This document shows positions 1-64,000 of a stretch of DNA of 64,000 nucleotides, one piece after another. The translations under genes and the position numbers were made by a program. How positions within the stretch are numbered: the first letter of the stretch is position 1; every line of letters starts with the position of its first letter. The notes under the pieces are model-generated. The model did no database searches, had not been told where the DNA came from, and worked only from the letters and a program-made list of their open reading frames with translations. The stretch is from an uncultured Chthonomonadaceae bacterium (lineage in GTDB: Bacteria > Armatimonadota > Chthonomonadetes > Chthonomonadales > CAJBBX01). The stretch is from the NCBI GenBank assembly GCA_964519955.1, contig CAZFLM010000013.1:33238-97237 (forward strand). Direction: 5' to 3'.

Positions 1-206
1 CGGCGTCGGACATCCCACTGAGCAACGACACCACCGTCTCTCGGAAGCACGCCTCGCTGCAGCCGGGCGACGGCGGCTGGTCGGTCACCGACCTGGGTTC
101 GTCCAACGGTGTGTTCGTGAACGGCGTCAAGATCCAGGGCTCGCAGCCGCTGCGCCCCGGCGACGAGGTGCAGATCGGCAACACTCGATTCCGGTTCGAG
201 GTATAG
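1..206 (+). CDS. FHA domain protein, C-terminal fragment (gene starts upstream of window)
   Basis: Frame ending at TAG 204-206 reads ...VSRKHASLQPGDGGWSVTDLGSSNGVFVNGVKIQGSQPLRPGDEVQIGNTRFRFEV, the C-terminal half of an FHA fold. The frame is open to the window edge. Confidence 0.8.
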   Translation, partial: ASDIPLSNDTTVSRKHASLQPGDGGWSVTDLGSSNGVFVNGVKIQGSQPLRPGDEVQIGNTRFRFEV

Positions 207-209
207 GCC

Positions 210-1703
210 GTGAGATCGCGCATACTGCTAGGCCTGCTGTTCGGCGCCGCCGGTGGCTTCCTGGGGTACCTGCTTCAGGAGGTGTCGGTCCCGCACGACC
301 CCGTGCTGGACCAGACGCGCTCGCAGATGATGACCATCGGCCTGATGGTGGGCGGGCTCATCGGCATGGCGATCGGTGCGGTCGAGGGCGTTGCGGTCGG
401 GTCGCCACGCAAGCTGGCACAGGGCATGGTGCTCGGCGGCATCATCGGCGCCATCGGCGGCCTGTTCGGCATCTACCTCGGCTCGGCCGTGTATGCCATC
501 GCCCTCTTCGGCAAGGACCCGCGGTACATGGAGCAGAGCGGCAACATGCTCGACTTCGTGCACCGCGTCCTCGCCCGGGCGCTGGGCTGGACCTTCCTCG
601 GCGCTCTGCCTGGAGTGGCCGCCGGGGCCGCGACTCTCTCGCCCAAGCGCGCCACGCACGGGCTCATCGGCGGGCTCATCGGCGGGTTCCTGGGAGGCCT
701 GGTGTTCGACCTGGTGGCCAACCTGATCGCTAAGCCGGTAGCCGGGGTCTCGTCTGGGATGATCAATGGGCCGCGCGTCGTTGAAATCGGCGGCCCGGGC
801 CGCGCCATCGGCTTCACGATGATCGGAGCGCTGACGGGGCTGTTCATCGGCCTCGTCGAGGAGCTGCTGAAGCAGGGCTGGGTGCGCGTACTCGCCGGGC
901 GCAACGAGGGCAAGGACTACATCCTCTCCAAGGCGCTTACCGTCATCGGGCGCGACGAGCGGGCCGACGTGCCCGTCTACGGCGACCCGATGCTGCAGCC
1001 CCAGCACGCGGCAATCCGCGTCGAGGGCGGGCGCCACGTGCTGCTGGACGGCGGAGCGCCGCCGACGGCCGTGGTGAACGGACAGCTCACGCAGAACGGC
1101 CGTCACCTCCTGCGCGACGGCGACATGATCCAGCTCGGCCAGGTACGCCTGCTCTTCCGCGAGAAGGCCACCGCGAGCAAGATCGGGCGCCCCGCCACCG
1201 ACGTGGCGCCCGCTCCTGCCGGCGGCCTCTCCGCGATGCCATCGCACCTGTGCCCCTATTGCGGCGCGCAGAAGGATGCCCAGGGCAACTGCCTCTGCAG
1301 CGTGCCGGGAGCAGGAGCGGCCGGACCTGCCGCCGGACAGTGGACCCCGCCGGCGCCCGGCGCACCCATCAGCGTGATGCTGCCGGGCAGCACCTACGGA
1401 GCGCCAGCCGCCGCCATGGGCACCCAGTTGGTCGCGCTGGACGGGCCGTACGCCGGGCAGGTGTTCCTGCTCAAGCCGCAAGGCACCACCATCGGCCGCG
1501 ACCCGGCCCGCGATATCGCGCTGGCCGCCGACACCACGATCTCCCGCCGCCATGCCAGAATTGCCGAGGAAGGCGGACGCCACGTGGTGTACGATGAAGG
1601 GTCATCGAACGGAACCTTCGTGAACGGCGTCCGGCTCACGATGCAGCCGCTTGCCGTCGGAGATGTGGTACAGCTCGGGTCGAGTTCCTTCCGATATGAG
1701 TAG
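210..1703 (+). CDS. Membrane protein with Gly-zipper-like TM segments, two FHA domains and a Cys-cluster linker
   Basis: 497-aa ORF with a GTG start 4 nt after the preceding stop. The N-terminal ~230 aa hold repeated GxxxG-rich hydrophobic segments (GLLFGAAGGFLGYLL, GLMVGGLIGMAIGAVEG, GGIIGAIGGLFGIYLG, GLIGGLIGGFLGGLVF). These are followed by FHA 1 (VIGRDERADVPV..HAAIRVEGGRHVLLD), CPYCGAQKDAQGNCLC, and FHA 2 (TIGRD..SRRHARI..GSSNGTFVNG). Confidence 0.8.
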   Translation: MRSRILLGLLFGAAGGFLGYLLQEVSVPHDPVLDQTRSQMMTIGLMVGGLIGMAIGAVEGVAVGSPRKLAQGMVLGGIIGAIGGLFGIYLGSAVYAIALFGKDPRYMEQSGNMLDFVHRVLARALGWTFLGALPGVAAGAATLSPKRATHGLIGGLIGGFLGGLVFDLVANLIAKPVAGVSSGMINGPRVVEIGGPGRAIGFTMIGALTGLFIGLVEELLKQGWVRVLAGRNEGKDYILSKALTVIGRDERADVPVYGDPMLQPQHAAIRVEGGRHVLLDGGAPPTAVVNGQLTQNGRHLLRDGDMIQLGQVRLLFREKATASKIGRPATDVAPAPAGGLSAMPSHLCPYCGAQKDAQGNCLCSVPGAGAAGPAAGQWTPPAPGAPISVMLPGSTYGAPAAAMGTQLVALDGPYAGQVFLLKPQGTTIGRDPARDIALAADTTISRRHARIAEEGGRHVVYDEGSSNGTFVNGVRLTMQPLAVGDVVQLGSSSFRYE

Positions 1704-1887
1704 GGACGCTGCCCGTTGCGTCCCCTGACGCTGCTTGCTGCGTCCCAGTCCTCCGATAGACAGGGCCCGCCTCGCCGCCGGCCGCGTACCTATAGCACTG
1801 GTCCATCCATTCATAACCGAGGGCCGCGCACGCCACCAGACCGCACATCATCCGGCGGCGGCCCTCGATCTGCCAAGGAGCCTTTCT

Positions 1888-2268
1888 GTGCTGAGCGAGA
1901 GAACCCAACCTAACTACTCCCTGGGCGAGCCCGATCCCGCCGTGACGGCCCTCGCACGCAAAGCCGTGCCGCCGGACCAACTCGGGACCAGGCTCACGGG
2001 GATCGCGGGCCTCTACTGCGGCCACGTGTTCCCGCTGCCGGGAGAGGTGAACATGATCGGGCGAGACACGGTCTGCTCGGTCTCCCTCCACAACGACAAG
2101 ACTGCGTCCCGCATCCATGCCCGCATCGTGCTCGAGGATGCCGGCCACGTGCTCTACGATCAGGGATCGGCCAACGGGACGTTCGTCAACGGCGCCCTGG
2201 TGCGGACATGCTTGCTCGCGCCGGGCGACACGCTGCAGTGCGGCAGCACCCGCCTTCGCTACGAGTAG
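1888..2268 (+). CDS. Small single-FHA-domain protein
   Basis: This is the 3' part of ORF 1735..2268. AAGGAG at 1875-1880 lies 7 nt before the in-frame GTG at 1888. The translation MIGRDTVCSVSL..SRIHARIVLEDAGHVLYDQGSANGTFVNG matches FHA. The start is uncertain and could be as far upstream as 1735. Confidence 0.7.
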   Translation: MLSERTQPNYSLGEPDPAVTALARKAVPPDQLGTRLTGIAGLYCGHVFPLPGEVNMIGRDTVCSVSLHNDKTASRIHARIVLEDAGHVLYDQGSANGTFVNGALVRTCLLAPGDTLQCGSTRLRYE

Positions 2269-2295
2269 GACCACAATCCGGTAGGAGACAGGCAT

Positions 2296-3678
2296 ATGGA
2301 GGATCGGACCCAGCAGATCGGCCAACAGCCCATGCCGCCCGCGGGCGCCGGGGCCACACAGCAGATGAACCGGACGGTGATCGGCGGCCCGAACCTCGGA
2401 CAGACCGCGATGGGCGCGCCCGACCTGGCCCGCACGACCATGGGCGCTCCCATGCGCGCGCTCAGCCTGGAGGCGCTGCCGGGCAGCCGGCTCGCCTTCG
2501 CGCCGGAGCGCGGCCGCGAGCACCTCCTGCTCCAGGTCAAGGCGGACACCTCCGCCATCGGCCGGCGCATGCCGCTCAACGTCTGCCTCGTCATCGACCG
2601 CTCCGGGTCGATGGAGGGCGAGCCACTGGAGTACGTGAAGCGGGCCTGCGCCTACGTCGTCGACCTCCTCGAAGCCACCGACGTCCTCTCCATCGTCACG
2701 TTCGAGGAGCAGGTCGACGTCCTGATGCCCGCCCGCCGCGTGGTGAACAAGGCGCTCATCAAGGAGCATATCAACCGCATCCAGGCCGGCAACACGACGA
2801 ACCTCTACGACGGCATGCTCTCAGGCTGCATGCAGGTGGCCTCGCTGAACGCGCCCGGCTATCTGAACCGCGTGCTGCTGCTGACCGACGGCGAGCCGAC
2901 TTCAGGCATCAAGGACTTCGCGTCCATCGTCGGGCAGGTGCAGGAGCAGCGCAACCGGGGCGTTTCCATCACGGCGCTCGGGTTCGGCGCGGAGTACAAC
3001 GAGGAGCTGATGGCCGGCATCGCCCGGCGCGGCGGCGGCAACTACTACTACATCGCCCAGCCGATGCTCATCCCGGAGGTCTTCCGCAAGGAACTCGAGA
3101 CGCTGATGACCATCACGGCCAAGAACGTGCGCGTGCGCATCAACCTGCCGCGCGGCGTGCAGTGCCGCTACGTCTACGGCGTGCCGCAGCCCAAGATCGC
3201 CGCACGCACGGTCGAGTTCGAGCTGGCCGACATCGAGCGCGGCAAGGTCGTCAGCAACCTGAGCGAGCTGGAGTTCGACCGCCACGTGCCCGGCACCTAC
3301 CGGGTCGCCAAGGTGGACGTGACGTACGACGACGCCGTATCCGGCCGCACCGAGGTGCTGACCGCCGATGCCGTCATCGAGTTCGCCACCGATCGCGCGG
3401 CGGTCGAGGCCTCGAAGAACCCGACGGTGCAGAGCGAGCTGGAAGTTCACCTGGCATCGCGCAACCTCGAGAAGACGATGATGGGCATGCGCACCCAGCA
3501 ACTCACCGCGATGGGCGCCATGCAGGAGCTTCAGCGCACCCGCACCGTGCTGCAGCAGGCCGGCCGCGCGGAACAGGCCCGCGAGGTCACCCTGGCCATG
3601 GAGCAGCTCCAGCAAGGCGGCCAGGTCGAGAAGACCCTCATCGGCACGATCTACAACCTGGACAAGGGCAAGAAGTAG
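2296..3678 (+). CDS. von Willebrand factor type A (vWA) domain protein with intact MIDAS
   Basis: 460-aa ORF with AGGAGA upstream of the ATG. MIDAS-like residues are present: VIDRSGSM, GNTTNLYDG, LLLTDGEPTSG. The N-terminus is low-complexity and Thr/Gln-rich. The C-terminal tail is helical and Gln-rich. Confidence 0.85.
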   Translation: MEDRTQQIGQQPMPPAGAGATQQMNRTVIGGPNLGQTAMGAPDLARTTMGAPMRALSLEALPGSRLAFAPERGREHLLLQVKADTSAIGRRMPLNVCLVIDRSGSMEGEPLEYVKRACAYVVDLLEATDVLSIVTFEEQVDVLMPARRVVNKALIKEHINRIQAGNTTNLYDGMLSGCMQVASLNAPGYLNRVLLLTDGEPTSGIKDFASIVGQVQEQRNRGVSITALGFGAEYNEELMAGIARRGGGNYYYIAQPMLIPEVFRKELETLMTITAKNVRVRINLPRGVQCRYVYGVPQPKIAARTVEFELADIERGKVVSNLSELEFDRHVPGTYRVAKVDVTYDDAVSGRTEVLTADAVIEFATDRAAVEASKNPTVQSELEVHLASRNLEKTMMGMRTQQLTAMGAMQELQRTRTVLQQAGRAEQAREVTLAMEQLQQGGQVEKTLIGTIYNLDKGKK

Positions 3679-3776
3679 CCCGGTGTAGGCCGGTCTGGGA
3701 CCCGGTCAGACGAGGCCATGTCCCGACCTCGGATACCTGCTCACTCGAACGCGCCGGCTCTGGGAGGATTGGGCAG

Positions 3777-4640
3777 ATGTGCACGCAGGTTCGCTTGGCG
3801 GCTCTCGTCGTATCCGTGTGCATGGCTATGGGCGTGGCGCACGCGGCGGCGCCGCCCCCCGACGGGTCCTTCGCCTACAGCAAGTTCGCCAAGACGACGG
3901 GGCTCAAGATCGTGGGTAACGTTGTGGTCGTTCGCGACGTGCTCCGACTGACTCCTGACGTAGAGTGGCGGTCCGGCGCGGTCTGGTATGCGACCAGGGT
4001 GCCGGTCGCCGCGGGGTTCCGAACCACCTTCACGTTCCGGATCACGGCGGCGGACGACTCGTCTGCGGACGGTCTGGCGTTCGTCGTCCAGAACTCGGCG
4101 AGCGATGCCCTCGGCGGACAGGGAGGCAACATCGGGTACGGACAGTGCATCGAGTTGCCCAATCCGGGCGGTATCCCGAACAGCCTGGCGATCGAGTTCG
4201 ATACGTACCCGAACTCGTCCGTCAACGGCCTGTTCACGGTCGACGACCCGAACGACAACCACATCAGCGTCCACACGCGCGGGGCCGAAGCCAACGGCAG
4301 CGACGAGTTCTACTCGCTCGGGTCGGCGCCGTCGGTCGCGGACCTGAAGGATGGCAACGTGCATACGGCGACGATCACGTACACGCCGGGCACGTTGACG
4401 GTCCTGCTGGACGGCGCCAAGCTCGTCGTGCCATACCGATTCGCGGCGGGCGGCAAGTACGCGAACGGCTCGGACGCGCCGGGGCTCGTGCTCGAGGGAG
4501 GGACCGCGTGGGTCGGCATCACTTCGAGCACCGGGATCAGCCACTCGAACCATGACATCCTGAGCTGGTCGTTCGGCCCGGCTCAGGCGCCAGTCGCGCC
4601 GGGCGGTCCCAGACGACCGTCTGGCCGCAATGCCAACTAG
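3777..4640 (+). CDS. Secreted L-type (legume-like) lectin domain protein
   Basis: Only the last 287 codons of the 810-aa ORF 2208..4640 look genuine. GGGAGG precedes the ATG at 3777. A signal peptide is present (LAALVVSVCMAMGVAHAAA). The body reads RLTPDVEWRSGAVWY..FRTTFTFRI..ADGLAFVVQN..GGNIGYG..NSLAIEFDTYPN..DPNDNHISVH..WVGITSSTG, matching the L-type lectin pattern. Confidence 0.7.
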   Translation: MCTQVRLAALVVSVCMAMGVAHAAAPPPDGSFAYSKFAKTTGLKIVGNVVVVRDVLRLTPDVEWRSGAVWYATRVPVAAGFRTTFTFRITAADDSSADGLAFVVQNSASDALGGQGGNIGYGQCIELPNPGGIPNSLAIEFDTYPNSSVNGLFTVDDPNDNHISVHTRGAEANGSDEFYSLGSAPSVADLKDGNVHTATITYTPGTLTVLLDGAKLVVPYRFAAGGKYANGSDAPGLVLEGGTAWVGITSSTGISHSNHDILSWSFGPAQAPVAPGGPRRPSGRNAN

Positions 4641-4646
4641 TGGTGC

Positions 4647-4737
4647 CCAGCTCTCTAGCCTGGATGATGCACAAGTGCCGTGGTGGGATGGGCCTCCGTG
4701 CCCGTCCAGTGCCACTCATGAATGGCCAGCTCTCTAG
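4647..4737. repeat. Palindromic REP/MITE-like element, copy 1, flanked by 12-bp direct repeat CCAGCTCTCTAG
   Basis: CCAGCTCTCTAG occurs at 4647-4658 and again at 4726-4737, bracketing 67 bp that contain the core GGGATGGGCCTCCGTGCCCGTCC. The same core and flanks recur at 46505-46585 and 53968-54048, and the core alone recurs at 42025-42056. Confidence 0.65.
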
Positions 4738-4847
4738 CGGCGTGAGGGGCTCCAGGGACACGCGTCGTCCGAGGGCGCCTCGTCAACAGGTTGAACCTAT
4801 CGCAGATGATCCACCGGCAGGGCGCTCACTGCCTCGGGGGAGGATGA

Positions 4848-5840
4848 ATGACCACGGAATCGACACAGGCGCTGCCCACTGGCGGACAGATGATCCCGGC
4901 GCCGCAGCCCGCCGCGCGGCCGGATGCCACCCAGATGGGGACATCCGTACCGTGCCCCGTCTGCCGGACCGCGAACACGGGCCTGGAAACCTACTGCATG
5001 GAGTGCGGCTTCCTGCTGGCGTCCACGCCGGGCGAAGCTGCTGCGTCGCAGGAGACGCCCTCGCCCGAGCTGATCGAGACCGGCTCCGGCAGGCGGTTCG
5101 CGCTGAAGCCAGGCGCCAACATGGTGGGACGCGAGAACTGCGACGTGCTGCTGATGGACCCGACTGTCTCGCGGCGACATGCCCGCATCGACGTGGGGCC
5201 CGGCGGCGTCTCGGTGACGGACCTCGGCAGCTCCAACGGGACGCAGGTGGACGCGAAGCGCCTGGAGGCCCAGCAGCCCGCCGCAGCCGTCGAGAACGCG
5301 GCGCTGAAGTTCGGCAACACGTCGTTCACGATCGTCGGCATCACGGTGACAGCGAAGGGGTTCCTGCCCAGCGCGGCTCCCGCGCCGCCCGCAGGCGAGC
5401 CGGAGAAGCCGAAGGCCGCTCTGCCTGCAGCGCCGTCGGCCCAGCCCGGCGCCGCGGCGCCGCCTCCGCCCCCGCCGACCGCCGACGCTGCGGTGGCCTG
5501 CCTGAAGCCCACGGGCCCCGGCGGCCAGGAGATCCGCATTCCGTCCGGCCAGATCACGGTTGGCAGGCGCGCGGGCAACAGTGTGGTGCTCACGGGCGAC
5601 CCGTACGTATCCGGCCAGCACGCCGAGATCCTCGCCGATGCCACCGGCTGCTACCTGACCGACGTGGGAAGCACGAACGGCAGCGTGGTGAATGGTGAGC
5701 GGCTGGAGCCGGGCCGCAAGCAGCTCCTGCTCGACGGCGACGAGGTGAAACTCGGGCAGACGTCGTTCGTATTCGAGACACTCGAAGGGCCGCCGACCGA
5801 ATCGGCGGGTGGACCCATCCGGATGGGCGGTGGCCAATGA
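4848..5840 (+). CDS. Zinc-ribbon plus dual-FHA protein
   Basis: 330-aa ORF with GGGGGAGG upstream. It has CPVCRTANTGLETYCMECG (a Cys4 ribbon), FHA 1 (MVGRENCDVLL..SRRHARI..GSSNGTQVD), a Pro/Ala-rich linker, and FHA 2 (ITVGRRAGNSVVL..SGQHAEI..GSTNGSVVNG). Confidence 0.8.
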   Translation: MTTESTQALPTGGQMIPAPQPAARPDATQMGTSVPCPVCRTANTGLETYCMECGFLLASTPGEAAASQETPSPELIETGSGRRFALKPGANMVGRENCDVLLMDPTVSRRHARIDVGPGGVSVTDLGSSNGTQVDAKRLEAQQPAAAVENAALKFGNTSFTIVGITVTAKGFLPSAAPAPPAGEPEKPKAALPAAPSAQPGAAAPPPPPPTADAAVACLKPTGPGGQEIRIPSGQITVGRRAGNSVVLTGDPYVSGQHAEILADATGCYLTDVGSTNGSVVNGERLEPGRKQLLLDGDEVKLGQTSFVFETLEGPPTESAGGPIRMGGGQ

Positions 5841-6733
5841 GCGACGAAGCGCTGGTCGAGGCTGTCGAGGTGTCCGAGCCGCCCGCGGAGGACGAGCGGG
5901 AGATCACCGCCAAGTTCTCGCGCGACGACCTGGTGCGCGGCTGGCGGGAGCGGCAGGAGCGCAAGCCGCGCGTCGTGCCCATCGTCAAGTTCGCCGCGAA
6001 GACGGACCTCGGGCGCGTCCGCGAGAACAACGAGGACAAGTTCGACTACTACGAGCCGGAGGATCCGACGCTGCTGGCCGCTCGCGGGTGCCTCTACGCG
6101 GTGGCGGACGGCATGGGCGGGCACGCGGCTGGGCAGATCGCCAGCGAGTTGGCGCTGAAGACCGCCATCTCTGCGTATTACGATGGTGCGAACGAGAGCA
6201 TCGCCCACGCGCTGCTCGAAGCCATCCAGTGCGCCAACGACACGGTGTTCGCGGTTGCCCACATGGTGCCGGACCGCAGCGGCATGGGCACGACGCTCAC
6301 GGTGGCCGTGCTGGCGGAGGACCGCGTCTATGTCGGCCAGGTGGGCGACAGCCGGGCGTATCTCATCCGCGGCGACGAGGTCCGCCAGGTGACCCAGGAC
6401 CACTCGTGGGTAGCCGAGCAGGTGCGCATGGGCGGCCTCACCGAGGAGGACGCCGAGGTCCACCCGTGGCGCAACGTCATCACGCGGTCCATCGGCAACC
6501 AGGACACGGTGGAAGCCGACGTCTTCGTCGAGGAAGCGCAGACGGGCGACATCTGGGTATTGTGTTCAGACGGGCTTACCGGCCACGTGAAGGCCGACGA
6601 GATCCGCGCAATCGCATCCGTGCACGCACCGTCGGAGGCATGCCGGCAGCTCATCGAGTTGGCCGGAGCCCGCGGCGGGCGTGACAACATTACTGTGGCG
6701 GTGATCGCCATTCGGGGGTTTGACGGTGACTGA
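5837..6733 (+). CDS. PP2C-family Ser/Thr protein phosphatase
   Basis: 298-aa ORF. Its ATG overlaps the preceding stop (ATGA at 5837-5840). Motifs present: RENNEDKF, AVADGMGGHAAG, GMGTTL, VGDSRAYL, CSDGLT, GGRDNITV. Confidence 0.9.
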   Translation: MSDEALVEAVEVSEPPAEDEREITAKFSRDDLVRGWRERQERKPRVVPIVKFAAKTDLGRVRENNEDKFDYYEPEDPTLLAARGCLYAVADGMGGHAAGQIASELALKTAISAYYDGANESIAHALLEAIQCANDTVFAVAHMVPDRSGMGTTLTVAVLAEDRVYVGQVGDSRAYLIRGDEVRQVTQDHSWVAEQVRMGGLTEEDAEVHPWRNVITRSIGNQDTVEADVFVEEAQTGDIWVLCSDGLTGHVKADEIRAIASVHAPSEACRQLIELAGARGGRDNITVAVIAIRGFDGD

Positions 6734-7385
6734 CGAGGAACGGCAGCAGCGCGGACGGATCGTCTCGCGGTGGCTGCGGCATCATCCGGAGGAGGCCGGC
6801 CTGGAGCTGTCGCCCGCGGGTTGGGTTGACATCGCGCGGGTGGTGGCCGCCCTGGAGGAGCGAGAGCTGCCCACGAGCCGCGAGGATCTGGTCCGCCTCG
6901 CAAGGCTGGACGACAAGCCGCGCTTCGAGGTGGAGGACGACAAGATCCGCGCGCGTTACGGCCACTCGCTGCAACTGGGGCAGGAGCCGAACGCGGGAAT
7001 CCCGCCGCCGGCGCTTTACCACGGAACCTCGCGGCGACTTCTGCCGATGATACTAGCAAAAGGCCTCGGCCCGCGCGGCAAGACGTCCTACGTGCAGCTC
7101 TCGCCGAAGCCTGCCGCCGCGCGCGAGGCTGGGATGAAGCACGACAGCGAGCCCATCGTGCTGGAGATCGCCGCCCAGCGCGCCCACGAGGCGGGAGTGA
7201 AGTTCTACCCGCGCGGCAAGGGCGTCTGGCAGAGCGGCCCGGTGCCGCCGGAGTTCCTGGCCATCCGCGAGATGGTGAGCCCGGACCCAGAAGAGCGGGC
7301 TGCCAGATCGGGACCGGCCTCCGGCCAGCGGCGGCGCGTGCCACCCAAGGGTGGCTTCCTGAAGAAGACCGACCGAGACACATAG
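6720..7385 (+). CDS. kptA: RNA 2'-phosphotransferase, Tpt1/KptA family, with basic C-terminal extension
   Basis: 221-aa ORF with a TTG start that overlaps the PP2C gene by 14 nt. It aligns by eye with E. coli KptA: SRWLRHHPEE, GWVDI, KPRFEVEDDKIRARYGHS, LYHGTS, SYVQLS, PIVLEI, GVWQSGPVPPEFL. About 40 extra Arg/Pro/Lys-rich residues follow at the C-terminus. Confidence 0.85.
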   Translation: MTVTDEERQQRGRIVSRWLRHHPEEAGLELSPAGWVDIARVVAALEERELPTSREDLVRLARLDDKPRFEVEDDKIRARYGHSLQLGQEPNAGIPPPALYHGTSRRLLPMILAKGLGPRGKTSYVQLSPKPAAAREAGMKHDSEPIVLEIAAQRAHEAGVKFYPRGKGVWQSGPVPPEFLAIREMVSPDPEERAARSGPASGQRRRVPPKGGFLKKTDRDT

Positions 7386-7445
7386 GTGCGCCGCCCCATC
7401 GGTTGACCGATCGCCCGCGATAGGGCGCAAAGCCGTCGACAAGCG

Positions 7446-9533
7446 ATGAACTCGCATACTCACTACGAGATACTCGGACTGCGCGAAACCGCGACGGCCG
7501 AGGACATCAAGAAGCGCTACCACGACCTGGCGCGCCGGTTCCATCCGGACGTCGCGGGCACGGGCAACGCGACGCGTTTTCGCGCCATCCAGGATGCGTA
7601 CGCCGTCCTGTCGGACCCGGCTGCGCGCCAATCCTACGATGCAACGCTCCCAAAGGCTGGTCGTCCTGCGGCCGGCCCATCGAGCGCAACCGCCACCGCC
7701 GCGCCTCCAACGCACCCCGGTGCATCGCCGCATGAGCCGCAGGTCGACGACGTCATCGCCGGCAAGTACCGCATCCTGCGCGAGATCGCCCGCTCCAACG
7801 ATGTCGTCTACGAGGCCGTGGACCAGACGATGGGACGCCGCCTCGCGGTGAAGGAGTTGGTCCTTCCCGGCAACCTGACGGGGACAGCGCGGCGCGAGCG
7901 GATCGAACGGTTCAACCGGGAAGCCCGGGCCGCGGGCCGTCTCTCGCATCCGAACATCGTCACCGTGTACGACTATGGCGAGGACAACGGCCGGTACTTC
8001 ATCGCGATGGAGTACCTGGAGGGCGGCACGCTGCGCGACCGGATACAGGGCGGCACGAGCCTCCCGCCGGACGAGGCCATCGGCATCGCGTGCCAGGTGC
8101 TGGGCGCCCTCACCCACGCCCACGCGCACAAAGTCGTCCACCGCGACGTGAAGCCGGACAACATCCACATCCAGCCGGACGGCCAGGTGAAGCTGACGGA
8201 CTTCGGCATCGCGCGCCTCACGGAGGAAGCCTCGCTCACCGGCGACGGCCAGGTGTTCGGCACGCCGAGCTACATGTCGCCCGAGCAGATCGAGGGGCGT
8301 GGCATCGACCTGCGCTCCGACCTCTTTTCGCTGGGCGTCGTGCTCTACGAGATGCTGAGCGGGCACAAGCCGTTCACCGGCGACAGCGTCGTCAGCATCA
8401 CGTACAACATCATGCACGCCGAGCCGCCGCCGATGACCGGCATGTCGTTCGCCGTCGAGCAGGTCGTGATGCGCTCCCTGTGCAAGGACCCGCACGGCCG
8501 GTTCCAGTCCGCCGAGGAGATGCGCCGGGCGCTGCGGACGGCCGACACCACGCCCGCCCTGTTCCTCACCAGCTCGATGAACACGGGCGGCACGCTCTAC
8601 GGGCAGACGGCCGCCGTGCCGTACACCATGGGGACGCCGGGCACGATCACGGGCGGCTACGGCATGCCGAGTTCGCCGCCCGTCGGCGGGCCATTCGGCG
8701 CTCCGCAGCACCCCGCCCCGGCGCCGCAGGCCGGACCGTTCGCGACGTGGGGACAGCCGCCGGCGCCAGCCCCGCCGCCGCCACCGGGCTTCGGCAGGCA
8801 GCGCGCCCCTCGGCGCGCCGTCGGGCCCGGCACGCGCGCGTTCTTCTCCGTGCTGATGGCCAGCCTGGTCATCTCCGGCGTGGTCATCGGCTTCATGCTG
8901 CTGTTCGTGCGCTCCTACAGCCAGTACCAGACGCAGGCGGGCCAGCGCAAGCTGATGGCCACGCTGAACAGCGGCTCCGAGCGGTACAACGTCGGCGATC
9001 TCGACGGCGCCGCCTCGGCCTTCGACACCGTGCTCCGGCAGGATCGCGACGGAACCGCCGGGCGCATCGCGCGAACCAACCTCGCCATCACACTCAACAA
9101 GATGGGCAAGCTGGCCTACGAGCGGGGCGACCTGCGCCGCGCCGAGGAGTACTTCGGCAGGGCTCAGGACCTGTACGCCAATCCGAACGACGTGATGGGC
9201 GACAAGGACCAGGAGGCCCTGGATACCGCGCGCCAGAACCTGCAAGCCACCTACAACCGCCTGGGCGTGCGAGCGGACGCGTCGGGGGGCGGCGACAGCG
9301 GGCCACCGGGTCTTTCGGGTGGCGTGTCGTCGGGCGATACGGACGCCAGCCTCCGGCAGCGCATGGGCCAGGCGCAGTCCTCCCTACAGGCCGGCAACCA
9401 GGCCTATCAGCAGGGTAACATGGAGCAGGCCCGCAAGCAATGGCTCGATGCGGTCAATGCTGCTCCCGGATCTCCGGCCGCGCTCGAAGCCCAGCAGAAC
9501 CTCGACAGAACGTCCAACTCGCTCGAAGAGTAG
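7446..9533 (+). CDS. J-domain / Hanks-type Ser/Thr kinase / TM / TPR fusion protein
   Basis: 695-aa ORF. The N-terminal J domain reads YEILGLRETATAEDIKKRYHDLARRFHPDV..AYAVLSDPAARQSYD. The kinase core shows AVKEL, HRDVKPDNIHI, DFGIAR and GTPSYMSPEQ. A Pro-rich linker follows, then one TM segment (FFSVLMASLVISGVVIGFMLLFV) and a TPR-like C-terminal region. Confidence 0.85.
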   Translation: MNSHTHYEILGLRETATAEDIKKRYHDLARRFHPDVAGTGNATRFRAIQDAYAVLSDPAARQSYDATLPKAGRPAAGPSSATATAAPPTHPGASPHEPQVDDVIAGKYRILREIARSNDVVYEAVDQTMGRRLAVKELVLPGNLTGTARRERIERFNREARAAGRLSHPNIVTVYDYGEDNGRYFIAMEYLEGGTLRDRIQGGTSLPPDEAIGIACQVLGALTHAHAHKVVHRDVKPDNIHIQPDGQVKLTDFGIARLTEEASLTGDGQVFGTPSYMSPEQIEGRGIDLRSDLFSLGVVLYEMLSGHKPFTGDSVVSITYNIMHAEPPPMTGMSFAVEQVVMRSLCKDPHGRFQSAEEMRRALRTADTTPALFLTSSMNTGGTLYGQTAAVPYTMGTPGTITGGYGMPSSPPVGGPFGAPQHPAPAPQAGPFATWGQPPAPAPPPPPGFGRQRAPRRAVGPGTRAFFSVLMASLVISGVVIGFMLLFVRSYSQYQTQAGQRKLMATLNSGSERYNVGDLDGAASAFDTVLRQDRDGTAGRIARTNLAITLNKMGKLAYERGDLRRAEEYFGRAQDLYANPNDVMGDKDQEALDTARQNLQATYNRLGVRADASGGGDSGPPGLSGGVSSGDTDASLRQRMGQAQSSLQAGNQAYQQGNMEQARKQWLDAVNAAPGSPAALEAQQNLDRTSNSLEE

Positions 9534-9578
9534 GCACGCCGCTTCCACTCAGAAGTCCGCCAGGAAGGAGCCGCACCC

Positions 9579-10712
9579 GTGCGTCGACGTCCCTCCCCCA
9601 AGCCGCGCCGCGCCACCGCGCCCGCCGAGATCCCCGAGGTCCAGATCCTTCTCAAGCAGGGCGACGTCGCCGCCGCCAACTCGCTCCTGCGGATAGCGAC
9701 CGGCGACGACCGCGCGGCCGCGAAGGCAGCCCGCGCCGCCCTCTACACGCTCAGACAAGCGGGGATCGAGCCGGAGCCGGTGGAGGCGCCCGTGGAACCC
9801 GCGGAACCCGCGCCCGCGGACACCGAGCACCGCAGCTACCGTGCCTGGGCGTGCCATCCGAGCCCGCACGGCGACATCGTGGTCATCTTCGGCACACCCG
9901 TCTCTCGGGGCAGGCGCATCCAGCTCTGGACGGCGGAGGCAACCCTGTTCGGCGGGCTGGCCGATCTGACGCACGCATCGCTGACGGCGGAGGAGTTCGA
10001 TCGCCATCTGGCCGAGATGGCGCTGGACGACGAGGCGCCCCTCTACGAGACGACGGTGGAGCACGCGAAGGCGCTCGTCGTCGAGGCGAACGAGGTGGCG
10101 CGGAAGCGTGGGTCGCTGACCCCGACGGGCTACTACGAGTGGCGCGGCGACGTGGGCGAAGGCGGCTCCGGCGCGCGGCCCCGCATCTACGACCTGCTGG
10201 ATGCCGACGCCGTGGTGGCCGACCTGGGCCTGCCCCGCGATCCGGAGAGCGCGCTGGACAACAAGCGGCGGGTCACCTGGATGCTCAATCCGGACACCGT
10301 GGGACCGTGGCTCAAGCCGGTCGCGGAGGCCGTGCACAGCCCGGTGGCGATCGACGACTCCCAGCGCAAGAGGATGGCCGAGCGTGTGTTCGAGGAGGCC
10401 GCCGACGCGATCTTCGATGCAGATGCCCGCCGAGCCTGGAGGCGTATGCTCGAGGAGAGCGCCGCCGCCCTGGCCGTTCTGGGCGAGGACGAAGCCGCCC
10501 GGCAGGGCCTCTACCACGCGCTGCAGTTCGACGACCGGCCGGCGCGCGACATCCCGATGGCCATGCACCTCGTCCGCCGCACCGTGGGCGTGGTGATGAC
10601 CTATCTGCTCCGTGAGGAACGCAGGGCCCGCGGCGAGACCGTCGAGGCTGACGATGAGGCGCCACCCGAGGACGACCAGCCGGAGCCGCCGAGCCTGATC
10701 GAGCGGGCGTAG
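9579..10712 (+). CDS. Hypothetical protein (acidic, helical), last gene of the FHA/kinase array
   Basis: 377-aa ORF. GGAAGGAG lies 7 nt upstream of the GTG at 9579, which is 45 nt after the kinase stop. I recognised no domain. Composition is more protein-like than the antisense ORF 9549..10937. Confidence 0.55.
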   Translation: MRRRPSPKPRRATAPAEIPEVQILLKQGDVAAANSLLRIATGDDRAAAKAARAALYTLRQAGIEPEPVEAPVEPAEPAPADTEHRSYRAWACHPSPHGDIVVIFGTPVSRGRRIQLWTAEATLFGGLADLTHASLTAEEFDRHLAEMALDDEAPLYETTVEHAKALVVEANEVARKRGSLTPTGYYEWRGDVGEGGSGARPRIYDLLDADAVVADLGLPRDPESALDNKRRVTWMLNPDTVGPWLKPVAEAVHSPVAIDDSQRKRMAERVFEEAADAIFDADARRAWRRMLEESAAALAVLGEDEAARQGLYHALQFDDRPARDIPMAMHLVRRTVGVVMTYLLREERRARGETVEADDEAPPEDDQPEPPSLIERA

Positions 10713-10741
10713 GTCTGCCGCGACCTTCCAGGCCGGCGATA

Positions 10742-10806
10742 ACGTAACGATGCTACAAATCGGTCGGAGGATTCCGGCGCGCTGCCGTCGTACATAATCG
10801 TTACAT
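10742..10806 (+). promoter_or_regulatory. AT-richer patch with inverted repeat upstream of pntAA (candidate promoter/operator)
   Basis: ACGTAACGAT (10742-10751) and ATCGTTACAT (10797-10806) are 9/10 complementary. TACAAA and CATAAT (-10-like hexamers) lie inside this locally AT-rich stretch. The pntAA GTG is at 10830. Confidence 0.3.
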
Positions 10807-10829
10807 CCCACCCATCGGAGGGCGGCAGA

Positions 10830-12005
10830 GTGCTGGTTGGTGTTCCGGCGGAAACGTATCCTGGCGAGAAGCGGGCCGCGTTGGTTCCCGCATCCTTGGC
10901 GGCGCTGAAGAAGGCCAAGATCGACGTGGCGGTGCAAGCCGGGCTCGGTCTGGCCGCGGGCTACACGGACGCTGCCTACGCCGAAGCAGGCGCCGAGGTC
11001 GTGGCGGACCGCGCCGAGATCCTGCGCCGCTCCGACGTACTGCTGCAGGTGCGCGCGCTCGGAGCGGACGCCGACGGGCTCGCCGCCGACCTGCCGAACC
11101 TGCGCGCCGGGCGAGTCGTCATCGCCACGATGGACCCGCTCTCCGAGCCGCAGCCCGCCACCAAGGCGGCCGAGGCCGGGGTGACCGCATTCGCGCTGGA
11201 GCTGCTTCCCCGCATCACCCGCGCGCAGTCGATGGACGTGCTCTCCAGCCAGGCCAACCTCGCCGGCTACAAGGCCGTGATCATCGCGGCCGACTCGCTA
11301 GCCAAGCTCCTCCCGATGATGATGACCGCCGCCGGCACCATCGCGCCCTCGAAGGTCTTCGTCATCGGCGCGGGCGTCGCGGGGCTCCAGGCCATCGCCA
11401 CGGCCCGGCGCCTCGGCGCGGTGGTCAGCGCCTACGACGTGCGCCCCGCGGTGAAGGAGCAGGTCGAGAGCCTGGGCGGCCGGTTCGTCGAGCTGGAGAT
11501 CGAGGCCGGCGACTCGCAGACCTCGGGCGGCTACGCGAAGGCCATGGGCGAGGAGTTCTACCGCAAACAGGCCGAGCTGATGACGCGGGTGGTCGCCGAG
11601 AACGACGTGGTCATCACCACCGCCGCCATCCCGGGCCAGAAGGCGCCCACGCTCGTGACCAAGGCGATGGTCGAGGCGATGCAGCCCGGCGCCATCGTGG
11701 TGGACATCGCGGCGGAGCGCGGCGGCAACTGCGAGTTGACCGTGCCGGGCGAGACCATCGACCACAACGGCGTGACGATCGTGGGTCCGCTGAACCTGCC
11801 CTCCACGGTCCCGTTCCACGCCAGCCAGCTCTACGCCAAGAACATCGTGACGTTCCTGCTGCACCTGGTGAAGGACGGCGCGCTGAACATCGACACGGCC
11901 GACGAGATCACCCGCGACACGCTGGTGACGCAGGGCGGCCAGGTCGTGAACGCCCGGGTGCGCGAGAAGCTGGGCCTGGAGCCGCTGCCCGCACCGGGGG
12001 CCTAG
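10830..12005 (+). CDS. pntAA: NAD(P) transhydrogenase subunit alpha part 1
   Basis: 391-aa ORF with GGAGGG 7 nt upstream of the GTG. It has the alanine-dehydrogenase-like fold motifs: VIGAGVAGLQAIATARRLGA, TTAAIPGQKAP. Confidence 0.9.
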   Translation: MLVGVPAETYPGEKRAALVPASLAALKKAKIDVAVQAGLGLAAGYTDAAYAEAGAEVVADRAEILRRSDVLLQVRALGADADGLAADLPNLRAGRVVIATMDPLSEPQPATKAAEAGVTAFALELLPRITRAQSMDVLSSQANLAGYKAVIIAADSLAKLLPMMMTAAGTIAPSKVFVIGAGVAGLQAIATARRLGAVVSAYDVRPAVKEQVESLGGRFVELEIEAGDSQTSGGYAKAMGEEFYRKQAELMTRVVAENDVVITTAAIPGQKAPTLVTKAMVEAMQPGAIVVDIAAERGGNCELTVPGETIDHNGVTIVGPLNLPSTVPFHASQLYAKNIVTFLLHLVKDGALNIDTADEITRDTLVTQGGQVVNARVREKLGLEPLPAPGA

Positions 12006-12128
12006 GACCCGGCGCGCCGCGGAGGGCGCGCCCCACAGGCCGGTTGCAGCGCCGTGGGCCGATCGTAGGGCAGGGCCTCCGCACCCCGCCGGGGGCGTTC
12101 GGCGCCCAACCATAACAAGGATTGCTGG

Positions 12129-12422
12129 ATGGATTCCCTGATCGCTAGTCTCTACGTGTTCGTGTTGGCAACCTTCCTCGGCTTCGAGGTCATCCGCCGC
12201 GTGTCGCCGCTGCTGCACACGCCGCTGATGTCGCTCACGAACGCGATCTCCGCCATCAGCCTCGTCGGGTCCATCGTGATCCTCGGCGAGCAGAAGAGCA
12301 CGCTGACGATGGTCCTCGGCGCGCTGGCGGTCACCGCCTCCACCATCAACGTGGTCAGCGGCTTCCTCATCACCGACCGCATGCTCAAGATGTTCAAGAA
12401 GCGCGACCCGAAGAAGTCGTAG
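12129..12422 (+). CDS. pntAB: NAD(P) transhydrogenase subunit alpha part 2 (membrane)
   Basis: 97-aa hydrophobic ORF (LHTPLMSLTNAISAISLVGSI) lying between pntAA and pntB. Confidence 0.9.
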   Translation: MDSLIASLYVFVLATFLGFEVIRRVSPLLHTPLMSLTNAISAISLVGSIVILGEQKSTLTMVLGALAVTASTINVVSGFLITDRMLKMFKKRDPKKS

Positions 12423-12443
12423 CCCAACGGAGCCATCAACCCC

Positions 12444-13838
12444 GTGCAACAGACCTTCACCCAGATAGCCTATCTGATCGCCTCCGCTCTCTTCGTGCTC
12501 GCCCTGAAGTGGCTGAGCGCGCCGGCCACCGCTCGCAAGGGCGTATGGGCTGGCGAGATCGGCATGGTCCTCGCGATCGTCGGCACGCTCCTGCTGCCGG
12601 AGATCGTCGCGTTCCACTGGATCATCGTCACGATCCTCATCGGCACGGCCATCGGCATCCCCATCGCCATCCTGATGCCGATGACGGCCGTCCCGCAGCG
12701 GACCGCGCTGTCGCACTCGTTCGGCGGCCTGGCCGTGGGCCTCGTCGGCGCGGCGGAGTACTACCTCTGGCTCTCCGAGGGCGCCGCCTCGATCTCCCAC
12801 TTCAAGATGGGCGTCGTCTCGTTCGAGGTCATCCTGGGCTTCCTCACGTTCACCGGCTCGCTGATGGCGTTCGGCAAGCTGCAGGAGCTGCTGCCCACCC
12901 GGCCGATCACGTACAAGGGCCAGAACTTCGTCAACTTCGTGCTGTTCGGGATCGCCCTGGCGGCCGGCGTGTGGCTGACCATCGATCCCTCGCAGTCGCT
13001 GCTCTTCCCACTGCTGATCGCGCTCTCGCTGACATTCGGCGTGCTGCTGATTATCCCGATCGGCGGGGCCGACATGCCGACGGTCATCTCCCTGCTGAAC
13101 TCCTACGCCGGGCTCTCCGCCTGCGCGATGGGCTTCGTGCTGGAGAACAAGCTGCTGATCATCGCCGGCGCCCTGGACGGCTCGTCCGGGTTCATTCTCT
13201 CGGTCATCATGTGCAAGGCGATGAACCGGTCCTTCACCAACGTGCTGTTCGGCGCGTTCGGCCAGGTCCAGCAGAAGGCGATCGGCGCAAAGGAGGAGCG
13301 GACGGTCCGCAGCGCGAGCCCGGAGGAAGCCGCCGCGATCCTGGAGACCTCGCAGACCGTCGTGGTGGTGCCGGGCTACGGCATGGCGGTCGCCCAGGCC
13401 CAGCACAAGGTGCGCGAGCTGTACGACGCCCTCACGAAGCGCGGCGTGGACGTGAAGTTCGGCATCCACCCGGTCGCGGGACGCATGCCGGGCCACATGA
13501 ACGTGCTGCTGGCCGAGGCCGACATCCCCTACGACCACCTGCTCGAGATGGACGAGATCAACCCCGAGCTGCCGCACACCGACACGGTGCTCATCATCGG
13601 CGCCAACGACGTGACCAACCCGGCGGCGCGCACGGACCAGAGCAGCCCGATCTACGGCATGCCGATCATCGACGTCGACAAGGCGCGCACGGTGATGGTG
13701 ATCAAGCGGAGCATGAGTTCCGGCTTCGCGGGCATCGACAACGAGCTGTACTACATGGACCGCACCATGATGCTCTTCGGCGACGCCAAGGCGTTCGTCG
13801 GCGAGATCGTCAAGGAACTGGCGGCCAACAAGGACTGA
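12444..13838 (+). CDS. pntB: NAD(P) transhydrogenase subunit beta
   Basis: 464-aa ORF with a polytopic N-terminal half. The C-terminal dIII motifs are VVVPGYGMAVAQAQ, HPVAGRMPGHMNVLLAEA and GANDVTNPAA. Confidence 0.9.
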   Translation: MQQTFTQIAYLIASALFVLALKWLSAPATARKGVWAGEIGMVLAIVGTLLLPEIVAFHWIIVTILIGTAIGIPIAILMPMTAVPQRTALSHSFGGLAVGLVGAAEYYLWLSEGAASISHFKMGVVSFEVILGFLTFTGSLMAFGKLQELLPTRPITYKGQNFVNFVLFGIALAAGVWLTIDPSQSLLFPLLIALSLTFGVLLIIPIGGADMPTVISLLNSYAGLSACAMGFVLENKLLIIAGALDGSSGFILSVIMCKAMNRSFTNVLFGAFGQVQQKAIGAKEERTVRSASPEEAAAILETSQTVVVVPGYGMAVAQAQHKVRELYDALTKRGVDVKFGIHPVAGRMPGHMNVLLAEADIPYDHLLEMDEINPELPHTDTVLIIGANDVTNPAARTDQSSPIYGMPIIDVDKARTVMVIKRSMSSGFAGIDNELYYMDRTMMLFGDAKAFVGEIVKELAANKD

Positions 13839-13839
13839 C

Positions 13840-13931
13840 GGGACTTGGGACTTGGGGGTTGGGGCTGGCGCCCAGCCCCAAGTCCCAACCCCCAAGTCCC
13901 AAGTCCATCCCCCATCCCCCAACCCCCGCCC
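13840..13931. repeat. G-run repeat family copy A: long imperfect hairpin plus C-run tail, directly after the pntB stop
   Basis: GGGACTTGGGACTTGGGGGTTGGGGCTGG / CCAGCCCCAAGTCCCAACCCCCAAGTCCCAAGTCC form a stem of about 28 bp with one 7-nt bulge. The tail ATCCCCCATCCCCCAACCCCCGCCC follows. Confidence 0.65.
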
Positions 13932-14093
13932 TTCTGCCGTGCTCCGTGTGAAATGCTCCTCAAGCAAGCCGCGCACTCCCGAGGCGAGTGGTAGAACTAA
14001 CCACAGCTAAACAACGCTCTCTCGGGATGGCGCAGGCGCCACCTGACATAGCCGCCGACGAAGGTGGCCAGGGATAGGACAGGAGCACTTCTG

Positions 14094-14363
14094 ATGACAC
14101 AGGTAGTTGAGGTATCGACAGGAACGAGCGCATGCACGCAGGGCCGCGACGGCATCTGCGACTTGCGCAGCCTCGCGGACGACGCGTGCGAACGCTGTGC
14201 ACGGTTCGCGAGTCTGTTGGACACGGTCAATGAGCTGTACGGCGACACCGTCTGGGGCGTCACCCCCGAGGGCGTCCTGCAGGAGCTGGAGCGGCCCGCC
14301 GCCCTCCTGCTCCCCGAGCCCGGGGACCCGGGCTTCCCGCGGGAAGCGGCGCTGATCGCGTAG
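14094..14363 (+). CDS. Small hypothetical protein with four Cys
   Basis: This is the 3' part of ORF 14064..14363, with AGGAG about 8 nt before the ATG at 14094. The translation is MTQVVEVSTGTSACTQGRDGICDLRSLADDACERCARF... No family was recognised. A perfect hairpin follows the stop. Confidence 0.4.
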   Translation: MTQVVEVSTGTSACTQGRDGICDLRSLADDACERCARFASLLDTVNELYGDTVWGVTPEGVLQELERPAALLLPEPGDPGFPREAALIA

Positions 14364-14371
14364 GATTGACA

Positions 14372-14400
14372 CGGGCCGGGAGCGCGAAGCTCCCGGCCCG
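14372..14400 (+). terminator. 12-bp perfect GC hairpin after small ORF (no U-tract)
   Basis: CGGGCCGGGAGC (14372-14383) pairs with GCTCCCGGCCCG (14389-14400) across a 5-nt loop. Confidence 0.45.
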
Positions 14401-14441
14401 CGGCGTCTCTGGCGGGGCGACCCGATGCGCTACAATGGTGC

Positions 14442-15083
14442 GTGCCTCTTGGCAGACGAGAGGCCCGGAGGCGCCGCTTGCTGCAGTCACTGGACAACGC
14501 TCTCTTCGCCGTGCTGAACCAGGGCATGGGCAACCCCTTCCTCGATGCGGTCATGCCCGTCATCACCGGGCTGCACCACACCAAGTGGTTCCTCTGGGTC
14601 GTCGGGCTGTTCGCGGTGGCCGTGCTGGCCCGCGGATCGCGACGGGCGCGGGTGTGGGTGCTCTGCGCCATCGTCGCCGTCGGGCTGAGCGACCTGTTCT
14701 GCGCCCGCGTGGTGAAGCGCATCGTGCCGCGCGACCGCCCCTGCAGCATCGTCGCCGCCACGGGCGCCATGACCTACCCCGACACGCGGCTCGTCGGCAA
14801 CTGCCCGGGCTCCAAGTCGTTCCCCTCGAACCACGCGTCCAACATGATGGCGCTCGGCCTGGTCTGCTGCTGGTTCACGCGGGGCCGCAAGCGCTGGGCG
14901 TGGATGCTGCTGCCGCTGGTGGTGGGCTACAGCCGCGTGTACCTCGGCTACCACTACCCGCTGGACATGGTCGGCGGCTGGGCGGTGGGCGCGCTGGTGG
15001 GCGCCGCGGCCGTGCTGGCGCTGCGGGGCCTGGTGCGCGAGGATAAGCCAGGAACCGACCCGCCGGCCGAGGCGGCATCGTAG
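14442..15083 (+). CDS. PAP2-family phosphatase (undecaprenyl-diphosphatase-like membrane protein)
   Basis: 213-aa ORF carrying the PAP2 signature KRIVPRDRP ... PSNHASN ... SRVYLGYHYPLDMVGG. The start is uncertain: TACAAT lies only 5 nt upstream of the GTG at 14442. Confidence 0.8.
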   Translation: MPLGRREARRRRLLQSLDNALFAVLNQGMGNPFLDAVMPVITGLHHTKWFLWVVGLFAVAVLARGSRRARVWVLCAIVAVGLSDLFCARVVKRIVPRDRPCSIVAATGAMTYPDTRLVGNCPGSKSFPSNHASNMMALGLVCCWFTRGRKRWAWMLLPLVVGYSRVYLGYHYPLDMVGGWAVGALVGAAAVLALRGLVREDKPGTDPPAEAAS

Positions 15084-15111
15084 GCCGCGTCGCGCCGGGG
15101 CTGACATGGAC

Positions 15112-15141
15112 GGAGGCCGGGAGCAAACGCCCCCGGCCTCC
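15112..15141 (+). terminator. 10-bp GC hairpin downstream of PAP2 gene
   Basis: GGAGGCCGGG (15112-15121) pairs with CCCGGCCTCC (15132-15141). Confidence 0.4.
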
Positions 15142-15492
15142 TGGTGTATATGGACCGCCCTCGCGGACGGCGGCATCGCAGATAACCTGCACGGTACCTC
15201 GCCGGCCCCAATCACTACGCCCTCAAATGGCGCCCCTTCGTCGTCAGGCCGCGGCTCCCCCACCCAACCAGGCAGCCCGCCCTCAAGACCGGTAGAATAG
15301 GCCTCGCGCTATCCCGTCCAGCTCGTCAGAGTGTTCGGCGGAGTTTGCTCCATCCACCCTCCTTGCTCGAAGAGTGCTCTCCCGGAGGAAACCTCCCTCC
15401 CCATCTCAACGACACTGACATTGTTCCATCCCACGCGAGGATCCATCCCGTCACGGATACCGGTTCGTACGATGTGCCTGGCCGCCCGCGAG

Positions 15493-15816
15493 CTACTCCA
15501 TCAGGAACGACATCTGGAGCAGCTTGACGGGCTGGCCGCCCTGATCGGAGTCCGTCGCGCTGTCGAGGTAGTCCTGCATGAAGACCTGCCACCGCGTGTG
15601 GACCTCCGACTTGTCGAGGTAGGCGCAGGTGGCGTCCCAGTCGTCGCACTCCAGGTAGCCGAACTCCATGCCGTTCGGGAGAAGCCACAGGCTGTAGTTG
15701 CGCATGCCGGCAGCCTTCAGCTCGGCCAGCAGGTCGGGCCACACGTTCGCGTGGATCTTCTTGTACTCCTCGATCTTGTCCGGCTTCACCTGAAGCAGCA
15801 GGCCGATGCGTTGCAT
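15493..15816 (-). CDS. rhaM: L-rhamnose mutarotase
   Basis: These are the last 107 codons of ORF 15493..16059. GGAGGGAC lies upstream of the ATG (CAT at 15814-15816). The translation is MQRIGLLLQVKPDKIEEYKKIHANVWPDLLAELKAAGMRNYSLWLLPNGMEFGYLECDD... Confidence 0.85.
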   Translation of the reverse strand: MQRIGLLLQVKPDKIEEYKKIHANVWPDLLAELKAAGMRNYSLWLLPNGMEFGYLECDDWDATCAYLDKSEVHTRWQVFMQDYLDSATDSDQGGQPVKLLQMSFLME

Positions 15817-15998
15817 GGAAGTCCCTCCGTCGTGCGGCAGCGCGCCGCGCGGTTGCAGAATGGTGGCGCGAGGAACGGCGGAACCGGCAGGCTTCCGGCA
15901 GCGTTCCGCCGAAGTAGGCTCCGTGTCGAGCCCTCGCGCGATACACGATTCGGCTCCGGAGGCGCGAGTCCTCCGCTCGGAAGCGAAAGGAGACAACC

Positions 15999-16832
15999 AT
16001 GCGTCTTGGTGGACCGGTCTACGGAGACTGCAGCGACCCCGAACGCTGGGCTGCGGCAACCCGGGCGGCTGGCTATAGGGCCGCCTACTGCCCGGTCGAC
16101 GCCACGGCGAGCGACGACCTCGTCAAGGCCTACGCCGATGCAGCCGCGAAAGCCGATATCGTCATCGCGGAGGTCGGCGCCTGGTCGAACCCGATGAGCC
16201 CCGATGAGAAGACCCGCGCCGAGGCCGTGGCCCATTGCCAGAAGCAGCTCGACCTGGCCGATCGCATCGGCGCGCGCTGCTGCGTCAACATCGTCGGCTC
16301 GCTCGGCACGAAGTGGGACGGCCCGTGCGCCGCCGACCTCGCCCCCGAGACCTTCGACCTCGTCGTCGAGACCGTCCGCGGCATCATCGACGCCGTCAAG
16401 CCGACGCGCACGTTCTACACGCTGGAGACGATGCCCTGGATGCTGCCTGACAGCACCGACAGCTACCTGGAACTGATCGCCGCGATCGACCGCCCCGCCC
16501 TGGCGGTGCACTTCGACCCGGTGAACCTGATCAGCAGCCCGCAGTGCTTCTTCGACAACGCGGCGCTCATGCGCGACTTCGTCAGGCGGCTCGGACCGCG
16601 CATCCGCAGCGTCCACGTGAAGGACATCCTGCTGGGCCAGAACCTGACCGTCCACCTGGACGAGGTGCGCCCCGGCACCGGCGGGCTCGACCACGCGGCC
16701 CTGCTCGTGGCGCTCAGCGGCCTCCGCGCCGACCTGCCGATCATGCTGGAGCACCTGGCAACCGAGGAGGAGTACAGCCTCGCCGCCGAGCACATCCGCA
16801 AGGTCGCGGCTGAGTGCGGAGTGACCGTATGA
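15999..16832 (+). CDS. Sugar phosphate isomerase/epimerase (xylose-isomerase-like TIM barrel)
   Basis: 277-aa ORF. It matches the family pattern CVNIVGSLG, TFYTLETMPW, AVHFDPVNL, SVHVKD, PIMLEH. Confidence 0.8.
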   Translation: MRLGGPVYGDCSDPERWAAATRAAGYRAAYCPVDATASDDLVKAYADAAAKADIVIAEVGAWSNPMSPDEKTRAEAVAHCQKQLDLADRIGARCCVNIVGSLGTKWDGPCAADLAPETFDLVVETVRGIIDAVKPTRTFYTLETMPWMLPDSTDSYLELIAAIDRPALAVHFDPVNLISSPQCFFDNAALMRDFVRRLGPRIRSVHVKDILLGQNLTVHLDEVRPGTGGLDHAALLVALSGLRADLPIMLEHLATEEEYSLAAEHIRKVAAECGVTV

Positions 16833-17806
16833 CGCGCACGGAGCGCCGGGTCACGTTCACGGCCCGCGAGACCGCCGAGCTGATCGCTGCCGAGGTCACC
16901 CCGCCGCCGCTGGGTCCGCGCGAGGTGGCTGGGCAGACGCTCGTCAGCCTGGTCAGCACGGGCACGGAGCTGGAGTGGGGCTACCGCGGCGCGACGTTCC
17001 CCAGCCACCCGGGCTACGCGGCCGTCTTCCGCATCGACGAGGTGGGCGCCGAGGTCACCGGCCTCGCGCCGGGTTCGGTGGCGTTCTGCCTGGGCAACCA
17101 CGCCTCGCACCAGCGCGTGCCGGTGGACGACGCGATCCCCGTGCCAGAGGGCCTGGCGCCCGACATCGCCGCGTTCGGGCGCATCGCCTGTATCTCGATG
17201 AGCACTCTCACCACGACGACAGCCCGACCGCCTGGCCCCGTGCTCATCACCGGCCTCGGGCTCGTCGGCAACATCGCGGCGCAGGTCTTCGCGTCCGCGG
17301 CCTACGAGGTGTACGGCTACGACCCCTCGCCCATCCGGCGCTCGGCGGTCGAGGGCATCCGCGGCGTGCACGTGCTGGCGGAGGGCGCGCTCGACCCGGC
17401 CGGCCCGGTTGGCGGCTACGCGCTGGCCCTGGAATGCTCCGGGCTGGAGGGGCCGGCGCTGGAGTGCTGCCAGGCGGTGCGCCAGCGCGGCGAGGTCGTG
17501 CTGATCGGCGTGCCCTGGCGCAAGCGCAGCGACCTGCCGGCCTTCGACCTGCTCCACGCGGTGTTCCACAAGTACGCCGTGCTGCGCAGCGGGTGGGAGT
17601 GGGAGGTGCCCATCAAGGAGCAGCCGTTCCGCACCAACAGCATCCACGGCAACATCGCCACGGCCATGCGCTGGCTGCAGGAGGGCAGGCTCCGGGTCGC
17701 CGATCTCTACGAGGCGCGCCGCCCCGAGGACTGCCCGGAGGTCTACGCCACGCTGGCGAAGGGCGCCTGGCCCAAACCCGCCGCCCTGTTCGACTGGCGG
17801 ATGTAG
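16829..17806 (+). CDS. Medium-chain (zinc-type) dehydrogenase/reductase family protein
   Basis: The ATG at 16829 overlaps the preceding stop (ATGA). A Rossmann motif is present (ITGLGLVGNIAAQVF). The ORF track starts at 16814. Confidence 0.75.
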   Translation: MTRTERRVTFTARETAELIAAEVTPPPLGPREVAGQTLVSLVSTGTELEWGYRGATFPSHPGYAAVFRIDEVGAEVTGLAPGSVAFCLGNHASHQRVPVDDAIPVPEGLAPDIAAFGRIACISMSTLTTTTARPPGPVLITGLGLVGNIAAQVFASAAYEVYGYDPSPIRRSAVEGIRGVHVLAEGALDPAGPVGGYALALECSGLEGPALECCQAVRQRGEVVLIGVPWRKRSDLPAFDLLHAVFHKYAVLRSGWEWEVPIKEQPFRTNSIHGNIATAMRWLQEGRLRVADLYEARRPEDCPEVYATLAKGAWPKPAALFDWRM

Positions 17807-17816
17807 GGCGAGGGCC

Positions 17817-17884
17817 GGGACTTGGGGGTTGGGACTTGGGTGTTGGGACTTGGGGTTGGGACTTGGGGGTCGGGGATTGGGGCC
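17817..17884 (+). repeat. G-run repeat family copy B: five tandem 13-14-nt units
   Basis: The units are GGGACTTGGGGGTT GGGACTTGGGTGTT GGGACTTGGGGTT GGGACTTGGGGGTC GGGGATTGGGGCC. They begin 11 nt after the stop at 17806, with the G-rich strand on the sense strand of that gene. Confidence 0.7.
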
Positions 17885-17980
17885 GGCGGCGTGAGGCCGG
17901 CGAATGAATTCGCGCCTACCAACGGCACCAAACCCGCCTGCGCGGGTTCAACGGCAACGGCGCAGCGCAGCACGCCGTAC

Positions 17981-18015
17981 CTTCTGGCTTCTGGCTTCTG
18001 ACTTCTGACTTCTCG
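17981..18015 (+). repeat. Tandem heptamer repeat CTTCTGR x5
   Basis: CTTCTGG CTTCTGG CTTCTGA CTTCTGA CTTCTCG, located 29 nt upstream of the methyltransferase start. Confidence 0.7.
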
Positions 18016-18043
18016 CCACTCGCTACCCAGAGCGGAGGTCCCA

Positions 18044-18766
18044 TTGAGCGACTTCGAACGTGTTGCGGAGAGCTACGCGCGGTTTCGCACCATCCACCCC
18101 GGCGTGCTGGAGGCGCTCATCGTCGGGGCGGAGCTGACGGCCGAGTCGCGCGTGCTCGAGGTTGGATGCGGAACCGGCAACTACCTGCGCGCCGTCATCG
18201 CGCAGACCGGGTGCTCCGGCGAGGGGGTCGAGCCGTCACCGGCCATGCTGGAGCAGGCGCGGAGGCACCTCGGCACGTACGTGCAGGGGCGCGCGGAGGA
18301 GCTGCCGCAGACGGACGCGAGCTTCGACCTGGTGTTCACGGTCGACGTGATCCACCATGTGGCGGACCGCCCGGCCTACTTCCGCGAGGCGAGGCGCGTG
18401 CTCAAGCCCGGCGGCTCCATCTGCACGGTCACCGACTCGCCGGACATCATCCGCACGCGCAAGCCGATGGCCGAGTACTTCCCGGAGACCGTGGCGGCCA
18501 ACCTGGCGAAGTACCCGGCCATCGAGACGCTGCGCGGCGAGATGGAGGCGGCCGGCTTCCCCAGGCAGCGCGTCGAGACCGCAATGATCGAGTTTCGCCT
18601 GGCCGACGCGAGCATGTACCGCGAGCGCGTGTTCTCCGCCCTGCGCGACATCCCGGACGAGGCCTGGCGGCGCGGGCTGGAGCGGCTGGAGCGGGACCTG
18701 GTCCTCGGCCCCATCCATGCCACGTCGCGGTACACTCTCGTGTGGGCGGTGAAGCCGCGCGGCTGA
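18044..18766 (+). CDS. Class I SAM-dependent methyltransferase
   Basis: 240-aa ORF with GGAGG 5 nt before the TTG at 18044. Motif I is VLEVGCGTGNY. The post-I and motif II regions are also recognisable (FDLVFTVDVIHH, LKPGG). Confidence 0.8.
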   Translation: MSDFERVAESYARFRTIHPGVLEALIVGAELTAESRVLEVGCGTGNYLRAVIAQTGCSGEGVEPSPAMLEQARRHLGTYVQGRAEELPQTDASFDLVFTVDVIHHVADRPAYFREARRVLKPGGSICTVTDSPDIIRTRKPMAEYFPETVAANLAKYPAIETLRGEMEAAGFPRQRVETAMIEFRLADASMYRERVFSALRDIPDEAWRRGLERLERDLVLGPIHATSRYTLVWAVKPRG

Positions 18767-18768
18767 CG

Positions 18769-19239
18769 TCACGGGTTCGAGTAGTAGAACGTGCCGAGCG
18801 TCGTGATCAGCTCGTTGCCCGCCTTGTCCGCAGCCCGCAGGACCAGCGTGACGTACGCCGAGCGGTGGCTCTGCCCGGGATCGAGCGTCGTGAAGTCCAG
18901 GTCCGCCTGCCACCCTCCCGTCGTGTCGCTCTGCGCCGACATGGCGATGGACCTCCCAAGGTCGAACGTGCCGCCATACGACGCGAACAGACGGATGGTG
19001 GGTGGCTGGCTCGTACCGATCCCGCCCGCGTCAGCGAGGGTGGCGGAGACTTGCAGCACGGTGGTAGGGTGAACTACAGGCACCGTCTTGTCCGTCGGCA
19101 GCATCTGCTGCTGCTCGGTGGTACTCGTGTACAGCACGGCCCTGGTGACGGTCGGCGGCGTTGTGTCGTCCGACTTGCCAACGCCGCCGCCACAGCCATA
19201 CGCCAGTGGGGCGATCAACGGAAGAGCCAGCAAGAGCAC
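18769..19239 (-). CDS. Putative lipoprotein, hypothetical
   Basis: 156-aa ORF with a GTG start and a lipobox-like LLLALPLIAPLAYGCGG. The mature part is beta-rich. No family was recognised. Confidence 0.5.
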   Translation of the reverse strand: MLLLALPLIAPLAYGCGGGVGKSDDTTPPTVTRAVLYTSTTEQQQMLPTDKTVPVVHPTTVLQVSATLADAGGIGTSQPPTIRLFASYGGTFDLGRSIAMSAQSDTTGGWQADLDFTTLDPGQSHRSAYVTLVLRAADKAGNELITTLGTFYYSNP

Positions 19240-19356
19240 GACGGGACGTCTTGGCGCCGTCTGGTATCTCCTCTGCAGTGGTGTTGCGCTGTCCCGATCC
19301 CGATACGCTGATCATAGGTACTTTCGTCACCTTCAACCCATGCGAAACGGACCAAC

Positions 19357-20424
19357 ATGCCCGACCTTCCCCTGAACCAGATCCTGCTCGGCGACTGCGT
19401 CGAGCTGATGAACGCCCTGCCGGAGAAGTGCGTCGACCTCGTCTTCGCCGACCCGCCCTACAACATGCAGCTTCGCGGCGACCTGCTGCGCCCCAACCTG
19501 ACGGAGGTCGACGCAGTGACCGACGAATGGGACCAGTTCGGTTCCTTCGCGGATTACGACGCCTTCACGCGCGAGTGGCTCAGCGCGGCACGGCGCGTGA
19601 TGAAGGACACCGCGACGCTGTGGGTCATCGGCACCTACCACAACATCCACCGCGTCGGCGCCATCCTGATGGACCTGGGCTTCTGGATCCTGAACGACGT
19701 GGTGTGGGTGAAGGCGAACCCGATGCCGCAGATGAAGGGCGTCCGGTTCTGCAACGCCCAGGAGACGCTCATCTGGGCTAAGAAGAGCGAGAAGGCGTCC
19801 GGCTACACGTTCCGCTACCGCGACATGAAGTCAGGAAACGAGGACGTGCAGATGCGCTCCGACTGGTACATCCCGCTCTGCACCGGGCCCGAGCGCGAGA
19901 CGGTGAACGGGACCAAGGCGCACTCCACGCAGAAGCCCGAGGCGCTCCTGCACCGCGTCCTGGCCTCCACGTCGGAGCCGGGCCAGATCGTCCTGGACCC
20001 CTTCTGCGGCACGGGCACAACGGCGGCCGTGGCGAAGCGCCTGGGCCGCGACTTCATCACCATGGACCGCGACGCGGGCTACGTGGAGGTCGCGCGCAAG
20101 CGGCTCGACGCGATCGCGCCCACGCTGTTCGGCGCGGACGCGACGCTGCACATCGACGCGCCGAAGCCACGGGTCGCGTTCGCGCAGCTCGTGGAGGAGG
20201 GCAAGCTGCCGCCTGGCACGGAGCTGCGGCTGCGCAAGAAGGACGTGCGCGCCACGGTGAACGAGGATGGGACGATCACCGCCGACGGCGTGCGCGGCTC
20301 CATCCACCGCATGGGCGCTCGCTGCCTGGGCACGCCCGCCTGCAACGGCTGGGAGCATTGGCTCTACGAGGCCTCGCCCGGCGACTGGGTTGCCATCGAC
20401 GCGCTGCGGCCGTCGGCGGTGTGA
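19357..20424 (+). CDS. ccrM: CcrM-like beta-class N6-adenine DNA methyltransferase (orphan)
   Basis: 355-aa ORF that is collinear by eye with Caulobacter CcrM: GDCVELMNALPEKCVDLVFADPPYNMQLRGDLLRP, WDQFGSFADYDAFTREWL, WVIGTYHNIHRVG, GFWILNDVVWVKANPMP, MRSDWYIPLCTG, KAHSTQKPEALL, LDPFCGTGTT. It also has the CcrM-type C-terminal domain (GSIHRMGA..PACNGWEHW). Confidence 0.85.
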   Translation: MPDLPLNQILLGDCVELMNALPEKCVDLVFADPPYNMQLRGDLLRPNLTEVDAVTDEWDQFGSFADYDAFTREWLSAARRVMKDTATLWVIGTYHNIHRVGAILMDLGFWILNDVVWVKANPMPQMKGVRFCNAQETLIWAKKSEKASGYTFRYRDMKSGNEDVQMRSDWYIPLCTGPERETVNGTKAHSTQKPEALLHRVLASTSEPGQIVLDPFCGTGTTAAVAKRLGRDFITMDRDAGYVEVARKRLDAIAPTLFGADATLHIDAPKPRVAFAQLVEEGKLPPGTELRLRKKDVRATVNEDGTITADGVRGSIHRMGARCLGTPACNGWEHWLYEASPGDWVAIDALRPSAV

Positions 20425-20485
20425 GGGGGGGACGCTGCACAGGGCGCGCCGCACCGTGGGCACCACAGCCACACCCGCAAGTCAG

Positions 20486-20523
20486 CACAGGGCAATCGCA
20501 ACCCGCGTTGCGACTGCCCTGTG
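20486..20523. terminator. Bidirectional hairpin between convergent ccrM and pheA
   Basis: CACAGGGCAATCGCAAC / GTTGCGACTGCCCTGTG form a 17-bp stem with one mismatch and a 4-nt loop. Confidence 0.55.
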
Positions 20524-20562
20524 GGGTGGGGCCTCGGTGCCCCGTCGGTCGCCGCCCGGCCT

Positions 20563-21627
20563 CTACTCCGTCGCCGGATACGAGCCCAGGATCGTGACGA
20601 AGAGCGCCTGCTCGCGGAGCAGGTCGATGGCCTTCGTCACCCCGATGTCGCGCGAGTGGCCCTGCACGTCGACGTAGAACACGTACTCCCACGCGGCCAC
20701 TTTGGCCGGGCGCGACTCGATCATCGTCATGTTCACGTCGTACTTCTCGAACGCGGCCATCGCCCGGAAGAGCATGCCGGATTTGTTGTGCACCGAGAAC
20801 ATGATCGACGTCTTGTCGTGCCCCGTCGGCTCCGGCTCGTTGTAGCCCAGCACCAGGAAGCGCGTGCGGTTGCCCGGGTTGTCCTCGATGTGCTCCACCA
20901 GGATGGGCACCTCGTTCAGCTCGGCCGCCAGGAGCGGACAGACCGCCGCGGTGCCCTCCTCCTTCGCCGCCAGTTGCGCCGCCTTCGACGTGCTGGACAC
21001 CTCGATGAGTTCCGCGTGGGACATGTGGGCGCGCAGCCACTGCCGGCTCTGGGCGAGGGGCTGCGGGTGCGAGTAGACCCGGCGGACCTCCTCGATGGAG
21101 CCGCAGTTGGTCGCCACGTTGTGGACGATCGACGCGTAGACCTCGGAGACGACGCGCAGGTTCGTCGCCATGAACGTGTCGAGGGTCTCCGGCACGGCGC
21201 CCGCAAGCGAGTTCTCGACGGGCACGATGCCGTAGTCCGCCGCGCCGCGCTCCACCTGGGCGAACACGTCGGCGATGGTATCCGTTGGGACGAAGTCGGA
21301 CGAGGTGCCGAACTTGGTGACCGCGGCCTGGTGCGAGAAGGTGCCCGTGGGCCCGAGGAACGCGACGGTGAGCGGCTTCTCCAGGGCGCGCGAGGCGGAG
21401 ATGATCTCCCGGTAGATGGCGCGGATCGCCGCGGCGTCGAGCGGCCCCTGGTTCGCGTCCAGCAGGCGCTTGAAGACCGTGTGCTCCCGTTCCGGGGTAA
21501 AATAGTGCGACCGCGAGCGGGCCTTGTGCTTGCCGATCTCCTGGGCGAGTTCGGCGCGCCGGTTGAGCAGTCCGACGATCTGCTCGTCGATCCGGTCGAT
21601 CTCCTTGCGCAGGTCGCTGAGGTTCAT
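20563..21627 (-). CDS. pheA: Bifunctional chorismate mutase / prephenate dehydratase
   Basis: These are the last 354 codons of ORF 20563..22395, starting at MNLSDLRKEIDRIDEQIVGLLNRR (CAT at 25-27 of 216xx). The prephenate dehydratase region reads VAFLGPTGTFSH and an ACT domain follows. The N-terminal extension in the ORF track overlaps accD and was rejected. Confidence 0.9.
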   Translation of the reverse strand: MNLSDLRKEIDRIDEQIVGLLNRRAELAQEIGKHKARSRSHYFTPEREHTVFKRLLDANQGPLDAAAIRAIYREIISASRALEKPLTVAFLGPTGTFSHQAAVTKFGTSSDFVPTDTIADVFAQVERGAADYGIVPVENSLAGAVPETLDTFMATNLRVVSEVYASIVHNVATNCGSIEEVRRVYSHPQPLAQSRQWLRAHMSHAELIEVSSTSKAAQLAAKEEGTAAVCPLLAAELNEVPILVEHIEDNPGNRTRFLVLGYNEPEPTGHDKTSIMFSVHNKSGMLFRAMAAFEKYDVNMTMIESRPAKVAAWEYVFYVDVQGHSRDIGVTKAIDLLREQALFVTILGSYPATE

Positions 21628-21805
21628 CCGGCATCCTTTCCGGCCCATGGGGCGTCGCGTCGTTGTGGTCCGTTCAGGTTCGCCCGGGGCGAGGGCGACT
21701 CCTGCTCGGCGCGACGTTCGTCTCGAAGGCAGGACGATGCGCTCCAGCCCGCACCTCGGAGCGCGCTCAGCATCCCGCGGCGCCACGCAGGCGCCAGGAG
21801 GCAAG

Positions 21806-22645
21806 ATGTCACGTGGCGGCTGGTTCGGGCGGCGTTCGCGCTCGACTAGATCAATGGAGGCGGTACCCGAGGGCATCGCGACCAAGTGCGAGGGGTGCGA
21901 CGAGATCCTCTTCGCGCGCGACCTCGAACGGAACCTGAAGGTCTGCCCCCGCTGCAACCACCACCACCGGCTTAACGCGCGGGAGCGGCTGGACATCACC
22001 GTCGACGAGGGCTCCTTCCAGGAGATCGACGGCGACCTGCGCTCCGCCGACCCGCTGGAGTTCCCCGAGTACCCCGAGAAGCTCCACCGCGCCGCCGCCA
22101 AGTCCGGCATGACGGAGGCGGTGACGACCGGCCTGGCGACCATCGACGGCTCCCCGGTCGTCATTGGCGTGGCGGATTTCGCCTTCATGGGCGGCTCCAT
22201 GGGCTCCGTCGTCGGCGAGAAGGTCTCGCGCGCCATCGAGCGCGCCATCGAGGAGGCCCTGCCCGTCGTCATGTTCACTGCGTCGGGCGGCGCGCGCATG
22301 CAGGAGGGGCTCGTCGCGCTGCTGCAGATGGCCAAGACCTCGGCCGCCGCGGCCCGCCTGGACCGCGCACGCCTCCCATTCATCGTTGTCATCACGGACC
22401 CGACGACCGGCGGCCTATTCGCCAGCTACGCGTCGCTCGGCGACGTCATCCTGGCCGAGCCCGGCGCGGTGGTGGGCTTCGCGGGCCGGCGCGTCGCGAA
22501 CCAGGAGCTGGGCGCGAAACTGCCCGACAACTTCCAGACCAGCGAGTTCCAGCACGAGCATGGCATGATCGACCGCATCACGCCGCGCAAGGACATCCGG
22601 CCCACGCTCTCGACGCTGCTGAAGCTGCTGGCGCTGCCCGTGTAG
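21806..22645 (+). CDS. accD: Acetyl-CoA carboxylase carboxyltransferase subunit beta
   Basis: AGGAGG lies upstream of the ATG at 21806. The translation is MSRGGWFGRR... with the zinc ribbon CEGCDEILFARDLERNLKVCPRCNHH, plus GGSMG and ASGGARMQEG. Confidence 0.9.
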   Translation: MSRGGWFGRRSRSTRSMEAVPEGIATKCEGCDEILFARDLERNLKVCPRCNHHHRLNARERLDITVDEGSFQEIDGDLRSADPLEFPEYPEKLHRAAAKSGMTEAVTTGLATIDGSPVVIGVADFAFMGGSMGSVVGEKVSRAIERAIEEALPVVMFTASGGARMQEGLVALLQMAKTSAAAARLDRARLPFIVVITDPTTGGLFASYASLGDVILAEPGAVVGFAGRRVANQELGAKLPDNFQTSEFQHEHGMIDRITPRKDIRPTLSTLLKLLALPV

Positions 22646-22756
22646 CGGGGCTGGACGGGCGCGGAGGCCCGTCCTTCCAGGGCAGCCGGTGGACGGGCGC
22701 GGCGGCAACCTGAAGTGCTGAAGTGCAAGGCGTCTCGTACGGCGGAGAAGATACGA

Positions 22757-23776
22757 ATGCAGGGCGACTTCCTGGATTTCGAGAAGGACATCGAGGACCT
22801 CGAGCGGCTCATCGCGGATCTGAAGAGCCCCGAGCGCCGGGCGCAAGCCCGCGCCGAGGGCATCGACCTCGACGAGAAGATCGCGCCCCTCGACGCCGAG
22901 ATCGAGCGCATCCTGAAGCAGCGCTACCGCGACCTCTCGCCGTGGGAGAAGACGCAGATCGCCCGCCACCGGGCGCGCCCCTACTCGCTCGACTACGTGC
23001 GCCTCATCTTCGACGAGTTCGTCGAGCTGTCCGGCGACCGCGTCGGCACAAACGATGAGGCCATCGTGGGCGGCCCCGCCAGACTTGAGGGGCATCCGGT
23101 GATGGTCATCGGCCAGCAGAAGGGCCGCGACATCCGCGAGCGCCAGCGCCGGAACTTCGGCATGGCGCGCGGCGCGGGATACCGGAAGGCCCTCCGCCTC
23201 GCGCAGATGGCCGAGAAGTTCGGCCTGCCGCTCATCTCGTTTGTCGATACCGCCGGCGCCGCGGCAGACCTGGAAGCCGAGGAGCAGGGGGTGAGCGAGT
23301 CCATAGCCCACAACCTGCGCGACTTCTCCATCCTGGCCACGCCGAGCGTCTGCGTCGTGATCGGCGAAGGCGGCAGCGGCGGCGCGCTGGGGATGTCGGT
23401 CGCCGACCGCGTGCTGATGCTGGAGAACTCCGTGTACTCCGTAATCTCGCCCGAGGGCTGCGCGTCGATCCTCTGGTACGACAAGACCCGCGCGGCGGAC
23501 GCGGCCCAGGCCCTGAAGCTGACGGCGGAGAACGCGGTGCGCTTCGGCATCGTGGACGAGATCCTGCCGGAGCCCCTCGGCGGCGCCCACCGCGACCCGC
23601 TGGCCATGGCGGCCACGGTCAAGGAGGCGCTGCTGCGCCACCTCGGCGAGCTGCGCGCCGAGACCGTCGAGACCCTGGTCGACCGGCGCTACGCACGCCT
23701 ACGCCAGATCGGCGTGTTCCATGAGGCGTGGGCGGAGGCTGAGGACGAGGTAGACATCGAGGCGGAGACGGAGTAG
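22757..23776 (+). CDS. accA: Acetyl-CoA carboxylase carboxyltransferase subunit alpha
   Basis: The ATG at 22757 follows GGAGAAG. The translation is MQGDFLDFEKDIEDLE.. with FVDTAGA, IGEGGSGGAL and RDP. The ORF track starts at 22715. Confidence 0.9.
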   Translation: MQGDFLDFEKDIEDLERLIADLKSPERRAQARAEGIDLDEKIAPLDAEIERILKQRYRDLSPWEKTQIARHRARPYSLDYVRLIFDEFVELSGDRVGTNDEAIVGGPARLEGHPVMVIGQQKGRDIRERQRRNFGMARGAGYRKALRLAQMAEKFGLPLISFVDTAGAAADLEAEEQGVSESIAHNLRDFSILATPSVCVVIGEGGSGGALGMSVADRVLMLENSVYSVISPEGCASILWYDKTRAADAAQALKLTAENAVRFGIVDEILPEPLGGAHRDPLAMAATVKEALLRHLGELRAETVETLVDRRYARLRQIGVFHEAWAEAEDEVDIEAETE

Positions 23777-23802
23777 GACGACTTCTGAGGCAACTGCACG
23801 TT

Positions 23803-24276
23803 CTACGCCTGCTTGTACTCGAACTGCCCTCCATGGATCTTGAAGTCCCGGACGCGGTTGGCATACACCCCAATGTAGCCGACGCGCACCATCGCGTCCA
23901 CCTGTTCCATCAGGTCGAACAGCTCGCGATGGAGTTCTTCGCTCTCCTCATCGGTCAGGTCGGCCTGGTCGGTGAGCGCCCAGAGCGCTTCGACCCGATC
24001 GAGGATGCCGCGGTGCTTCTCGAACGCGGGAAGCGGATGGAACCTGCCGTAGTCCCAGGGCATGTCGTACCCCTGCCACTCCAGGTAGCCGACCTCCTCG
24101 CCGTCGATAATGAGCCGGGGGCTCTCCGAGGGACGAATGTGCGGCCGCCGCCAGCGTCGCGCGTCGGCGGCAAGGCCCCGGAGGAACGCGACCTCGTGCT
24201 TGAGAGGTCTCTGCTTGGCGGCCTCGGCGCGGCGCTCGCGCACCCTCGTCATCTGGCATGCCAGCCACCTCAGCAT
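23803..24276 (-). CDS. Hypothetical protein (157 aa)
   Basis: This is the 3' part of ORF 23803..24618. It starts at MLRWLACQMTRV (CAT 24274-24276), 32 nt after the upstream hydrolase stop. The acidic C-terminal half is protein-like. No family was recognised. Confidence 0.45.
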   Translation of the reverse strand: MLRWLACQMTRVRERRAEAAKQRPLKHEVAFLRGLAADARRWRRPHIRPSESPRLIIDGEEVGYLEWQGYDMPWDYGRFHPLPAFEKHRGILDRVEALWALTDQADLTDEESEELHRELFDLMEQVDAMVRVGYIGVYANRVRDFKIHGGQFEYKQA

Positions 24277-24308
24277 CGTCGGCCTCCGCTTCGGCCTGCT
24301 GCCCCCAA

Positions 24309-25964
24309 CTACCCCGGCCCCAGCCGGACCCTCGCCACCACAGGCAGCACGATCCGTGACGGGCGCCTGGCGTCCACGTACACCGTGTTGGTGGCTACCT
24401 TCGTCTCGCTGTTCGCGCGGAAGGGGGCGCCCGTGTTCGGGTTCGGGTCCCAGCCCGGCGCGTCGCTGGACGTCACCTGCACGCGCAGCCTGTGGCCCTT
24501 GTTGAACACGATGCTCGTCGACCACAGGTCGATGACGAAGCGGTACGGCTTGCCCGGCGTGAGCAGGCGCTCCTTGTCGAAGCCCTCGTGGAAGCGCGCC
24601 CGCAGGATGCCCTCGCACACGTTGTACGACCGGCCATCCGGGTACACGTCACAGAGCTTCGCCACGAAGTCCGTGTCGCGGCAGTCGCTCGACGCCCACA
24701 GCTCCACCCGCACGCGGCCTGTGACCTCGACGGGCTTCTCCAGCGTCGCGGTGCTGAACACCAGCACGTCCGGGCGCGCCTCGACGGTCTTCTGGTCCAT
24801 CGGCCCGGCGGGAATGGTGAGCTGAGGCCCGCCGAGCGTGGGGCATGGGTCGGCGGGGTCGTAGCCGAACGTCAGCGGCCTGGCGGTCGTGGTCGGTGCG
24901 GTCCACGAGAGCGAGCGGTCGGAGTTCAGGTAGAGCGGCGTGGAGGTCGATTCGGGCGGCCAGGCGTCTGCCGTGTGCCACTCGTTGCCGGGCGCGTTGG
25001 GGTCGCTCGTGTCGCCCATCGTGTAGTAGGTGACAGCGGCCTCCTTCTCGATGCCCGTGTCCTCGCCCTTCAGGTAGTGGTTGAACCAGCGGAAGGCGTC
25101 GGCCACGTTGTTGGGCGGCTGCTTCGCGTTGGGGAACTGCAGCTCGCCCGCCTTCTCCGCGAGGATGCCATGCGTCCACGGCCCCATCACCAGCTTCTGC
25201 GTGCCGCGCGCGCCCGGGCCGCCCTTCGTCTGGTACCCGGTGAAGCTGTCGATCGTCCCCTGGCAGAAGATGTCGTACCAGCCGCCGACGTGGATCGCCG
25301 GCCACTTCACCTTCTGCCACCTACCCTCGAGCGTGCGCGCCTTCCAGTACGCGTCGTACGTCGGGTGGCTCTGCCAGAGCTTGAGACCCTCCGGGCTGTG
25401 CTGGGAGACGCGCACCCAGTCCTCGATGAGCGACTTGCGCCACGCGCCGCCGGGGTAGACCATGTCCAGGTACCCGTCCGGCGCGCCGACGTGGATCTGC
25501 TGCACGGCGATATTCGGCGAGCCGGCGCCCGCGAGCAGGAGCTGCGTGATGCCGAGGGCCGAGCCGCCCATCGTGCCGATCTTCCCGTTGCACCAGGGCT
25601 GCTTCAGGATCCACTTCACGGTGTCGTAGCCATCCCAGTGGTCCGCGAACCCGTCGCCCTCGAATGCCATGCCGACGCCCTCGGACTTGGAGCGGCCGCG
25701 CGTGTCCTGGATGACGACCGCGTACCCGGCCTTGGCTGTCCCCTGCCCGATGTCCTGCCCGGCGGTCTTGTCGTAGGGCGTGCGGAGGAGCACGACAGGG
25801 CAGCGCCCGCCGCCCGACGGCAGGTACACGTCCGTAGCCAGGCGCACCCCGTCACGCATGGCGACCATCTCCGTGCGCTTCGTGGGCTGCTGGGCCGCGG
25901 CAACGAGCCAGAGCCCGAACGCTGCCACAACGGACAGCACGATCCACCTACGGATCATCGGCAC
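24309..25964 (-). CDS. CocE/NonD family hydrolase (X-Pro dipeptidyl-peptidase S15-like), secreted
   Basis: 551-aa ORF with a signal-like N-terminus. Diagnostic stretches: RDGVRLATDVYLP, VLLRTPYDK, VVIQDTRGRSKSEG, and a C-terminal beta-sandwich region. Confidence 0.85.
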   Translation of the reverse strand: MPMIRRWIVLSVVAAFGLWLVAAAQQPTKRTEMVAMRDGVRLATDVYLPSGGGRCPVVLLRTPYDKTAGQDIGQGTAKAGYAVVIQDTRGRSKSEGVGMAFEGDGFADHWDGYDTVKWILKQPWCNGKIGTMGGSALGITQLLLAGAGSPNIAVQQIHVGAPDGYLDMVYPGGAWRKSLIEDWVRVSQHSPEGLKLWQSHPTYDAYWKARTLEGRWQKVKWPAIHVGGWYDIFCQGTIDSFTGYQTKGGPGARGTQKLVMGPWTHGILAEKAGELQFPNAKQPPNNVADAFRWFNHYLKGEDTGIEKEAAVTYYTMGDTSDPNAPGNEWHTADAWPPESTSTPLYLNSDRSLSWTAPTTTARPLTFGYDPADPCPTLGGPQLTIPAGPMDQKTVEARPDVLVFSTATLEKPVEVTGRVRVELWASSDCRDTDFVAKLCDVYPDGRSYNVCEGILRARFHEGFDKERLLTPGKPYRFVIDLWSTSIVFNKGHRLRVQVTSSDAPGWDPNPNTGAPFRANSETKVATNTVYVDARRPSRIVLPVVARVRLGPG

Positions 25965-26055
25965 GCTCCTTCCGGGAGGTGTGGTGCGAAGCGGCGGGGG
26001 CGAGGGGCGCCAGCCCGATCCGCCCCGGATGGCGTACGAACGCGTCGGCGCGACC

Positions 26056-28397
<2,342 letters not shown>

Positions 28398-28560
28398 GGC
28401 TCACTGGCTCCTTCCCTGTTCGGTGGACTGCCTACTGGATGCTTCTTCCCCCAACGCCCGCCAGGTTCCTGCATGGCTGCAGGCGCACGACAAACGCATC
28501 GGGGGCGGGAACGGCTCGCGGCCGCCCCACCCCCGATGCGTACAGCGTCACGCGTCTTGG

Positions 28561-30216
28561 TTACGCGCCCTTCTCCAACGCCAGCGTCCTGGTCGGCTGG
28601 TCGGCGACCTCGGTCGGGCCGAAGTACTGGATGGGGCCTGGGAAGACGTACTGGTCGCCCAACGCCCACGCCTCACGGCCGGCGGCGAACTCGGCGAACG
28701 GCTTGCCCGCCAGGTCCACCAGCGCCTTCTTGATGACCGGCGTCGGCTTGCCCTTGCGGATCTCCATGTTCAGCATCATCGTGACCGGCGTGCCGCCCGC
28801 CACCCACTCGTCGGCGGGCTTGATGGTGTTGCGCACGTTCGCGGTGTAGCCGGTGAGGCCCGCGCGGACGAGCTGCGCCGCGGCATAGCCCAGCGAGTAG
28901 CAGTAGTCGGCGTCGAAGTTCGACGGAGCGGCGCAGCGGCCTTCGTAGCCGAAGAAGTGCGAGAGCGGCGCGAACTTGGCGTCCGTCTTGCCCTCGGCCT
29001 TCAGGTACGCGATGCGGTCCGACACGAGGTCGATGAGCAGGCGCTCGGTCTCGACCTGCGAGAGCGGCACGTTGCCATGGTTGTCGCGCTTCAGCAGCAC
29101 TTCCTGGGCGTCGACGGGCAGGGAGCCGTACACCTTGGCGCTCTGGGCGCTCAGGCGGCCGGTGACGAACTGCGCGCGCTCGGAGTGGTCGGGCAGCCCG
29201 TGGATGTAGGCCTCGTGCTCGCCGAGGATGTTGCTCAACTCGTCGATGGTGGTCTTAATGTCGGAGATGAACTCGACCAGACCCTCGGGCACGAGCAGCA
29301 CGCCGTAGTTCTTGCCGTCGGCCGCGCGCCTGGTCACCACGTCCGCGATGTAGGTGACGATCTCGTCGAGTGTGGTGCCCTTGGCGGCGACTTCCTCGGA
29401 GATGAGCGTGATATTGGGGTGCGTCTGCAGCGCGCACTCGAGCGCCACGTGGCTGGCGGCGCGGCCCATCAGGCGGACGAAGTGCCAGTACTTCACGGCG
29501 GAGGTGGCGTCGCGCTCGATGTTGCCGATCAGCTCGGAGTAGGTCTTGGCGCACGTATCGAAGCCGAACGAGGTCTCGATCTGCTCGTTCTTCATGTCGC
29601 CGTCGATGGTCTTGGGCACGCCGACGACCACGGTCTTGGAGCCCTGAGCCTTGAGGTACTCGGCCAGGACGGCAGCGTTGGTGTTCGAGTCGTCGCCGCC
29701 GATGATGACGAGGCCGTCGAGACCCAGGTCCTCGCAGTTCTTCTTGCAGGCGGCCAGATCCTCGGGCTTCTCGATCTTGTCGCGCCCGCTCATGATCATG
29801 TCGAAGCCACCGGTGTTGCGGTACGCGGCGATGAAGTCGGCGGTCAGCTCGCGGTACTTGCCCTTGATGACGCCGCCCGGGCCTTTGAGGAAGCCGTAGA
29901 GCTTGCTGTCGGCGTTGGCGGCCTTGAGCGCGTCGAAGAGCCCGGCGATGACGTTGTGGCCGCCCGGAGCCTGGCCGCCCGAGAGCACGACGCCGATGGT
30001 GAGCGGGGCGGTGCTCAGGTTGCCCGTGCCCTCGACGAGGGTGGCAACCGGCTGGCCGTAGGTGTTCGGGAACAGCTCGCGGATCTGCTCGGCATCCGTG
30101 GCGGGGGCGGTGGCCGCGCCGAGTTCGACGCAGACGCTGGAAGCGCGCAAGGCGCGCGGCAGCTTCGGCTGGTACGAAGCGCGCGCGGCCTGCAGCGCGG
30201 AAATGTCGCTACCCAT
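28561..30216 (-). CDS. pfp: Pyrophosphate-dependent 6-phosphofructokinase (long PFP type)
   Basis: The gene starts at MGSDISALQAARASYQPKLP (CAT 30214-30216). Motifs: GVVLSGGQAPGGHNV, IIGGDDSNTNAA, PKTIDGD. The ORF track extends to 30363. Confidence 0.9.
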   Translation of the reverse strand: MGSDISALQAARASYQPKLPRALRASSVCVELGAATAPATDAEQIRELFPNTYGQPVATLVEGTGNLSTAPLTIGVVLSGGQAPGGHNVIAGLFDALKAANADSKLYGFLKGPGGVIKGKYRELTADFIAAYRNTGGFDMIMSGRDKIEKPEDLAACKKNCEDLGLDGLVIIGGDDSNTNAAVLAEYLKAQGSKTVVVGVPKTIDGDMKNEQIETSFGFDTCAKTYSELIGNIERDATSAVKYWHFVRLMGRAASHVALECALQTHPNITLISEEVAAKGTTLDEIVTYIADVVTRRAADGKNYGVLLVPEGLVEFISDIKTTIDELSNILGEHEAYIHGLPDHSERAQFVTGRLSAQSAKVYGSLPVDAQEVLLKRDNHGNVPLSQVETERLLIDLVSDRIAYLKAEGKTDAKFAPLSHFFGYEGRCAAPSNFDADYCYSLGYAAAQLVRAGLTGYTANVRNTIKPADEWVAGGTPVTMMLNMEIRKGKPTPVIKKALVDLAGKPFAEFAAGREAWALGDQYVFPGPIQYFGPTEVADQPTRTLALEKGA

Positions 30217-30375
30217 GTGGCTTGTCAGTCTCCTGGAAAGTGTTCGTCCGCCCCATCGAAGCGTGGAGCGAGGGCCACGAATAGTATGGCACACCTCGCG
30301 AGAAGGGGGTTCCGGAAGTACAAGGGGAGCGCCCGAAGACGCCCCCCTCTGCAACACGGCCACGGCAAGGCGCGG

Positions 30376-31821
30376 CTAGCAGGCGTCGCCGAACTCCTTC
30401 TTGAACGCCTCCGCCAGCTTGCGGCCCCAATCGTCGATGGCTTCCATGCGGCCGAAGAAGAAGCGCAGGACCGGGGGCTCCTCGATGAAGCGCAGGCCGC
30501 CGACCAGATCGCGGTTCGCCAGCAGCCACTTCAGGCGGTCGGTGACGTACTCCATGTGGGCCATCGTGTAGACGCGGCGCGGCACGGCCAGGCGCGCGAG
30601 TTCGATGTCCGAGGGCACGTCGTTGCCGTCCTTGTCGCGGTCCATCGACACGGTGCCGCGCTCCATGCCGCGCGCGCCGGAGACCAGGTAGATGGCGGCC
30701 ACGAGCGAGCCGGCGGGGTACTGGGTCTGCGGGATGTGCGGTAGGAACTTCATCGCGTCGACGTGGCCCGCGAGGCCGCCGGGAGGCGTGACCGCCGGAA
30801 TGCCCGCGGCGACCATGCCCTCGACGAAGTACTGGATGAGGTCGGCCGAGCTGCTCGCCACCTCGTACTCCACCATCTCGCGGATGCCGACCGCCATGGC
30901 CTCGACTTCCTTCGACGACATGCCGCCGTAGGTGAGGAAGCCCTCGTACACGGGCAGCCAGGGCTTGATGCGGTTGAACAGCTCCGTGTCGTTCGTGGCG
31001 ATGAATCCGCCGCGGACGCAGGTGCTCTTGCGGCCGGAGAGGTAGAGGATGTCCGCCTGGGCAACCATCTCGCGCAGGATGTCCTCGGTCGACGCGTCGG
31101 CGTACTCGGCCTCGCGGCGCTTGATGAAGTACATGTTCTCGGAGATCAAGCTGCCGTCGAGGACCAGCGGGATGCCATGCTGGTTCGCGATGCGGCGCAC
31201 ATCCTTGAGGTTCGCCATCGAGAACGGCTGGCCGCCGATCAGGTTGGTGGTCGCCTCCATGCGGATGAAGGCGATGCGATCGGCGCCGTGCTCGTCGATG
31301 GCCTTCTGGAGCTTGTCCAGGTCCATGTTGCCCTTGAATGGCACACTGCTCGCCGTGTTGAGGGCCTCGTCCGTACACAGCTCCAGCACGGTGCCACCGG
31401 CCAGGTCGATGTGGGCCTTCGTGGTGGTGAAGTGGTAGTTGGTGATGACGTAGTCGCCGGGCTTCACGAAGACACGCGCCAGCAGGTTCTCGGCCGCGCG
31501 GCCCTGGTGGACAGGCAGCACGAGGCTGAGCCCTAGCACGTCCTTGACCGCGTCGACCAGCTTGTAGTAGCTCTCGCCGCCCGCGTACGCGTCGTCGGAC
31601 ACCATCATCGCGGCGAGCTGGTTGTCGCTCATCGCGTTGGTGCCGCTGTCCGTCAGCATGTCGATGAAGACATCGCGGGTGCGCAGCAGGAAGGTGTTGT
31701 AGCCCGCCTCTGTAATCGCAGCCAAGCGCTCATCGATGGGCGCCAAGCGTGTCTTCTGGACGATGCGTACCTTGTGCATCTCAATGGGGATTTGCTTGCC
31801 GGTTGAGAGCCGAATGTTCAC
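30376..31821 (-). CDS. Beta-eliminating lyase (tryptophanase / tyrosine phenol-lyase family)
   Basis: FLLRTRDVFIDMLTDSGTNAMSDNQLAAMM..DDAYAGGESYYKL, plus a PLP-Lys region SGRKSTCVRGGF. GGAGG lies 5 nt before the GTG at 31821. The ORF track start at 31833 is also possible. Confidence 0.85.
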   Translation of the reverse strand: MNIRLSTGKQIPIEMHKVRIVQKTRLAPIDERLAAITEAGYNTFLLRTRDVFIDMLTDSGTNAMSDNQLAAMMVSDDAYAGGESYYKLVDAVKDVLGLSLVLPVHQGRAAENLLARVFVKPGDYVITNYHFTTTKAHIDLAGGTVLELCTDEALNTASSVPFKGNMDLDKLQKAIDEHGADRIAFIRMEATTNLIGGQPFSMANLKDVRRIANQHGIPLVLDGSLISENMYFIKRREAEYADASTEDILREMVAQADILYLSGRKSTCVRGGFIATNDTELFNRIKPWLPVYEGFLTYGGMSSKEVEAMAVGIREMVEYEVASSSADLIQYFVEGMVAAGIPAVTPPGGLAGHVDAMKFLPHIPQTQYPAGSLVAAIYLVSGARGMERGTVSMDRDKDGNDVPSDIELARLAVPRRVYTMAHMEYVTDRLKWLLANRDLVGGLRFIEEPPVLRFFFGRMEAIDDWGRKLAEAFKKEFGDAC

Positions 31822-32002
31822 TCCAGCCTCCACGTCTCACGACAAAAGTAACCGGCGTTGTGCGACCGCCGGTGCAGTCCGAGTATACCGTACTCCCAGG
31901 CAGGTGACCAATGGTCCCATTGCGGGTCCTTGGCAGCCTCCCGAAGGGACTGTATAATGGGGGCGTATGGGCAGGCTGCCGCGCGATAGCCGGGAGGCAA
32001 CG

Positions 32003-32683
32003 ATGGACGCCGTCTTGGACCCGATCATCCGCTCGCCGAGGTTCTCGATGTACATGAAGATGCTGGCAGAGTACTCCGCCGACGAGGCGCAGCGCCGGGA
32101 GCGCTTCTACGACGAGATAACCGAAGACCAGAAGGCCGAGTTCATCAACGGGGAGATGACCGTGCAGTCACCTGCCAAGCACCAGCATGGAGTTGTTGCG
32201 GGGCACATCTACAAGGTCCTGGGCACGTACGCCATCGCGCAAGCGTGTGGGCACGTCGCCTGCGAGCAGGCGCTGGTCTGCCTCACCCGCAACGATTACG
32301 AACCGGACGTCTGCTTCTTCCGCAAGGAGGTCGCATCGACCATCGTGCGCGGCCAGATGCGCTACCCCGCACCCGATCTGGTCATAGAGGTGCTGTCCCC
32401 GAGCACGGAGCACATCGACCGCGGCGTGAAGTTCGAGGACTATGCGGCGCACGGGGTCACCGAGTACTGGATCGTCGACCCGGACGCCGAGACCATCGAG
32501 CAGTACCTTCTCGCGGATGGCGCCTACGGCTTGGCGCTGAAGGTGCGCGACGGAGCCTTCGACAGCGTGGCGATGCCCGGTCTCCGCTTCCCCGTCCGCG
32601 CCGCCTTCGACGACGAAGCATGCCTGGCGGCGCTGCGGGAGATCCTCTTGAGTAGCGAGGAGCGACTAGCGGGAAGCGAGTAG
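32003..32683 (+). CDS. Uma2-family (DUF820) putative endonuclease
   Basis: GGGAGG lies 6 nt before the ATG at 32003. Family pattern: EFINGEMTVQSPAKHQHG, PDVCFF, PDLVIEVLSPST, YAAHGVTEYWIVDP. Confidence 0.8.
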   Translation: MDAVLDPIIRSPRFSMYMKMLAEYSADEAQRRERFYDEITEDQKAEFINGEMTVQSPAKHQHGVVAGHIYKVLGTYAIAQACGHVACEQALVCLTRNDYEPDVCFFRKEVASTIVRGQMRYPAPDLVIEVLSPSTEHIDRGVKFEDYAAHGVTEYWIVDPDAETIEQYLLADGAYGLALKVRDGAFDSVAMPGLRFPVRAAFDDEACLAALREILLSSEERLAGSE

Positions 32684-32809
32684 AACGGCGGCTCCTGCCG
32701 GGCCGGACGCCTCGAATCTTGACCGACACCCATCGCCAAGAAGGCCCCCGCACCAACCCTCGGTGCGGGGGCCTTCTACTCGCTTCTCGCTACTCGCTTC
32801 TCGCTACTC
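32650..32809. terminator. Composite bidirectional terminator: 36-nt imperfect inverted repeat enclosing a 14-bp GC hairpin
   Basis: The outer arms are GAGTAGCGAGGAGCGACTAGCGGGAAGCGAGTAGAA (32650-32685) and TTCTACTCGCTTCTCGCTACTCGCTTCTCGCTACTC (32774-32809). The inner hairpin is AAGGCCCCCGCACC-AACCCTC-GGTGCGGGGGCCTT (32741-32775). The structure lies between convergent stops at 32683 and 32813. Confidence 0.55.
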
Positions 32810-32812
32810 CAC

Positions 32813-34138
32813 CTACAGCGAGTACCCCTTCTTGTACGTCGGCCGGATGATGTTCGAGACCTCGGGGGCGTTCTTGGCGACGAGGCGCTTGGCGTCCCAC
32901 TCGATCTTCTTGCCATCCGCCCACACGGCCAGGTTGCCGAGGAGAATCGTCTCGGTCAACGGGCCGGAGTAGTCGGGGAAGTTGGAGCACGCGGGCTCAC
33001 CGGTCTTGATCGCGCGGATGAACTCCTCGAAGTGGCCCGGCGACTCGGGGAACGCAACCGGCGTCGGATCGGCGTTGATGAAGCGCCCGCCCCCACCGTA
33101 GTCGCCCGGCGTGTAGAGCTTGTCCTTGTCGCCGATGATGAGCGAGCCGCTGTCCGAGATCTTGCCGTCGATCACCAGGTCCTCGAACTTGCCGCCGACG
33201 AACAGCTCCTTCGGGGGCAACTGGCCGCCGTCGTACCACACGAACTTGATGGGCCCGCGGTTCTTGTTCGCCGGGAACTCGAAGTTGATCACCGACCACT
33301 GCGGGAAGGCGTCCTTGTTGTGGCCGGACGTCTTCGCGACGACGGAGGTCGGGTTGCGCAGGTCGAGCGCCATGTACGGCAGGTTCACCGTGTGGCACGC
33401 CATGTCGCCGAGGGCGCCCGAGCCGAAGTCCCACCAGCCGCGCCACGCGAACGGATGATAGCCGTCGCCGTACGGACGGTCGGGGGCCACGGAGAGCCAC
33501 AGATCCCAGTGCAGGCTCTCGGGCACAGGCTTCGTGGCGGGGCGAGAGGTCTGGCCCTGCGGCCAGATCGGCCGATTCGTCCACACGTGGACCTCGGTCA
33601 CCTTGCCGAGCACGCCGGAGCGGACCAGGTACGCATTCTTGCGCATCCCGTTGTCCGAGGTGCCCTGGTTGCCCATCTGCGTGGCGACCTTCATCTGCTT
33701 GGCGATCTCGCCGAGCTTGCGCGCCTCGTAGATGGTGCGGGTCAGCGGCTTCTGGCAGAAGGCGTGCTTGCCCATCCGCATCGCGGTTGCCGCGGCGGTG
33801 GCGTGCGTGTGGTCCGGGGTGCTGACGGTGACCGCATCGATTTCCTTGCCGACGCTGTCGAGCATCTTGCGGAAGTCCGTGAACTTCTTGGCGTTCGGGT
33901 ACTTGGCCGCGGCGCGGTTCAGGGTGTTCTCGTCCACGTCGCAGATGGCCACCACGTTGCCGAGGCGAGCAGCATCGGCGGTGTCGCTGTCACCCTTGCC
34001 GCCGACACCGATGCAGGCGAAGTTGACCTGCTCGATGGGCGAGCGCGGGTTCGCGCGAGCGTCCTTGCCGACCCAGATCGCGATGCCCGAGAACGCGGCG
34101 CTCCGCAGGAAATCACGCCGGCTGCTTTCAGTGCTCAT
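32813..34138 (-). CDS. Gfo/Idh/MocA-family oxidoreductase with Tat signal
   Basis: The gene starts at MSTESSRRDFLRSAAFSGIAIWVG (CAT 34136-34138), with a twin-Arg motif. The Rossmann region reads FACIGVGGKGDSD and VVAICDVD. Confidence 0.85.
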   Translation of the reverse strand: MSTESSRRDFLRSAAFSGIAIWVGKDARANPRSPIEQVNFACIGVGGKGDSDTADAARLGNVVAICDVDENTLNRAAAKYPNAKKFTDFRKMLDSVGKEIDAVTVSTPDHTHATAAATAMRMGKHAFCQKPLTRTIYEARKLGEIAKQMKVATQMGNQGTSDNGMRKNAYLVRSGVLGKVTEVHVWTNRPIWPQGQTSRPATKPVPESLHWDLWLSVAPDRPYGDGYHPFAWRGWWDFGSGALGDMACHTVNLPYMALDLRNPTSVVAKTSGHNKDAFPQWSVINFEFPANKNRGPIKFVWYDGGQLPPKELFVGGKFEDLVIDGKISDSGSLIIGDKDKLYTPGDYGGGGRFINADPTPVAFPESPGHFEEFIRAIKTGEPACSNFPDYSGPLTETILLGNLAVWADGKKIEWDAKRLVAKNAPEVSNIIRPTYKKGYSL

Positions 34139-34301
34139 GGGACAGTCCTTTTGGGAGGAGGTCTCGGCTGCATGCGATCGGCGCCGCATGCGCCCAGAAT
34201 CGTGACCGCTCACCGGTGGTGGCGGTTCGCGTTAATGCTACCCGAATCGGGCACGCGATGCGACGCGGCGGCGAGTTGAAAGTAGCGTGGCGGGGAGCGG
34301 G

Positions 34302-35111
34302 CTAGGAGGCACAGACTGGCAGGCATGAGCTGAGCAGCTCGTTCACCTCGTCGAGGGAGAACTGCTCCGGATCGATCAGCAGATGGAGCGCCGACTCGCT
34401 CCCGTCGCGCCGGCGGCGGATGCGGTGGCGCAGTTCCGTGCCGACGACGGCGAGCCAGCCTGACAGCAGCGTGGCCCCTGCGAGAAGGGCGCCCAGACCG
34501 TCGAGGCGTAAGGGATCGGGTACCAACACGGCGATGGCCGACACGAGCGGAAGGAGCGCGCCGGCCAGGGTCAGCGCGCCGACGGCCCAGTTCCGCACGC
34601 GCTCCGACGACGTCCGGTTGTCCGTCTGCATCAGTTCGACGAGCAGGAACCCGGACTGATCCTCGCCAAGGCGGTACGAGCCGAACTCCTCCCAACGGTA
34701 CGCGGTGAAGTCCTGCCCGAGGAGCCCCTCCTCGGTGAGCCACGCCACCTGCCCGCGCGCGCGGACCGGCCGGCCGAGCATGCCCGCCGTGGTGATGGTC
34801 TTGAGCCTGGCCCGCAACGCGCCGGCGCTGGCGAGGGACCAGCGTGGCCCCGGGCTCCGCAGGACGACCATCAGCGCGAGCGCGTAGAACGCGGCGCCGC
34901 CCGCCGTGGTGACGGCGCAGTGCCACTGGAGACGCATGAGCCCCGCCGCGAGCAGCGCCAGCGTGCCGCCCGCCAGCATGCAGAGCAGGACAAACCCGAT
35001 GGCGAGCGCGGCGCCCGAGGCGTGCTGCTTCCCGCTCCCGCGCCCGGTCATCCGCGCCAGGATCACTCGTCCCTCTCGCAGCGTGCTCTGCATCTGCATC
35101 TCAGTCACCAT
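34302..35111 (-). CDS. Hypothetical membrane protein
   Basis: 269-aa ORF overlapping the upstream gene end by 11 nt. It has four hydrophobic segments flanking a soluble insert. No family was recognised. Confidence 0.5.
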   Translation of the reverse strand: MVTEMQMQSTLREGRVILARMTGRGSGKQHASGAALAIGFVLLCMLAGGTLALLAAGLMRLQWHCAVTTAGGAAFYALALMVVLRSPGPRWSLASAGALRARLKTITTAGMLGRPVRARGQVAWLTEEGLLGQDFTAYRWEEFGSYRLGEDQSGFLLVELMQTDNRTSSERVRNWAVGALTLAGALLPLVSAIAVLVPDPLRLDGLGALLAGATLLSGWLAVVGTELRHRIRRRRDGSESALHLLIDPEQFSLDEVNELLSSCLPVCAS

Positions 35112-35820
35112 CTGCCGGCTGGGCCGGCCTCAGCAGCGCCTCGCCTGGCTCACCGACCGCCTGTGCGGGCCGCATCAGCACCTGCCCCGCCGCCTCGCCG
35201 CCGCTAGCAGGCCGCAGCAGGCTGCGCATCGGCGCGGCACGCCTCTCGGCCTCGATCAGGTGATCGCAGGTCTTCTCTGCCGCCGATCTCAGCGCGGTGC
35301 CAGGCTCCGCGATCCACGCCAGGTCCACCAGGGCCGGAATCGCCGCCGGGTCATCTGTCTCTTCACAAAGACGAATCAGCTCGGTGCAGAGTTTCCGATC
35401 CGGCCATCGCATCGCGCCGAACAGCACCTTTGCCCGCTCTTCTGACAGGCCGGCCGTGTGCTCGCCGCGGATCCCCCCGGTGATCTCGCGCAGCCGGGCG
35501 ACAGCCGTCCGACTCAGCTCGCCTTCGGCAAGGAGGCCATCGCACAAGGTCGCCAGGTCCTCGGGGGCGCACTGGGCGATGGAGTCCAGGGCACGCCGCC
35601 GGAGTCGCAGCAAGTGGCTGGCCTTGCCTACGGCGGGAGCCAGCGCGAGCACAAACGCCGCGATGCGCAACCAGACGGGCGCCGCCACCAGTTGGGCGAT
35701 CTGCCAGGCAAGTGCGGGAGGAGCGATGAACAGCGCCCACGTGCTCGGCCGATCCAGCGCGCGCCGGTACTCCGCCACCGGATCGTCTGGCTCGCCCAAA
35801 GGCTGCCGGCGCAACCTCAC
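35101..35820 (-). CDS. Hypothetical membrane-anchored protein with helical-repeat C-terminal region
   Basis: 239-aa ORF with a GTG start 1 nt after the preceding small-ORF stop. It has two TM segments (WALFIAPPALAWQIAQLV, LRIAAFVLALAPAV) followed by a helical region. Confidence 0.5.
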   Translation of the reverse strand: MRLRRQPLGEPDDPVAEYRRALDRPSTWALFIAPPALAWQIAQLVAAPVWLRIAAFVLALAPAVGKASHLLRLRRRALDSIAQCAPEDLATLCDGLLAEGELSRTAVARLREITGGIRGEHTAGLSEERAKVLFGAMRWPDRKLCTELIRLCEETDDPAAIPALVDLAWIAEPGTALRSAAEKTCDHLIEAERRAAPMRSLLRPASGGEAAGQVLMRPAQAVGEPGEALLRPAQPADGD

Positions 35821-35821
35821 C

Positions 35822-35962
35822 TCACCGCTTCCCGAGGCGCGCGTCCAGGAACGCCTTCACGAAGCTGTGAGCGGCGCGCCAGAGCATGCCGGCCACCAGA
35901 CCGATGAAGGCGGCCTCCAGCCAGGGGATGTCGGGCTCGGGAACCCTCAGGGGAACGACCAC
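35822..35962 (-). CDS. Possible 46-aa single-TM peptide
   Basis: An in-frame GTG follows GAGG, downstream of the RDD stop. The translation is VVVPLRVPEPDIPWLEAAFIGLVAGMLWRAAHSFVKAFLDARLGKR. It fills the gap between two tightly packed genes. Support is weak. Confidence 0.3.
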   Translation of the reverse strand: MVVPLRVPEPDIPWLEAAFIGLVAGMLWRAAHSFVKAFLDARLGKR

Positions 35963-35973
35963 GCCTGCGCCTC

Positions 35974-36795
35974 TCAGTCGGCCTCCAGCCACTGCTCCCA
36001 GCTCCGGTTGTCGAGCACGCCGCGCTCGTTGACGTACTTGCGCTCGATAGCCTCCAGGAGGTCGGCATGGTGCCACTGGATCTCGATCGGAATGTCGATG
36101 TGCAGCTTGCGCATGAGGGGGATGGCGAGCCGCATGGCGATGTGCGCCTGAATCGGGATGTCCAGCTCGTGGCGGCGGTGCGTGAACCGGCGGATGGCCT
36201 GGAACTCCTCGCCGGTGAGCGCGTCAACGCTCGGAAGCTGGCTCACGAAGTGGGCGACGATGGGCGACGCCACGCCGCTCGAGCCTGCGAGCCGCCCGGG
36301 GTCGCGCTCCTTGATCACCAGGGTGCCCGCAGCCCAGTCGCCAAGCCGTTTGTACTCCTGGCTGAAGAAGATCGAGAGGAGCCCAATGCCGTACGGCGGC
36401 GGCAGGAAGTCGATGATGCGGACCAGGTTCCGCACGAGCGACGAGTAAGGATCGATCGGATACCCGCCGTCGCGCACGACGCGCAGCTTCGCCACCTTCT
36501 TGCCCGGCGTCTGGCCCGCCCAGCGCAGCTCGCAGAACGTGTGGTAGCCGAACATGACGACGAAGACGATGAGGATCACGACCGCGATGGCCCAGAGAGG
36601 GAGTGACGCCAGGAACGTCTGGCGGAAGACCGATGCGCCCGCGATGGCGTAGAACGATACGATGCCGACAGCCGACAGCGTGGCCACCTGGATGGCCAGA
36701 TCGATGACAGCCGCGATGAACCGCGAGCCGATGCCGGCCAGCTCGTAGGAGACCTCGATGTTCTCGGGCGTGATGAACTCGACGTAGCGACTCAT
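35974..36795 (-). CDS. RDD family membrane protein
   Basis: 273-aa ORF showing RFIAAVIDLAIQ, three TM segments, GQTPGKKVAKLRVVRDGG, and a C-terminal soluble helical domain. Confidence 0.8.
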   Translation of the reverse strand: MSRYVEFITPENIEVSYELAGIGSRFIAAVIDLAIQVATLSAVGIVSFYAIAGASVFRQTFLASLPLWAIAVVILIVFVVMFGYHTFCELRWAGQTPGKKVAKLRVVRDGGYPIDPYSSLVRNLVRIIDFLPPPYGIGLLSIFFSQEYKRLGDWAAGTLVIKERDPGRLAGSSGVASPIVAHFVSQLPSVDALTGEEFQAIRRFTHRRHELDIPIQAHIAMRLAIPLMRKLHIDIPIEIQWHHADLLEAIERKYVNERGVLDNRSWEQWLEAD

Positions 36796-36877
36796 GTTCG
36801 GGTATGTCCGCCTGGACGACGCACCGCTGCGGTGCTACAATGACTACGTTCCGCGCCAGGGCGCGGCGTCAACAACC

Positions 36878-37894
36878 ATGGATGAACGCGAATTCGTTCA
36901 GTCCCGGCAAGCCGGGTGGCGGCGCCTCACCGAGATTCTGGGGCGCATCGAGACGTCGGGCGGCTTGCGTCGCCTCTCGCGCGAGGACGTGCGCGAGCTT
37001 GGCCCGCTCTACCGCCGCGCCGCCAGCGACCTGGCCTATGCGCGCGCCCACGCCGTCACGGGCAACCTGACCGGGCACCTGAACCGGCTGGTCGCCCGCA
37101 GCTACGCCCTGCTCTACCACTCCGACACGCGAAGCTGGCGCGGCCTCCGCCAGTTCTTCACCCACGACTTCCCGCAGACCTTCCGGCGGCGGCTTCCGTT
37201 CTTCCTCACGGCCGTCGCGCTGATGCTCGCAGGGGCGCTGCTCGCCTACTGGCTGATGATGCAGTCGCGCGACAACCTGGACATCTTCGTGCCGCCGAAC
37301 CACCCCATGCGGTCGTCGGTCGACATCTGGGCGTCCGGCAAGACCACCCGGGTCATCCATGAAGGGGAATCCGCGGTCGGCGCCAGCGCGCTGATGACGA
37401 ACAACATCCGGGTGAGCATCCTCGCGTTCGCCGCCGGCATCCTGGGGTGCGTCCTCACGGCCTTCATCATGTTCGAGAACGGCGCGATGCTCGGCGCCCT
37501 GGCCGGGCTGATGACGCACGTGCATCACCACGACACGCTTTGGCCGGGCATCCTGCCCCACGGGGTCGTCGAGCTGAGCGCCACCTGCATCGCCGGAGGC
37601 GCCGGCCTGATGCTGGGCTGGGCGCTCCTCGTGCCAGGCCCCTACCGCCGCCGGGACGCCCTCGTCGCCGCCGCGCTCGACGCCATCCGCCTGGTCGTGG
37701 GCGTCTCCTTCCTGCTCATCTTCTGCGGCGTCGTGGAGGCGTTCATCTCGCCCTCCAGGCTGCCCGCGGGCTTCAAGATCGCGTTCGGCATCACCACGTT
37801 CTTCGCCCTCTACGGCTACCTCTTCCTGGCAGGCCGCGATGCGAAGGTGGTCGCCCAAACGCAACCACAGATGGACACAGACAAGCACCGATAG
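36878..37894 (+). CDS. SpoIIM-like (DUF95) membrane protein
   Basis: The gene starts at MDEREFVQSRQAGWRRL; the ORF track starts at 36794. Family pattern: NNIRVSILAFAAGILG, FENGAMLGA, LPHGVVELSATCIAGGAGLMLG. Confidence 0.75.
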   Translation: MDEREFVQSRQAGWRRLTEILGRIETSGGLRRLSREDVRELGPLYRRAASDLAYARAHAVTGNLTGHLNRLVARSYALLYHSDTRSWRGLRQFFTHDFPQTFRRRLPFFLTAVALMLAGALLAYWLMMQSRDNLDIFVPPNHPMRSSVDIWASGKTTRVIHEGESAVGASALMTNNIRVSILAFAAGILGCVLTAFIMFENGAMLGALAGLMTHVHHHDTLWPGILPHGVVELSATCIAGGAGLMLGWALLVPGPYRRRDALVAAALDAIRLVVGVSFLLIFCGVVEAFISPSRLPAGFKIAFGITTFFALYGYLFLAGRDAKVVAQTQPQMDTDKHR

Positions 37895-37993
37895 CGGCGG
37901 GATGGGCTTCTGGGGCATCGCGCCGGGGAGACGACCCTGGAGGGCGGGCCTCCGTGGCCGCCGCGCCGGCCGAGCGCTTCCAGTCGCTCTGCG

Positions 37994-39304
37994 CTACAGC
38001 AGCATCCTCTCCTTCACCTCCAGGTACCGGTTCACCAGCGCGGCCGAGAGCTGCTCTGCCGGGGTGTCCACCACCAGCACCCCGCGGTGGGACAGCTCGG
38101 CCGTGGCTCGCGCCCGGTCGTCCAGCATCTGGCGGGCGACGGCCTGCGAGTAGGCGCTGGCGGCATCGACCACAGGCGCCTCGGCCAGGCGCAGCACCTT
38201 CGTGTCCAGCAGCGTGACGCAGGCAGCCAAATGGTGCGGCTGCAGCATCGCCAGCTCCTGCATCGTCTGCCTGGACGAGTCCGGGTCCCACAGGTCGGTG
38301 AAGCACACGATGAGCGAGCGGCGGCGCCACCGTCCGCGCAGGTAGGCGAAGGCCTGGCGATAGTCCGGCTCCGCGCGGCGGGCTTCGGCGTTGTACAGCG
38401 CGTCCAGGATGCGATACACCTGAGCCCGCCCCTTGCCCGGCGCGATCCACGCCTGCACGCTGTCCGCGAACATCAGCAGGCCCACGCGGTCGTCGGTCAG
38501 CGTGGCGACGTACGCCAGGAGCAGCGCCGCGTTCACCGCGTAGTCCATCTTCGCGATGCCGTCGACCTCCGCCATCATGGTGCGGCCCACGTCGATCGCC
38601 AGGATGACGTTCTGGCTGCGCTCGACCTCGTACTGGCGGCTGGTCAGCTTGCCACGGCGAGCGCTGGCCTTCCAGTCGATGCGGCGATACTCGTCGTCCG
38701 GCTGGTAGTCGCGCAGCGACTCGAACTCGCGACCGGCACCCATCAGCCGTGCCGCGCGGATGCCCACCTGCTGCAGCCGCCCTCGGCGCGCCATCAGCGT
38801 GAACTTGGCGGTCTCGATCAGGTTCGGATACACCTTCACGGCCTGCGCCGAAGCCACGCGCCGCACCGAGCTGACGAGCCCGAGCTTGCCGCTCACTTTG
38901 AGCCAGATGTCGCCGAACTCGAAGTCGCCGCGGCTCCTCGGGGTCACGTGGTAGCTGACGGTGTGGCGGACGCCCGGGCGGAGCGTGAGCGGCGTGTCGG
39001 CGAAGTCGTGCGGCATCTCGTCCGGCGGCTCGTCACGCAGCAGAATCTTCCACGGCCAGAGACCTTCGACACGCACCTCGACATGCACCGCGTTCTCCGC
39101 GCCGAGCGAGAGCTGGGGCTCCACCTTGCGCTCCGCGGAGATGCCGTCGCGCGGCGGAAGCAGCCAGTAGTCCGCCACCGTCGCGGCGAGGACAACGCCC
39201 ACGCAGGCCAGCGTGACCATGACCGCAGCGTGCCCCAGGCCCCCCAGAAAGAGGGGCAGCGTGGCCAGAACAGCCAGAGCGAACCACCAGCGCGTGAGGG
39301 TCAT
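37994..39304 (-). CDS. DUF58 (vWA-like) domain protein
   Basis: The gene starts at MTLTRWWFALAVL and overlaps the upstream stop (ATGA at 39301-39304). The DUF58 signature is LRDYQPDDEYRRIDWKASARRGKLTSRQYEVERSQNVILAIDVGRTM. Confidence 0.85.
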   Translation of the reverse strand: MTLTRWWFALAVLATLPLFLGGLGHAAVMVTLACVGVVLAATVADYWLLPPRDGISAERKVEPQLSLGAENAVHVEVRVEGLWPWKILLRDEPPDEMPHDFADTPLTLRPGVRHTVSYHVTPRSRGDFEFGDIWLKVSGKLGLVSSVRRVASAQAVKVYPNLIETAKFTLMARRGRLQQVGIRAARLMGAGREFESLRDYQPDDEYRRIDWKASARRGKLTSRQYEVERSQNVILAIDVGRTMMAEVDGIAKMDYAVNAALLLAYVATLTDDRVGLLMFADSVQAWIAPGKGRAQVYRILDALYNAEARRAEPDYRQAFAYLRGRWRRRSLIVCFTDLWDPDSSRQTMQELAMLQPHHLAACVTLLDTKVLRLAEAPVVDAASAYSQAVARQMLDDRARATAELSHRGVLVVDTPAEQLSAALVNRYLEVKERMLL

Positions 39305-40584
39305 GGCTTCGTCGTGCTGCCCGTGGCAGTGGCAGCTCGCTCCCACTTCAGGAGCACGTCGCCCGGCCCGGCCGGTACCTGGATGGCGCGCCAGGCCGCA
39401 GCGGGTGCGCGCACCGTCCAGCCGCCCGAGACCTTCTTCGCGTCGAGGCCGCTGCCGAAAGCCACGGTCCCGGCGGAGGCTGTCACATGGAACGATCCGG
39501 CAGGTACGTAGACTCGGGAGGCATCGCCGGCCGCGAGGCGGGTCTGGAACGTGTCGGCCGCGTCGAGGAACAGCGCGAGCGCGGAGGCGTAGTCGTCGCC
39601 TCGCGTCGGGCGCTTGCCGCCGGCCGGCAGATAGTCCAGCAGATCGGTCAGAACGCGGGAGCCGTAGGTGTCGTCGGCGTAGAGCAGCAGCGCCGTGAAG
39701 TTGTCGAAAGCGTCGCGATCGGCGGCGGGCAGCGAAGCCATGTCGGGACCGCCGGCTCGCACGCGGGCGAGCAGCGGGGCGATCTGCTTGGTCCGGTACT
39801 CATCGAGATCGGCGGCGGCGCCAAACGGGAGCGGATCGGCGTCGGGAGCAGGCGTCCTCGCATCCTCGATGAGCCACTTCAGGAACATGCGCTCGCCCAG
39901 CACGCCGCTGGCCCAGCTCTCGGGCTGCGCGTAGCCGCTCGGCGACGGGAACAGGTAGTGGCCGTACTCGTGGGCGATCTCGCGGGCCCACTCCAGGCCG
40001 CTGCGTGTGGCGAACACGTTGTAGAAGTAGAGGCTGTTGCGCACCTGCTCGCCGCCGGGGTCGCCGGACCGCGTCAGCCAGACGTGTACGGCGGGGCCGC
40101 GCAGACCGCGGGCCGTGCGACCCAGTCTGGCGTTGGCGGTGGACCAGAGGCAGGCCAGCATCCGTCCGCAGCGCTTGGCGATGGGCAGCGCGTCGCGGTC
40201 CGGACCGTGGATGATGAAGCGGCGGACCATCGTGCCGTTCTCGCTGAGGTAGACATGGGCGGACGCGGCAAACTCGGCGCCGTCGCGCGGGTCCTTGGCG
40301 GGGTCCTGCTTGCGGGGCACCACGACGAGGCCCGGGGTCGCGCCGCGGATTGGCTCGCGGTCCGCCTCGATGGCGAGGGCGTCACCCGGCAGGATGCGCT
40401 CGGGCATCTCGCCGGTGCCGGCCGCGGTCGCGCCGAGCAGTGACGAAAAGAACAGTGCCGCGACGCACGCAGAGCGTCTGATAGATTGGGAGCGCGCCTT
40501 GCGGAGCGGGCTGAGGACGGCAGAGGCAAGCCGCCGGCCAGGCCGGTCCTTCGACACCAAGCATCGGGTGGCAAGCAGGATCAT
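39301..40584 (-). CDS. Secreted hypothetical protein with HExxH (HEYGH) motif, putative metallopeptidase
   Basis: I took the start at MILLATRCL (CAT 40582-40584), but it is uncertain. A signal-like CVAALFFSSLLGATAAG is present. WAREIAHEYGHYLF is the only recognisable motif. The gene is translationally coupled to DUF58. Confidence 0.5.
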   Translation of the reverse strand: MILLATRCLVSKDRPGRRLASAVLSPLRKARSQSIRRSACVAALFFSSLLGATAAGTGEMPERILPGDALAIEADREPIRGATPGLVVVPRKQDPAKDPRDGAEFAASAHVYLSENGTMVRRFIIHGPDRDALPIAKRCGRMLACLWSTANARLGRTARGLRGPAVHVWLTRSGDPGGEQVRNSLYFYNVFATRSGLEWAREIAHEYGHYLFPSPSGYAQPESWASGVLGERMFLKWLIEDARTPAPDADPLPFGAAADLDEYRTKQIAPLLARVRAGGPDMASLPAADRDAFDNFTALLLYADDTYGSRVLTDLLDYLPAGGKRPTRGDDYASALALFLDAADTFQTRLAAGDASRVYVPAGSFHVTASAGTVAFGSGLDAKKVSGGWTVRAPAAAWRAIQVPAGPGDVLLKWERAATATGSTTKP

Positions 40585-40766
40585 GGGTTCCGCCGGCACG
40601 GTGGTTGGGAAGCGCCGATGATGAGTGCGCCTCCCAGAACGTATTGGGATTATAGCAGAAGCAGAGGGCACGGAGCAGGCGGTTCGCGCGGTTGCACTGC
40701 GATCCTCGCTGTGATATACTGCTGCCAACTCCGCGCATGGGTGCGCGAGAGGAAGAAGGCACTGGC

Positions 40767-42017
40767 ATGAACTCCGGAAAACTGCTGCGCAGGCTGTGCG
40801 CGATATCCGTGGCGCTGGTCGTTCTGGCGCCCACTTCCATAACCGCCGCTCTGGCGCAGGCTCAGAAGGCCGCCGCCGCGCCCGCCGAGGACCCCGAGGT
40901 CAAGCTGGGCCGCGAGAACGCCGACGAAGCCGCGAAGGAGCTGAAGCTCGTCACAGACCCGGCGGTGGTCGACCGCGTCAACCGCATCGGCCAGGAGATC
41001 GCGGCGGTAGCCAACTCGCTAGAAGTGCAGGCGCTGTGGGGCAGCTCCACGCTCAAGAAGTTCGACTACACCTTCAAGGTCGTCGATGACAAGGATGTGA
41101 ACGCGTTCTCCTTGCCCGGCGGCTTCATCTATGTCAATCGCGGTACCCTGGACTTCGCCCAGTCCGACGATGAGTTGGCGGGCGTCCTCGCACACGAAGT
41201 CGCCCACGCCTCGCACCACCACATGATGAAGCTCATCAAGGAACAGGAGAAGCTGCAGCAGAAGCTCATCCTGCCGATGGTGGTGGCGGCCATCGTGGCT
41301 TCGCGCGGCGGCGGCGGCGATGGCCTCGCCAATGTCCTGACCGCGGGCCAGTTGTACATGGTAGCGAAACTGAACACCTACGGGGTTGAGGCCGAGAAGG
41401 ACGCCGACCAGTCCGCCGTTCACTACCTGTCCAAGACCAAGTACAAGCCTGTCGGCCTGCTCACGTTCATGGAGCGCCTCGCGCAGCAGGAAGTGCTGCG
41501 GCCGCAGGTCGAGTTAGGCATCTACCGCACCCACCCGCCGTCGCCCGAGCGCGCGCGCGCTCTCCAAGCCGAGATGGAGGATCTGGGGCTCTCGCTGAAC
41601 CGGCGCGACGTCGACGGCTCGATCGCCGCCTCGGTGTCTTCCACCACGCTGAACGGGGTGTCCGTGGCGGAGGTGCGCATGTCGAAGAGCCTGGTCGCAC
41701 GGCTTGCCGCGTCGGACGGAGCCACCGCGGAGGATCGGGGCAAGCTCCTCGCGCAGCGTCTGAACGGTCTGTTCGACGCAGGCCTCGAGATGTACGAGAT
41801 CAAGCTGAGCAACGACAAGTCGCGCGTCATCGCCCGTGGGCAGACCGTCGTCGCCTTCACCGCGGCCGACGCCGAACCTCAGCGCCAGTCGGTGGAGGCC
41901 CTCGCGAGCGCCTCGCTCGAGGTCATCCGCAACCTCATTTGGCAGGACCGCGTCAACCGGCTGCCGATGAAGGTGGGCAACCTCACCACCGCCTCGGCCG
42001 GTAACCAGTCGCCGTAG
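40767..42017 (+). CDS. M48-family zinc metallopeptidase, secreted
   Basis: The gene starts at MNSGKLLRRLCAISVALVVLAP. Motifs: NAFSLPGGFIYVNRG, GVLAHEVAHASHHH, and a downstream EKDAD. The C-terminal ~170 aa are of unknown function. Confidence 0.8.
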   Translation: MNSGKLLRRLCAISVALVVLAPTSITAALAQAQKAAAAPAEDPEVKLGRENADEAAKELKLVTDPAVVDRVNRIGQEIAAVANSLEVQALWGSSTLKKFDYTFKVVDDKDVNAFSLPGGFIYVNRGTLDFAQSDDELAGVLAHEVAHASHHHMMKLIKEQEKLQQKLILPMVVAAIVASRGGGGDGLANVLTAGQLYMVAKLNTYGVEAEKDADQSAVHYLSKTKYKPVGLLTFMERLAQQEVLRPQVELGIYRTHPPSPERARALQAEMEDLGLSLNRRDVDGSIAASVSSTTLNGVSVAEVRMSKSLVARLAASDGATAEDRGKLLAQRLNGLFDAGLEMYEIKLSNDKSRVIARGQTVVAFTAADAEPQRQSVEALASASLEVIRNLIWQDRVNRLPMKVGNLTTASAGNQSP

Positions 42018-42024
42018 GCGCCTA

Positions 42025-42056
42025 CCAGGTGGGATGGGCATCCGTGCCCGTCCTGG
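42025..42056. terminator. Short version of the GGGATGGGC..GCCCGTCC hairpin between convergent stops
   Basis: CCAGGTGGGATGGGCATCCGTGCCCGTCCTGG lies between the stops at 42017 (+) and 42064 (-). It has the same core as the 81-bp elements. Confidence 0.55.
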
Positions 42057-42063
42057 GCCCAGC

Positions 42064-43359
42064 CTATCGCGGCTTCACCACCAACGGCCTCGGCGCCGCC
42101 TCCTCCGTCTTCGCGAACCCCGCTGCCCTGAGGGCACGCTGCGTCGACGGCAGCGATGCCGTCAGCCTCCATATCAGCCCCGAACGGTGGTTCTCGATCG
42201 CCAGCAGCGCCATCCCGGCGTCGATGCCGATCGTGTCCTTGTCGAACCAGTCCCGGTCCACGTTGAACGCGTCGCAGAAGCCGTACTTCCCCCACACCCG
42301 CGTGCCGTACTTCGCCCTCATCGCCTTCGCCGTCGCAGCCGCGTGCTCGGGGTCCTCACAGATCGACGCGAGCACGGCCAGCGGCGCCACCGTGCCGTCC
42401 TCGGGCTCCGGCACCCCGTAGGCGCGGTAGCCGTCCGGCGCGTCGCAGGCGTTGAGGCCCCACCAGCCCTCGGCGTACGTCTTGCGCTTCGTCGCGTTGG
42501 CCTTGCAGAATGTCCGCTGGATCGTCGTCGCGTTCGCCGCGCTCACCGCGAAGTCGCAGCCCAGCCGATCCCGCATGCCGCGGAAGTCGTAGTACCCGTT
42601 GGGCATCTGGTTCCAGAAGAGCGGCCCGCCGCCCAGGCAGTCGAGGCCGGCGTAGCGGTACGGGAGCCGCTCCCAGTGGTCCCAGCATGCCGGGGGCAGC
42701 GGGTCGCGGCGCGCGCCGAGGCCCAGCAGGTAGAGCAGCGTCATCTCGCAGAAGCCGGACCACTCGTTCGCCAGGAACCCTGTCTCCGGCTTCCATCCGT
42801 GGCTGACGGTGAGCTTCCTGGGCTTCGCGCCGCCGTTCGTCAGCACCCACTGCCAGTCGAGGCGGTCATAGAGCGCGTTCGCCAGGTCCTCCACCTCGGT
42901 GCCGCGGAAGTAGGCGCCGCACACGAGCGCCCCCTGGACCAGCAGCGAGGTGTCGATGGTCGAGATCTCGCACTGCCACTCGCGCTTGCCGGTCCGCCCG
43001 TCGACGAAGTGGACCATCCACCCGTGGTTGTGCGCCATCGAGAGCAGGAAGCGCAGGCACTTCTCGGCGCGCTGCCGGCCCTCCGCCTTGCCGATCCAGC
43101 CCCGCTCCACGGCGATGGGCAGCGCGGCGAGCCCGTACCCCGTGGCGGCGATCGAGGCGACCGTGTACGTATCAGAGCCCGATATGGCCGCACGGTCCGA
43201 GACGAGGCCGGTCACCGGGTCGGCGCGCTCCAGAAAGAAGAGGCACTCCGCGCGCTCGACCTCGTCGAGGAATGGCGCGTCGGTCCGGACGGAGGCCGCG
43301 CAAGCCGCCGCTGCCCACCCCACAACCACCGCCGTCACCAGGTTCCGGAAGATCGCCAT
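42064..43359 (-). CDS. Putative glucoamylase-type (alpha/alpha)6 barrel protein, GH144-like
   Basis: The gene starts at MAIFRNLVTAVVVGWAAAACA (CAT 43357-43359). Diagnostic stretches: SIAATGYGLAALPIA, EISTIDTSLLVQGAL, EMTLLYLLGLG, WGLNACD, GIDAGMALLAIEN. The family call comes from pattern memory only. Confidence 0.65.
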   Translation of the reverse strand: MAIFRNLVTAVVVGWAAAACAASVRTDAPFLDEVERAECLFFLERADPVTGLVSDRAAISGSDTYTVASIAATGYGLAALPIAVERGWIGKAEGRQRAEKCLRFLLSMAHNHGWMVHFVDGRTGKREWQCEISTIDTSLLVQGALVCGAYFRGTEVEDLANALYDRLDWQWVLTNGGAKPRKLTVSHGWKPETGFLANEWSGFCEMTLLYLLGLGARRDPLPPACWDHWERLPYRYAGLDCLGGGPLFWNQMPNGYYDFRGMRDRLGCDFAVSAANATTIQRTFCKANATKRKTYAEGWWGLNACDAPDGYRAYGVPEPEDGTVAPLAVLASICEDPEHAAATAKAMRAKYGTRVWGKYGFCDAFNVDRDWFDKDTIGIDAGMALLAIENHRSGLIWRLTASLPSTQRALRAAGFAKTEEAAPRPLVVKPR

Positions 43360-43544
43360 CGAACCGCTCCTTTGCGCTCGCACTGTCGCCGCCGCTCGCC
43401 ACCGGGCAGTTCGGCGTGCGCATCGCCAGAGCCTGCTTCGGCGCCATAGCGGGTCTGCGGAAGGACTCGCGAACACGCGCGCGGAACGGCGCTGATGCCG
43501 GACATCGGCGAAGCGCCCGCTGCCCTGGGCGCGAGGAGGATCGA

Positions 43545-45812
43545 ATGCTAGCCGCTCGGATCGCCCTCACTGCCGTCGCTCTGCCGCTGGCGCTGAACTC
43601 CTGCTCCGCCCAGCCGCCTGCCGCCGCATCGAAGTGGCAGCCCGTCGGCCTGTCGGGCGGCGGCGGCATGTTCTCGCCGGCCATCAGCCCCGCCGACCCG
43701 CGCGTCATGATGGTCAACTGCGACATGAGCGCCGCTTACATCAGCGCGGACGGCGGCCTCACCTGGCGCATGATCCACTACAGCCAGCTCCGCTCGAACA
43801 CGCAGTGCCGCCCGGCGTTCCACCCCACCGACGCCAAGACCGTCTACGCAGCAAACGGGTGGGACGGGCTGAAGGTGAGCCACGACCAGGGCGTCACGTG
43901 GGCCAAGGTCGGCCAGGGGCTGCCAGGCGACCTGCGCGGCGCCATCCTCATCGACGCGCGCGACCCGAGCCGCATGCTGGCGGGGGCTGGCGAGAGCGTC
44001 TACCGCTCCGGCGACGCCGGCAAGTCGTGGAGCAAGTGCGAGGGCCCGCAGGGCGCGGTGCTGGGGCTGCACTTCGACCAGGCGAAGCGCTCTACGCTCT
44101 ATGCCGGCACCCCGCAAGGCGTCTGGCGCTCCGACGACGGCGGCGCGACGTGGGCGCGGAAGACGACCGGCATCCCAGCGGGCGGGATCACCTCATTCTC
44201 CGGCGGCTCGAACGCGAGCAGCGGGAAGGCGGCCCTCTACTGCACCGTGCCTCGCAAGGAGGCCGGAGGCGGCTGGACGGGCGGCGTCTACCGGTCGCCG
44301 GACCGCGGCGAGACGTGGCAGAACGCGAACGGGACCGGGCTGAACCTGGAGACCAAGGCGTTCGACGAGTGGGCCGAGGGGCCGGTCGCTCAGTACACCT
44401 GGGTGACCGCGAACGACGCGCGGCCCGAGACCGTGTACGTGTTCAACTCGAACACCGGCATTCCGCCGCCGCACCACTGCTCCTGCTACCGCTCGGACGA
44501 CGCCGGCCAGACGTGGCGCGCGAGCTTCCAGGCCGATCCGCGCTGGCAGCCCTCCAACGTCGAAGCAGACTACACCGTCGCGGTTGACGGCCAATACTAC
44601 CAGTCGGTCCCCCTCGGCGTAGCCATCGCGCCGAACACGCCCGATGTGCTGATGACGGTGGACGCGGGCAACTGCTTCGTCACGAGGGATGGCGGCAAGT
44701 CGTGGCAGTGTGCCCACACGCGTCGCGCTCCGGGCAGCGGCACGCAGGGCGAGGAGCCGCGCTGGGTTTGCACCGGCCTCGTCGTCACGACCACCTGGAA
44801 CTACTATGTCGACCCATTCGACCCGAAGCGCCACACGATCTGCTACACGGACATCGGCTTCGCGCGCTCGCTGGATGCCGGCAAGACGTGGTGCTGGTGG
44901 GCGCTGAAGGGCCGCGCGCCCTGGCGCAACACGTGCTACGAGCTGGCGTTCGACCCGACCGTCAAGGGGAAGCAGTGGGGCGCCTTCTCGAACGTGCACG
45001 ACATTCCGAACGACAACATCGTCTCCGGGCGGCACAACGCGCGCGGGCCGGGCGGCGTGTGCGTCAGCACGGACCACGGCGCGACGTGGCGCGTTTCGGG
45101 CGAGGGGCTGCCGGTGGCGCCCTGCACGGGCGTTGTGGTCGACCCGAAGAGCCCCGCAGGCGCCCGCACGCTGTACGCCGGCTTCTTCGGCCAGGGCGTC
45201 TACCGGTCGATGGACGACGGCAAGACGTGGGCGGCCTGCAATGAGGGGCTCGGGGCGGCGAGCAACCGCCGCGTCTGCCGCGTTGCGCTGCACCCGGACG
45301 GCACGCTCTTCGCGCTGGTGACGGCGCTGCGCCAGAACGGGCGCTTCACGGCGGACGGCGTCGGCCTCTACCGCTCGCGCGACAAGGGCGCCTCCTGGGA
45401 ACTGGTGACCCGCTCGAAGCCGCTCTGGTGGCCCAAGGACTTTGCGGTGGACCCGCGCGACAGCCGGGCCATCTACGTCGGCGCGGCGGACGCCAACCGC
45501 GAGGAGCAGGGCGGCCTCTACCGCACCACGGACGGCGGCGCGACCTGGGCTCGCCTGACGCGCCAGGGCCCCGAGCACTTCGGCGCGTACCTGCACCCGA
45601 AGCGCGCTGGCTGGATCTACGCCACGCTGACCGAGGGCGCGCCGGGCGCAGGCCTGTGGCTCAGCAAGGACAACGGCACCACATGGAAGCCCATGGCCGG
45701 CCTCCCCTTCAGCAACGCCCAGCGCGTCACCTTCGACCCCGCCGACCCCGACACCATCTACGTGACGACGTTCGGCGGCAGCGTGTGGAAGGGGCCGGCG
45801 TCGGAGGAGTGA
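43545..45812 (+). CDS. Secreted BNR/Asp-box repeat protein (double beta-propeller, GH74/sortilin-like)
   Basis: GAGGAGGA lies upstream of the ATG at 43545, followed by a lipoprotein-like signal (LALNSCSA). I counted 13 Asp-box motifs of the form S/TxDxGxT/SW (SADGGLTW, SHDQGVTW, SGDAGKSW, SDDGGATW ... SKDNGTTW). Confidence 0.75.
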   Translation: MLAARIALTAVALPLALNSCSAQPPAAASKWQPVGLSGGGGMFSPAISPADPRVMMVNCDMSAAYISADGGLTWRMIHYSQLRSNTQCRPAFHPTDAKTVYAANGWDGLKVSHDQGVTWAKVGQGLPGDLRGAILIDARDPSRMLAGAGESVYRSGDAGKSWSKCEGPQGAVLGLHFDQAKRSTLYAGTPQGVWRSDDGGATWARKTTGIPAGGITSFSGGSNASSGKAALYCTVPRKEAGGGWTGGVYRSPDRGETWQNANGTGLNLETKAFDEWAEGPVAQYTWVTANDARPETVYVFNSNTGIPPPHHCSCYRSDDAGQTWRASFQADPRWQPSNVEADYTVAVDGQYYQSVPLGVAIAPNTPDVLMTVDAGNCFVTRDGGKSWQCAHTRRAPGSGTQGEEPRWVCTGLVVTTTWNYYVDPFDPKRHTICYTDIGFARSLDAGKTWCWWALKGRAPWRNTCYELAFDPTVKGKQWGAFSNVHDIPNDNIVSGRHNARGPGGVCVSTDHGATWRVSGEGLPVAPCTGVVVDPKSPAGARTLYAGFFGQGVYRSMDDGKTWAACNEGLGAASNRRVCRVALHPDGTLFALVTALRQNGRFTADGVGLYRSRDKGASWELVTRSKPLWWPKDFAVDPRDSRAIYVGAADANREEQGGLYRTTDGGATWARLTRQGPEHFGAYLHPKRAGWIYATLTEGAPGAGLWLSKDNGTTWKPMAGLPFSNAQRVTFDPADPDTIYVTTFGGSVWKGPASEE

Positions 45813-45872
45813 GATGGGCTGGCGGCGCGGGAACGGCGGGTCTTGCGCCCTATGGGTCGCCGGAGTATGGTG
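45704..45872 (+). repeat. Direct repeat copy A = native 3' end of BNR gene plus ~60 nt downstream
   Basis: AGCAACGCCCAGCGCGTCACCTTCGACCCCGCCGACCCCGACACCATCTACGTGACGACGTTCGGCGGCAGCGTGTGGAAGGGGCCGGCGTCGGAGGAGTGAGATGGGCTGGCGGCGCGGGAACGGCGGGTCTTGCGCC... recurs with a few substitutions at 46406 and 47334. Confidence 0.8.
45843..45871 (+). promoter_or_regulatory. Sigma70-like promoter candidate for hicB/hicA cassette
   Basis: TTGCGC (45843-45848), a 17-nt spacer, then TATGGT (45866-45871). It lies within the repeated segment. Confidence 0.35.
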
Positions 45873-45913
45873 GTACTGGCATCGCGCGTCAGGCCCGGAG
45901 GACACCCAGCAGC

Positions 45914-46120
45914 ATGAATGAGCCCAACACCACGTATCGAGCCGTCATCCATCGAGAGCCCCAGGGCGGCTACTGGGGAGAGGTCCCCGAACTGCCAGGC
46001 TGCTTTTCGCAGGGCGACACACTCGACGCGATCTACAGCAACCTGACCGAGGCCGTGGCATGCCACCTGGGTGTAGACCAAGTCGGGGTGCGCATCGGCG
46101 TTCTTGAGATGGCGGCGTGA
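45914..46120 (+). CDS. hicB: HicB-family antitoxin (short, UPF0150 type)
   Basis: MNEPNTTYRAVIHREPQGGYWGEVPELPGCFSQGDTLDAIYSNLTEAVACHL. This is the in-frame tail of ORF 45428..46120. Confidence 0.75.
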   Translation: MNEPNTTYRAVIHREPQGGYWGEVPELPGCFSQGDTLDAIYSNLTEAVACHLGVDQVGVRIGVLEMAA

Positions 46121-46319
46121 AGTCCGTCACCGGGGCTCGGTTCTGCAGGGCCCTGCGCCGCAACGGGTGGTCGCGCCTGCGCACGGCGGGGAGCCACCAG
46201 ACATGGGCCAGGACCGGCTACTCCAACGTCACTGTCCCGGTGCATGCGGGGCGAGACCGCCCCAGGGTCTGTTGGCGGCGCTGCTCAGACACACCGGCCT
46301 CTCAGAGGACGATCTCTGA
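46117..46319 (+). pseudogene. hicA: HicA-family toxin interrupted by an apparent 1-nt deletion
   Basis: The GTG at 46117 overlaps the hicB stop (GTGA). Frame 1 gives MKSVTGARFCRALRRNGWSRLRTAGSHQTWARTGYSNVTVPVHAGRD. The expected C-terminus PPQGLLAALLRHTGLSEDDL* is in the -1 frame (ORF 46104..46319). The frames switch near 46255-46262. Confidence 0.6.
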
Positions 46320-46405
46320 AAGCTGGCGCTGCGAGCCCCCCCGGAACTCCTCCGACTGAGCGGCGCGCTAGGCCCCCCGGCGTGCGCCACCGCCTTCCTC
46401 CTCAC

Positions 46406-46506
46406 CAGCGCGTCACCATCGACCCGGCCGACCCCGACACCGTCTACGTGATGACGTTCGGCGGCAGCGTGTGGAGGGGGCCGGCGTCGGAGGAGTGAGA
46501 TGGGCT
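46406..46506 (+). repeat. Direct repeat copy B (gene 3'-end remnant); its downstream part resumes at 46586-46640
   Basis: CAGCGCGTCACCATCGACCCGGCCGACCCCGACACCGTCTACGTGATGACGTTCGGCGGCAGCGTGTGGAGGGGGCCGGCGTCGGAGGAGTGAGATGGGCT. After the 81-bp element it continues as CGGCGCGGGAACGGCGGGTCTTGCGCC, as in copy A. Confidence 0.8.
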
Positions 46507-46585
46507 AGCCTGGATCATGCACGAGTGCAGTGGTGGGATGGGCCTCCGTGCCCGTCCGGTGCGACTCATGAATAGGTCAGGCTAG
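46505..46585. repeat. 81-bp CTAG-bounded palindromic REP/MITE-like element, copy 2 (inserted into repeat copy B)
   Basis: CTAGCCTGGATCATGCACGAGTGCAGTGGTGGGATGGGCCTCCGTGCCCGTCCGGTGCGACTCATGAATAGGTCAGGCTAG. The terminal inverted repeat is CTAGCCTG/CAGGCTAG. The element is absent from the otherwise matching sequence in copy A (45812-45830). Confidence 0.75.
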
Positions 46586-46605
46586 CGGCGCGGGAACGGC
46601 GGGTC

Positions 46606-46634
46606 TTGCGCCACTAGCCGCCTCGGAGTATAGT
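46606..46634 (+). promoter_or_regulatory. Sigma70-like promoter candidate for second TA cassette
   Basis: TTGCGC (46606-46611), a 17-nt spacer, then TATAGT (46629-46634). It is homologous in position to 45843-45871. Confidence 0.35.
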
Positions 46635-46732
46635 GGAGTGGACGCACGCGCGAGCAGGTGGGAGTTACCTGTCGCCGAGAGGACTACACGGCCACGGGTG
46701 CCTGGCCACGATCGGAGCGCGAGGGAGCGGCC

Positions 46733-47017
46733 GTGCGTATCGTCGGAGTGGTGTGGCTCGACCAGGTGGTCGACAAGCTCGAGTCGAAGCACGGCGTGAT
46801 GGCCAACGAGGTGCTCGAGGTGCTTGAGCAGCGCCCCTGGTTCCGCTTCGTGGAGAAGGGACACCGGTCCGGTGAGGATGTGTACGCGGCGCTTGGCCAG
46901 ACGGTGGCCGGCCGCAAGCTGATCGTGTTCATCGTCTACAGACATGACGCGCAGGCTCTCATCGTGTCGGCGCGGGACATGACACATGCGGAGCGAGCCC
47001 AGTATGACCGAAGGTGA
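46733..47017 (+). CDS. BrnT/DUF497-like toxin
   Basis: The GTG at 46733 follows GAGGGA. The translation is VRIVGVVWLDQVVDKLESKHGVMANEVLEVLEQRPWF..DVYAALGQTVAGRKLIVFIVYRHDAQALIVSARDMTHAERAQY. It matches the W-D..K..KHgV..E / G..L.V / SARdmt..Er..Y pattern. Confidence 0.6.
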   Translation: MRIVGVVWLDQVVDKLESKHGVMANEVLEVLEQRPWFRFVEKGHRSGEDVYAALGQTVAGRKLIVFIVYRHDAQALIVSARDMTHAERAQYDRR

Positions 47018-47270
47018 GAGCCAGGTCTCGAAGGGGTCCAGCTACGAGGCGATAGGCGAGTACTGGGATGCACACGAACTCGCCAACGTGCTCGTGCAGA
47101 CTGAGCCTGCCGAGTTCGAGGTCGACATTCGGTGGCAGCTCCACTACGTCGCACTGGAGACGGACCTCTCCGAGCCGCTCAGATTGTGCGCCGCGCGCCA
47201 TGGCGTTTCGCCCGACGTGCTCGCCAATCAGTGGCTCAGGGAGCGCCTCGCGCAGGACTCCGCACGCTAG
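47004..47270 (+). CDS. Antitoxin (BrnA/CopG-like, C-terminal RHH-like)
   Basis: The ATG at 47004 overlaps the toxin end by 14 nt. The translation is MTEGESQVSKGSSYEAIGEYWDAHELANV..EFEVDIR..VALETDLSEPLRLCAARHGVSPDVLANQWLRERL. Confidence 0.55.
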   Translation: MTEGESQVSKGSSYEAIGEYWDAHELANVLVQTEPAEFEVDIRWQLHYVALETDLSEPLRLCAARHGVSPDVLANQWLRERLAQDSAR

Positions 47271-47333
47271 CCCGCTCATCCGGCAGCCCAATCCAAACGT
47301 GCCCCGATGCGCGCTGGGTTCAGTCCGCCGCCA

Positions 47334-47443
47334 CCCCCTGCAGCAACGCCCAGCGCGTCGCGTTCGACCCCGCCGACCCCGACACCGTCTACGTGGCGAC
47401 GTTCGGCGGCAGCGTGTGGAGAGGACCGGCGTCGGAGGAGTGA
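47334..47443 (+). repeat. Direct repeat copy C (gene 3'-end remnant)
   Basis: CCCCTGCAGCAACGCCCAGCGCGTCGCGTTCGACCCCGCCGACCCCGACACCGTCTACGTGGCGACGTTCGGCGGCAGCGTGTGGAGAGGACCGGCGTCGGAGGAGTGA. It would encode ..SNAQRVAFDPADPDTVYVATFGGSVWRGPASEE*. Confidence 0.8.
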
Positions 47444-47540
47444 GGGGGCCGGAGCGAGCCCAACACGCATGCCGCCGATCGAGTGTGGCAATTCTCCGTA
47501 CACCGTGGTATGATGCACCTGGTGAAGAAGGAGGACGGGC

Positions 47541-47837
47541 ATGGACGCTGCATCGGCCAGTTCGGCGCGGGTGGACTTCAGGACGACACGCGAGACGAAG
47601 CTGCTCATCGAGCGTGCAGCCGCGTTGCTGGGCATGACGGTGAGCGAGTACGCAAAGGCGTCGCTGGTTGCCCGCTCGAACGAGGTGATACGCCACCATA
47701 CCACCCGCACACTATCCGATCGCGACCGAGACGCCTTCCTGGAGTTGCTCGACGCGGAGACAGCGCCATCGGCTGAGTTGAGCGCCGCCGCCCGATCGTT
47801 CCACGCTTCGGAAGCCGCCGGCGAGATCGTACCGTGA
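47541..47837 (+). CDS. DUF1778 (TacA-like) RHH antitoxin
   Basis: 98-aa ORF reading VDFRTTRETKLLIERAAALLGMTVSEYAKASLVARSNEVI..LSDRDRDAFLELLD. Confidence 0.8.
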   Translation: MDAASASSARVDFRTTRETKLLIERAAALLGMTVSEYAKASLVARSNEVIRHHTTRTLSDRDRDAFLELLDAETAPSAELSAAARSFHASEAAGEIVP

Positions 47838-48349
47838 CGCCCATCCGCATCGAGCGTCTGAGCAAGGCACACGTGAGGGACGCCTTCGACTGCGGAGAGC
47901 CGTCCCTTGATCTGTTCATCCGCTCGATCGCACGGCAGCACGACGACCGCGGCCTCGGACGTACATTCGTCGCCGTCCGCGAGGGATCACCAGTCGTGCT
48001 GGGCTACTACACGCTCGCCGTCGGCAAGGTGGCGTTCGAGCATGTGCCGGAAGCACGCAAGCTGCCGCGCATCCCTATCCCGGTGGTGCTCCTGGGGCGC
48101 CTCGCTGTCGACCGCACGGCACAGGGCGCGGGCCTGGGCGAGACACTGCTGATGCACGCGCTGTGGCGAACGCTGCGGATCGCGGACCAGGCAGGCGTGT
48201 ACGCGGTCGAGGTCGACGCCGTCAGCGAGCCGGCTGTCCGCTTCTACCGACGGTATGGATTCACCCCGTTGCTGGACGATACGAGACACCTCTATCTGCC
48301 GATGAAGGTGATCCGGGCGCTCGACCTGGAGAGCCGCGTCCACGACTAG
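47834..48349 (+). CDS. GNAT-family acetyltransferase toxin (TacT/AtaT-like)
   Basis: The GTG overlaps the antitoxin stop (GTGA). Diagnostic stretches: IERLSKAHVRDAFDCGEPSLDLFI, LGYYTLAVG, VVLLGRLAVDRTAQGAGLGETLL, AVEVDAVSEPAVRFYRRYGF. Confidence 0.85.
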   Translation: MTPIRIERLSKAHVRDAFDCGEPSLDLFIRSIARQHDDRGLGRTFVAVREGSPVVLGYYTLAVGKVAFEHVPEARKLPRIPIPVVLLGRLAVDRTAQGAGLGETLLMHALWRTLRIADQAGVYAVEVDAVSEPAVRFYRRYGFTPLLDDTRHLYLPMKVIRALDLESRVHD

Positions 48350-48506
48350 GCGCCTCGACCCCAGCGCGCAGAGCGGGCGCAGGACATCGCGCATCGGCCC
48401 AGCGTGTGCGGCGGCTTGGTGCGCCCCACCCCAACGCAGGAACCCGCCCGCCGCGCATCGAACGTTCAGCCGGGGGGGCGCTTGGTCGTGACCCCGTCGA
48501 GCGCCC

Positions 48507-50498
48507 GTGCGTGCCGTGACGCCAGAGGCTGCGACTGTCACCAGATCGACCCCGCGCCGACCTTCGGCGCTGTCCCTCCGCGCCGTCTTCCTGGGCCTCA
48601 TCCTCACCGCCGTCGTCGACCTGTGGCTCCACTGGGCCGAGCTGGTGCTGGGCGGACGCGGCCACACGGCCCTCGCGGGCACCAGCATCCCCGTCGGCGC
48701 GTTCAGCGTGCTGTTCGTCGTGGTGACCATCAACCTGCTCGTTACGCGGTTCGTCAAGCCCCTCGCCTTCACCCGCGGCGAGATCCTGGTCGTCTACGTG
48801 ATGATGACCGTCTCGACCGTCATCTCCAGCTCGGGCGGGCTGCACTTCCTCATCCCAACCATCACCGCGGCGTTCTACTACGCCGACACCAGCAACCTCT
48901 GGGCCACCAAGTTCCACTCGGTCATCCCGGACTGGATCGCGCAGAAGGACAAGCACGCCCTCTACGGCTTCTACGTCGGCAACAGCAGCGTGCCCTGGGC
49001 CGCGTGGCGCATGCAGATGCTCGCCTGGGTCGTGTTCATGGTGCTTGTCGCGCTGGCGACGCTGTGCGTGGTCGCCATCCTGCGCCGGCAGTGGATCGAC
49101 CGCGAGCGGCTCGCCTTCCCCACGGTCGCGGTGCCCGTCGAGATGATCCGCGACGGGGCCGGCTTCTTCTCGAACCGGGTGCTGTGGATCGGGTTCGCCC
49201 TCCCGTTCTGCATCAACGTGATCAACACGATCCACCTGAACGTTCCGACCGTCCCCTATCTGCCAACGCGCTCCGACCAACTGCCCGACCTGCTGCAGTT
49301 CATGGACTCGCCTCCCTGGAACGCCATCGGGTCGACGCGACTGTCGCTCTATCCGTTCGTGATCGGCATCGCATATCTGCTGCCTGTCGACATGATCTTC
49401 AGTTGCTGGTTCTTCTATGCGTTCACCAAGGCGGAGGAGGTGTTCGGCTCCGCGAGCGGCATCACCGCGGGAGCGGCCGGCGGCGCGCAGAGCGTGTTCC
49501 CGTACATCGGGCACCAGGGCGCTGGGGCGTTCGCGGCCATCACCATCGCCGGGCTCTGGCTGTCGCGGGCGTACCTGGCCGAGGCGTGGCGGACGGGCTT
49601 CGGGCGTAAGGATCAGCGCGGCGGCGACTCGGACGAACCGATGTCCTACCGCGTCGCCTTCATCGGCCTGTTCCTGTGCCTGGGCGCGCTGGTCCTGTGG
49701 CTCTGGATGGCGGGGATGCGCGCGTGGGTGGCCGTCGTCGCGCTGGGGATCTCGTTCCTCTACATGATCGCCGCGGCGCGCATCCGGGCGGAGACGGGCA
49801 ACGCCTGGCTGTTCGGACCTGACGTCGACGCCTACAAGGTGATGACGACCACGTTCGGCACCTCGATCTACACGACGGCCGACCTGACCATCCTGGCTTA
49901 CCTGCGGAGCGCGATCGCGAGCTGGGACCTGCGCTGCCTGTCGATGCCGAACCAATCCGACGCCTACAAGATGGCCGACGCGCTGGACGTCAACAAGCGG
50001 CGGCTCACCCTCGCGCTCATCGTGGCGATCGTCCTAGGCATCGCGGTCTCCTTCGCCATCGCCCTGATGATCTGGTATGCGTTCGGCGCGGGCGCCAAGA
50101 CCGACACGTGGCGCACCTATATGGGCCGGCAGCCCTTCGATCAGCTCTCGGACGCGATGGGCACGCCGATCAAGGGCGACCTCAGCGGCACGTTCGCCAT
50201 CGGCGCGGGCTTCGGCATCACGGCGCTCCTGCTGTTCATGCGGTCACACTTCATCTGGTGGCCGTTCCATCCGATCGGTTACGCCATCGCCAACACGAAC
50301 ACGATGAACCAGGTGTGGCTACCCTTCTTCATCGCGTGGCTCGCGAAGGTGCTCGTGCTACACTACGGCGGCGCGCGCCTCTACCGCCGGTCGCTGCCCT
50401 TCTTCTACGGGCTGATCCTGGGCGACACGCTCTCGGGCGGCCTCACCACGGCTGTCGGGTGCTTCACCGGCGCCAACATCTACCCGACGAACTGGTAG
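48507..50498 (+). CDS. Large polytopic membrane protein, hypothetical
   Basis: 663-aa ORF with more than 12 hydrophobic segments throughout. No catalytic motif was recognised. The GTG start is uncertain. Confidence 0.65.
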   Translation: MRAVTPEAATVTRSTPRRPSALSLRAVFLGLILTAVVDLWLHWAELVLGGRGHTALAGTSIPVGAFSVLFVVVTINLLVTRFVKPLAFTRGEILVVYVMMTVSTVISSSGGLHFLIPTITAAFYYADTSNLWATKFHSVIPDWIAQKDKHALYGFYVGNSSVPWAAWRMQMLAWVVFMVLVALATLCVVAILRRQWIDRERLAFPTVAVPVEMIRDGAGFFSNRVLWIGFALPFCINVINTIHLNVPTVPYLPTRSDQLPDLLQFMDSPPWNAIGSTRLSLYPFVIGIAYLLPVDMIFSCWFFYAFTKAEEVFGSASGITAGAAGGAQSVFPYIGHQGAGAFAAITIAGLWLSRAYLAEAWRTGFGRKDQRGGDSDEPMSYRVAFIGLFLCLGALVLWLWMAGMRAWVAVVALGISFLYMIAAARIRAETGNAWLFGPDVDAYKVMTTTFGTSIYTTADLTILAYLRSAIASWDLRCLSMPNQSDAYKMADALDVNKRRLTLALIVAIVLGIAVSFAIALMIWYAFGAGAKTDTWRTYMGRQPFDQLSDAMGTPIKGDLSGTFAIGAGFGITALLLFMRSHFIWWPFHPIGYAIANTNTMNQVWLPFFIAWLAKVLVLHYGGARLYRRSLPFFYGLILGDTLSGGLTTAVGCFTGANIYPTNW

Positions 50499-50713
50499 CA
50501 GGCCCGCCTCCTGCGCTGCCCGATCGCGGGCGCGGGACTCGTCTTGCCAACCCGACAACCGACAATGGTATGGGGCACGCCGGCAGGCTCGACCGGTGGC
50601 GGCCCCCGTACGCCCACACTCCAGCTCGATGCTGACGCTCACGCTGCCATCCTGCCACATCGCTAGTTCGCGCCCCGGCCACGCGTGCCCGGATTAGGCC
50701 GGCGGCGCCCAAG

Positions 50714-53700
50714 GTGACAAGCATGCCTCCATGCGGTACCCCGGCACCCGAAGTACTGGGCCGGATTCTGCTTCTCCAGGGCGCCGTCCATGCCGAGCCC
50801 GACGACGAGCGCCTCGCGGAGATGATCACGACCGGCCTGCTGGACCTGCCCGGCGTCACCGGTGCGGCCCTGTGCCATGACGGCGCCGTGCTCGCTCAAG
50901 CAGGCGACGCGCCCAACCCATCGCAGCGGTGCCTGCTGGTCGGCCGCGTGTGCAACGAAGCCTGCGAGGCATCGGTCGAGGGGGCCGTCCGCCTGCCCCT
51001 CCGGGGTTCCCGGCGCTCCTACGGCGCGCTGTTCCTGGCAGTCGGCGACCAGCGCGCGTTCGAGCCGTATCGGCAGTTCCTGGAGAACACCGCCCACCTG
51101 GTCGCCCTGGTCATGGAGAACCGCGAGCAGTCGGAGCAGTTGATGGCCATGAACCGGAACCTCGAGCGGCAGGTTGCGGCCAGAACGGAGAGCCTGGAGA
51201 GGGAGCTGTGCGAACGGCAGCGGCTGGAGCGAGCGCTCCGACACAGCGAGCAGCGGTCTCGCGACGTCATCGAGTCGCTGAACGAGGGCGTGGTCCTGCT
51301 CAACCGTGAGTGGTGTGTCGAGACCGCGAACGCGGAGGCGGCGAGCATCCTGGGCATCACGGCGGAGGCACTGATCGCCGATCTGTCGGTGCTGGCCGAC
51401 TGGGTTGCGTACCGGGAGGATGGCACAGCCTACCTGCCGGCCGAACTCCCGTGGGCGGTGACGCTCAGCACGGGCGTCGGGATGCGGGACCAGGTCATGC
51501 ACGTCCACGCGCCCGGCGGCCGGACGACGTGGGTCAGTGTCAGCACCAACCCGCTCTTCGCCCCAGATGACCTCACGCCCGAAGCCGTTGTCGTCTCGTT
51601 CGCGGATGTCACGAAGCGCAAGCAGGCGGAAGATGCGCTCATCGCCAGCGAGAGATTCCTGCGCCAGACGCAAGAGATCGCGCGGATCGGCGGCTGGAAG
51701 GTCAACCCACACACGGACTACCTCGAGTGGACCGAAGGGGTGTACCAGATCATCGGGGTGCCGCCGGGCCGCCGGCTGGGGCTGGCGGAGGCCCTGGCCT
51801 TCTACCTGCCCAAGTACATCCCCGTGCTGCGCGAGCGGCTGGTTCGCACCCTCGAGACCGGCGAGCCGTTCGTGGAGGAGTGCGAGGTGATGACCGTATC
51901 GGGCGAGCACCTGTGGGCGGAGGTCCGAGGTCTCGCCCACGTCGTGGAGGGCCGCAACGCCTTCGTGGTGGGCACGTTCCAGGACATCACCGCGCGCAAG
52001 CGGGCCGAGGCCGCCATCACGGAGAGCGAGGCCAAGTACAGGGCACTGATCGAGAACACGCGCGACCTGATCTACAGGATGTCCTCTGACGGGCTGCTGA
52101 CCTTCGCCTCCCCAAGCTGGACCGTGCTCCTGGGCCACGACATCGAGGGCGTCGTTGGCTCCCACGTCCACGACTACGTGCACCCCGACGACATGCCAAC
52201 GTGGCGCCGGTACCTACGCGACGTCCTGACGCGGAAGCAGGAGCTGCCCGGCATCGAGTACCGGGCCCGCCACGCGGATGGGTCGTGGCGATGGCACACT
52301 TCCACGTGCACGCCGCTCTCCGACGAGGCAGGCCGGATCACGGAGTTCGTCGGGGTGGCGCACGACATCACCGAGCGCAAGCACGCCGAACTCGCGCTCG
52401 CCGAGAGCGAGCGGCAGTACCGGTTGCTGATCGAGAACACGCACGAGATCATCTACCGCCTGTCGCCGGACTACGTGTTCACCTTCGTGTCGCCGAGTTG
52501 GGCCGACCTACTGGGGCATCGAGCCGAGAGCGTGGTTGGTGTGCGCGTGCGCGAGTTGCTGCATCCGGATGACCTGGACCCCTGCCGCGAGAAGATCGTG
52601 CGTGTGATCGAGGCGGGGGAGCGGTTCGACAATATCGAGTACCGGGTCCGCCACGCGGACGGCACCTGGCGCTGGCACACGTCCAACATCGTGCCGCTCC
52701 GCAGCGGCTCAGGCAAGGTGACCGGGTTCGTCGGCATCGCGCGCGACATCACGCAGCGGCGTCAGGCGGACGAGGAGCGGCAGAAGCTGGAGCACCAGAT
52801 CCAGCAGACACAGAAGCTGGAGAGCCTGGGGGTGCTCGCGGGCGGCATCGCGCACGACTTCAACAACATCCTGATGGCGGTCCTGGGCCATGCGGACCTG
52901 GCTCTCGACGCGCTCCCGCCTCTGTCGCCCGCCATCGGCAACATCGAGCAGATCTCCACCGCCGCGCGCCGCGCGGCCGGCCTGTGCCACCAGATGCTCG
53001 CCTATGCGGGCAAGGCCACGTACAAGCTGGAGCAAGTCGACCTGTCCATCCTCGTCGGCGAGATGGCACACCTGCTCCGCACATCGGTCTCCAAGAAGGC
53101 CGTGCTCAACCTGCACCTCGATGAAGGCCTGCCGCGCGTGAAGGCAGACGCCAGTCAGATGCGCCAGGTCGCCATGAACCTGCTCTTGAACGCGGCCGAG
53201 GCGATCGGCGACGGCCACGGCCGGATCACCGTCTCGGTCGGACTGCAGCAGTGCTCCGAGGACACCCTACGCGGGATGCCTCTGCGCGAGGAGCTGCCGC
53301 CGGGGCACTATGTGTACCTCGAGGTCGTCGACAGCGGGTGTGGAATGGACGCAGCGACCCTCGACCGCATCTTCGAGCCCTTCTACTCGACGAAGTTCCG
53401 TGGGCGAGGGCTCGGCCTGGCCGCGGTCCTGGGCATCGTCCGGGCGCACGGCGGCGGATTGGCCGTGGAGAGCGAGCCGGGGAAGGGATCGACGTTCACA
53501 GTGCTGCTGCCTGCGCTGAACGCTGAGGGGGCGGCAGCCCGCGGCGAGGCGCCTCCGGCCGAACCCGACACGCAGCGCACCGGCACGGTTCTTCTCGCCG
53601 ACGACGAGGACACGGTCCGCTCCGTCACGGCGGCGATGCTGGAGCGCATCGGGTTCCGCGTCCTAACCGCATCGGACGGACGCGAGGCAGTCGAGGCCTA

Positions 53701-53971
53701 CCGAGAGAAGCGTGACGAGATCGTGTTCGTCGTGCTCGACCTGACGATGCCGAACATGGACGGCGCCGAGGCATTCGCTGCGATTCGGGCGATGGACCCC
53801 GACGTCAAGGTGGCGCTGGCGAGCGGGTACAGCGGCGAGGACATCACCTCCCGCTACCCGATGGAGGGCCTGGCGGCCGTTATCCAGAAGCCCTATACCC
53901 TCCGGGCGCTCCGCGAGGTGGTCGCCAAGCTCGTCACCGAGGGCCAGCCCCGCGACGCGTCGCCGTCCTAG
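50714..53971 (+). CDS. Hybrid sensor histidine kinase (GAF, multiple PAS, HisKA, HATPase, receiver)
   Basis: 1085-aa ORF with repeated PAS-like blocks (..YRARHADGSWRWHTS.., ..YRVRHADGTWRWHTS..). H-box is GGIAHDFNNILMAVLGHADL, N-box is LLLNAAEAI, and G-boxes are VDSGCGMD and GRGLGLAAV. The receiver region reads VLLADDEDTVR..DLTMPNMDG..K. An alternative ATG start is at 50723. Confidence 0.85.
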   Translation: MTSMPPCGTPAPEVLGRILLLQGAVHAEPDDERLAEMITTGLLDLPGVTGAALCHDGAVLAQAGDAPNPSQRCLLVGRVCNEACEASVEGAVRLPLRGSRRSYGALFLAVGDQRAFEPYRQFLENTAHLVALVMENREQSEQLMAMNRNLERQVAARTESLERELCERQRLERALRHSEQRSRDVIESLNEGVVLLNREWCVETANAEAASILGITAEALIADLSVLADWVAYREDGTAYLPAELPWAVTLSTGVGMRDQVMHVHAPGGRTTWVSVSTNPLFAPDDLTPEAVVVSFADVTKRKQAEDALIASERFLRQTQEIARIGGWKVNPHTDYLEWTEGVYQIIGVPPGRRLGLAEALAFYLPKYIPVLRERLVRTLETGEPFVEECEVMTVSGEHLWAEVRGLAHVVEGRNAFVVGTFQDITARKRAEAAITESEAKYRALIENTRDLIYRMSSDGLLTFASPSWTVLLGHDIEGVVGSHVHDYVHPDDMPTWRRYLRDVLTRKQELPGIEYRARHADGSWRWHTSTCTPLSDEAGRITEFVGVAHDITERKHAELALAESERQYRLLIENTHEIIYRLSPDYVFTFVSPSWADLLGHRAESVVGVRVRELLHPDDLDPCREKIVRVIEAGERFDNIEYRVRHADGTWRWHTSNIVPLRSGSGKVTGFVGIARDITQRRQADEERQKLEHQIQQTQKLESLGVLAGGIAHDFNNILMAVLGHADLALDALPPLSPAIGNIEQISTAARRAAGLCHQMLAYAGKATYKLEQVDLSILVGEMAHLLRTSVSKKAVLNLHLDEGLPRVKADASQMRQVAMNLLLNAAEAIGDGHGRITVSVGLQQCSEDTLRGMPLREELPPGHYVYLEVVDSGCGMDAATLDRIFEPFYSTKFRGRGLGLAAVLGIVRAHGGGLAVESEPGKGSTFTVLLPALNAEGAAARGEAPPAEPDTQRTGTVLLADDEDTVRSVTAAMLERIGFRVLTASDGREAVEAYREKRDEIVFVVLDLTMPNMDGAEAFAAIRAMDPDVKVALASGYSGEDITSRYPMEGLAAVIQKPYTLRALREVVAKLVTEGQPRDASPS

Positions 53972-54048
53972 CCTGGATCATGCACGAGTGCAGTGGTGGG
54001 ATGGGCCTCCGTGCCCGTCCGGTGCGACTCATGGATAGGTCAGGCTAA
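53968..54048. repeat. 81-bp CTAG-bounded palindromic REP/MITE-like element, copy 3
   Basis: CTAGCCTGGATCATGCACGAGTGCAGTGGTGGGATGGGCCTCCGTGCCCGTCCGGTGCGACTCATGGATAGGTCAGGCTAA. The left CTAG contains the TAG stop of the kinase gene (53969-53971). The right end contains the stop of the convergent gene (54045-54047). Confidence 0.75.
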
Positions 54049-56723
54049 CGTCCGCGCAGCGCGGCCTCCAGCTCCGACAGCCCGGCCGGGCAGACCGCGT
54101 AGTGCACGTGGCTGTCCAGCGCCGTGCCGGGCGCTACCGGGTTGCCGAACAGGTCGAGCACCTGCACCCCCGGAGCGGACGGCAGCTTGTAGGCGGCGTG
54201 GCTGGCGGCGGTCGTGATGGCCGCGACGGCGCCGCGCTGCCCCGAGAAGAGGCAGGCGTGGACGCCGTCGGACAGCGTGATGCGCTTCGCGAAGCCCAGG
54301 TCCTCCGTCAGCCACGCCAGCGCGCTGTGCGCCGCCGAGGTGGGATGCGGGTAGCCGTCCGCCGCGACGAGCGATGTCCACTCCACCGACCCGCCGAACG
54401 TGCTGAACCCGTGCATGGTGTACAGGAAGGCGTGCTTTTCGCCATTCGCGCGCCGGCTGATGACGTACCTGGCAAGCCGATCGGCGAGCCGCCAGTTGTC
54501 GTTCGTGTTCTCGTAGGGTAGCGTGCAGCGGTAGAACCCGTTCGACACGTCGCCCGATAGCGGCGCCCCCTCGCTCATCCACACCGGCTTCGGCACCCGC
54601 CCCACCTTCTCGATAATCGGCCCCATCGCCGAGCGGTACCCCTTCTCCGCCGCATCGCCCGGCATGCCCAGGAGCGACGTCTCGTAGTGGTGGTACGAGA
54701 TGGCGTCGCACGCCTCCAGGCCGCCGCCGTCCAACACATCCCTGGTCCACTTGGAGCCGGTATCCCCGACGAACGTGTTGAAGCCGACGATGGTCACGCC
54801 CGGGTCGGCCTCGTGCGCGGCCGCGTAGGCAACCTTCTGCAGGCGGGCGTAGTCGGCGGGCGCCGTCTCGCTCCGCACGAAGTGCGACAGGTAGTCGCTG
54901 CCTTGCTTCTCGTCGTACCTCCAGCTCCAGAACGACGCGCCCCACGGCTCGTTCCAGATCTCGTAGCTGTCGATCAGGCCCCGGTGGTGCGACACGATCG
55001 CGCGCACGGCGTTGGCCCAGTCCTCCATGCGCAGCGGCTCCAGGTAGCGCTCGAAGTAGCCGGTGCAGGGCTTGCCCCAGTTGCTGGCCCAGCCCGGGCT
55101 GGTGGAGAGAAGGCCCAGGATCTTCAGGTGGTGCTCGCGGTAGCGCCGCAGCTCCGTGTCGTGGAACTGCCACTTACCCTTCTCCGGCTCCAGGAACGAC
55201 CAGCCGATGTACGCGGTGCCGGCATCGTGCAGGCGCACCCAGTTGCAGCCGAACGCCTTCGCCATCGTCAGGTGCCGGTTGGTGGAGAGCGTGTGCGTAC
55301 CGAAGAACGAGTTCGGCGCGTCCTTCGCCCAGTAGCGCGGGCGGTGCAGGCGCTCGAAGACCACCTCGTTCTCCGCGCTCAGCTTCTTGCCCGCGGCGTC
55401 CTCCACCCATGCCTCCAGCCGGTACGGGCCCAGCGGGTGCCGGGCGACTGCGGCCGCGTGCAGCGTCCCACTCCGCACGAGGCCGGCCGTCAGCTTCACC
55501 GGCGGGAGCGCCTTCGCGTCGCCGTACATCGTCACAAGCCGCGCCTTGAGCACCGCGCCGGCCTTCCCGCCCACCACCGCGTAGCGAAACGCGAGCGGCT
55601 CGTCGTCGAACACGACACGGGCGGACGAGGCGCTCGACGGCGCCTGCGCAAGCGAGACCTCGACGGGCTTCTGGGGCGCGAACGGCGAGGCGGCCGCTCC
55701 GTGCTCCACCTGCAGCCCGTCGAACCAGAGCATCCCCTTCCCCTCGATCCGCAGGTGGTGCGCGCGGGCGAGCAGGATGGGCTTGAACGGGAATGCCACC
55801 CGCTGCCACTCCGCGCCGCTGAGCTTGAGCGGGATCTCGCCGCAGTAGCCGCCCTCGCCCGAGCAGACGAGCAGCCGCCCCTGCCACTCGCCGCGCACGC
55901 TCAGGCTTGCCGTGTGGGTCTCGAAGCTCCAGGGCACAGCGAATGGGGCGCTGTACACCAGCACGCCCTCGGGCGCGTCGATCTTGAGCGCGGGCACGCC
56001 GCTCGGGCCGAGCACGCGGGGGCCGGTGTCCACGCGCACCTGGTCGCCGTCCGAGTAGTCGCGGTCGATGGACCAGCCGCTCTGCAGGCCCAGCGGGAAG
56101 CGCGAGAGCTTCACCAGGTTGCCCTTGCCGGCGTCCGGATACTTCGCCTTGATCTCGTCGATCAGGTCCTGGTCCGAGAGCCGGACGAGCTTCAGCTTCT
56201 CGATGTCGAGGGTGCCGTTCCCGGAGAGGTAGATGAAGAGCCCGAGCGGCTCGGACTGGGCCGGCAGGCGGAAGTCGTAGGAGTAGGTGCGCCACGAGGC
56301 GTCCATCGCGGGGCCGGCGGTCCACGGCGAGGAGTAGGGCGGGCCCATGAACCGGATTGCCAGGCTCGCGCCGACGACGCTGCGGGCGGAGAGCGTCAGT
56401 CGGTAGTAGCCCTCGCCCTGGTCCAGGCCCGCGAGCGCGTGGACGAACTGCAGGCCGTCGCCCGAGGTCTGCCGCACGCGCGTGAAGCGCCGCCCGCCCT
56501 CGGCCATCTGCGAGTACTCGGCGACGACCTTCTCCTTCCAGCCGGAGTTGTCGCCCCATCCCTCCGGCAGCGACCCGGTGATGCGGTTGCCCTTCGCCGC
56601 GTCGACATCCGACACCTTGCTGCCGCCCGCGCCGAAGTCGGCGTCGACGAGCACCCGCGGGGCCGCGAGGGCGGCCGCAGGCAGCAGGGCGAGAGCGGCA
56701 GCAAGCCAAGAGCATCGTCGCAT
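54045..56723 (-). CDS. Secreted glycoside hydrolase (clan GH-A-like TIM barrel) with N-terminal carbohydrate-binding-like domains
   Basis: The gene starts at MRRCSWLAAALALLPAAALA (CAT 56721-56723, with GGGAGG upstream). The C-terminal half reads NWVRLHDAG, WSFLEPEKGKW, YEIWNEPW, ISYHHY. The ORF-track extension to 57035 was rejected. The exact GH family was not determined. Confidence 0.7.
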   Translation of the reverse strand: MRRCSWLAAALALLPAAALAAPRVLVDADFGAGGSKVSDVDAAKGNRITGSLPEGWGDNSGWKEKVVAEYSQMAEGGRRFTRVRQTSGDGLQFVHALAGLDQGEGYYRLTLSARSVVGASLAIRFMGPPYSSPWTAGPAMDASWRTYSYDFRLPAQSEPLGLFIYLSGNGTLDIEKLKLVRLSDQDLIDEIKAKYPDAGKGNLVKLSRFPLGLQSGWSIDRDYSDGDQVRVDTGPRVLGPSGVPALKIDAPEGVLVYSAPFAVPWSFETHTASLSVRGEWQGRLLVCSGEGGYCGEIPLKLSGAEWQRVAFPFKPILLARAHHLRIEGKGMLWFDGLQVEHGAAASPFAPQKPVEVSLAQAPSSASSARVVFDDEPLAFRYAVVGGKAGAVLKARLVTMYGDAKALPPVKLTAGLVRSGTLHAAAVARHPLGPYRLEAWVEDAAGKKLSAENEVVFERLHRPRYWAKDAPNSFFGTHTLSTNRHLTMAKAFGCNWVRLHDAGTAYIGWSFLEPEKGKWQFHDTELRRYREHHLKILGLLSTSPGWASNWGKPCTGYFERYLEPLRMEDWANAVRAIVSHHRGLIDSYEIWNEPWGASFWSWRYDEKQGSDYLSHFVRSETAPADYARLQKVAYAAAHEADPGVTIVGFNTFVGDTGSKWTRDVLDGGGLEACDAISYHHYETSLLGMPGDAAEKGYRSAMGPIIEKVGRVPKPVWMSEGAPLSGDVSNGFYRCTLPYENTNDNWRLADRLARYVISRRANGEKHAFLYTMHGFSTFGGSVEWTSLVAADGYPHPTSAAHSALAWLTEDLGFAKRITLSDGVHACLFSGQRGAVAAITTAASHAAYKLPSAPGVQVLDLFGNPVAPGTALDSHVHYAVCPAGLSELEAALRGR

Positions 56724-56908
56724 CGTAAGCCTCCCGAGGTTCGTCCCTATCGGACAAGGAGAACGCGCCGGCGCCACCGAACGGCCCTGATGGGGCAAGC
56801 GTCGCCGCCCCCACGCTCGCCCGCGCACCGGCCATTCGATAGGCGGCTGATCAGCCTGGCCGGCGGCGGCACCTAGGGCTGGAGCATCGCGTCGTCTGGG
56901 GACAGGGA

Positions 56909-58012
56909 ATGATGGGACAGAACTCCATGGGCCCCCGTGCCTTCGTGCTTGCCGCCTCATGGTCGCTGGCTCTCGCCGCCGGCCTCGCCAGCGCGGCGTC
57001 GGCGTCGGATCGCGGCGCCCCTGCCCAGAGGCCAAGAGTGATCGTCTCGTCGGACTTCCCGCCGGTCGCCGTCATCCCGATCGGCGCGGGCCAGGGCGCG
57101 GCAGAGCAGCGGAGCGATCCCGACGACGTGCAGTCGATGGTCCGCTTCCTGCTCTATGTGAACGATTTCGACGTCGAGGGGCTGATCGCCTCGTCGGGCA
57201 CCCTGGCCAATGTCGCCCGCAAGCGCAACATCCTGGACATACTCGACCTGTACGGCCAGGTGGAGCAGAACCTGAGGCGGCACGACCGGCGCTATCCCAC
57301 CGCGGCCAGGCTTCGCGCGGTCACGTGGGAGGGACGCTCGGGCACCTACGGCAAGCCTGCCGCCGACATACTGGGCGATGGCATGGACAGCGAGGCGTCG
57401 GACGCCATTATCCGCATCGTCGACCGGCCCGATCGCCGGCCGGTGTGGATCTGCGTGTGGGGAGGGCCACGGGAGGTGGCGCAGGCGATCTGGAAGGTCC
57501 GCGCCACACGCAGCCCCGCCGGGCTCGAGCGCTTCCTGGGCAAGCTGCGCCTCTACATCATCGCGAAGCAGGATGGCACAGCGCAGTGGCTGCTCGACAC
57601 GTGCCCGAGCCTGTTCGTCATCCTCTCCGAGCGCAACTACATGGGCATGTTCTGCGACGCCCCCGACGCCGATCCGCGCCTGGCTGACCTGGCCTGGATC
57701 GACGCGCACATCCGCACGGGCCGCGGGCCGCTCGGAGCCGCCTACCCGCGGAGCGGCGACGATCCGAGCAAGCCGGGGCAGAAGGAGGGGGACACGCCCT
57801 CGTTCCTGCACCTCGTGAGCGCGGTGCGCGGCCTCAACGACCCGGACAAACCGGGAGAAGGCGGCTGGGGCGGTAAGTTCGTCCGCCCGGATGCCTCACG
57901 CAACCACTGGTTCGACGACCCGGCCGGCGGCCGCACGGTATCCATGTGGCGCGCCGACGCGCAGCGTGACTTCGCCCGCCGCGCGGACTGGATGGCGCCC
58001 CCAACGCGGTAG
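56909..58012 (+). CDS. DUF1593 (nucleoside-hydrolase-like) secreted protein
   Basis: 367-aa ORF with a signal peptide. Diagnostic stretches: RVIVSSDFPP, DPDDVQSMVRFLLYVNDFDVEGLIASSG, ICVWGG. Confidence 0.7.
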   Translation: MMGQNSMGPRAFVLAASWSLALAAGLASAASASDRGAPAQRPRVIVSSDFPPVAVIPIGAGQGAAEQRSDPDDVQSMVRFLLYVNDFDVEGLIASSGTLANVARKRNILDILDLYGQVEQNLRRHDRRYPTAARLRAVTWEGRSGTYGKPAADILGDGMDSEASDAIIRIVDRPDRRPVWICVWGGPREVAQAIWKVRATRSPAGLERFLGKLRLYIIAKQDGTAQWLLDTCPSLFVILSERNYMGMFCDAPDADPRLADLAWIDAHIRTGRGPLGAAYPRSGDDPSKPGQKEGDTPSFLHLVSAVRGLNDPDKPGEGGWGGKFVRPDASRNHWFDDPAGGRTVSMWRADAQRDFARRADWMAPPTR

Positions 58013-58033
58013 ACAGCCCTGGAGACAGCCAGA

Positions 58034-59239
58034 ATGAGCAGTGCGATCCCTCGATGGACACACGCCGTGGCATGCCTGATGGCTCTCGTCGGCTCGACGG
58101 CGCCCCCCGCGCTCGCCGCGCCGGACACAGCGGCGGCAGCCTTCCGCCATGCCGACAACCTGCTGGCCCAGAACCCGGACGCGCCGCCGCTGCCCGGGCG
58201 CCCCTCGGGCGAGTTCTACGACCTGTGCGACGCGCGCGACGCCTATCTCGCTCTGGCGGCGCGGGGCAGCGATCCGGCCAGGGCGTACCGGGGCGCCGCG
58301 GAGGCCGAGAGACGCCTGGGCCACTACGACCAGGCCGCCGCCCTGCTGCGCCGCGCCATGAAGGCCGCGCCCGCCGACCATCGCGCCGAGCAGGACCTGG
58401 CCCGGCTCCAGCCCCTCCTCGACGCGCGTGCGGCCATCCGCAAGGTGCTCCCCGCCACCCGGACCATCACCCGCCTGCGCCTCTACCCGGTCGGCGGCAC
58501 GCGGTACTGGGCAGTGCTCCACGGGCGAGCGGGCGAGAAGCTCGAGGGCCTCACTCAGCCGTCTGGCATGCGCCTGTCTCTGTTCACCGCGCCACCCAGC
58601 ATCCGCCAGGTCGGCCCCGACATCCCGCTGGTTGACGCGCGCAGAGAAGGAGTGGCCCAAGACTACCGCGGCGTCGAATGTTGCGCCATCGACATGACGG
58701 GCGACGGCGTGCCCGAACTCGCGGTTCACGAACTGTCGTACGGCGGCTCGTGGAAGCCCTCGCAGATGGAGGTCTACGCCTGGCGCAACGGGCGCCTGGC
58801 CCGCATCCTCCAGGTACAGAGCAGCCTGCCCGTGTGCCTGGAGGACATCGACCACAACGGGACCTACCAGGTGCGCAACCGCTACGAGATCGGCGGCGAC
58901 ATGTGCCACGCGGAGCAACCACGCTGGTCGGACGTGTACGCCTACCGAAACGGGCGGTTCGTCATCGCCAACCGCTCCTACCCGCGGGCCTTCGCCGAGT
59001 GGCCGGACGAACTGCGCAAGAAGCTCCGCAAGTACCCAGGAGACCCCGAGATCCGCGCCTACCTGTGCCTCGCCTACGAACTGACGGGCCAGAACAAGCG
59101 GGCGACGCCGCTTCGCAAGCGAGCAGCGGCATGGTTCCGCAGCGAGCTGGCGACCGACTCGGAACAGAACCGCCTTGCGCCGGGCGTGTTCAAGGCCACC
59201 ATGCGCGAGCATCTGGCGGTCGTCAGAGGCAAGCGCTAA
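58034..59239 (+). CDS. Secreted hypothetical protein (TPR-like N-terminal part, beta-rich C-terminal part)
   Basis: 401-aa ORF with GGAGA upstream and a signal peptide (CLMALVGSTAPPALAAP). No family was recognised. Confidence 0.55.
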   Translation: MSSAIPRWTHAVACLMALVGSTAPPALAAPDTAAAAFRHADNLLAQNPDAPPLPGRPSGEFYDLCDARDAYLALAARGSDPARAYRGAAEAERRLGHYDQAAALLRRAMKAAPADHRAEQDLARLQPLLDARAAIRKVLPATRTITRLRLYPVGGTRYWAVLHGRAGEKLEGLTQPSGMRLSLFTAPPSIRQVGPDIPLVDARREGVAQDYRGVECCAIDMTGDGVPELAVHELSYGGSWKPSQMEVYAWRNGRLARILQVQSSLPVCLEDIDHNGTYQVRNRYEIGGDMCHAEQPRWSDVYAYRNGRFVIANRSYPRAFAEWPDELRKKLRKYPGDPEIRAYLCLAYELTGQNKRATPLRKRAAAWFRSELATDSEQNRLAPGVFKATMREHLAVVRGKR

Positions 59240-59307
59240 GGAAGCCGCCAACGTCGTCGTGCTGTGCCGGCGCCCACTGCCCGCGAGCCATCGGCCGGGC
59301 GCCGGCT

Positions 59308-59350
59308 CCAGCCCCCAAGTCCCAAGTCCCAGCCCCCGATCCCCGGCCCC
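59308..59350. repeat. G-run repeat family copy C (C-rich on + strand)
   Basis: CCAGCCCCCAAGTCCCAAGTCCCAGCCCCCGATCCCCGGCCCC. Its complement GGGGCCGGGGATCGGGGGCTGGGACTTGGGACTTGGGGGCTGG directly follows the stop of the - strand esterase gene. Confidence 0.65.
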
Positions 59351-60085
59351 TTACTTGCCCCCGCGCTTGTGCGAGAGGAGCCACTTGTACAGCTCGGGGT
59401 CGTCGTAGGCCTGGGTCCACGAGTCGTGGCCGGCTTCCGGGTAGATGGTGAACTTCGGGTCGCCGCCCGCCGCCTTCACCGCGTCCACCATCTCCTGGGA
59501 GCGCTGGATCGGCACGGTGGTGTCCTTGCCGCCGTGGAACACCCAGATCGGCAGCTTGGCGATCTTCGCCGCCTCCTTCGGGTCGCCGCCGCCGCAGATG
59601 GGCGCGATGGCCGCGAACAGGTTCGGGTACTTGCACGCCGTGTCCCACGTGCCGAACCCGCCCATGCTCAGGCCGGTCAGGTAGATGCGTTCCTTGTCGA
59701 CGCGGTACTTGGCGCAGATCTCGTCCAGCAGCCCCTTCACGAACTCCGGCTTCCACCCGTACTGCTTCGTCTGCGGCGAGACGAGGATGAACGGGAAGTC
59801 CGGCTGGCTCGCCACGATCTTGGGCGGCCCGTGGACCTTCACCTTCTCCACGTCGGTGCCCGTCTCACCCGCCCCGTGCAGGAAGATCATCAGCGGCCAG
59901 CGCTTCTTGCTTGTCGCGTAGTCCTGCGGCAGGTAGAGCAGGTAGTCCATCGACACGTGGACAACGACATCGCGCTCCAGCGTCTGGGCCTGCTGGGCAC
60001 CGGGTTCCTGGGCGCGGGCCGCCGGCATCAGCGCCAGCAGCGCCCCCGCCGCGATCGCCGCGCGCCAGCACGTTCGGTTCGTCAC
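59351..60085 (-). CDS. Secreted alpha/beta hydrolase (phospholipase/carboxylesterase, dienelactone-hydrolase-like)
   Basis: GGAGGA lies 5 nt before the GTG (CAC 60083-60085). A signal peptide is present (AAIAAGALLALMPAARA). Motifs: PLMIFLHGAGE, LTGLSMGGFG, FHGGKDTTVP, GHDSW. The ORF track extends to 60187. Confidence 0.8.
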   Translation of the reverse strand: MTNRTCWRAAIAAGALLALMPAARAQEPGAQQAQTLERDVVVHVSMDYLLYLPQDYATSKKRWPLMIFLHGAGETGTDVEKVKVHGPPKIVASQPDFPFILVSPQTKQYGWKPEFVKGLLDEICAKYRVDKERIYLTGLSMGGFGTWDTACKYPNLFAAIAPICGGGDPKEAAKIAKLPIWVFHGGKDTTVPIQRSQEMVDAVKAAGGDPKFTIYPEAGHDSWTQAYDDPELYKWLLSHKRGGK

Positions 60086-60209
60086 GGTTGTCCTCCAGGC
60101 ATCACGTTGCGGGCAGTAGTTCCAATCCTCACCGACCCCGAAGCGTCGGTGCGACAGCAGTATAGGGCGCGGGGCGCGGGGTGTCAAATGCGCCAGTGAA
60201 GGCCTCGCT

Positions 60210-60818
60210 CTACTCCTCGAACAGCGAGGCTACCGGGATCGTGAGGTCGGGGTAGAGACCGGAGGCGGCGGTCTGCGAGTTGGCGTAGACGCCGATCGTC
60301 TCCGGCGCCTCGCCACCCAGGCGCAGCACCTCCACCGTCTCGGCCTCGGGGCTGACGATCCAGCACTCCCGCACGCCGATGCGGCTGTAGTCGGCGAGCT
60401 TGGCCTCCCGGGCGGAGCGCGTCTCGGAGGGAGAGAGGATCTCGACGACCAACTCCGGCGCCGCGACGAGCGGACCGGGGTCGGAGCGGCTCCCGCAGCG
60501 GGCGAGCTGCTCGTTCGAGACGAACAGCACATCCGGCTGGCGCACGCGGAGTGGATCGCGCTCGATCAGGACGTCACACGGAGCGACGATGGCGCGCCCA
60601 ACGCCGGTCCGGCGGCCGAATGCGCGCAGATGCTCAGCGATCACCATCAGCACATCCTGGTGCAGCCTGGTCGGACTCGTCATGGAGATCCTCACACCGT
60701 CCACGATGTCGTACCGCTGCATCAACTCGCCCTCGGCCATGTACTCGTCCCACGTGAGCACGCAGGCAGGACGCCTGGCACGTTGCTGGGGCCTGGTTGT
60801 CGCTGCTGTCGCGGTCAT
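60210..60818 (-). CDS. Uma2-family (DUF820) putative endonuclease, second copy
   Basis: 202-aa ORF reading YDIVDGVRISMTSPTRLHQ, QPDVLFV, PELVVEILSPSE, YSRIGVRECWIVSP. Confidence 0.8.
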   Translation of the reverse strand: MTATAATTRPQQRARRPACVLTWDEYMAEGELMQRYDIVDGVRISMTSPTRLHQDVLMVIAEHLRAFGRRTGVGRAIVAPCDVLIERDPLRVRQPDVLFVSNEQLARCGSRSDPGPLVAAPELVVEILSPSETRSAREAKLADYSRIGVRECWIVSPEAETVEVLRLGGEAPETIGVYANSQTAASGLYPDLTIPVASLFEE

Positions 60819-60907
60819 GTGGTCACCTCGGGCCTGCGCCAGAACGCCGCAGGGTCACCGTCCATTATGCCGTCTTGCGATCCAAGAAGCAAGGGCACTG
60901 CGCTCGC

Positions 60908-63139
60908 TCACCGCGCGCAGCGGAACCCATGCGGCGGAACGAACCAGATGAGCGGGTTGAGGCGGTAGAGGCTCGGCTGCGCCCCGGTGCCCGGCGCCAT
61001 CTCGTAGAGCGGAACGCGCCGCCCGGTCTCGGGACGGTAGTGCAGGAGCGATCCGCCCCACGGCAGGATGCAGTCGGCGTGTAGACGCCAGGCCAGGCTG
61101 ACGGCGTCCATCGCAGTCGCGTTGCCGGCGGCCGACGAGGAGCCTGTAGCCGGGTACACGGTGTAGTTCGCCTCGCTCCCGTCGAGGGGGTCAGGCCCCC
61201 ACAGGTGCGCACCGTTCAGGAACGCGCACACCGGGAACGTATAGGCGCGCAGATCGCGCGGCGCGGTGAGTTCCTCCCGGGCCTTCATCAGCTCATGCCA
61301 TGTCATCGACCCGATCAACTGCGGATCGCCGCCGCGGGACTGGATGAGCGAGACCTTGACCTTGCGGACGAGTTGCTCCACCTCCCACAGATTGGCAACC
61401 ACGGTGAGCTGCTCCAGCGAAGGGCCGTCCGGAGCGCGCCGGTACATGCGGCCAAGCGTGTGCCCCAGCGCCGGGAAGTTGGTGCCCCACAGGTCCAGCG
61501 GGTCCTGCGTGGCCGGCGCCGGCTCGGGGGCATGGTCCATCATCACGAAGCGATCCACGGATGCGCCGGCGCCGGTGAGGCGGCCGACGACCCGGTCCCG
61601 AGCGCCGAACACCACGTCGCGCACGCCGTAGGGGCTCACATCGAAGTCGCGCGATCCCACCGGCGCCAGGTGCGTGGGGTCTTGCCATCGATCCCAGATG
61701 CCCTCGGCCTCTTCCAGGAGCGTCTTGCGCGACCACTCTGCCAGCGGAAGCGAGTCCCTCGTCACGGCCTCCAGCGGAATCCATTTGCGCACGCCTGCCG
61801 CCGCTTCCCCGCGAGCCGCGCCCAATACGGCACGGTGCTTGGCCTTCACGCGTTCCCATGTCGCCGAGTGATCGGCGATGTACCGCTGCAGCCACTCCGG
61901 CCACTCGGCGCCCGCGCGCGGCCCCAACGCAGCCAGGCACCACTCGTACACGGTGGGCAGCCGCTTCCCCTGCCACCGAGCGTACGCCGCGGCCCCCTCG
62001 TACGGCACCCCCAGCACCGGCAGGTTCGCAACGCCGGGAGGGAACGGATCGCCGTCGGGCTCCCACCCGAGCGGGAAGTAGGCTTGGCGACGGCGATCGT
62101 CCCTCGGCAGCGTGCTCCAGAACGTCAGGTAGCGCTGATTCGTCACCTGATCCCTGTCCATCCGGAAGGGAGCCACACATGCTACGCGATCCCGCTCCAT
62201 CTCCACGCGCGTGCTTGAGGCCTCTTCCGCGACGTCGAAGACGTTCTTGGCAGCCAACACCAGGTCGACCTGCTGACCGAACCAGGCCGCCGGCAGCACC
62301 ACGGGCCCGCCGGGCACGTCCACCATCTCGTCCACCGCCTCCGCCTTCGGCTTCTCCTCCTCTGAGCTTGAACCGTCCGTGTCCCTACGCACGTTCAGCC
62401 GCGCCTCGAACGGCCCCTCGGGCGTGGGAACCGGAACCACGCAGCCCGTCGCCCGGTTCAGGCTCTCGAAGGTCACGAACTCCTTCGCAGCCGCCGAGCC
62501 ACCACGGCCCAGCACCATCCCAACGGCCATCCCGTCAGGGCCTGTCACCACCGCGCCCGCCGGCACGTCCTCCACAGGCGCCGCGAAGGGCAGCATCGCC
62601 GCGGGCGACTTCGAGCGCTCCTTCGGCAACTCGCCCAACGCCGCGTGACGGTACTGCACCGGGCCGAACTTGCCTCCCTCGCCGAGGGGAGCGCACACCA
62701 CCATCAACTCGTCGCCAGGCTTCAGCGTGTCCGGAAGCAGCGTGCGGAGGGCCGGCACGTGTACGCCATGCGCCTTCACCTGAACCAGCCCGCCGTCGTA
62801 GTCCGCCGCGATCCTCGGGTTGACGGCCTTCGCCACCGCCTCGCCCGTGCCGGGGCGCAGCGTCACCGAGACGCTCAGCGTCCCCTTCCCGTCCTCCAGC
62901 ACCAGCATGCTCGACGGGAACAGCACGTAGCCATCGCAGCGGAGGACGAAGCCATTGCCGCGCCGCACCGTCTGCGTGCCGTCCTTCTGCGTGATCGTCA
63001 CTGTGACGCCGACCAGCGCCGTCTGCGCCGGCCCGACGTGCGGCCCCTTCTCGAACGCCTTCAGTGTCTCCGCGCTCTGGCAGAGGCCGGCGTGCGGCAG
63101 CACCGACAGCAGCAGGACCATACAAGCAGCACAACGCAT
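60908..63139 (-). CDS. Secreted fusion: trypsin-fold-like N-terminal domain lacking an obvious GDSG serine motif, plus FGE/SUMF1-like domain and long C-terminal region
   Basis: The gene starts at [20 protein letters not shown] (CAT 63137-63139). The N-terminal part reads [18 protein letters not shown]. The FGE-like part reads [17 protein letters not shown] and [23 protein letters not shown]. The 275-codon upstream extension in the ORF track overlaps the opposite-strand GH140-like gene and was rejected. Confidence 0.55.
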
Positions 63140-63319
63140 CGCGACGCCCTCCTTTCGGCCCCACTCTGTCCCCAACGATCCAAGGGCGCTCTTGTGACAC
63201 CACCGGCCACCGCTAACCGTCAGCTTCTGCTTCCGCGCGGGGCGGCAAACTCCTGCCCCGTCACCGCACAGGTGCCTGGGCGGTCTGTGTTGAAATACCG
63301 TGCAAAGGAGCCCACGCCC

Positions 63320-64000
63320 ATGCTGCACGCCGCCATCATCCTGGCCGCCCTGACGCAGCCGCAAGGGAGCCCGCCCGCCATGCCCACCAGAGCACCCAAG
63401 CCCGCGCCCATCCTGCGCGTCTCCGCGAACAAACGGTTCCTGCAGTACGCCAACGGGAAGCCCTTCTTCTACCTGGGCGACACCGCCTGGGAGCTGTTCC
63501 ACCGCCTGAACCGGGAGGACGCCGACAAGTACCTCACGGAGCGCGCCAGGCAGGGGTTCACGGTCATTCAGGCCGTCGTGCTGGCCGAGCACGGCTTCGA
63601 CCATCCGAACACCTACGGAGCCCTCCCGCTGCTGGACAACGATCCCACGAAGCCGAACGAAGCCTACTTCGAACACGTGGACACCATCGTCCGCAAGGCT
63701 GAGTCGCTGGGCATGTACATTGGGATGCTGCCGACGTGGGGAGACAAGTGGAACAAGAAGTGGGGTGCGGGGCCGGAGGTGTTCACCCCTGCCAACGCGC
63801 GCGCCTACGGGGAGTTCCTCGGCAGGCGTTACCGCGACCGGGCGATCATCTGGATCCTCGGCGGCGACCGTCCGATCGACAAGCCGGAGCAGCGCGCGAT
63901 CATCGACGCCATGGCCGAGGGGCTCCGGGCCGGCGACGGCGGGCGCCACCTGATGACGTTCCACCCATGCGGCCAGCGCACCTCGGCCGAGTGGTTCCAG
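63320..64000 (+). CDS. DUF4038 / GH140-like glycoside hydrolase, N-terminal part (runs off window)
   Basis: This gene is not in the ORF track because no stop falls inside the window. AAGGAG lies 9 nt before the ATG at 63320. The translation is [87 protein letters not shown]. Confidence 0.75.

Follow-up and report, generated by a model that had tools for sequence, protein, structure and literature searches.

The closest known system to the gene array analyzed here is the ArnA/ArnB module of Sulfolobus acidocaldarius, which represses motility and operates with the kinases ArnC and ArnD and the phosphatase PP2A. ArnC phosphorylates ArnB, the FHA domain of ArnA binds phosphothreonine in the C-terminal bundle of ArnB, and the Zn finger of ArnA also binds ArnB (PMC6509490, PMC12852372). 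In Deinococcus radiodurans, DRA0331-DRA0334 encode a vWA protein, a TM-STK, an FHA protein, and an FHA-PP2C, described as a push-pull phospho-module (bioRxiv 10.64898/2026.01.23.701218). The TerY-P triad, consisting of a TerY-like vWA protein, a PP2C, and a Ser/Thr kinase, is predicted to be a phosphorylation-dependent switch (PMC10542128). We analyzed a 64,000-nucleotide stretch of DNA (the window) from a Chthonomonadales bacterium of the phylum Armatimonadota, which begins with an array of ten genes (g1–g10). The core genes g1, g2, g3, g4, g6, g7, and g9 probably encode a phosphothreonine switch of the ArnA/ArnB kind, which is chromosomal, inherited vertically, and present across Armatimonadota.

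Organization of the Array

The original prediction had placed ten co-directional genes at positions 1–10712, and ORF calls and Pfam searches located all of them there on the + strand. Every predicted domain (FHA, vWA, L-type lectin, PP2C, Tpt1/KptA, and a J-domain/Hanks-kinase/TM/TPR fusion) was recovered by Pfam, and the reading of the array as a phosphothreonine signaling module held, with FHA readers, a PP2C, a Hanks kinase, and a vWA protein present. A tblastn comparison of the window with itself returned exactly six FHA copies, the predicted number, and none outside the array. The array is cut at the window edge, as had been noted, and g1 (3–206; Pfam FHA E 2e-17) is a C-terminal fragment with only the FHA domain. 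The remainder of the window contains ordinary metabolism genes.

The intergenic distances from g1 to g10 were 3, 184, 27, 98, 207, −4, −14, 60, and 45 nt. The description of the genes as having almost no spacing was overstated, as gaps of 184, 98, and 207 nt are present. In view of these three gaps, the array is a putative operon. The gap at 206/210, given previously as 4 nt, measures 3 nt, and the ATGA overlap at 5837–5840 was found as described, with the start of g7 overlapping the stop of g6 by 4 nt. The 14-nt overlap at 6720–6733 exists only with a TTG start at 6720, whereas public gene callers start this gene at GTG 6726.

The vWA Protein g4

g4 (2296–3678; Pfam VWA E 4e-20) is a cytoplasmic protein with the three-domain architecture of ArnB, comprising a disordered Thr-rich N-tail (residues 1–50), a split beta-sandwich, the vWA domain, and a C-terminal four-helix region (376–455). 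Its best PDB sequence match was ArnB (8S05_A, E 4.7e-14, residues 94–444), and the alignment covered the vWA domain, the beta-sandwich, and the helical tail. The AF2 model of g4 (pLDDT 79) contained the split beta-sandwich, the vWA domain, and four C-terminal helices. When this model was searched with Foldseek, 8S05_A was the first match (E 6e-27, TM 0.70), and the leading matches were 8S05_A/B, 4FX5, and 5A8J.

The MIDAS had been predicted to be intact, and its residues DRSGS 101–105 (nt 2596–2610), T167/T168, and D198 were invariant in 26 orthologues. Invariant Thr residues were also found in the N-tail (T5 and T47) and the C-terminal helical region (T394, T400, T415, and T447). The motif T-x-[MILV]-G, which was defined post hoc and lies in the tails of g4, was over-represented, with 7 occurrences against 0.74 expected, and at least two C-terminal copies of this post hoc motif were present in 76 of 77 g4 orthologues.

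The FHA Proteins

Full-length g1 orthologues, including L087:5635-7011 from the 84%-identical relative L087, have approximately 460 aa and contain a signal peptide, an extracytoplasmic beta-rich domain, one TM segment, a Zn ribbon (CxxC-x9-CxC), and the FHA domain. g2 (210–1703), in which Pfam detected two FHA stretches, is a polytopic membrane protein in which five Gly-rich TM segments precede FHA1, a Zn ribbon (CPYC-x9-CLC), and FHA2. FHA2 is canonical, whereas FHA1 is degenerate, with neither the SxxH nor the S-x-NG residues that canonically bind phosphothreonine. The Gly-zipper membrane protein that had been put forward as a plausible output is not a separate gene but the five-TM N-terminal half of g2, and the Pfam Gly-zipper match in this region was below the threshold (E 0.009); the region anchors an FHA reader in the membrane and is no output module. 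g3 (1888–2268; Pfam FHA E 3e-14) is a small stand-alone FHA protein of 126 aa, the same length as called in public assemblies.

g6 (4848–5840) is a soluble protein in which a Zn ribbon (CPVC-x10-CMEC; aa 36–53, nt 4953–5006) precedes two FHA domains, both detected by Pfam. The CxxC-x10-CxxC pattern was conserved across 55 g6 orthologues, and its Cys spacing equals that of C21/C24/C35/C38 in ArnA (ArnA residues from PMC12852372). The Zn-ribbon+FHA unit of ArnA recurs in three FHA proteins, namely g1, g2, and g6. In the Capsulimonadaceae and Armatimonas loci, the g6 orthologue is fused to a J domain. In sequence, the FHA domains resemble bacterial GarA, OdhI, and FhaA more than ArnA, and the likeness to ArnA is therefore one of architecture rather than a demonstrated orthology. 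The best NCBIfam matches of the FHA proteins were FhaB, OdhI, and GltG, and 5A8I was absent from the 29 PDB matches.

Kinase and Phosphatase

g7 (5837–6733) is a PP2C Ser/Thr phosphatase in which the metal-binding motifs NED, DGMGG, DGL, and GGRDN are all present and which exceeded the NCBIfam Stp1/IreP cutoff (250 bits versus 230). g9 (7446–9533) contains a J domain with HPD (aa 5–65, nt 7458–7640), a kinase domain (aa 120–357, nt 7803–8516), and a single TM segment detected by hydropathy scan (aa 469–487, nt 8850–8906), followed by an extracytoplasmic TPR region. The catalytic K133, HRD232, and DFG252 are intact, as is SPE278. In place of the Gly-rich loop, the kinase has IARSNDVVY, a sequence that does not vary throughout the phylum; since the canonical loop is missing, the activity or nucleotide use of g9 may be unusual. 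The J-domain–kinase fusion is common to this genome and L087 only. A J domain thus recurs in the cluster, attached to the kinase in this genome and to the g6 orthologue in loci of other orders, which suggests recruitment of DnaK/Hsp70.

These matches bear on an alternative, which we consider unlikely, that the cluster corresponds in Armatimonadota to the actinobacterial FhaA-FhaB-PstP-PknA/B module, which controls growth and the cell wall, with peptidoglycan/envelope synthesis as the output and the vWA protein as a scaffold only. The phosphatase score, the best NCBIfam matches of the FHA proteins and of the kinase (PknB/Stk1), the FhaB-like membrane anchoring of g1 and g2, and the extracytoplasmic domains on g1 and g9 are consistent with such a role, but the kinase carries TPR instead of PASTA repeats and scored 306 against a cutoff of 450.

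Conservation and Genomic Context

Synteny was compared across 84 related loci, which represent at least four orders, and per-gene counts use informative loci as the denominator. Across this set, yjeF/FHA/TM-2xFHA/FHA/vWA formed a fixed syntenic block, usually with Zn-ribbon-2xFHA, PP2C, and kinase genes next in order downstream. Relative to the vWA gene, the g1 orthologue was found upstream in 53/69 informative loci and g2 upstream in 55/71, and g6 was downstream in 63/73; PP2C was present in 59/69, and the kinase followed PP2C in 41/60. Nine loci, including that of Chthonomonas calidirosea, keep PP2C without an adjacent kinase. The Fimbriimonadales loci consist of yjeF-g1-g2-g3-vWA alone, so linkage of the hub to a writer and an eraser is not obligatory.

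Conservation within the block was highest for the ArnB-like vWA protein, with orthologue identities of 60–88% within Chthonomonadales and 48–58% in Capsulimonadales, Armatimonadales, and Fimbriimonadales. In approximately 50 loci from these four orders, yjeF lies immediately 5′ of g1. One fixed position phylum-wide, together with 48–88% vWA identity, therefore fits a vertically inherited housekeeping-type module and not a mobile defense island.

The lack of rodA/pbpA or T6SS partners, noted previously, was borne out: in relatives, the sequence upstream of the truncated end showed g1 preceded by yjeF and no cell-division or T6SS cluster. An output in peptidoglycan synthesis would agree with the DD-carboxypeptidase gene after PP2C in C. 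calidirosea, the M23 peptidase in L029, and the PAP2 genes nearby. However, such envelope-gene neighbors are sporadic; none of the examined loci had rodA, pbpA, or ftsW inside or adjoining the cluster, and the actinobacterial module has no counterpart of the ArnB-like vWA protein.

The original prediction regarded the entire ten-gene array as one phospho-gated phage/conflict surveillance-effector system with KptA and the Gly-zipper protein as outputs, which we now consider highly improbable. Triads of vWA, PP2C, and STK (TerY-P) are defense associated, and a TerY-P-like module is antiphage (PMC10542128). The g9 tail, however, is TM+TPR and not the Zn ribbon or OB tail of TerY-P kinases, and the core is fixed beside yjeF throughout the phylum, neither patchy nor island-borne. 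PADLOC matches were confined to generic kinase profiles (e.g., PD-T4-6), which would suit a defense role, and one weak PP2C match; the vWA, FHA, KptA, lectin, and g10 proteins had none. No defense-island context was found around the array, and the adjoining genes in the window are metabolic.

Lectin, KptA, and g10

Enzymes of the NAD/ADP-ribose world, to which KptA belongs, are frequent in conflicts, and this general background favors a defense role for the array. Linkage in relatives held for the core genes across Armatimonadota but failed for KptA, present in 13/60 informative loci, all in one subclade, and for the lectin, present in 0/73. g5 (3777–4640; Pfam Lectin_L-type_dom E 1e-25) is a secreted L-type (legume-like) lectin inserted in the slot between the vWA and 2xFHA genes, and its predicted signal peptide was confirmed by hydropathy scan. 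It is missing from L087, and its GC3 of 0.87 is native-like; g5 is a lineage-specific insertion outside the conserved system. g10 (9579–10712) had no match in Pfam, NCBIfam, PADLOC, or PHROG. It is a conserved hypothetical protein from a family of 388 representative clusters. Its gene follows that of the kinase in only some Chthonomonadales (10/54 informative loci) and is missing from L087, and its AF2 model (pLDDT 57.5) was unusable. In other genomes, the lectin and KptA slots hold different genes, coding for a transposase, DNA methylase, M23 peptidase, or second PP2C. g5, g8, and g10 are thus lineage-specific genes in variable intergenic slots and are not obligatory; they are add-ons and not effectors of a defense system.

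g8 (6720–7385; Pfam PTS_2-RNA E 3e-30) is a divergent Tpt1/KptA homologue that scored below every NCBIfam equivalog cutoff. The catalytic tetrad of Tpt1 is Arg-His-Arg-Arg (PMC6333775). In an alignment with CthTpt1 and 84 homologues, g8 had a residue other than Arg at the fourth tetrad position and Gln in place of the VHLS His; these losses, on a long branch of the KptA tree, look like relaxed or changed constraint and speak against g8 as an effector output. KptA was gained once, in one Chthonomonadales subclade. In that subclade, KptA might instead be wired into the switch, either with an RNA-directed output (removal of RNA 2′-phosphate or ADP-ribosylation of 5′-phosphate ends) or by acting on a phosphate made by the kinase, which we regard as quite doubtful. 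The linked copies form one clade and have always been retained between PP2C and the kinase despite 39–49% identity, a pattern that would also suit a defense role, and g8 overlaps the PP2C gene here. Moreover, the protein-kinase-like ArkI writes a 2′-phosphate that KptA erases (PMC9095486), and the cluster kinase has an invariant noncanonical nucleotide loop. However, kinases with the identical loop occur phylum-wide without KptA, inserted genes separate KptA from PP2C in L004 (a transposase), L007, and L016, the closest unlinked homologues are no less similar than the linked ones, and the substituted active site of g8 also weighs against this role.

Proposed Mechanism

In the phosphothreonine switch that we favor, g9 would be the writer, a receptor-like Hanks kinase sensing an extracytoplasmic signal through its TPR ectodomain, and would phosphorylate conserved Thr residues in the disordered N-tail and C-terminal helical bundle of g4. 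The Zn-ribbon+FHA readers g1 and g2 (membrane anchored) and g6 (soluble, with two FHA domains) would dock on the resulting phosphothreonine, as may the small FHA protein g3. Docking could alter the complex in its composition or in its location at the membrane, as for ArnA with phosphorylated ArnB, and the vWA MIDAS of g4 would be free for a downstream partner. DnaK/Hsp70 might be recruited through the J domain to remodel the assembly, and the Stp1-type PP2C g7 would be the eraser that resets the switch. Our best guess for the output is an envelope or cell-surface process.

Comparison with Known Systems

The array co-encodes a vWA protein, a PP2C, and a Hanks kinase, as TerY-P does. It differs in its abundant FHA readers, in vWA and FHA proteins without PADLOC matches, in a kinase tail of TM+TPR instead of a Zn ribbon or OB fold, and in a position fixed phylum-wide, whereas TerY-P is found in ter, restriction, or defense islands. 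With the actinobacterial fhaA-fhaB-pstP-rodA-pbpA-pknA-pknB cluster and the Firmicute Stk1/Stp1 pair, it shares FHA proteins (some membrane anchored), an Stp1-type PP2C, a PknB-like kinase domain, and housekeeping-type vertical conservation; unlike these modules, it has a vWA hub and no SEDS genes, PBP genes, or PASTA repeats. DRA0331-DRA0334 likewise combine a bacterial vWA protein, a membrane Ser/Thr kinase, FHA, and PP2C, a likeness of gene content. Gene order and number differ, the D. radiodurans PP2C bears its own FHA domain whereas g7 does not, and TM-anchored multi-FHA proteins, a J domain, and KptA are present only in the array.

The ArnA/ArnB network is matched by the vWA domain of g4 inserted in a beta-sandwich and joined to a Thr-rich C-terminal helical bundle, as in ArnB, by partners that join a CxxC-x10-CxxC Zn ribbon to FHA, as in ArnA (PMC12852372), and by a Hanks-type writer. 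In contrast with the Arn network, the array is bacterial and not archaeal, with no archaellum; it has three Zn-ribbon+FHA paralogues (two membrane anchored) and an FHA-only protein in place of one ArnA, with FHA domains that are not specifically ArnA-like in sequence. Its eraser is a cluster-encoded PP2C instead of PP2A, its receptor-type kinase has a TPR ectodomain and, in this genome, a J domain, and the Thr motif of g4 is T-x-[MI]-G instead of the IETTRR of ArnB. If the favored phosphothreonine switch is correct, the array would be a bacterial relative, in design, of the archaeal ArnA/ArnB module.

Results

Gene content of the array

Across the window (G+C, 66–72%), open reading frames were called under GC3 guidance, domains were assigned with Pfam, and NCBIfam, PADLOC, and PHROGs were also scanned. 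Ten co-directional genes, numbered g1 to g10, were recovered on the + strand at 1–10712, and the Pfam profile search found every domain named in the original prediction. The first gene, g1 (3–206), encodes the C-terminal fragment of an FHA protein and is followed by g2 (210–1703, two FHA stretches), g3 (1888–2268, FHA), g4 (2296–3678, VWA), g5 (3777–4640, L-type lectin), g6 (4848–5840, two FHA stretches), g7 (5837–6733, PP2C), g8 (6720–7385, PTS_2-RNA, Tpt1/KptA), g9 (7446–9533, DnaJ, Pkinase, and TPR), and g10 (9579–10712), which was unmatched in Pfam, NCBIfam, PADLOC, and PHROGs. The predicted number of FHA copies was exact: the 64-kb window contains six, every one within the array. The near-zero spacing described earlier holds at some junctions but not at others; the successive gaps were 3, 184, 27, 98, 207, −4, −14, 60, and 45 nt, and with gaps of up to 207 nt, the junctions are therefore tight over only part of the array. 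The Gly-zipper membrane protein, proposed as a separate component, turned out to be the five-TM N-terminal half of g2. A promoter/terminator consensus scan and an Rfam search at the gene junctions were uninformative, and the sigma-70 consensus may not apply in Armatimonadota.

Downstream, the cluster ends at an operon for a split NAD(P) transhydrogenase, which spans 10830–13838 (pntAA, 10830–12005; pntAB, 12129–12422; pntB, 12444–13838). Genes in the rest of the window have ordinary roles (pheA, PFK, a GH5 cellulase, a peptidase, and a hybrid histidine kinase), and tRNA and Rfam searches of the window gave no match. A PAP2-family phosphatase gene was found at 14370–15083, 3.6 kb past the array, and two PAP2 genes stand directly upstream of the vWA gene in a Capsulimonadaceae locus from which g1–g3 are missing (L055:8217–9912); PAP2 genes near both loci may reflect loose neighbourhood conservation or chance. 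On the − strand, a 1008-aa ORF at 54045–57071 showed good coding statistics and no Pfam match at E ≤ 1e-5. A second vWA-type gene, also on the − strand (37994–39799), belongs to the DUF58/VWA_2 type, whose usual partners are MoxR ATPases, and is unrelated to g4 (no tblastn similarity).

The vWA protein and its putative FHA readers

The best PDB match of g4 in the phmmer search was chain 8S05_A, Sulfolobus ArnB (E = 4.7e-14, residues 94–444), from the ArnA/ArnB complex 8S05 (PMC12852372). [quoted passage not shown] Foldseek with this model ranked 8S05_A/B (E = 6e-27, TM 0.70, 414 columns), 4FX5, and 5A8J, which is a paralogue of ArnB, at the top, followed by ITIH and Sec23/24. In phmmer, AF2, and Foldseek alike, g4 thus shares with ArnB a vWA domain within a β-sandwich and a C-terminal helical bundle. 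Its MIDAS (DRSGS at 101–105, T167/T168, and D198) is intact, as had been claimed, and invariant across the 26 orthologues.

In the same 26-orthologue alignment, T5, T47, T394, T400, T415, and T447 of g4 were invariant. Seven copies of a motif defined post hoc, T-x-[MILV]-G, were counted in g4, where 0.74 were expected; 0 of 2000 shuffles reached this count, and six of the seven copies lay either in the N-tail or among the C-terminal helices. Two or more C-terminal copies were present in 76 of 77 orthologues throughout the phylum; N-tail copies ranged from 0 to 6 among the 77. These repeats are candidate phospho-sites, which would parallel the repeated phospho-Thr peptides in the C-terminal bundle of ArnB.

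ArnA consists of a four-Cys Zn finger (C21/C24/C35/C38) and an FHA domain (PMC6509490, PMC12852372). In g6, CPVC-x10-CMEC precedes two FHA domains, and this ribbon was kept in 55 orthologues. The g2 protein has five TM segments followed by FHA1, CPYC-x9-CLC, and FHA2, and the full-length g1 orthologue has a signal peptide, an ectodomain, a TM segment, CPFC-x9-CAC, and an FHA domain. The recurrence of the Zn-ribbon and FHA unit in g1, g2, and g6 suggests one ArnB-like hub with three ArnA-like readers, plus the small g3; two of these readers, g1 and g2, are membrane-anchored as predicted from their sequences. The GR...SxxH...S-x-NG signature was found in five of the six FHA domains, the exception being the first FHA of g2. 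The ArnA FHA structure 5A8I was not among the PDB matches of the FHA domains, and the likeness to ArnA thus does not extend to specific sequence similarity. The literature on the architecture of FraH, a cyanobacterial Zn-ribbon-FHA protein, gave nothing usable.

Kinase, phosphatase, and J-domain fusions

The PP2C protein g7 scored 250 against the NCBIfam Stp1/IreP model (cutoff 230) and contains the PP2C metal motifs. The kinase domain of g9 is nearest to StkP, PknB, and PknA and keeps its catalytic residues (K133, HRD232, DFG252, and SPE278). The glycine-rich loop of StkP and PknB reads GxGxxG; at the ATP-binding loop of g9, it is replaced by 'REIARSND(I/V)VYEA' (window 7800–7830, residues 115–127). 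The 'IARSNDVVY' loop was essentially invariant in about 50 kinase orthologues throughout the phylum (L002–L089). A single TM segment (469–487) is followed by a C-terminal TPR region, which is probably extracytoplasmic.

The fusion of a J domain, with its HPD motif, to the kinase is common to the window and its nearest relative contig, L087, only. In Capsulimonadaceae and Armatimonadales loci, the J domain is N-terminal on the 2xFHA protein orthologous to g6, replacing or preceding the Zn ribbon (L055:11388–12563; also L049, L051, L053, L056, L060, L065–L068, and L074). Two independent J-domain fusion contexts in one cluster suggest that Hsp70 recruitment may be functionally tied to the module, and these separate fusions, one to the kinase and one to an FHA reader, offer a testable hint of Hsp70 in such switches.

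Conservation and synteny of the cluster

More than 1,500 relatives of the g4 vWA protein were found; the best 120 were 59–100% identical, and the named ones were Chthonomonadales. Among these 120, the full-length relatives other than the window's own sequence showed 59–88% identity to g4. A one-genome-per-species scan with the vWA protein returned 80 loci (48–76% identity) labelled Chthonomonadales, Capsulimonadales, Armatimonadales, and Fimbriimonadales. All window proteins were compared by tblastn with the scan loci and later loci, and loci with enough flank were counted as informative. Upstream of the vWA gene, g2 was found at 55 of 71 informative loci and g1 at 53 of 69. Downstream lay g6 (63/73), PP2C (59/69), the kinase (41/60), KptA (13/60), and g10 (10/54), and the lectin was found anywhere in the locus at 0 of 73. 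Homologues of g1, g2, g6, PP2C, and the kinase were each linked to the vWA gene at most informative loci, and these genes together with g3 and g4 make up the conserved core.

Look-ups of the exact g2, g4, and KptA sequences yielded nothing or just Logan contigs no longer than 4.4 kb, and the context upstream of position 1 was inferred from relatives. The gene directly upstream of g1, and running in the same direction, is yjeF (NAD(P)HX epimerase/dehydratase; L087:3938–5566) at about 50 loci that range from Chthonomonadales to Fimbriimonadales, so the block has kept a single chromosomal position since early in the phylum. The vWA protein of L087 is 84% identical to g4, and the order of this locus is yjeF, FHA(458), TM-2xFHA(508), FHA(126), vWA(460), 2xFHA(327), PP2C(298), KptA(215), DnaJ-kinase(683), pntAA, pntAB, and pntB, with neither lectin nor g10. 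Adjacency to pntAB was seen in the window and L087 only. A functional link through NAD (yjeF upstream, pntAB downstream, and the NAD-dependent KptA) was considered, and this theme is probably coincidental.

Across related loci, the vWA–2xFHA and PP2C–kinase junctions are variable slots, which hold a DNA methylase (L083), an M23 peptidase (L029), a YhgA-type transposase (L004), or a second PP2C (L024). Nine loci, including that of Chthonomonas calidirosea, keep PP2C but have no kinase gene beside it. In the C. calidirosea MAG (L009:9462–10955), genes for an S11 DD-carboxypeptidase, a pseudouridine synthase, and a FecCD permease come after PP2C in place of KptA and the kinase; the gene for the cognate kinase must lie elsewhere. 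Fimbriimonadales loci are reduced to yjeF-g1-g2-g3-vWA. The full vWA-2xFHA-PP2C-kinase arrangement was also seen in two MAGs labelled Actinomycetes/Actinomycetota (L038 and L046), for which mis-binning or mislabelling is more likely than real transfer.

Accessory genes

The g8 protein scored 106 bits against PTS_2-RNA (Pfam gathering cutoff 26), its best PDB matches were Tpt1 enzymes, and it fell under all four NCBIfam equivalog cutoffs. [quoted passage not shown] The tetrad of g8 is incomplete: the first three residues are kept, and the fourth (CthTpt1 Arg121) is not Arg. In this region, the window reads 'GKTSYVQLS' against the canonical 'xRQYVHLS', and depending on the alignment, the fourth position is Lys with a one-residue insertion or Thr; in the KptA of L087, it is Leu or Lys. 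Arg occupies this position in 13 of the 15 cluster-linked KptA homologues. Judged by these residues, the enzymatic function of the window KptA is probably impaired or altered.

In an NJ tree, the cluster-linked KptAs formed one clade, with the window and L087 on a long branch, and every linked gene was located between the PP2C and kinase genes. This pattern fits one acquisition event within a subclade of Chthonomonadales. KptA homologues at 43% and 39% identity had unrelated neighbours, and one at 44% was linked. KptA is an accessory gene of the cluster. The kinase-like ArkI places a 2'-phosphate on RNA, and KptA removes it (PMC9095486). By analogy, KptA might have been recruited into the phospho-switch in this subclade as a second, NAD-dependent eraser or as an output, partnered with the cluster kinase and its 'IARSND' loop; the two would then parallel the writer-eraser pair of ArkI, a protein-kinase-like RNA kinase, and KptA. 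In another form of this reading, KptA could attack the phosphate of a non-RNA substrate. We regard such recruitment as highly improbable; if true, it would mean a direct coupling between Ser/Thr-kinase signalling and an NAD-dependent reaction, either phosphate removal or ADP-ribosylation.

The lectin gene was considered as a compositionally foreign insert, which was rejected since its GC3 of 0.87 is native-like; it is taken as a recent arrival because it is missing from relatives, not on grounds of composition. For g10, a word-based homologue search returned one relative, and the AF2 model from two sequences reached a pLDDT of 57.5. An exhaustive search revealed a g10 family of 388 representative clusters at E ≤ 1e-3, and some Chthonomonadales carry g10 after the kinase. 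No Pfam or PDB relative of this family was found, except that 3 of 40 members are extended at the N terminus by HEAT repeats.

Discussion

The core of the array is likely an ArnA/ArnB-type switch that has been passed on vertically and has a receptor kinase and a PP2C of its own. The phosphothreonine-gated module of the original prediction is retained, but its interpretation as a conflict/effector system with KptA and a Gly-zipper protein as outputs is not. A defence system was rejected as the main reading: PADLOC, which may lack TerY-P models, gave generic kinase-domain matches for the kinase, a weak PDC-M21C match for PP2C, and no match for the vWA protein. PHROGs gave a match for KptA and weak, function-less matches for the vWA protein.

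The cluster is moderately interesting for its phylum-wide conservation, its multiplied, membrane-anchored readers, its recurrent J-domain fusions, and its non-canonical kinase loop. In Armatimonadota, a poorly studied bacterial phylum, the ArnA/ArnB-like block is the most conserved Ser/Thr-signalling block. It also illustrates that exotic-looking, tightly packed arrays can consist of a conserved core and recent passengers, here the lectin, KptA, and g10. Because C. calidirosea is culturable and has the core, the predictions are open to experiment.

Two known systems of FHA proteins with a kinase and a phosphatase were considered as explanations of the array. The type VI secretion module Fha-PpkA-PppA is defined by structural genes and a TagH-type FHA protein; no T6SS gene was found in the 64-kb window or within 10 kb on either side in relatives, and the FHA proteins scored 19–65 bits against TIGR03354, below its 120-bit cutoff. 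The fhaA-fhaB-pstP-rodA-pbpA-pknA-pknB cluster is defined by SEDS/bPBP genes and a PASTA kinase. rodA (SEDS) and pbpA (bPBP) were absent from the window and from L009, L055, L082, L083, and L087, and g9 scored 306 bits against PknB_PASTA_kin (NCBIfam cutoff 450), with TPR and no PASTA in its tail. Both explanations were therefore rejected, and the absence of such partners, noted in the original prediction, extends to the flanks of relatives. TerY-P systems likewise co-encode a vWA protein, a PP2C, and a Ser/Thr kinase (here g4, g7, and g9). However, the TerY-P kinase ends in a Zn ribbon or OB fold, whereas g9 ends in TM and TPR, and the fixed position at yjeF in about 50 loci across the phylum, like the metabolic neighbours in the window, differs from the patchy ter, restriction, and defence islands of TerY-P.

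The closest bacterial precedent is DRA0331-0334 of Deinococcus radiodurans, a vWA-STK-FHA-PP2C operon (bioRxiv 10.64898/2026.01.23.701218). In mechanism and structure, the closest known system is ArnA/ArnB (PMC6509490, PMC12852372), the FHA/vWA pair that represses motility in Sulfolobus. Beyond the ArnB-like fold, the likeness includes the intact MIDAS of the g4 vWA domain, a Zn-finger-FHA partner encoded beside the vWA gene (g6; also g2 and the g1 orthologue), and a Hanks kinase as the predicted writer. The erasers differ, with PP2A of the PPP family in the Arn system and, by prediction, PP2C of the PPM family in the cluster. By this analogy, the ArnA/ArnB logic, in which an ArnB-type vWA hub is phosphorylated at several sites and a Zn-finger-FHA reader docks there, would not be peculiar to Sulfolobales, and in bacteria it would be extended by readers anchored in the membrane, a receptor kinase of its own, and PP2C.

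Follow-up and report, generated by a model that had tools for sequence, protein, structure and literature searches.

What role Tpt1/KptA plays in bacteria, which lack fungal-type tRNA splicing, is an open question. Few leads on that role are available besides gene context, and the position of such a gene within an operon offers a tentative, testable clue; the paper on the structure of the Clostridium thermocellum enzyme (CthTpt1) called the role of Tpt1 in bacteria a 'longstanding conundrum'. In the window, the whole 64,000-nucleotide stretch of an uncultured Chthonomonadaceae genome analyzed here, a KptA gene lies between one gene for a Ser/Thr phosphatase and another for a Ser/Thr kinase, raising the question of how this enzyme came to be there and what it does in such company. 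Our literature search found no report of KptA in association with a Ser/Thr kinase/phosphatase/FHA operon, nor of KptA/Tpt1 in operons of the Stp1/Stk1 type.

An earlier note, made from the sequence alone, had read the gene as a KptA-like open reading frame at 6720–7385 (+), and both the frame, with LRH, IRARYGHS, LYHGTS, YVQLS and a basic C-terminal stretch of ~39 aa in its translation, and the assignment to the KptA/Tpt1 family were borne out. The 219-aa product matched Pfam PF01885 with E = 2.8e-30 (106.1 bits against a gathering score of 26) over residues 8–170 and profile positions 3–173 of 177, as well as 12 PDB Tpt1/KptA sequences with E-values of 3e-31 to 5e-5, the best of which spanned residues 12–178. 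The AF2 model, with a core pLDDT mostly of 84–95, has the two lobes of the family, a winged-helix RNA lobe and an ART-like NAD+ lobe, and a Foldseek search with this model returned Tpt1/KptA structures at all of ranks 1–21 (E = 3e-18 to 1e-8). The TM-scores against the Tpt1/KptA crystals were only ~0.5, probably because the inter-lobe orientation of the model differs from theirs. Compared with the solved enzymes, namely CthTpt1 (6E3A), Thermococcus kodakarensis KptA (9LD4) and those of Aeropyrum pernix (1WFX) and Runella slithyformis (7KW8), the window KptA shares the two-lobe architecture, in which the winged-helix RNA lobe is N-terminal to the NAD+ lobe, at 34–37% identity over ~175 residues. 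It also matched all four NCBIfam RNA 2'-phosphotransferase equivalogs (NF002012–NF002015), each below its cut-off (the best, NF002014, gave 141.8 bits against a 239-bit cut-off), which makes it a divergent member of the family.

The start of the gene had been placed at TTG 6720, overlapping the phosphatase gene by 14 nt, and this had to be revised: the gene almost certainly starts at GTG 6726 and ends with the TAG at 7383–7385 (6726..7385, +), so that the overlap is 8 nt. This start follows from an identical 219-aa gene call in public data, from a 71%-identical orthologue that keeps the GTGACTGA junction without the TTG, and from a G-run 7 nt upstream of the GTG. A start well downstream, which would have spoken for separate expression, was not found. 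A foreign origin by composition was ruled out, as the GC3 of KptA (0.85) resembles that of the neighboring genes (0.87–0.95).

The genes around KptA, all on the same strand, form a signaling operon. Its first gene (210..1703, +) encodes a protein with two FHA stretches (Pfam FHA E = 1.3e-29), whose orthologues occupy the equivalent position in related loci at 46–74% identity. It is followed by a vWA-domain protein (2296..3678, +; Pfam VWA E = 4.2e-20), the best-conserved operon member with 61–84% identity across loci, and by a secreted legume-lectin-domain protein with a hydrophobic N-terminus (3777..4640, +; Lectin_legB E = 4e-21, Lectin_L-type E = 1e-25). A tblastn search for the lectin gene in related loci gave no match, and its absence from all related operons marks it as an insertion specific to the window genome. 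A second FHA-FHA protein (4848..5840, +; Pfam FHA E = 3.6e-34 over two stretches) has its top NCBIfam similarity, under the cut-off, to FhaB/FipA, and its stop overlaps by 4 nt the start of the Ser/Thr phosphatase (5837..6733, +; Pfam PP2C E = 1.4e-15), which passes NF033484 Stp1_PP2C_phos (250.3 bits against a 230-bit cut-off) and is thus of the Stp1/IreP type. The phosphatase stop and the KptA start overlap in GTGACTGA (6726..6733, +), a translational-coupling junction on direct reading of the sequence; the same junction is found in locus L037, and the overlap reads ATGA in L043 and TAATG in L009. The proposed translational coupling of KptA to the PP2C gene inside a kinase/FHA operon was thereby upheld by the start/stop overlap and by the domain matches of the neighbors.

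The kinase gene (7446..9533, +) starts exactly 60 nt past the KptA stop, as the earlier note had it. Its product contains the expected kinase domain, but the protein as a whole is a fusion, in which an N-terminal DnaJ domain (Pfam DnaJ E = 6e-19) is followed by a Hanks-type kinase domain (Pkinase E = 3.3e-49), a Pro-rich linker, one hydrophobic TM-like stretch and, at the C-terminus, TPR (TPR_2). The kinase domain carries the canonical Hanks motifs HRDVKPDN, DFG and SPE, and among PDB entries it is closest to StkP, PknB and PknA (E = 1e-50). The DnaJ domain is limited to the window subclade and was discarded on this ground as part of the link with KptA. Judged from gene spacing alone, KptA would be co-transcribed with the operon, and no independent promoter was detected for it in a scan that has little power at 69% GC. 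Over 1–12500, the promoter scan returned a single promoter-like site, which lies on the wrong strand, and the terminator scan returned no more terminator-like sites than expected from shuffles; both are uninformative at this GC content. The 60-nt spacer between KptA and kinase was rejected as an RNA element (z = −0.84 against shuffles; the spacer is 13 nt in L037 and not conserved), and neither a tRNA scan nor an Rfam scan of the window gave any hit.

The combination of a Stp1/IreP-family PP2C with a Hanks-type receptor kinase identifies a module of the Stp1/Stk1 type, as in the PstP/PknB and PrpC/PrkC operons, with which the window also shares the StkP/PknB/PknA-like kinase domain and an FhaB/FipA-like FHA protein. 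The window kinase is not a PASTA kinase, however: it scored 306 bits against the 450 of NF033483, over the kinase domain only, and its extracellular sensor is TPR whereas the known ones carry PASTA. The window operon further differs by its vWA protein, its two double-FHA proteins and, in the window lineage, the N-terminal DnaJ domain. The RslTpt1 gene of Runella lies in an RNA-repair cluster, in contrast to the protein-phosphorylation operon of the window. In Bacillus subtilis, prpC-prkC are co-transcribed with the RNA-related genes rlmN/yloN upstream and cpgA/rsgA downstream, which provides a loose precedent for the placing of an RNA enzyme in an operon of this type. Compared by domains, the DRA0331–DRA0334 operon of Deinococcus radiodurans has the same vWA, STK, FHA and PP2C types as the window, but differs in gene order and fusions (its PP2C has its own FHA) and lacks KptA.

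The association of KptA with this module extends well beyond the window. Among loci with a KptA bearing the same basic tail, those named being all of Chthonomonadales, KptA is preceded by PP2C in 21 of 23 and followed by the kinase in 18 of 19, so the recurrent adjacency that the earlier note had asked about is real. The order FHA/vWA/FHA/PP2C/KptA/STK was found in all 13 Armatimonadota species-representative loci, and L037, L041, L043 and L045 also show it, while none of 94 ordinary KptA loci outside the clade had this context. Synteny and congruent trees throughout the order point to vertical inheritance of the operon, which persists while flanking genes differ among loci, over a GC range of 50–73% and at ~40% KptA identity. 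The sister clade, however, has five orthologous operons without KptA, and tblastn found no KptA remnant in these five, ruling out a degraded copy. Trees indicate one gain or loss of the operon KptA, with two lineages having moved the gene later: in L049 it has left the operon and is flanked by the genes of an aldo-keto reductase and a polysaccharide deacetylase, and in L125 the operon is split and KptA remains with the kinase. Because the association goes back to one evolutionary event, confined to one clade within a single order, the loci cannot be counted as independent recurrences, and the sister-clade operons indicate that the signaling module does not require KptA. The suggestion that KptA activity is tied to the module is hence supported by conserved linkage and weakened by its single origin.

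The active site is largely that of an authentic Tpt1. The motifs listed in the earlier note are present but do not coincide with the catalytic set, the Arg-His-Arg-Arg tetrad (CthTpt1 R18, H19, R68 and R121), which in the window KptA is R18, H19, R66 and position 119. The R18-H19 codons (6777..6782, +) align with CthTpt1 Arg18-His19 and these residues are invariant in the clade; R66 (6921..6923, +), within DKPRFE, aligns with CthTpt1 Arg68 (chain numbering) and is invariant in both of our alignments, A1, which took in archaeal-type KptAs as well, and A2, restricted to the tailed KptA clade. R18, H19, K64, R66, Y78, H99 and T101, shared with the solved enzymes, correspond in the alignment to the residues with which CthTpt1 binds 2'-PO4, 3'-PO4 and NAD+. 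The HGT motif that contacts the NAD+ ribose (CthTpt1 H101/T103) is present as H99-G-T101, whose His is missing in 7 of 17 clade relatives; in RslTpt1, the H99A-T101A double mutant is lethal in yeast. The equivalent of H19 in CthTpt1 contacts the RNA 3'-PO4 only, and H19 is invariant across the clade. Arg is also retained at the fourth tetrad position by 14 of the 17 aligned members, and both observations speak for a nucleic acid as the substrate.

Past the Tpt1 fold, the protein continues from about residue 181 (nt 7266), whereas PDB Tpt1 alignments stop at ~179. The basic tail of ~40 aa described in the earlier note thus corresponds to the C-terminal stretch of ~39 aa seen here, Arg-rich and of the PRRRRP(K/R)GGF type, which the solved enzymes (177–206 aa) lack. 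Residues ~194–219 (7305..7382, +) are predicted to be disordered (AF2 pLDDT <50), and regular-expression searches and alignments located within them the motif RRRVPPKGGFLKK (7329..7367, +), with a clade consensus of GxPRRRRP(K/R)GGF(L/M/T)K. The peptide motif is unchanged despite many synonymous codon differences, and the codons vary freely, ruling out conservation as a nucleotide-level element; the Arg-rich, RGGF-like motif is under purifying selection. It was found on no other ORF of the window or of any of the loci, and this confinement to KptA excludes a shared sorting or docking signal. Unrelated KptA lineages also have Arg-rich C-termini (P0169, P0189 and P0270), where basic tails arose independently, and we therefore read the tail as a putative RNA-binding appendage.

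The explanation we favor, with moderate confidence, is that a genuine but divergent Tpt1/KptA entered the operon junction once and was kept there as an accessory enzyme acting on nucleic-acid phosphate with NAD+. KptA would have entered between the Stp1-type PP2C and PknB/Stk1-type kinase genes in the ancestor of one Chthonomonadales clade and been retained since in a vertically inherited FHA/vWA/FHA/PP2C/kinase operon. It is most likely an active enzyme co-expressed with the signaling module. Its substrates may be RNA 2'-PO4 and/or 5'-PO4 ends, and the disordered tail would give it extra RNA affinity. KptA would be produced in fixed proportion to phosphatase and kinase and might then follow the state of the envelope-sensing module in its level and possibly, via phosphorylation, in its activity; no phospho-acceptor or FHA-binding motif was identified in it with confidence. 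A functional coupling to the module is plausible, with KptA as an accessory of the signaling operon and not a core component.

The same evidence would also be consistent with KptA being a passenger, an independent RNA end-healing or de-modification enzyme kept by inertia in a stable, strongly expressed operon. The sister-clade operons that function without KptA or any remnant, the single insertion event, the L049 gene that left the operon entirely with its tail still kept, and the basic tails in other KptA lineages would all fit this reading, as would other insertions that the operon has accepted and that bear no obvious relation to it, namely the window lectin, a YhgA-like transposase (L001) and a Cys-rich gene (L005, L006). 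However, inertia accounts less readily for the same junction in nearly all loci across such divergence in GC and sequence and despite changed flanks, for tight or overlapping start/stop junctions held in several lineages, or for the KptA that accompanies its kinase when the operon splits. We regard a mere passenger as possible but rather unlikely. The specific form of coupling in which KptA is a kinase-regulated modifier of RNA ends is about equally tentative. If true, it would provide the first physiological context for a bacterial Tpt1, and it is favored over the related idea that KptA acts on phospho-Ser/Thr of pathway proteins, either capping the phosphate with ADP-ribose or taking it off in an NAD+-dependent manner. 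Tpt1 chemistry is that of a phosphate monoester attacking NAD+. The phospho-Ser/Thr idea would account for a gene fixed between those of a Ser/Thr phosphatase and a kinase, but it is very improbable.

Returning to the accessory enzyme that we favor, the fourth tetrad position raises the question of whether all its members perform the complete reaction. The position is occupied by K119 (codon AAG, 7080..7082, +), equivalent to CthTpt1 Arg121, with an adjacent 1-aa insertion (HMMER alignment 'glgprgktsyvqls' in the window against 'glqpqgr-qyvhls'), and YVQLS departs from the usual (H/Y)VHLS; in both respects the window KptA is unlike the solved enzymes. The loss of catalytic Arg or His raised as an objection in the earlier note thus applies to this one residue of the window subclade, R18, H19 and R66 being intact. 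GK is fixed here in P0001–P0004, the window subclade, while the other clade members have (K/R)R. In RslTpt1, Ala at the fourth tetrad position (R119A) cuts specific activity 625-fold, with step 2 slowed 33-fold and build-up of the 2'-P-ADPR intermediate, and CthTpt1 Arg121 contacts the vicinal 3'-PO4, which 5'-terminal phosphates lack. Tpt1 enzymes also ADP-ribosylate 5'-PO4 ends (PMC12678800). The substitution in the window subclade may thus slow step 2 or favor terminal phosphates. A stronger version, in which the enzyme is step-arrested or substrate-shifted and leaves ADP-ribose behind (as RNA 2'-phospho-ADP-ribose or a 5'-phospho-ADP-ribose cap), making it the writer of a mark instead of a remover of phosphate, would draw on the same substitution, insertion and change from HVHLS, but we consider it improbable. 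The positive charge of Lys may substitute for that of Arg, L012/P0031 has Lys here in an otherwise canonical KKQHVHL motif, and the remaining active-site residues are intact. A literature search for the Arg-to-Lys change at this position (R138K) found nothing.

A role in defense, in which the vWA, FHA, PP2C and kinase proteins sense an invader and release KptA as an NAD+-consuming or nucleic-acid ADP-ribosylating toxin, is highly unlikely. KptA belongs to the ART superfamily, linkage of vWA, PP2C and kinase has been noted in conflict-system neighborhoods and in actinobacteria (Kaur et al. 2020), and the kinase domain matches PADLOC PD-T4-6 models. However, the matches to PADLOC-DB v2 amounted to generic kinase-domain similarity (PD-T4-6, mad6) and one weak PP2C match, with none for KptA, the vWA protein, both FHA proteins or the ORF downstream of the kinase, so that its component sets are not matched and a defense-system assignment was ruled out. 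The phosphatase is a Stp1/IreP equivalog, half of the lineage has no KptA, and the operon, syntenic and tree-congruent over the order, is flanked in the window by the housekeeping genes PntAB, PheA and AccA. The NAD-consuming effector proposed in the earlier note was abandoned on these grounds.

Least likely of all, alongside the phospho-Ser/Thr idea, would be a writer-eraser pair on the model of archaeal tRNA Up47, in which the kinase is an ArkI-like RNA 2'-kinase and KptA erases its mark. In thermophilic archaea, the accessible text of Ohira et al. 2022 describes ArkI as an RNA kinase with a protein-kinase fold that supplies an internal 2'-phosphate, which KptA removes in vitro and in vivo, a pairing of KptA with a kinase-fold protein resembling that of the window; the two genes are not described as adjacent in that text. 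Against this, the motifs and closest structures of the window kinase are those of a canonical Hanks-type protein kinase, it is a membrane receptor with its own cognate Stp1 phosphatase and FHA partners, and the sister clade has the same kinase without KptA.

The single origin of the association, the KptA-less sister clade and organisms that are mostly known from metagenomes limit the value of the locus as evidence on bacterial KptA in general. What it offers is one KptA lineage held clade-wide in a kinase/phosphatase/FHA operon with a conserved RNA-binding-like tail. The kinase gene is usually followed by a further conserved gene (9579..10712, + in the window), whose product had no match in Pfam or NCBIfam; tblastn found its orthologues downstream of the kinase in L001–L003, L008, L030 and L038–L040.

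The ORF next to the PP2C gene that the earlier note assigned to Tpt1/KptA is a genuine gene, securely placed in this family: it matched Pfam PF01885 (E=2.8e-30) and twelve PDB Tpt1/KptA sequences (E=3e-31 to 5e-5), its core was confident in an AlphaFold model built from 20 homologues, and the best 21 Foldseek matches of this model in the PDB were all Tpt1/KptA structures. The protein scored below all four NCBIfam equivalog cut-offs and is a divergent family member. The start was corrected from TTG at 6720 to GTG at 6726, so that KptA overlaps the end of the PP2C gene by 8 nt; the gene is called as 219 aa in public data, the 71%-identical orthologue (locus L037) has the same GTGACTGA junction and lacks the TTG, and a G-run lies 7 nt 5' of the GTG. 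The 60-nt gap between KptA and the kinase gene was given correctly.

Third-position GC singled out one coding frame through this region of the window (G+C about 69%), where all genes lie on the forward strand. An FHA-FHA protein (210-1703), a vWA protein (2296-3678), a secreted legume-lectin-domain protein (3777-4640; Lectin_legB E=4e-21) and a second FHA-FHA protein (4848-5840) precede PP2C (5837-6733) and KptA (6726-7385), which are followed by a kinase gene encoding DnaJ, Ser/Thr kinase, TM and TPR segments (7446-9533), a conserved ORF without assigned function (9579-10712), PntA (10830-12005) and PntB (12444-13838). The PP2C exceeds the Stp1/IreP equivalog cut-off of NCBIfam, the kinase domain has canonical Hanks motifs with StkP, PknB and PknA as nearest relatives, and the FHA proteins resemble FhaB/FipA. 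The operon is akin to Stp1/Stk1 modules and to the vWA-STK-FHA-PP2C operon of Deinococcus. In the account that we favor with moderate confidence, KptA would be at least partly active as a Tpt1-type enzyme using NAD+ on a nucleic-acid phosphate, with its basic tail helping to hold RNA. Its predicted co-transcription with the Stp1-type phosphatase, often with translational coupling, would make its dosage follow the signalling module; that the kinase, phosphatase or FHA proteins also act on KptA itself is a tentative suggestion, and functional coupling of KptA to the module is plausible but somewhat less likely than not.

The recurrent adjacency of KptA to PP2C, STK and FHA genes raised in the earlier note was found, but confined to one lineage. 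Scanning species-representative genomes gave 33 KptA loci. Each of the 13 in Armatimonadota, the majority named Chthonomonadales, had the order FHA-FHA, vWA, FHA-FHA, PP2C, KptA and kinase-TPR, usually with a homolog of the 9579-10712 ORF next; the 20 others (Alphaproteobacteria, Bacteroidota and others) lacked both the tail and all of these neighbors. A metagenome scan added 80 KptA loci, six of them tailed: four had PP2C upstream (L045-L047, L050), one was a split operon (L048, identical to L125) and one had an unrelated context (L049), while none of the 74 ordinary loci had PP2C, kinase, FHA or vWA genes nearby. Including the window, L037, L041 and L043, PP2C lay upstream in 21/23 tailed-KptA loci and the kinase downstream in 18 of the 19 on sufficiently long contigs. 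Several lineages have tight junctions (overlaps of 8, 4 and 1 nt; gaps of 9 nt). The loci cover GC contents of 50-73% and KptA identities down to about 40%, and they differ in the genes beyond the operon.

Seven orthologous operons were also sampled through PP2C, regardless of KptA, and five of these (L038, L039, L040, L042, L044) had no KptA between PP2C and kinase, nor any remnant detectable by tblastn. In neighbor-joining trees of PP2C, vWA and kinase, each a midpoint-rooted distance tree without support values, these five formed one clade, sister to the 17 KptA-bearing operons. The tailed proteins were monophyletic in the KptA tree; L049 and L125 are nested within them and are therefore secondary departures. 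Because of the KptA-less sister operons and these nested exceptions, the data show a single gain (or a single loss) and long retention afterwards; the signalling operon can do without KptA, and tailed KptA can exist outside it. The main rival to our favored account, that KptA is a passenger gene, is the less likely of the two, though it deserves serious weight.

Four loci carry unrelated insertions adjoining KptA that have not displaced it. A YhgA-like putative transposase (L001 6890-7948; Transposase_31 E=5e-23) and an opposite-strand ORF of 579 aa (L004 5626-7365) separate PP2C from KptA, a junction that insertions seem to have entered repeatedly. An additional conserved gene (about 270 aa) lies between KptA and kinase in L005 (3663-4472) and L006 (1901-2728); it is rich in Cys, with several CxxC pairs, and had no significant match in Pfam. 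The relocated KptA of L049 (2502-4909) is flanked by an aldo-keto reductase and a polysaccharide deacetylase, closely packed (16-nt gap, 4-nt overlap) and nested by sequence among operon-linked proteins; in L125 only KptA, kinase and the downstream ORF are still together. The lectin gene of the window has no counterpart in any related operon, including the 71-84%-identical L037 locus, and is a recent insertion between vWA and the second FHA-FHA gene.

The basic tail described in the earlier note was borne out. Residues ~181-219 reach past every solved Tpt1 in sequence alignment, residues 194-219 are predicted to be disordered (pLDDT <50), and one monophyletic KptA group bears GxPRRRRP(K/R)GGF(L/M/T)K near the C-terminus (window form GQRRRVPPKGGFLKK). 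Codon usage at Arg, Gly, Pro and Phe positions varies freely while the peptide is preserved, and selection has therefore acted on the protein, not on DNA or RNA. The motif was absent from every other ORF in the window and all fetched loci. Of 1.84 billion cluster representatives searched, 7,828 matched the search profile, and only about 10 of the best 150 matched through the tail; the same search also turned up very long multi-domain proteins with one or several KptA domains, unrelated to the window (P0168, 776 aa with four matched stretches; P0307, 1294 aa). Arg-rich C-terminal stretches also end several unrelated KptA lineages (P0169, P0189, P0270). The tail is a short Arg-rich extension, RGG-like and disordered, carried by an RNA enzyme and of a kind that evolved more than once, and its most economical reading would be added nucleic-acid affinity.

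The catalytic tetrad Arg-His-Arg-Arg (R18, H19, R68 and R121 in Clostridium thermocellum CthTpt1) corresponds to R18, H19, R66 and position 119 in the window KptA, where position 119 is Lys beside a one-residue insertion, a state common to it and its three nearest relatives (P0002-P0004). The NAD+-contacting H99 and T101 are present, as are K64 and Y78. The fourth Arg contacts the 3'-phosphate adjoining the 2'-PO4 in CthTpt1, and its replacement by Ala in Runella slithyformis RslTpt1 lowers specific activity 625-fold, with build-up of the ADP-ribosylated intermediate; a full-text literature search found no data on Lys there. A step-arrested or 5'-end-capping variant specific to the window subclade would follow from the Arg to Lys change and be compatible with either our favored account or a passenger gene, but is improbable. 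The same subclade has the tail form RRRVPPKGGF and is the only one with a DnaJ domain at the kinase N-terminus (window 7446-7650, forward strand; L037 10662-12713), which tblastn did not find in other KptA-bearing Chthonomonadales loci and which is not among the domains listed for kinase genes of the PP2C-anchored loci.

Most of the wider tailed clade keeps (K/R)R-Q-x-V-H-L; all aligned members have H19, and 14/17 retain the fourth Arg. Since these RNA-specific contacts are kept, the sequences favor a nucleic-acid over a protein substrate, and a phosphoprotein substrate is unlikely. His is missing from the HGT motif, which contacts the NAD+ ribose, in 7/17 members (L006, L007, L008, L009/L011/L013, L012, L041, L043; variants FFGT, YHAL, FFAI, FYGV, YYGC, FCGV and YCGI), and L007 has GYS in place of GHS; NAD+ chemistry may be altered or reduced in some clade KptAs.

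A role for KptA as defence effector is unlikely: PADLOC returned no matches for KptA, vWA or either FHA protein, housekeeping genes (PntAB, PheA, AccA, a GH5 cellulase and others) make up the remainder of the window, and the operon is a core phospho-signalling operon, inherited vertically, not a defence island. An ArkI-like writer-eraser is also unlikely. In full-text searches, no paper turned up that connects KptA/Tpt1 with PP2C, FHA or Hanks kinases, and the Aravind-group survey placed KptA in RNA-repair contexts. The novelty lies in a tail restricted to one lineage, a changed tetrad and a new setting in an operon, all within a known family of enzymes. As a clue to what KptA does in bacteria, the association can be tested and is moderately interesting; it is less striking than first supposed, because it arose through one event in a single clade and the sister clade does without it.

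The PntA/PntB transhydrogenase lies downstream of the operon in the window (10830-13838) and L037, and YjeF (NAD(P)HX repair) upstream in L037 (1469-3097), L039 (1-1250) and L125 (1734-3317); these NAD(P)-related flanks may be coincidental, but are notable next to an NAD+-consuming enzyme. Elsewhere in the window, a short (GGGACTT)n tandem repeat (17812-17882; period 7/14/27, score 97-98) lies in the gap between one ORF that ends at 17806 and another that starts at 18044, and 19357-20424 (forward strand) encodes an N6/N4 DNA methyltransferase carrying a RAMA domain at its C-terminus.

Follow-up and report, generated by a model that had tools for sequence, protein, structure and literature searches.

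A J domain fused to a transmembrane Hanks-type receptor kinase in one Chthonomonadales subclade

The locus and its gene layout

The window analyzed here is a 64,000-nt stretch of DNA in which one gene encodes a J domain, a Hanks-type Ser/Thr kinase domain, a transmembrane (TM) helix, and a TPR-like C-terminal domain in a single reading frame (Table 1). The original prediction had described this frame and its architecture; the frame agrees exactly with the ORF list, and the architecture is borne out by the Pfam matches and the AlphaFold2 (AF2) model. The motifs it named (YEILGL, RRFHPDV, AYAVLSDPAARQSYD, AVKEL, HRDVKPDN, DFG, and SPE) are all present in the translation. An identical protein is found in the public sequence collection as P0001.

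It had also been considered that the true start might lie downstream of the J-domain region, and this is excluded. In a scan for in-frame start codons, ATG 7446 was the sole ATG, GTG, or TTG ahead of codon 125; the in-frame stop upstream of the gene ends at 7406, and the next in-frame starts (GTG 7818 and ATG 7830) lie within the kinase N-lobe, 3' of the family-invariant strand REIARSNDVVYEA. Since translation has no other place to begin ahead of the kinase N-lobe, a kinase product without the J domain cannot be made, and a wrong start codon cannot be the source of the J-kinase fusion. That the fusion is real and made as a single protein is, in our judgment, nearly certain. A promoter scan of the region returned no promoters, and terminator-like sites were no more frequent than expected by chance. 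The GC3 of the 7446-9533 frame is 0.81-0.95, and a putative antisense ORF at 7053-9245 (730 aa) in all likelihood does not code for protein and follows from the high G+C content.

Table 1. Features of the J-kinase gene and its neighborhood (positions are those of the window).
Feature	Position	Strand	Residues	Evidence or remarks
FHAx2	210-1703	+		Pfam; upstream part of conserved cluster
FHA	1735-2268	+		Pfam; upstream part of conserved cluster
VWA	2296-3678	+		Pfam; upstream part of conserved cluster
Double-FHA protein, candidate phospho-Thr reader or substrate	4848-5840	+		Pfam FHA, 2 stretches, E 3.6e-34; conserved in relatives
PP2C Ser/Thr phosphatase	5837-6733	+		Pfam PP2C E 1.4e-15; conserved in L004, L150, L151
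KptA/Tpt1-family RNA 2'-phosphotransferase, directly upstream	6720-7385	+		Pfam PTS_2-RNA E 2.8e-30; same position in L004, L150, L151
Whole gene: J domain - tether - Hanks kinase - Pro-rich linker - TM - TPR-like ectodomain	7446-9533	+	695 aa	ATG start; ORF list, Pfam
J domain, four helices	7455-7649	+	4-68	Pfam DnaJ, AF2
HPD tripeptide (H33-P34-D35), codons cat ccg gac	7542-7550	+	33-35	Sequence; Hsp70 ATPase-stimulating motif
Disordered Ala/Pro tether	7650-7745	+	~30 residues	pLDDT <50 at residues 71-98; contains no start codon
Hanks-type Ser/Thr kinase domain	7746-8561	+	101-372	Pfam Pkinase, PDB relatives
Atypical "Gly-rich" loop without glycine, REIARSNDVVYEA	7779-7817	+	112-124	StkP alignment
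Pro-rich disordered juxtamembrane linker	8562-8840	+	373-465 (~90 aa)	pLDDT <50 at 375-457
Single TM helix, FFSVLMASLVISGVVIGFMLLFV	8841-8909	+	466-488	Top Kyte-Doolittle window 2.62
Extracytoplasmic TPR-like helical-repeat domain (predicted)	8910-9530	+	489-695	Pfam TPR_2/TPR_16/TPR_14, AF2
Conserved protein directly downstream	9579-10712	+	377 aa	No Pfam, NCBIfam, or PADLOC match

The kinase gene belongs to a conserved cluster with the order FHA, VWA, FHA, PP2C, KptA, kinase, which adjoins pntAB. The ends of the PP2C gene overlap the stop of the FHA gene and the start of KptA, and the order of the upstream part (FHAx2, FHA, VWA; 210-3678) is kept in the related loci L004 and L150. The protein encoded directly downstream is 27-28% identical to the products of genes 3' of the kinase in L004, where the kinase has no J domain, and in L001, where it has one; a counterpart is absent from L150 and L151. 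The window was found to contain no dnaK. Many PD-T4-6 models in PADLOC match the kinase domain, with E-values down to 1e-93, and the only PADLOC match among the neighboring genes is a weak one to PP2C (PDC-M21C, E 4e-9). A role in anti-phage defense was considered from the PD-T4-6 matches and not adopted, as they look like generic Hanks-kinase similarity; the genomic context is a conserved FHA/PP2C cluster.

Domain organization of the J-kinase

The N-terminal J domain is confirmed. The Pfam DnaJ match (PF00226) covers residues 5-65 and the full profile (positions 1-63 of 63), scoring 68.3 bits (cutoff, 27.8; E 6.1e-19), and the AF2 model contains four helices (6-10, 18-32, 42-56, and 58-67) with pLDDT above 90. 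The intact HPD sits between the second and third of these helices, is unchanged in all four J-kinases, and aligns with the HPD of E. coli DnaJ, as do the basic helix II immediately before it (KKRYHDLARRF) and Phe45 in helix III. Across the four J-kinases, 41 of 72 J-domain columns are invariant. Estimates of dN/dS were 0.13-0.27 for the J domain, 0.10-0.24 for the kinase, 0.30-0.57 for the linkers, and 0.25-0.71 for the ectodomain, values that are semi-quantitative only because dS is near saturation. Its dN/dS is as low as that of the kinase domain, and sequence comparison thus shows purifying selection on the J domain. Taken with the HPD, basic helix II, Phe45, and the predicted J fold, this makes the J domain look functional, and we consider it likely to be a working recruiter of DnaK.

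Since the G/F region, zinc finger, and DnaJ C-terminal domain are all absent (Pfam detected neither DnaJ_CXXCXGXG nor DnaJ_C), the protein is assigned to the class C (type III) J-domain proteins; matches to the NCBIfam DnaJ equivalogs are confined to residues ~1-90 and fall far under the cutoffs. The tether that follows is 28-41% identical among relatives, with a dN/dS of 0.30-0.52.

The kinase core had been described as complete, which holds for the catalytic residues but not for the glycine-rich loop. The Pfam Pkinase match (PF00069) covers residues 120-357 and scores 168 bits (cutoff, 31.7; E 3.3e-49), the AF2 model is confident over residues 101-374, and the best PDB relatives are StkP, Stk1, PknB, and PknA (E ~1e-50, TM-score 0.8-0.9). 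The VAIK Lys (K136), the alphaC Glu (E159), H232-R233-D234, the catalytic Asn (N239), D252-F253-G254, and S278-P279-E280 (at the APE position) do not vary among 49 orthologues. By catalytic residues and profile match the domain qualifies as a Hanks-type kinase, with phosphotransfer a predicted activity only. In subdomain I, IARSNDVVY aligns with IGRGGMADVY of StkP, and GxGxxG is replaced by A-R-S-N-D-V, a loop that is one residue shorter and holds no glycine; the Pfam match begins only at profile position 14. The glycine-less loop is common to all 49 orthologues and is a family-wide trait. The NCBIfam model PknB_PASTA_kin (NF033483) scores 306 bits, under its cutoff of 450, and matches the kinase domain only (residues 102-369); Pfam and NCBIfam detected no PASTA repeat in the protein, which places it outside the Stk1/PknB PASTA kinases. 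The J-bearing clade carries only five clade-specific substitutions, with none at conserved kinase positions, and the kinase core has not been remodeled since the fusion. These substitutions were also considered as a hint of a docking surface for the J domain or DnaK, and were rejected as such on the same count.

Beyond the kinase, the Pro-rich linker and single TM helix were located as anticipated (Table 1). Two short motifs in the linker, ALFLTS and GPFATWG, are conserved, and P431, F432, and W435 are near-invariant in the family alignment. The TM helix is flanked by five Arg on its N-terminal side and three K/R on its C-terminal side, and in the AF2 model a long helix begins at residue 461. 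The ectodomain is placed outside the cytoplasm on the basis of a single TM helix and a cytoplasmic kinase. Its description as TPR-like is upheld by the predicted helical-repeat fold, with helical hairpins at 519-606 and 632-690 around a disordered insert (611-632), but the Pfam matches are weak (TPR_2 around 549-577, with 31.7 bits for a cutoff of 27; TPR_14, weakly, around 647-682), and "TPR" is used here as a label for those matches and that predicted fold.

Distribution and origin of the fusion

The kinase-TM-TPR protein is a conserved receptor kinase of Chthonomonadales that ordinarily lacks a J domain. The J-bearing version was found in only four 90%-identity clusters comprising 14 sequences from NCBI, ENA, Logan, and JGI assemblies. 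In neighbor-joining trees of 120 family members, built on the non-J part of the proteins, the four J-bearing proteins form one clade, which points to one acquisition, kept through ~25% (kinase) to ~45% (whole protein) amino-acid divergence. Genomes of the J clade have 67-70% GC versus 52-59% in the sampled non-J orthologues. The data identify a genuine lineage-specific gene fusion, maintained by selection, in one high-GC subclade of Chthonomonadales (Armatimonadota).

An artefact, in which a wrong start, a frameshift, or a chimeric assembly has joined separate J and kinase genes, is effectively refuted. The one feature that could be cited for it is the intergenic stretch ahead of 7446, where no Shine-Dalgarno sequence is obvious; against it, the same fusion recurs with variable linker sequence in four independent lineages and sources, and the J-less orthologues are not flanked by a separate J gene. 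Assembly error in particular is dismissed because the fusion recurs in assemblies made independently of one another (NCBI, ENA, Logan, JGI). The non-J orthologues share the FHA-PP2C-KptA-kinase context, and no frame of the 8 kb flanking them on either side encodes a J domain; origin by merger with an adjacent J gene was rejected on this ground.

It is also very improbable that the J domain is a functionless passenger, gained by neutral accretion and perhaps decaying. The very narrow distribution is compatible with such a history, as is a GC3 slightly below that of the kinase region, but the GC3 difference falls in the range seen at the 5' ends of other genes. The dN/dS of the J domain is as low as that of the kinase, the HPD is invariant, and a monophyletic clade has kept the domain through deep divergence. 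A recent foreign origin, for which the GC3 dip was also considered, was rejected because the dip is within the range of the first 68 codons of other genes.

Relatives of the J domain were sought with phmmer, using residues 1-100 as the query and 1.84 billion representatives as the target set. Among the best 150 of 65,459 matches, those closest to the query are J domains of J-linker-TPR proteins from Chthonomonadales, and our own kinase HMM scan of these 150 found no other protein combining a J domain with a kinase. Scans for the J pattern returned 64 loci in GTDB species genomes and 80 in JGI metagenomes, of which only L006 and L070, both of the P0004 type, have the J-plus-kinase arrangement. 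In the PLSDB plasmids (7.3 Gb), none of 2146 tblastn places for residues 1-372 was co-linear for J domain and kinase, and no description of a bacterial J-Hanks kinase was found in the full-text literature searched. The original prediction did not recognize this as a described bacterial architecture, and the surveys agree: the combination appears rare, as judged from partial surveys of genomes, metagenomes, plasmids, and literature.

Neither J domains nor Hanks kinases are unusual on their own; a natural, selected N-terminal J domain on a transmembrane receptor kinase is, as far as we found, undescribed in bacteria. The significance of the fusion is limited by its very narrow distribution, in a few uncultured (soil-type) Chthonomonadales lineages, and by the extreme architectural diversity already on record for class C J proteins. 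Because the clade is tiny and the closest non-J orthologues manage without a J domain, any function added by the J domain would be dispensable for the basic role of the kinase.

Proposed function

The fusion probably links kinase signaling to the DnaK chaperone, and may be read as an evolutionary "Rosetta stone" connecting the DnaK machine to Ser/Thr phosphosignaling. The protein would be a membrane-anchored class C J-domain protein that lacks any client-binding domain. DnaK-ATP would dock on the HPD loop and the basic helix II, which would trigger ATP hydrolysis, and DnaK would then clamp the nearest extended segment. The primary client that we favor would be the kinase's own cytoplasmic parts, namely the 90-residue juxtamembrane linker with its ALFLTS and GPFATWG motifs and/or the kinase domain, and bound DnaK would restrain or reset kinase activation or the binding of FHA partners. 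Kinase output would then be set by free DnaK, as a measure of the cytoplasmic proteostasis state, together with the periplasmic TPR-like sensor. We regard a selected fusion with cis-tethered DnaK loading on the kinase complex, the function of which we in part infer, as the best explanation overall, at about even confidence; the specific model of a cis-regulatory client is offered more tentatively. A point on the other side is the glycine-less P-loop, with which the kinase may or may not bind ATP normally.

The best bacterial functional precedent is DjlA of E. coli, which is membrane-anchored; according to PMC11709261, its activation of the Rcs phosphorelay needs the J domain, DnaK, and GrpE, and it loosens IgaA-RcsD contacts. 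Both proteins have a membrane-tethered cytoplasmic J domain without a classical client-binding domain. DjlA, however, is a separate protein (N-terminal TM, TerB-like domain, C-terminal J domain) whose target, a His-Asp phosphorelay (IgaA-RcsD), is reached in trans, whereas the Chthonomonadales J domain is N-terminal and lies covalently within a Ser/Thr kinase.

Recruitment of DnaK could instead serve mainly the folding, stability, or membrane insertion of a long, partly disordered kinase, with no part in signaling. About 137 of the 695 residues are predicted to be disordered, the higher GC of the J clade hints at a differing physiology or proteome, and in the human J-PKAc fusion, described below, Hsp70 recruitment has been proposed to stabilize the protein (PMC6533061). 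We nonetheless consider such cis-chaperoning unlikely: dozens of J-less orthologues share the disordered linkers and the kinase core, and compensating destabilizing changes are absent from the J clade.

A further alternative, which we consider rather unlikely, is that DnaK is targeted in trans, being brought to kinase substrates or partners such as the FHA and VWA proteins or itself presented for phosphorylation. The kinase and the chaperone would then act on the same third-party clients, as GAK/auxilin does on clathrin coats. The extended Pro-rich tether would give the J domain reach, the conserved cluster encodes several FHA proteins along with a VWA protein and a PP2C, and the earlier suggestion of chaperone recruitment to FHA-bound substrates would be accommodated. 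Yet the same cluster is found with J-less kinases, the neighboring genes show no change specific to the J clade, and nothing indicates that DnaK is a substrate. Nothing in the sequence features themselves distinguishes a cis from a trans client of DnaK.

Within the preferred reading of DnaK loading in cis, a stronger version can be envisaged, although we think it quite unlikely as it stands: the kinase would be a proteostasis-gated receptor, held off while the J domain steadily loads DnaK on the juxtamembrane region and firing when unfolded proteins titrate DnaK away. If true, a periplasmic signal sensed by the TPR-like domain would be integrated with cytoplasmic folding stress, and the protein would be a bacterial, single-polypeptide equivalent, built on a Ser/Thr kinase, of the titration logic of BiP/ERdj4-IRE1 or DnaK-sigma32. 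ERdj4, which also serves as an experimental precedent for the preferred reading, loads BiP onto the transmembrane stress kinase IRE1 and thereby represses it, as set out in PMC5733394. In ERdj4-BiP-IRE1 and in P58IPK-PKR/PERK, parts of the Hsp70 system are likewise wired to kinases, but as separate, eukaryotic proteins. Because close J-less orthologues share an identical core and neighborhood, the family offers a clean system in which to study the effect of tethering Hsp70 recruitment to a kinase.

Relation to known kinases and chimeras

The order of kinase, juxtamembrane linker, single TM helix, and extracytoplasmic repeat sensor is shared with the receptor kinases PknB, Stk1, and StkP, which are also linked genomically to FHA proteins and a PP2C phosphatase. 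The Chthonomonadales kinase differs from them in its TPR-like rather than PASTA sensor, its glycine-less P-loop, and its N-terminal J domain. A natural protein combining a Ser/Thr kinase with a J domain exists in eukaryotes as GAK/auxilin-2 (cyclin-G-associated kinase), which is soluble; its kinase domain is N-terminal and is followed by PTEN-like and clathrin-binding regions and a C-terminal J domain whose target is the clathrin coat and not the kinase. Relative to GAK, the domain order in the Chthonomonadales protein is reversed, and Pfam finds no PTEN or clathrin-binding domains in it. In Pirellula, a bacterial STK fused to an HSP70-like domain has been described (Krupa & Srinivasan 2005; PMC1262709); that fusion carries Hsp70 itself at the C-terminus and not a J domain.

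The closest known parallel, not mentioned in the original prediction, is the DNAJB1-PRKACA (J-PKAc) chimera of fibrolamellar carcinoma (PDB 4wb7, 8fe2), which likewise places an N-terminal J domain on a eukaryotic-type kinase in one polypeptide. It is a further experimental precedent for the reading preferred here: Hsp70 recruitment by its J domain depends on the HPD and is abolished by H33Q, as reported in PMC6533061. J-PKAc arises somatically in human disease, its kinase is a soluble AGC kinase, it has neither a TM helix nor a sensor domain, and its J domain abuts the kinase via a helix where the Chthonomonadales protein has a 30-residue disordered tether. The latter, in contrast, is a natural, inherited, and selected fusion to a bacterial receptor kinase, and as such a natural counterpart of the oncogenic chimera. 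J-PKAc is the only solved chain that is co-linear with both domains of the AF2 model (390 columns).

Gene model and domain architecture

G+C content is 66-71% across the window, and in the frame of the J-kinase gene GC3 is 0.81-0.95, indicating that this + frame is coding. Between the upstream in-frame stop, which ends at 7406, and codon 125 there is a single start codon, ATG 7446, so the fusion does not hinge on a doubtful start; translation from either of the next ones, GTG 7818 or ATG 7830, would cost the kinase its first beta-strands, which are invariant in the family. A start downstream of the J region, the caveat raised with the original prediction, is thus unsupported. A 730-aa antisense ORF at 7053-9245 (-) covers most of the gene. 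Such ORFs are typical at ~69% G+C, and it is most likely non-coding: the + frame GC3 of up to 0.95 and the homologues identify the + strand gene as the real one.

The predicted layout of J domain, kinase, Pro-rich linker, transmembrane (TM) helix and TPR-like domain was borne out by Pfam, hydrophobicity and AlphaFold2, and every motif quoted in the original prediction was found in the translation. In the Pfam scan, DnaJ matched over its full length (residues 5-65, E 6.1e-19, 68 bits, cutoff 27.8) and the protein kinase profile matched residues 120-357 (E 3.3e-49); TPR matches, around residues 549-577 and 647-682, were weak. NCBIfam DnaJ equivalogs matched the first 70-90 residues only, and the best NCBIfam kinase match was to the Stk1/PknB family, but it scored below cutoff and was confined to the kinase domain. 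In the AlphaFold2 model (49-sequence alignment, mean pLDDT 81) the J domain folds confidently into four helices (6-10, 18-32, 42-56 and 58-67) and is joined by a disordered tether (71-98) to a kinase that is likewise modelled with confidence (101-374). A disordered Pro-rich segment (375-457) follows, then a long helix beginning at 461 and helical hairpins in two blocks (519-606 and 632-690). The hydrophobic maximum, at residues 466-488, is flanked by five Arg on its N-side and three K/R on its C-side. The protein lacks a signal peptide, and its ATP-dependent kinase precedes the one TM helix, which predicts an extracytoplasmic location for the TPR-like domain.

The disordered, fast-evolving juxtamembrane linker contains conserved hydrophobic motifs, GPFATWGQ (residues 429-436, window ~8730-8753) and ALFLTS (370-375, ~8553-8570), with P431, F432 and W435 nearly invariant across the kinase family. 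These motifs may serve to dock a partner, whether FHA proteins, DnaK or something else.

An atypical glycine-rich loop

The kinase core was originally described as complete. This holds for the catalytic residues, as K136, E159, HRD, N239, DFG and SPE are all present and invariant among 49 orthologues, but not for the Gly-rich loop. The J-kinase segment IARSNDVVY aligns with IGRGGMADVY of StkP, contains no glycine and is one residue shorter. The glycine-less loop is invariant in the 49 orthologues, and its stand-in, REIARSNDVVYEA (residues 112-124, window 7779-7817), is common to the whole Chthonomonadales kinase family, J-bearing or J-less. It could represent an unusual nucleotide-binding solution or mark a non-canonical kinase; with such a P-loop the J-kinase may or may not be conventionally active.

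Distribution and probable origin of the J domain

The kinase-linker-TM-TPR family is widespread and well conserved in Chthonomonadales; its members, ~590-660 aa long, show 42-58% identity and 85% coverage of the query. PF00226 occurs in only four 90%-identity clusters among the best 120 matches: P0001 (the window protein, one sequence), P0002 (70% identity, three sequences), P0003 (67%, one) and P0004 (55%, nine). The exact window protein was found in an NCBI assembly on a contig of 120,652 bp, and named matches assign it to Armatimonadota, order Chthonomonadales. That the fusion is an artefact is poorly supported: the J-bearing sequences come from NCBI, ENA, Logan and JGI.

J+kinase proteins appear to be rare in the collections covered. 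The best 150 of 65,459 J-domain matches in 1.84 billion representative proteins contained no kinase domain. Pattern scans for this J type returned 64 loci from 185,579 GTDB species genomes and 80 from 241 million metagenome records, with J+kinase in only two (L006 and L070), both of P0004 type. In 7.3 Gb of plasmid sequence, none of the 2146 tblastn hits to residues 1-372 spanned both domains.

The J-less family members in the alignment begin 1-3 residues ahead of the kinase domain. The four J-bearing proteins form a clade in neighbor-joining trees of the kinase only or of everything except the J region, which points to a single acquisition of the J domain. Only five positions outside the J region set this clade apart, none at a conserved kinase position, so that by sequence the J domain is an addition to an otherwise unchanged kinase. 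Between the four J-bearing genes, Nei-Gojobori dN/dS, to be read qualitatively since dS is near saturation, was 0.13-0.27 for the J domain, 0.10-0.24 for the kinase, 0.30-0.57 for the linkers and 0.25-0.71 for the ectodomain. Of the 72 J columns 41 are invariant, HPD included. By these patterns the J domain is clearly constrained, and a neutral passenger is poorly supported.

The closest J domains elsewhere are 49-58% identical and share the unusual FHPDVA and HYE-LG features. They belong to Chthonomonadales/Armatimonadota proteins of 395-490 aa (L007, L009-L015, L071) with a J domain, disordered linker and TPR, and such proteins are the likely donors. A neighbouring gene was rejected as the source, since the 8 kb flanks on both sides of the J-less kinases in L004 and L005 (Chthonomonas calidirosea), scanned in all frames with a J-domain HMM, contained no J domain. 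The J-linker-TPR family in Armatimonadota (L007 2528-3823; L009-L015, L020, L023, L024, L071) has a long disordered Pro/Ser/Ala linker and is reminiscent of P58IPK, but with the order reversed. A tandem arrangement occurs in L011, L013 and L015, where another J-domain gene (227-279 aa) immediately precedes this one.

Relation to known systems and a possible mechanism

The J-kinase has the tested features of a class C J-domain protein and those of a Hanks kinase save the Gly-rich loop. It belongs neither to the PASTA kinases nor to proteins of GAK architecture; PADLOC PD-T4-6 models match it, in what looks like generic kinase similarity. In appearance it is most similar to J-PKAc, and human DNAJB1-PRKACA chimeras are the only PDB chains matching both domains co-linearly. 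No bacterial J-Hanks kinase turned up in the full-text literature searched, among it surveys of STK architectures in prokaryotes and cyanobacteria and one of 280,000 J-domain proteins; in Pirellula, a fusion of a kinase with HSP70 is on record. The architecture thus apparently remains undescribed, as originally supposed. On sequence evidence the J-kinase is real, conserved in a small clade and narrow in distribution, with a predicted function.

Its J domain is under selection and structurally intact, and none of the sequence hallmarks of Hsp70 interaction is missing. A flexible tether holds the domain at the cytoplasmic side of the membrane kinase, and no client-binding domain accompanies it. 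J domains bind Hsp70-ATP via the HPD loop and helix II, and the resulting hydrolysis locks Hsp70 onto nearby extended segments. The fusion would make the kinase its own DnaK recruiter. We favour, tentatively, a DnaK client in cis, the candidates being the kinase domain and the disordered linker next to the membrane that carries the conserved hydrophobic motifs. DnaK would then modulate kinase activation or FHA-partner binding, and signalling would respond to the availability of the chaperone. The J-PKAc chimera recruits Hsp70 and loses this ability with H33Q (PMC6533061). In its working the J-kinase would most resemble membrane-anchored DjlA, which loosens IgaA-RcsD and so switches on the Rcs phosphorelay, an action that needs its J domain, DnaK and GrpE (PMC11709261); in the J-kinase the J domain is built into the signalling protein itself. 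ERdj4 loads BiP on IRE1 (PMC5733394). A rival reading of the same intact J domain is that it serves chaperoning for stability only.

Gene neighbourhood

Features in and around the J-kinase gene (window coordinates)
Feature	Position	Strand	Remark
FHAx2	210-1703		
FHA	1735-2268		
VWA	2296-3678		
Secreted lectin-like ORF	3777-4640	+	legume-lectin Pfam match
FHAx2	4848-5840		
PP2C	5837-6733		
KptA/Tpt1 RNA 2'-phosphotransferase	6720-7385	+	
J-kinase gene	7446-9533	+	ORF of 695 aa
377-aa protein	9579-10712	+	no family match
pntA, pntAB, pntB			after 377-aa gene

The order YjeF-FHA-FHAx2-(FHA)-VWA-FHAx2-PP2C-KptA-kinase recurs in L150 (P0003, J-bearing) and in L004 (P0005, J-less), which lacks the bracketed single-FHA gene and has a KptA-kinase gap of 47 bp. 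In L151 (P0002, J-bearing), a short contig, only FHAx2-PP2C-KptA-kinase-pntA is visible. With these neighbours, a rival to the cis client is that the J domain delivers DnaK in trans to FHA/VWA partners, or that DnaK is a kinase substrate.

The KptA/Tpt1-family gene sits between PP2C and kinase in the window, where it shares 14 nt with the end of the PP2C gene, and in L004 (7279-7953), L150 (7340-7987) and L151 (2266-2925). In bacteria KptA has an obscure role; here it is linked to an FHA/PP2C/STK module. The lectin-like ORF between VWA and FHAx2 (287 aa, signal-like N-terminal hydrophobic segment, beta-barrel domain at Pfam E 1e-24) is missing from that position in L150 and L004; it is nested in a longer ORF of 810 aa (2208-4640), part of which shares its DNA with the VWA gene in a different frame.

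A conserved protein of ~355-377 aa is encoded directly downstream of the kinase in the window, in L004 (9804-10865) and in the J-bearing L001 (10108-11175). Its copies are 27-28% identical and had no match in Pfam, NCBIfam or PADLOC. The gene is absent in L150 and L151, the window's closest relatives, where pntA directly follows the kinase. The most divergent J-kinase type, P0004 (L001, L002, L003), keeps this downstream gene, has Maf and a Zn-ribbon gene upstream, and sits outside the FHA-PP2C-KptA cluster; the J-kinase is thus retained even when uncoupled from its phosphatase/FHA neighbourhood.
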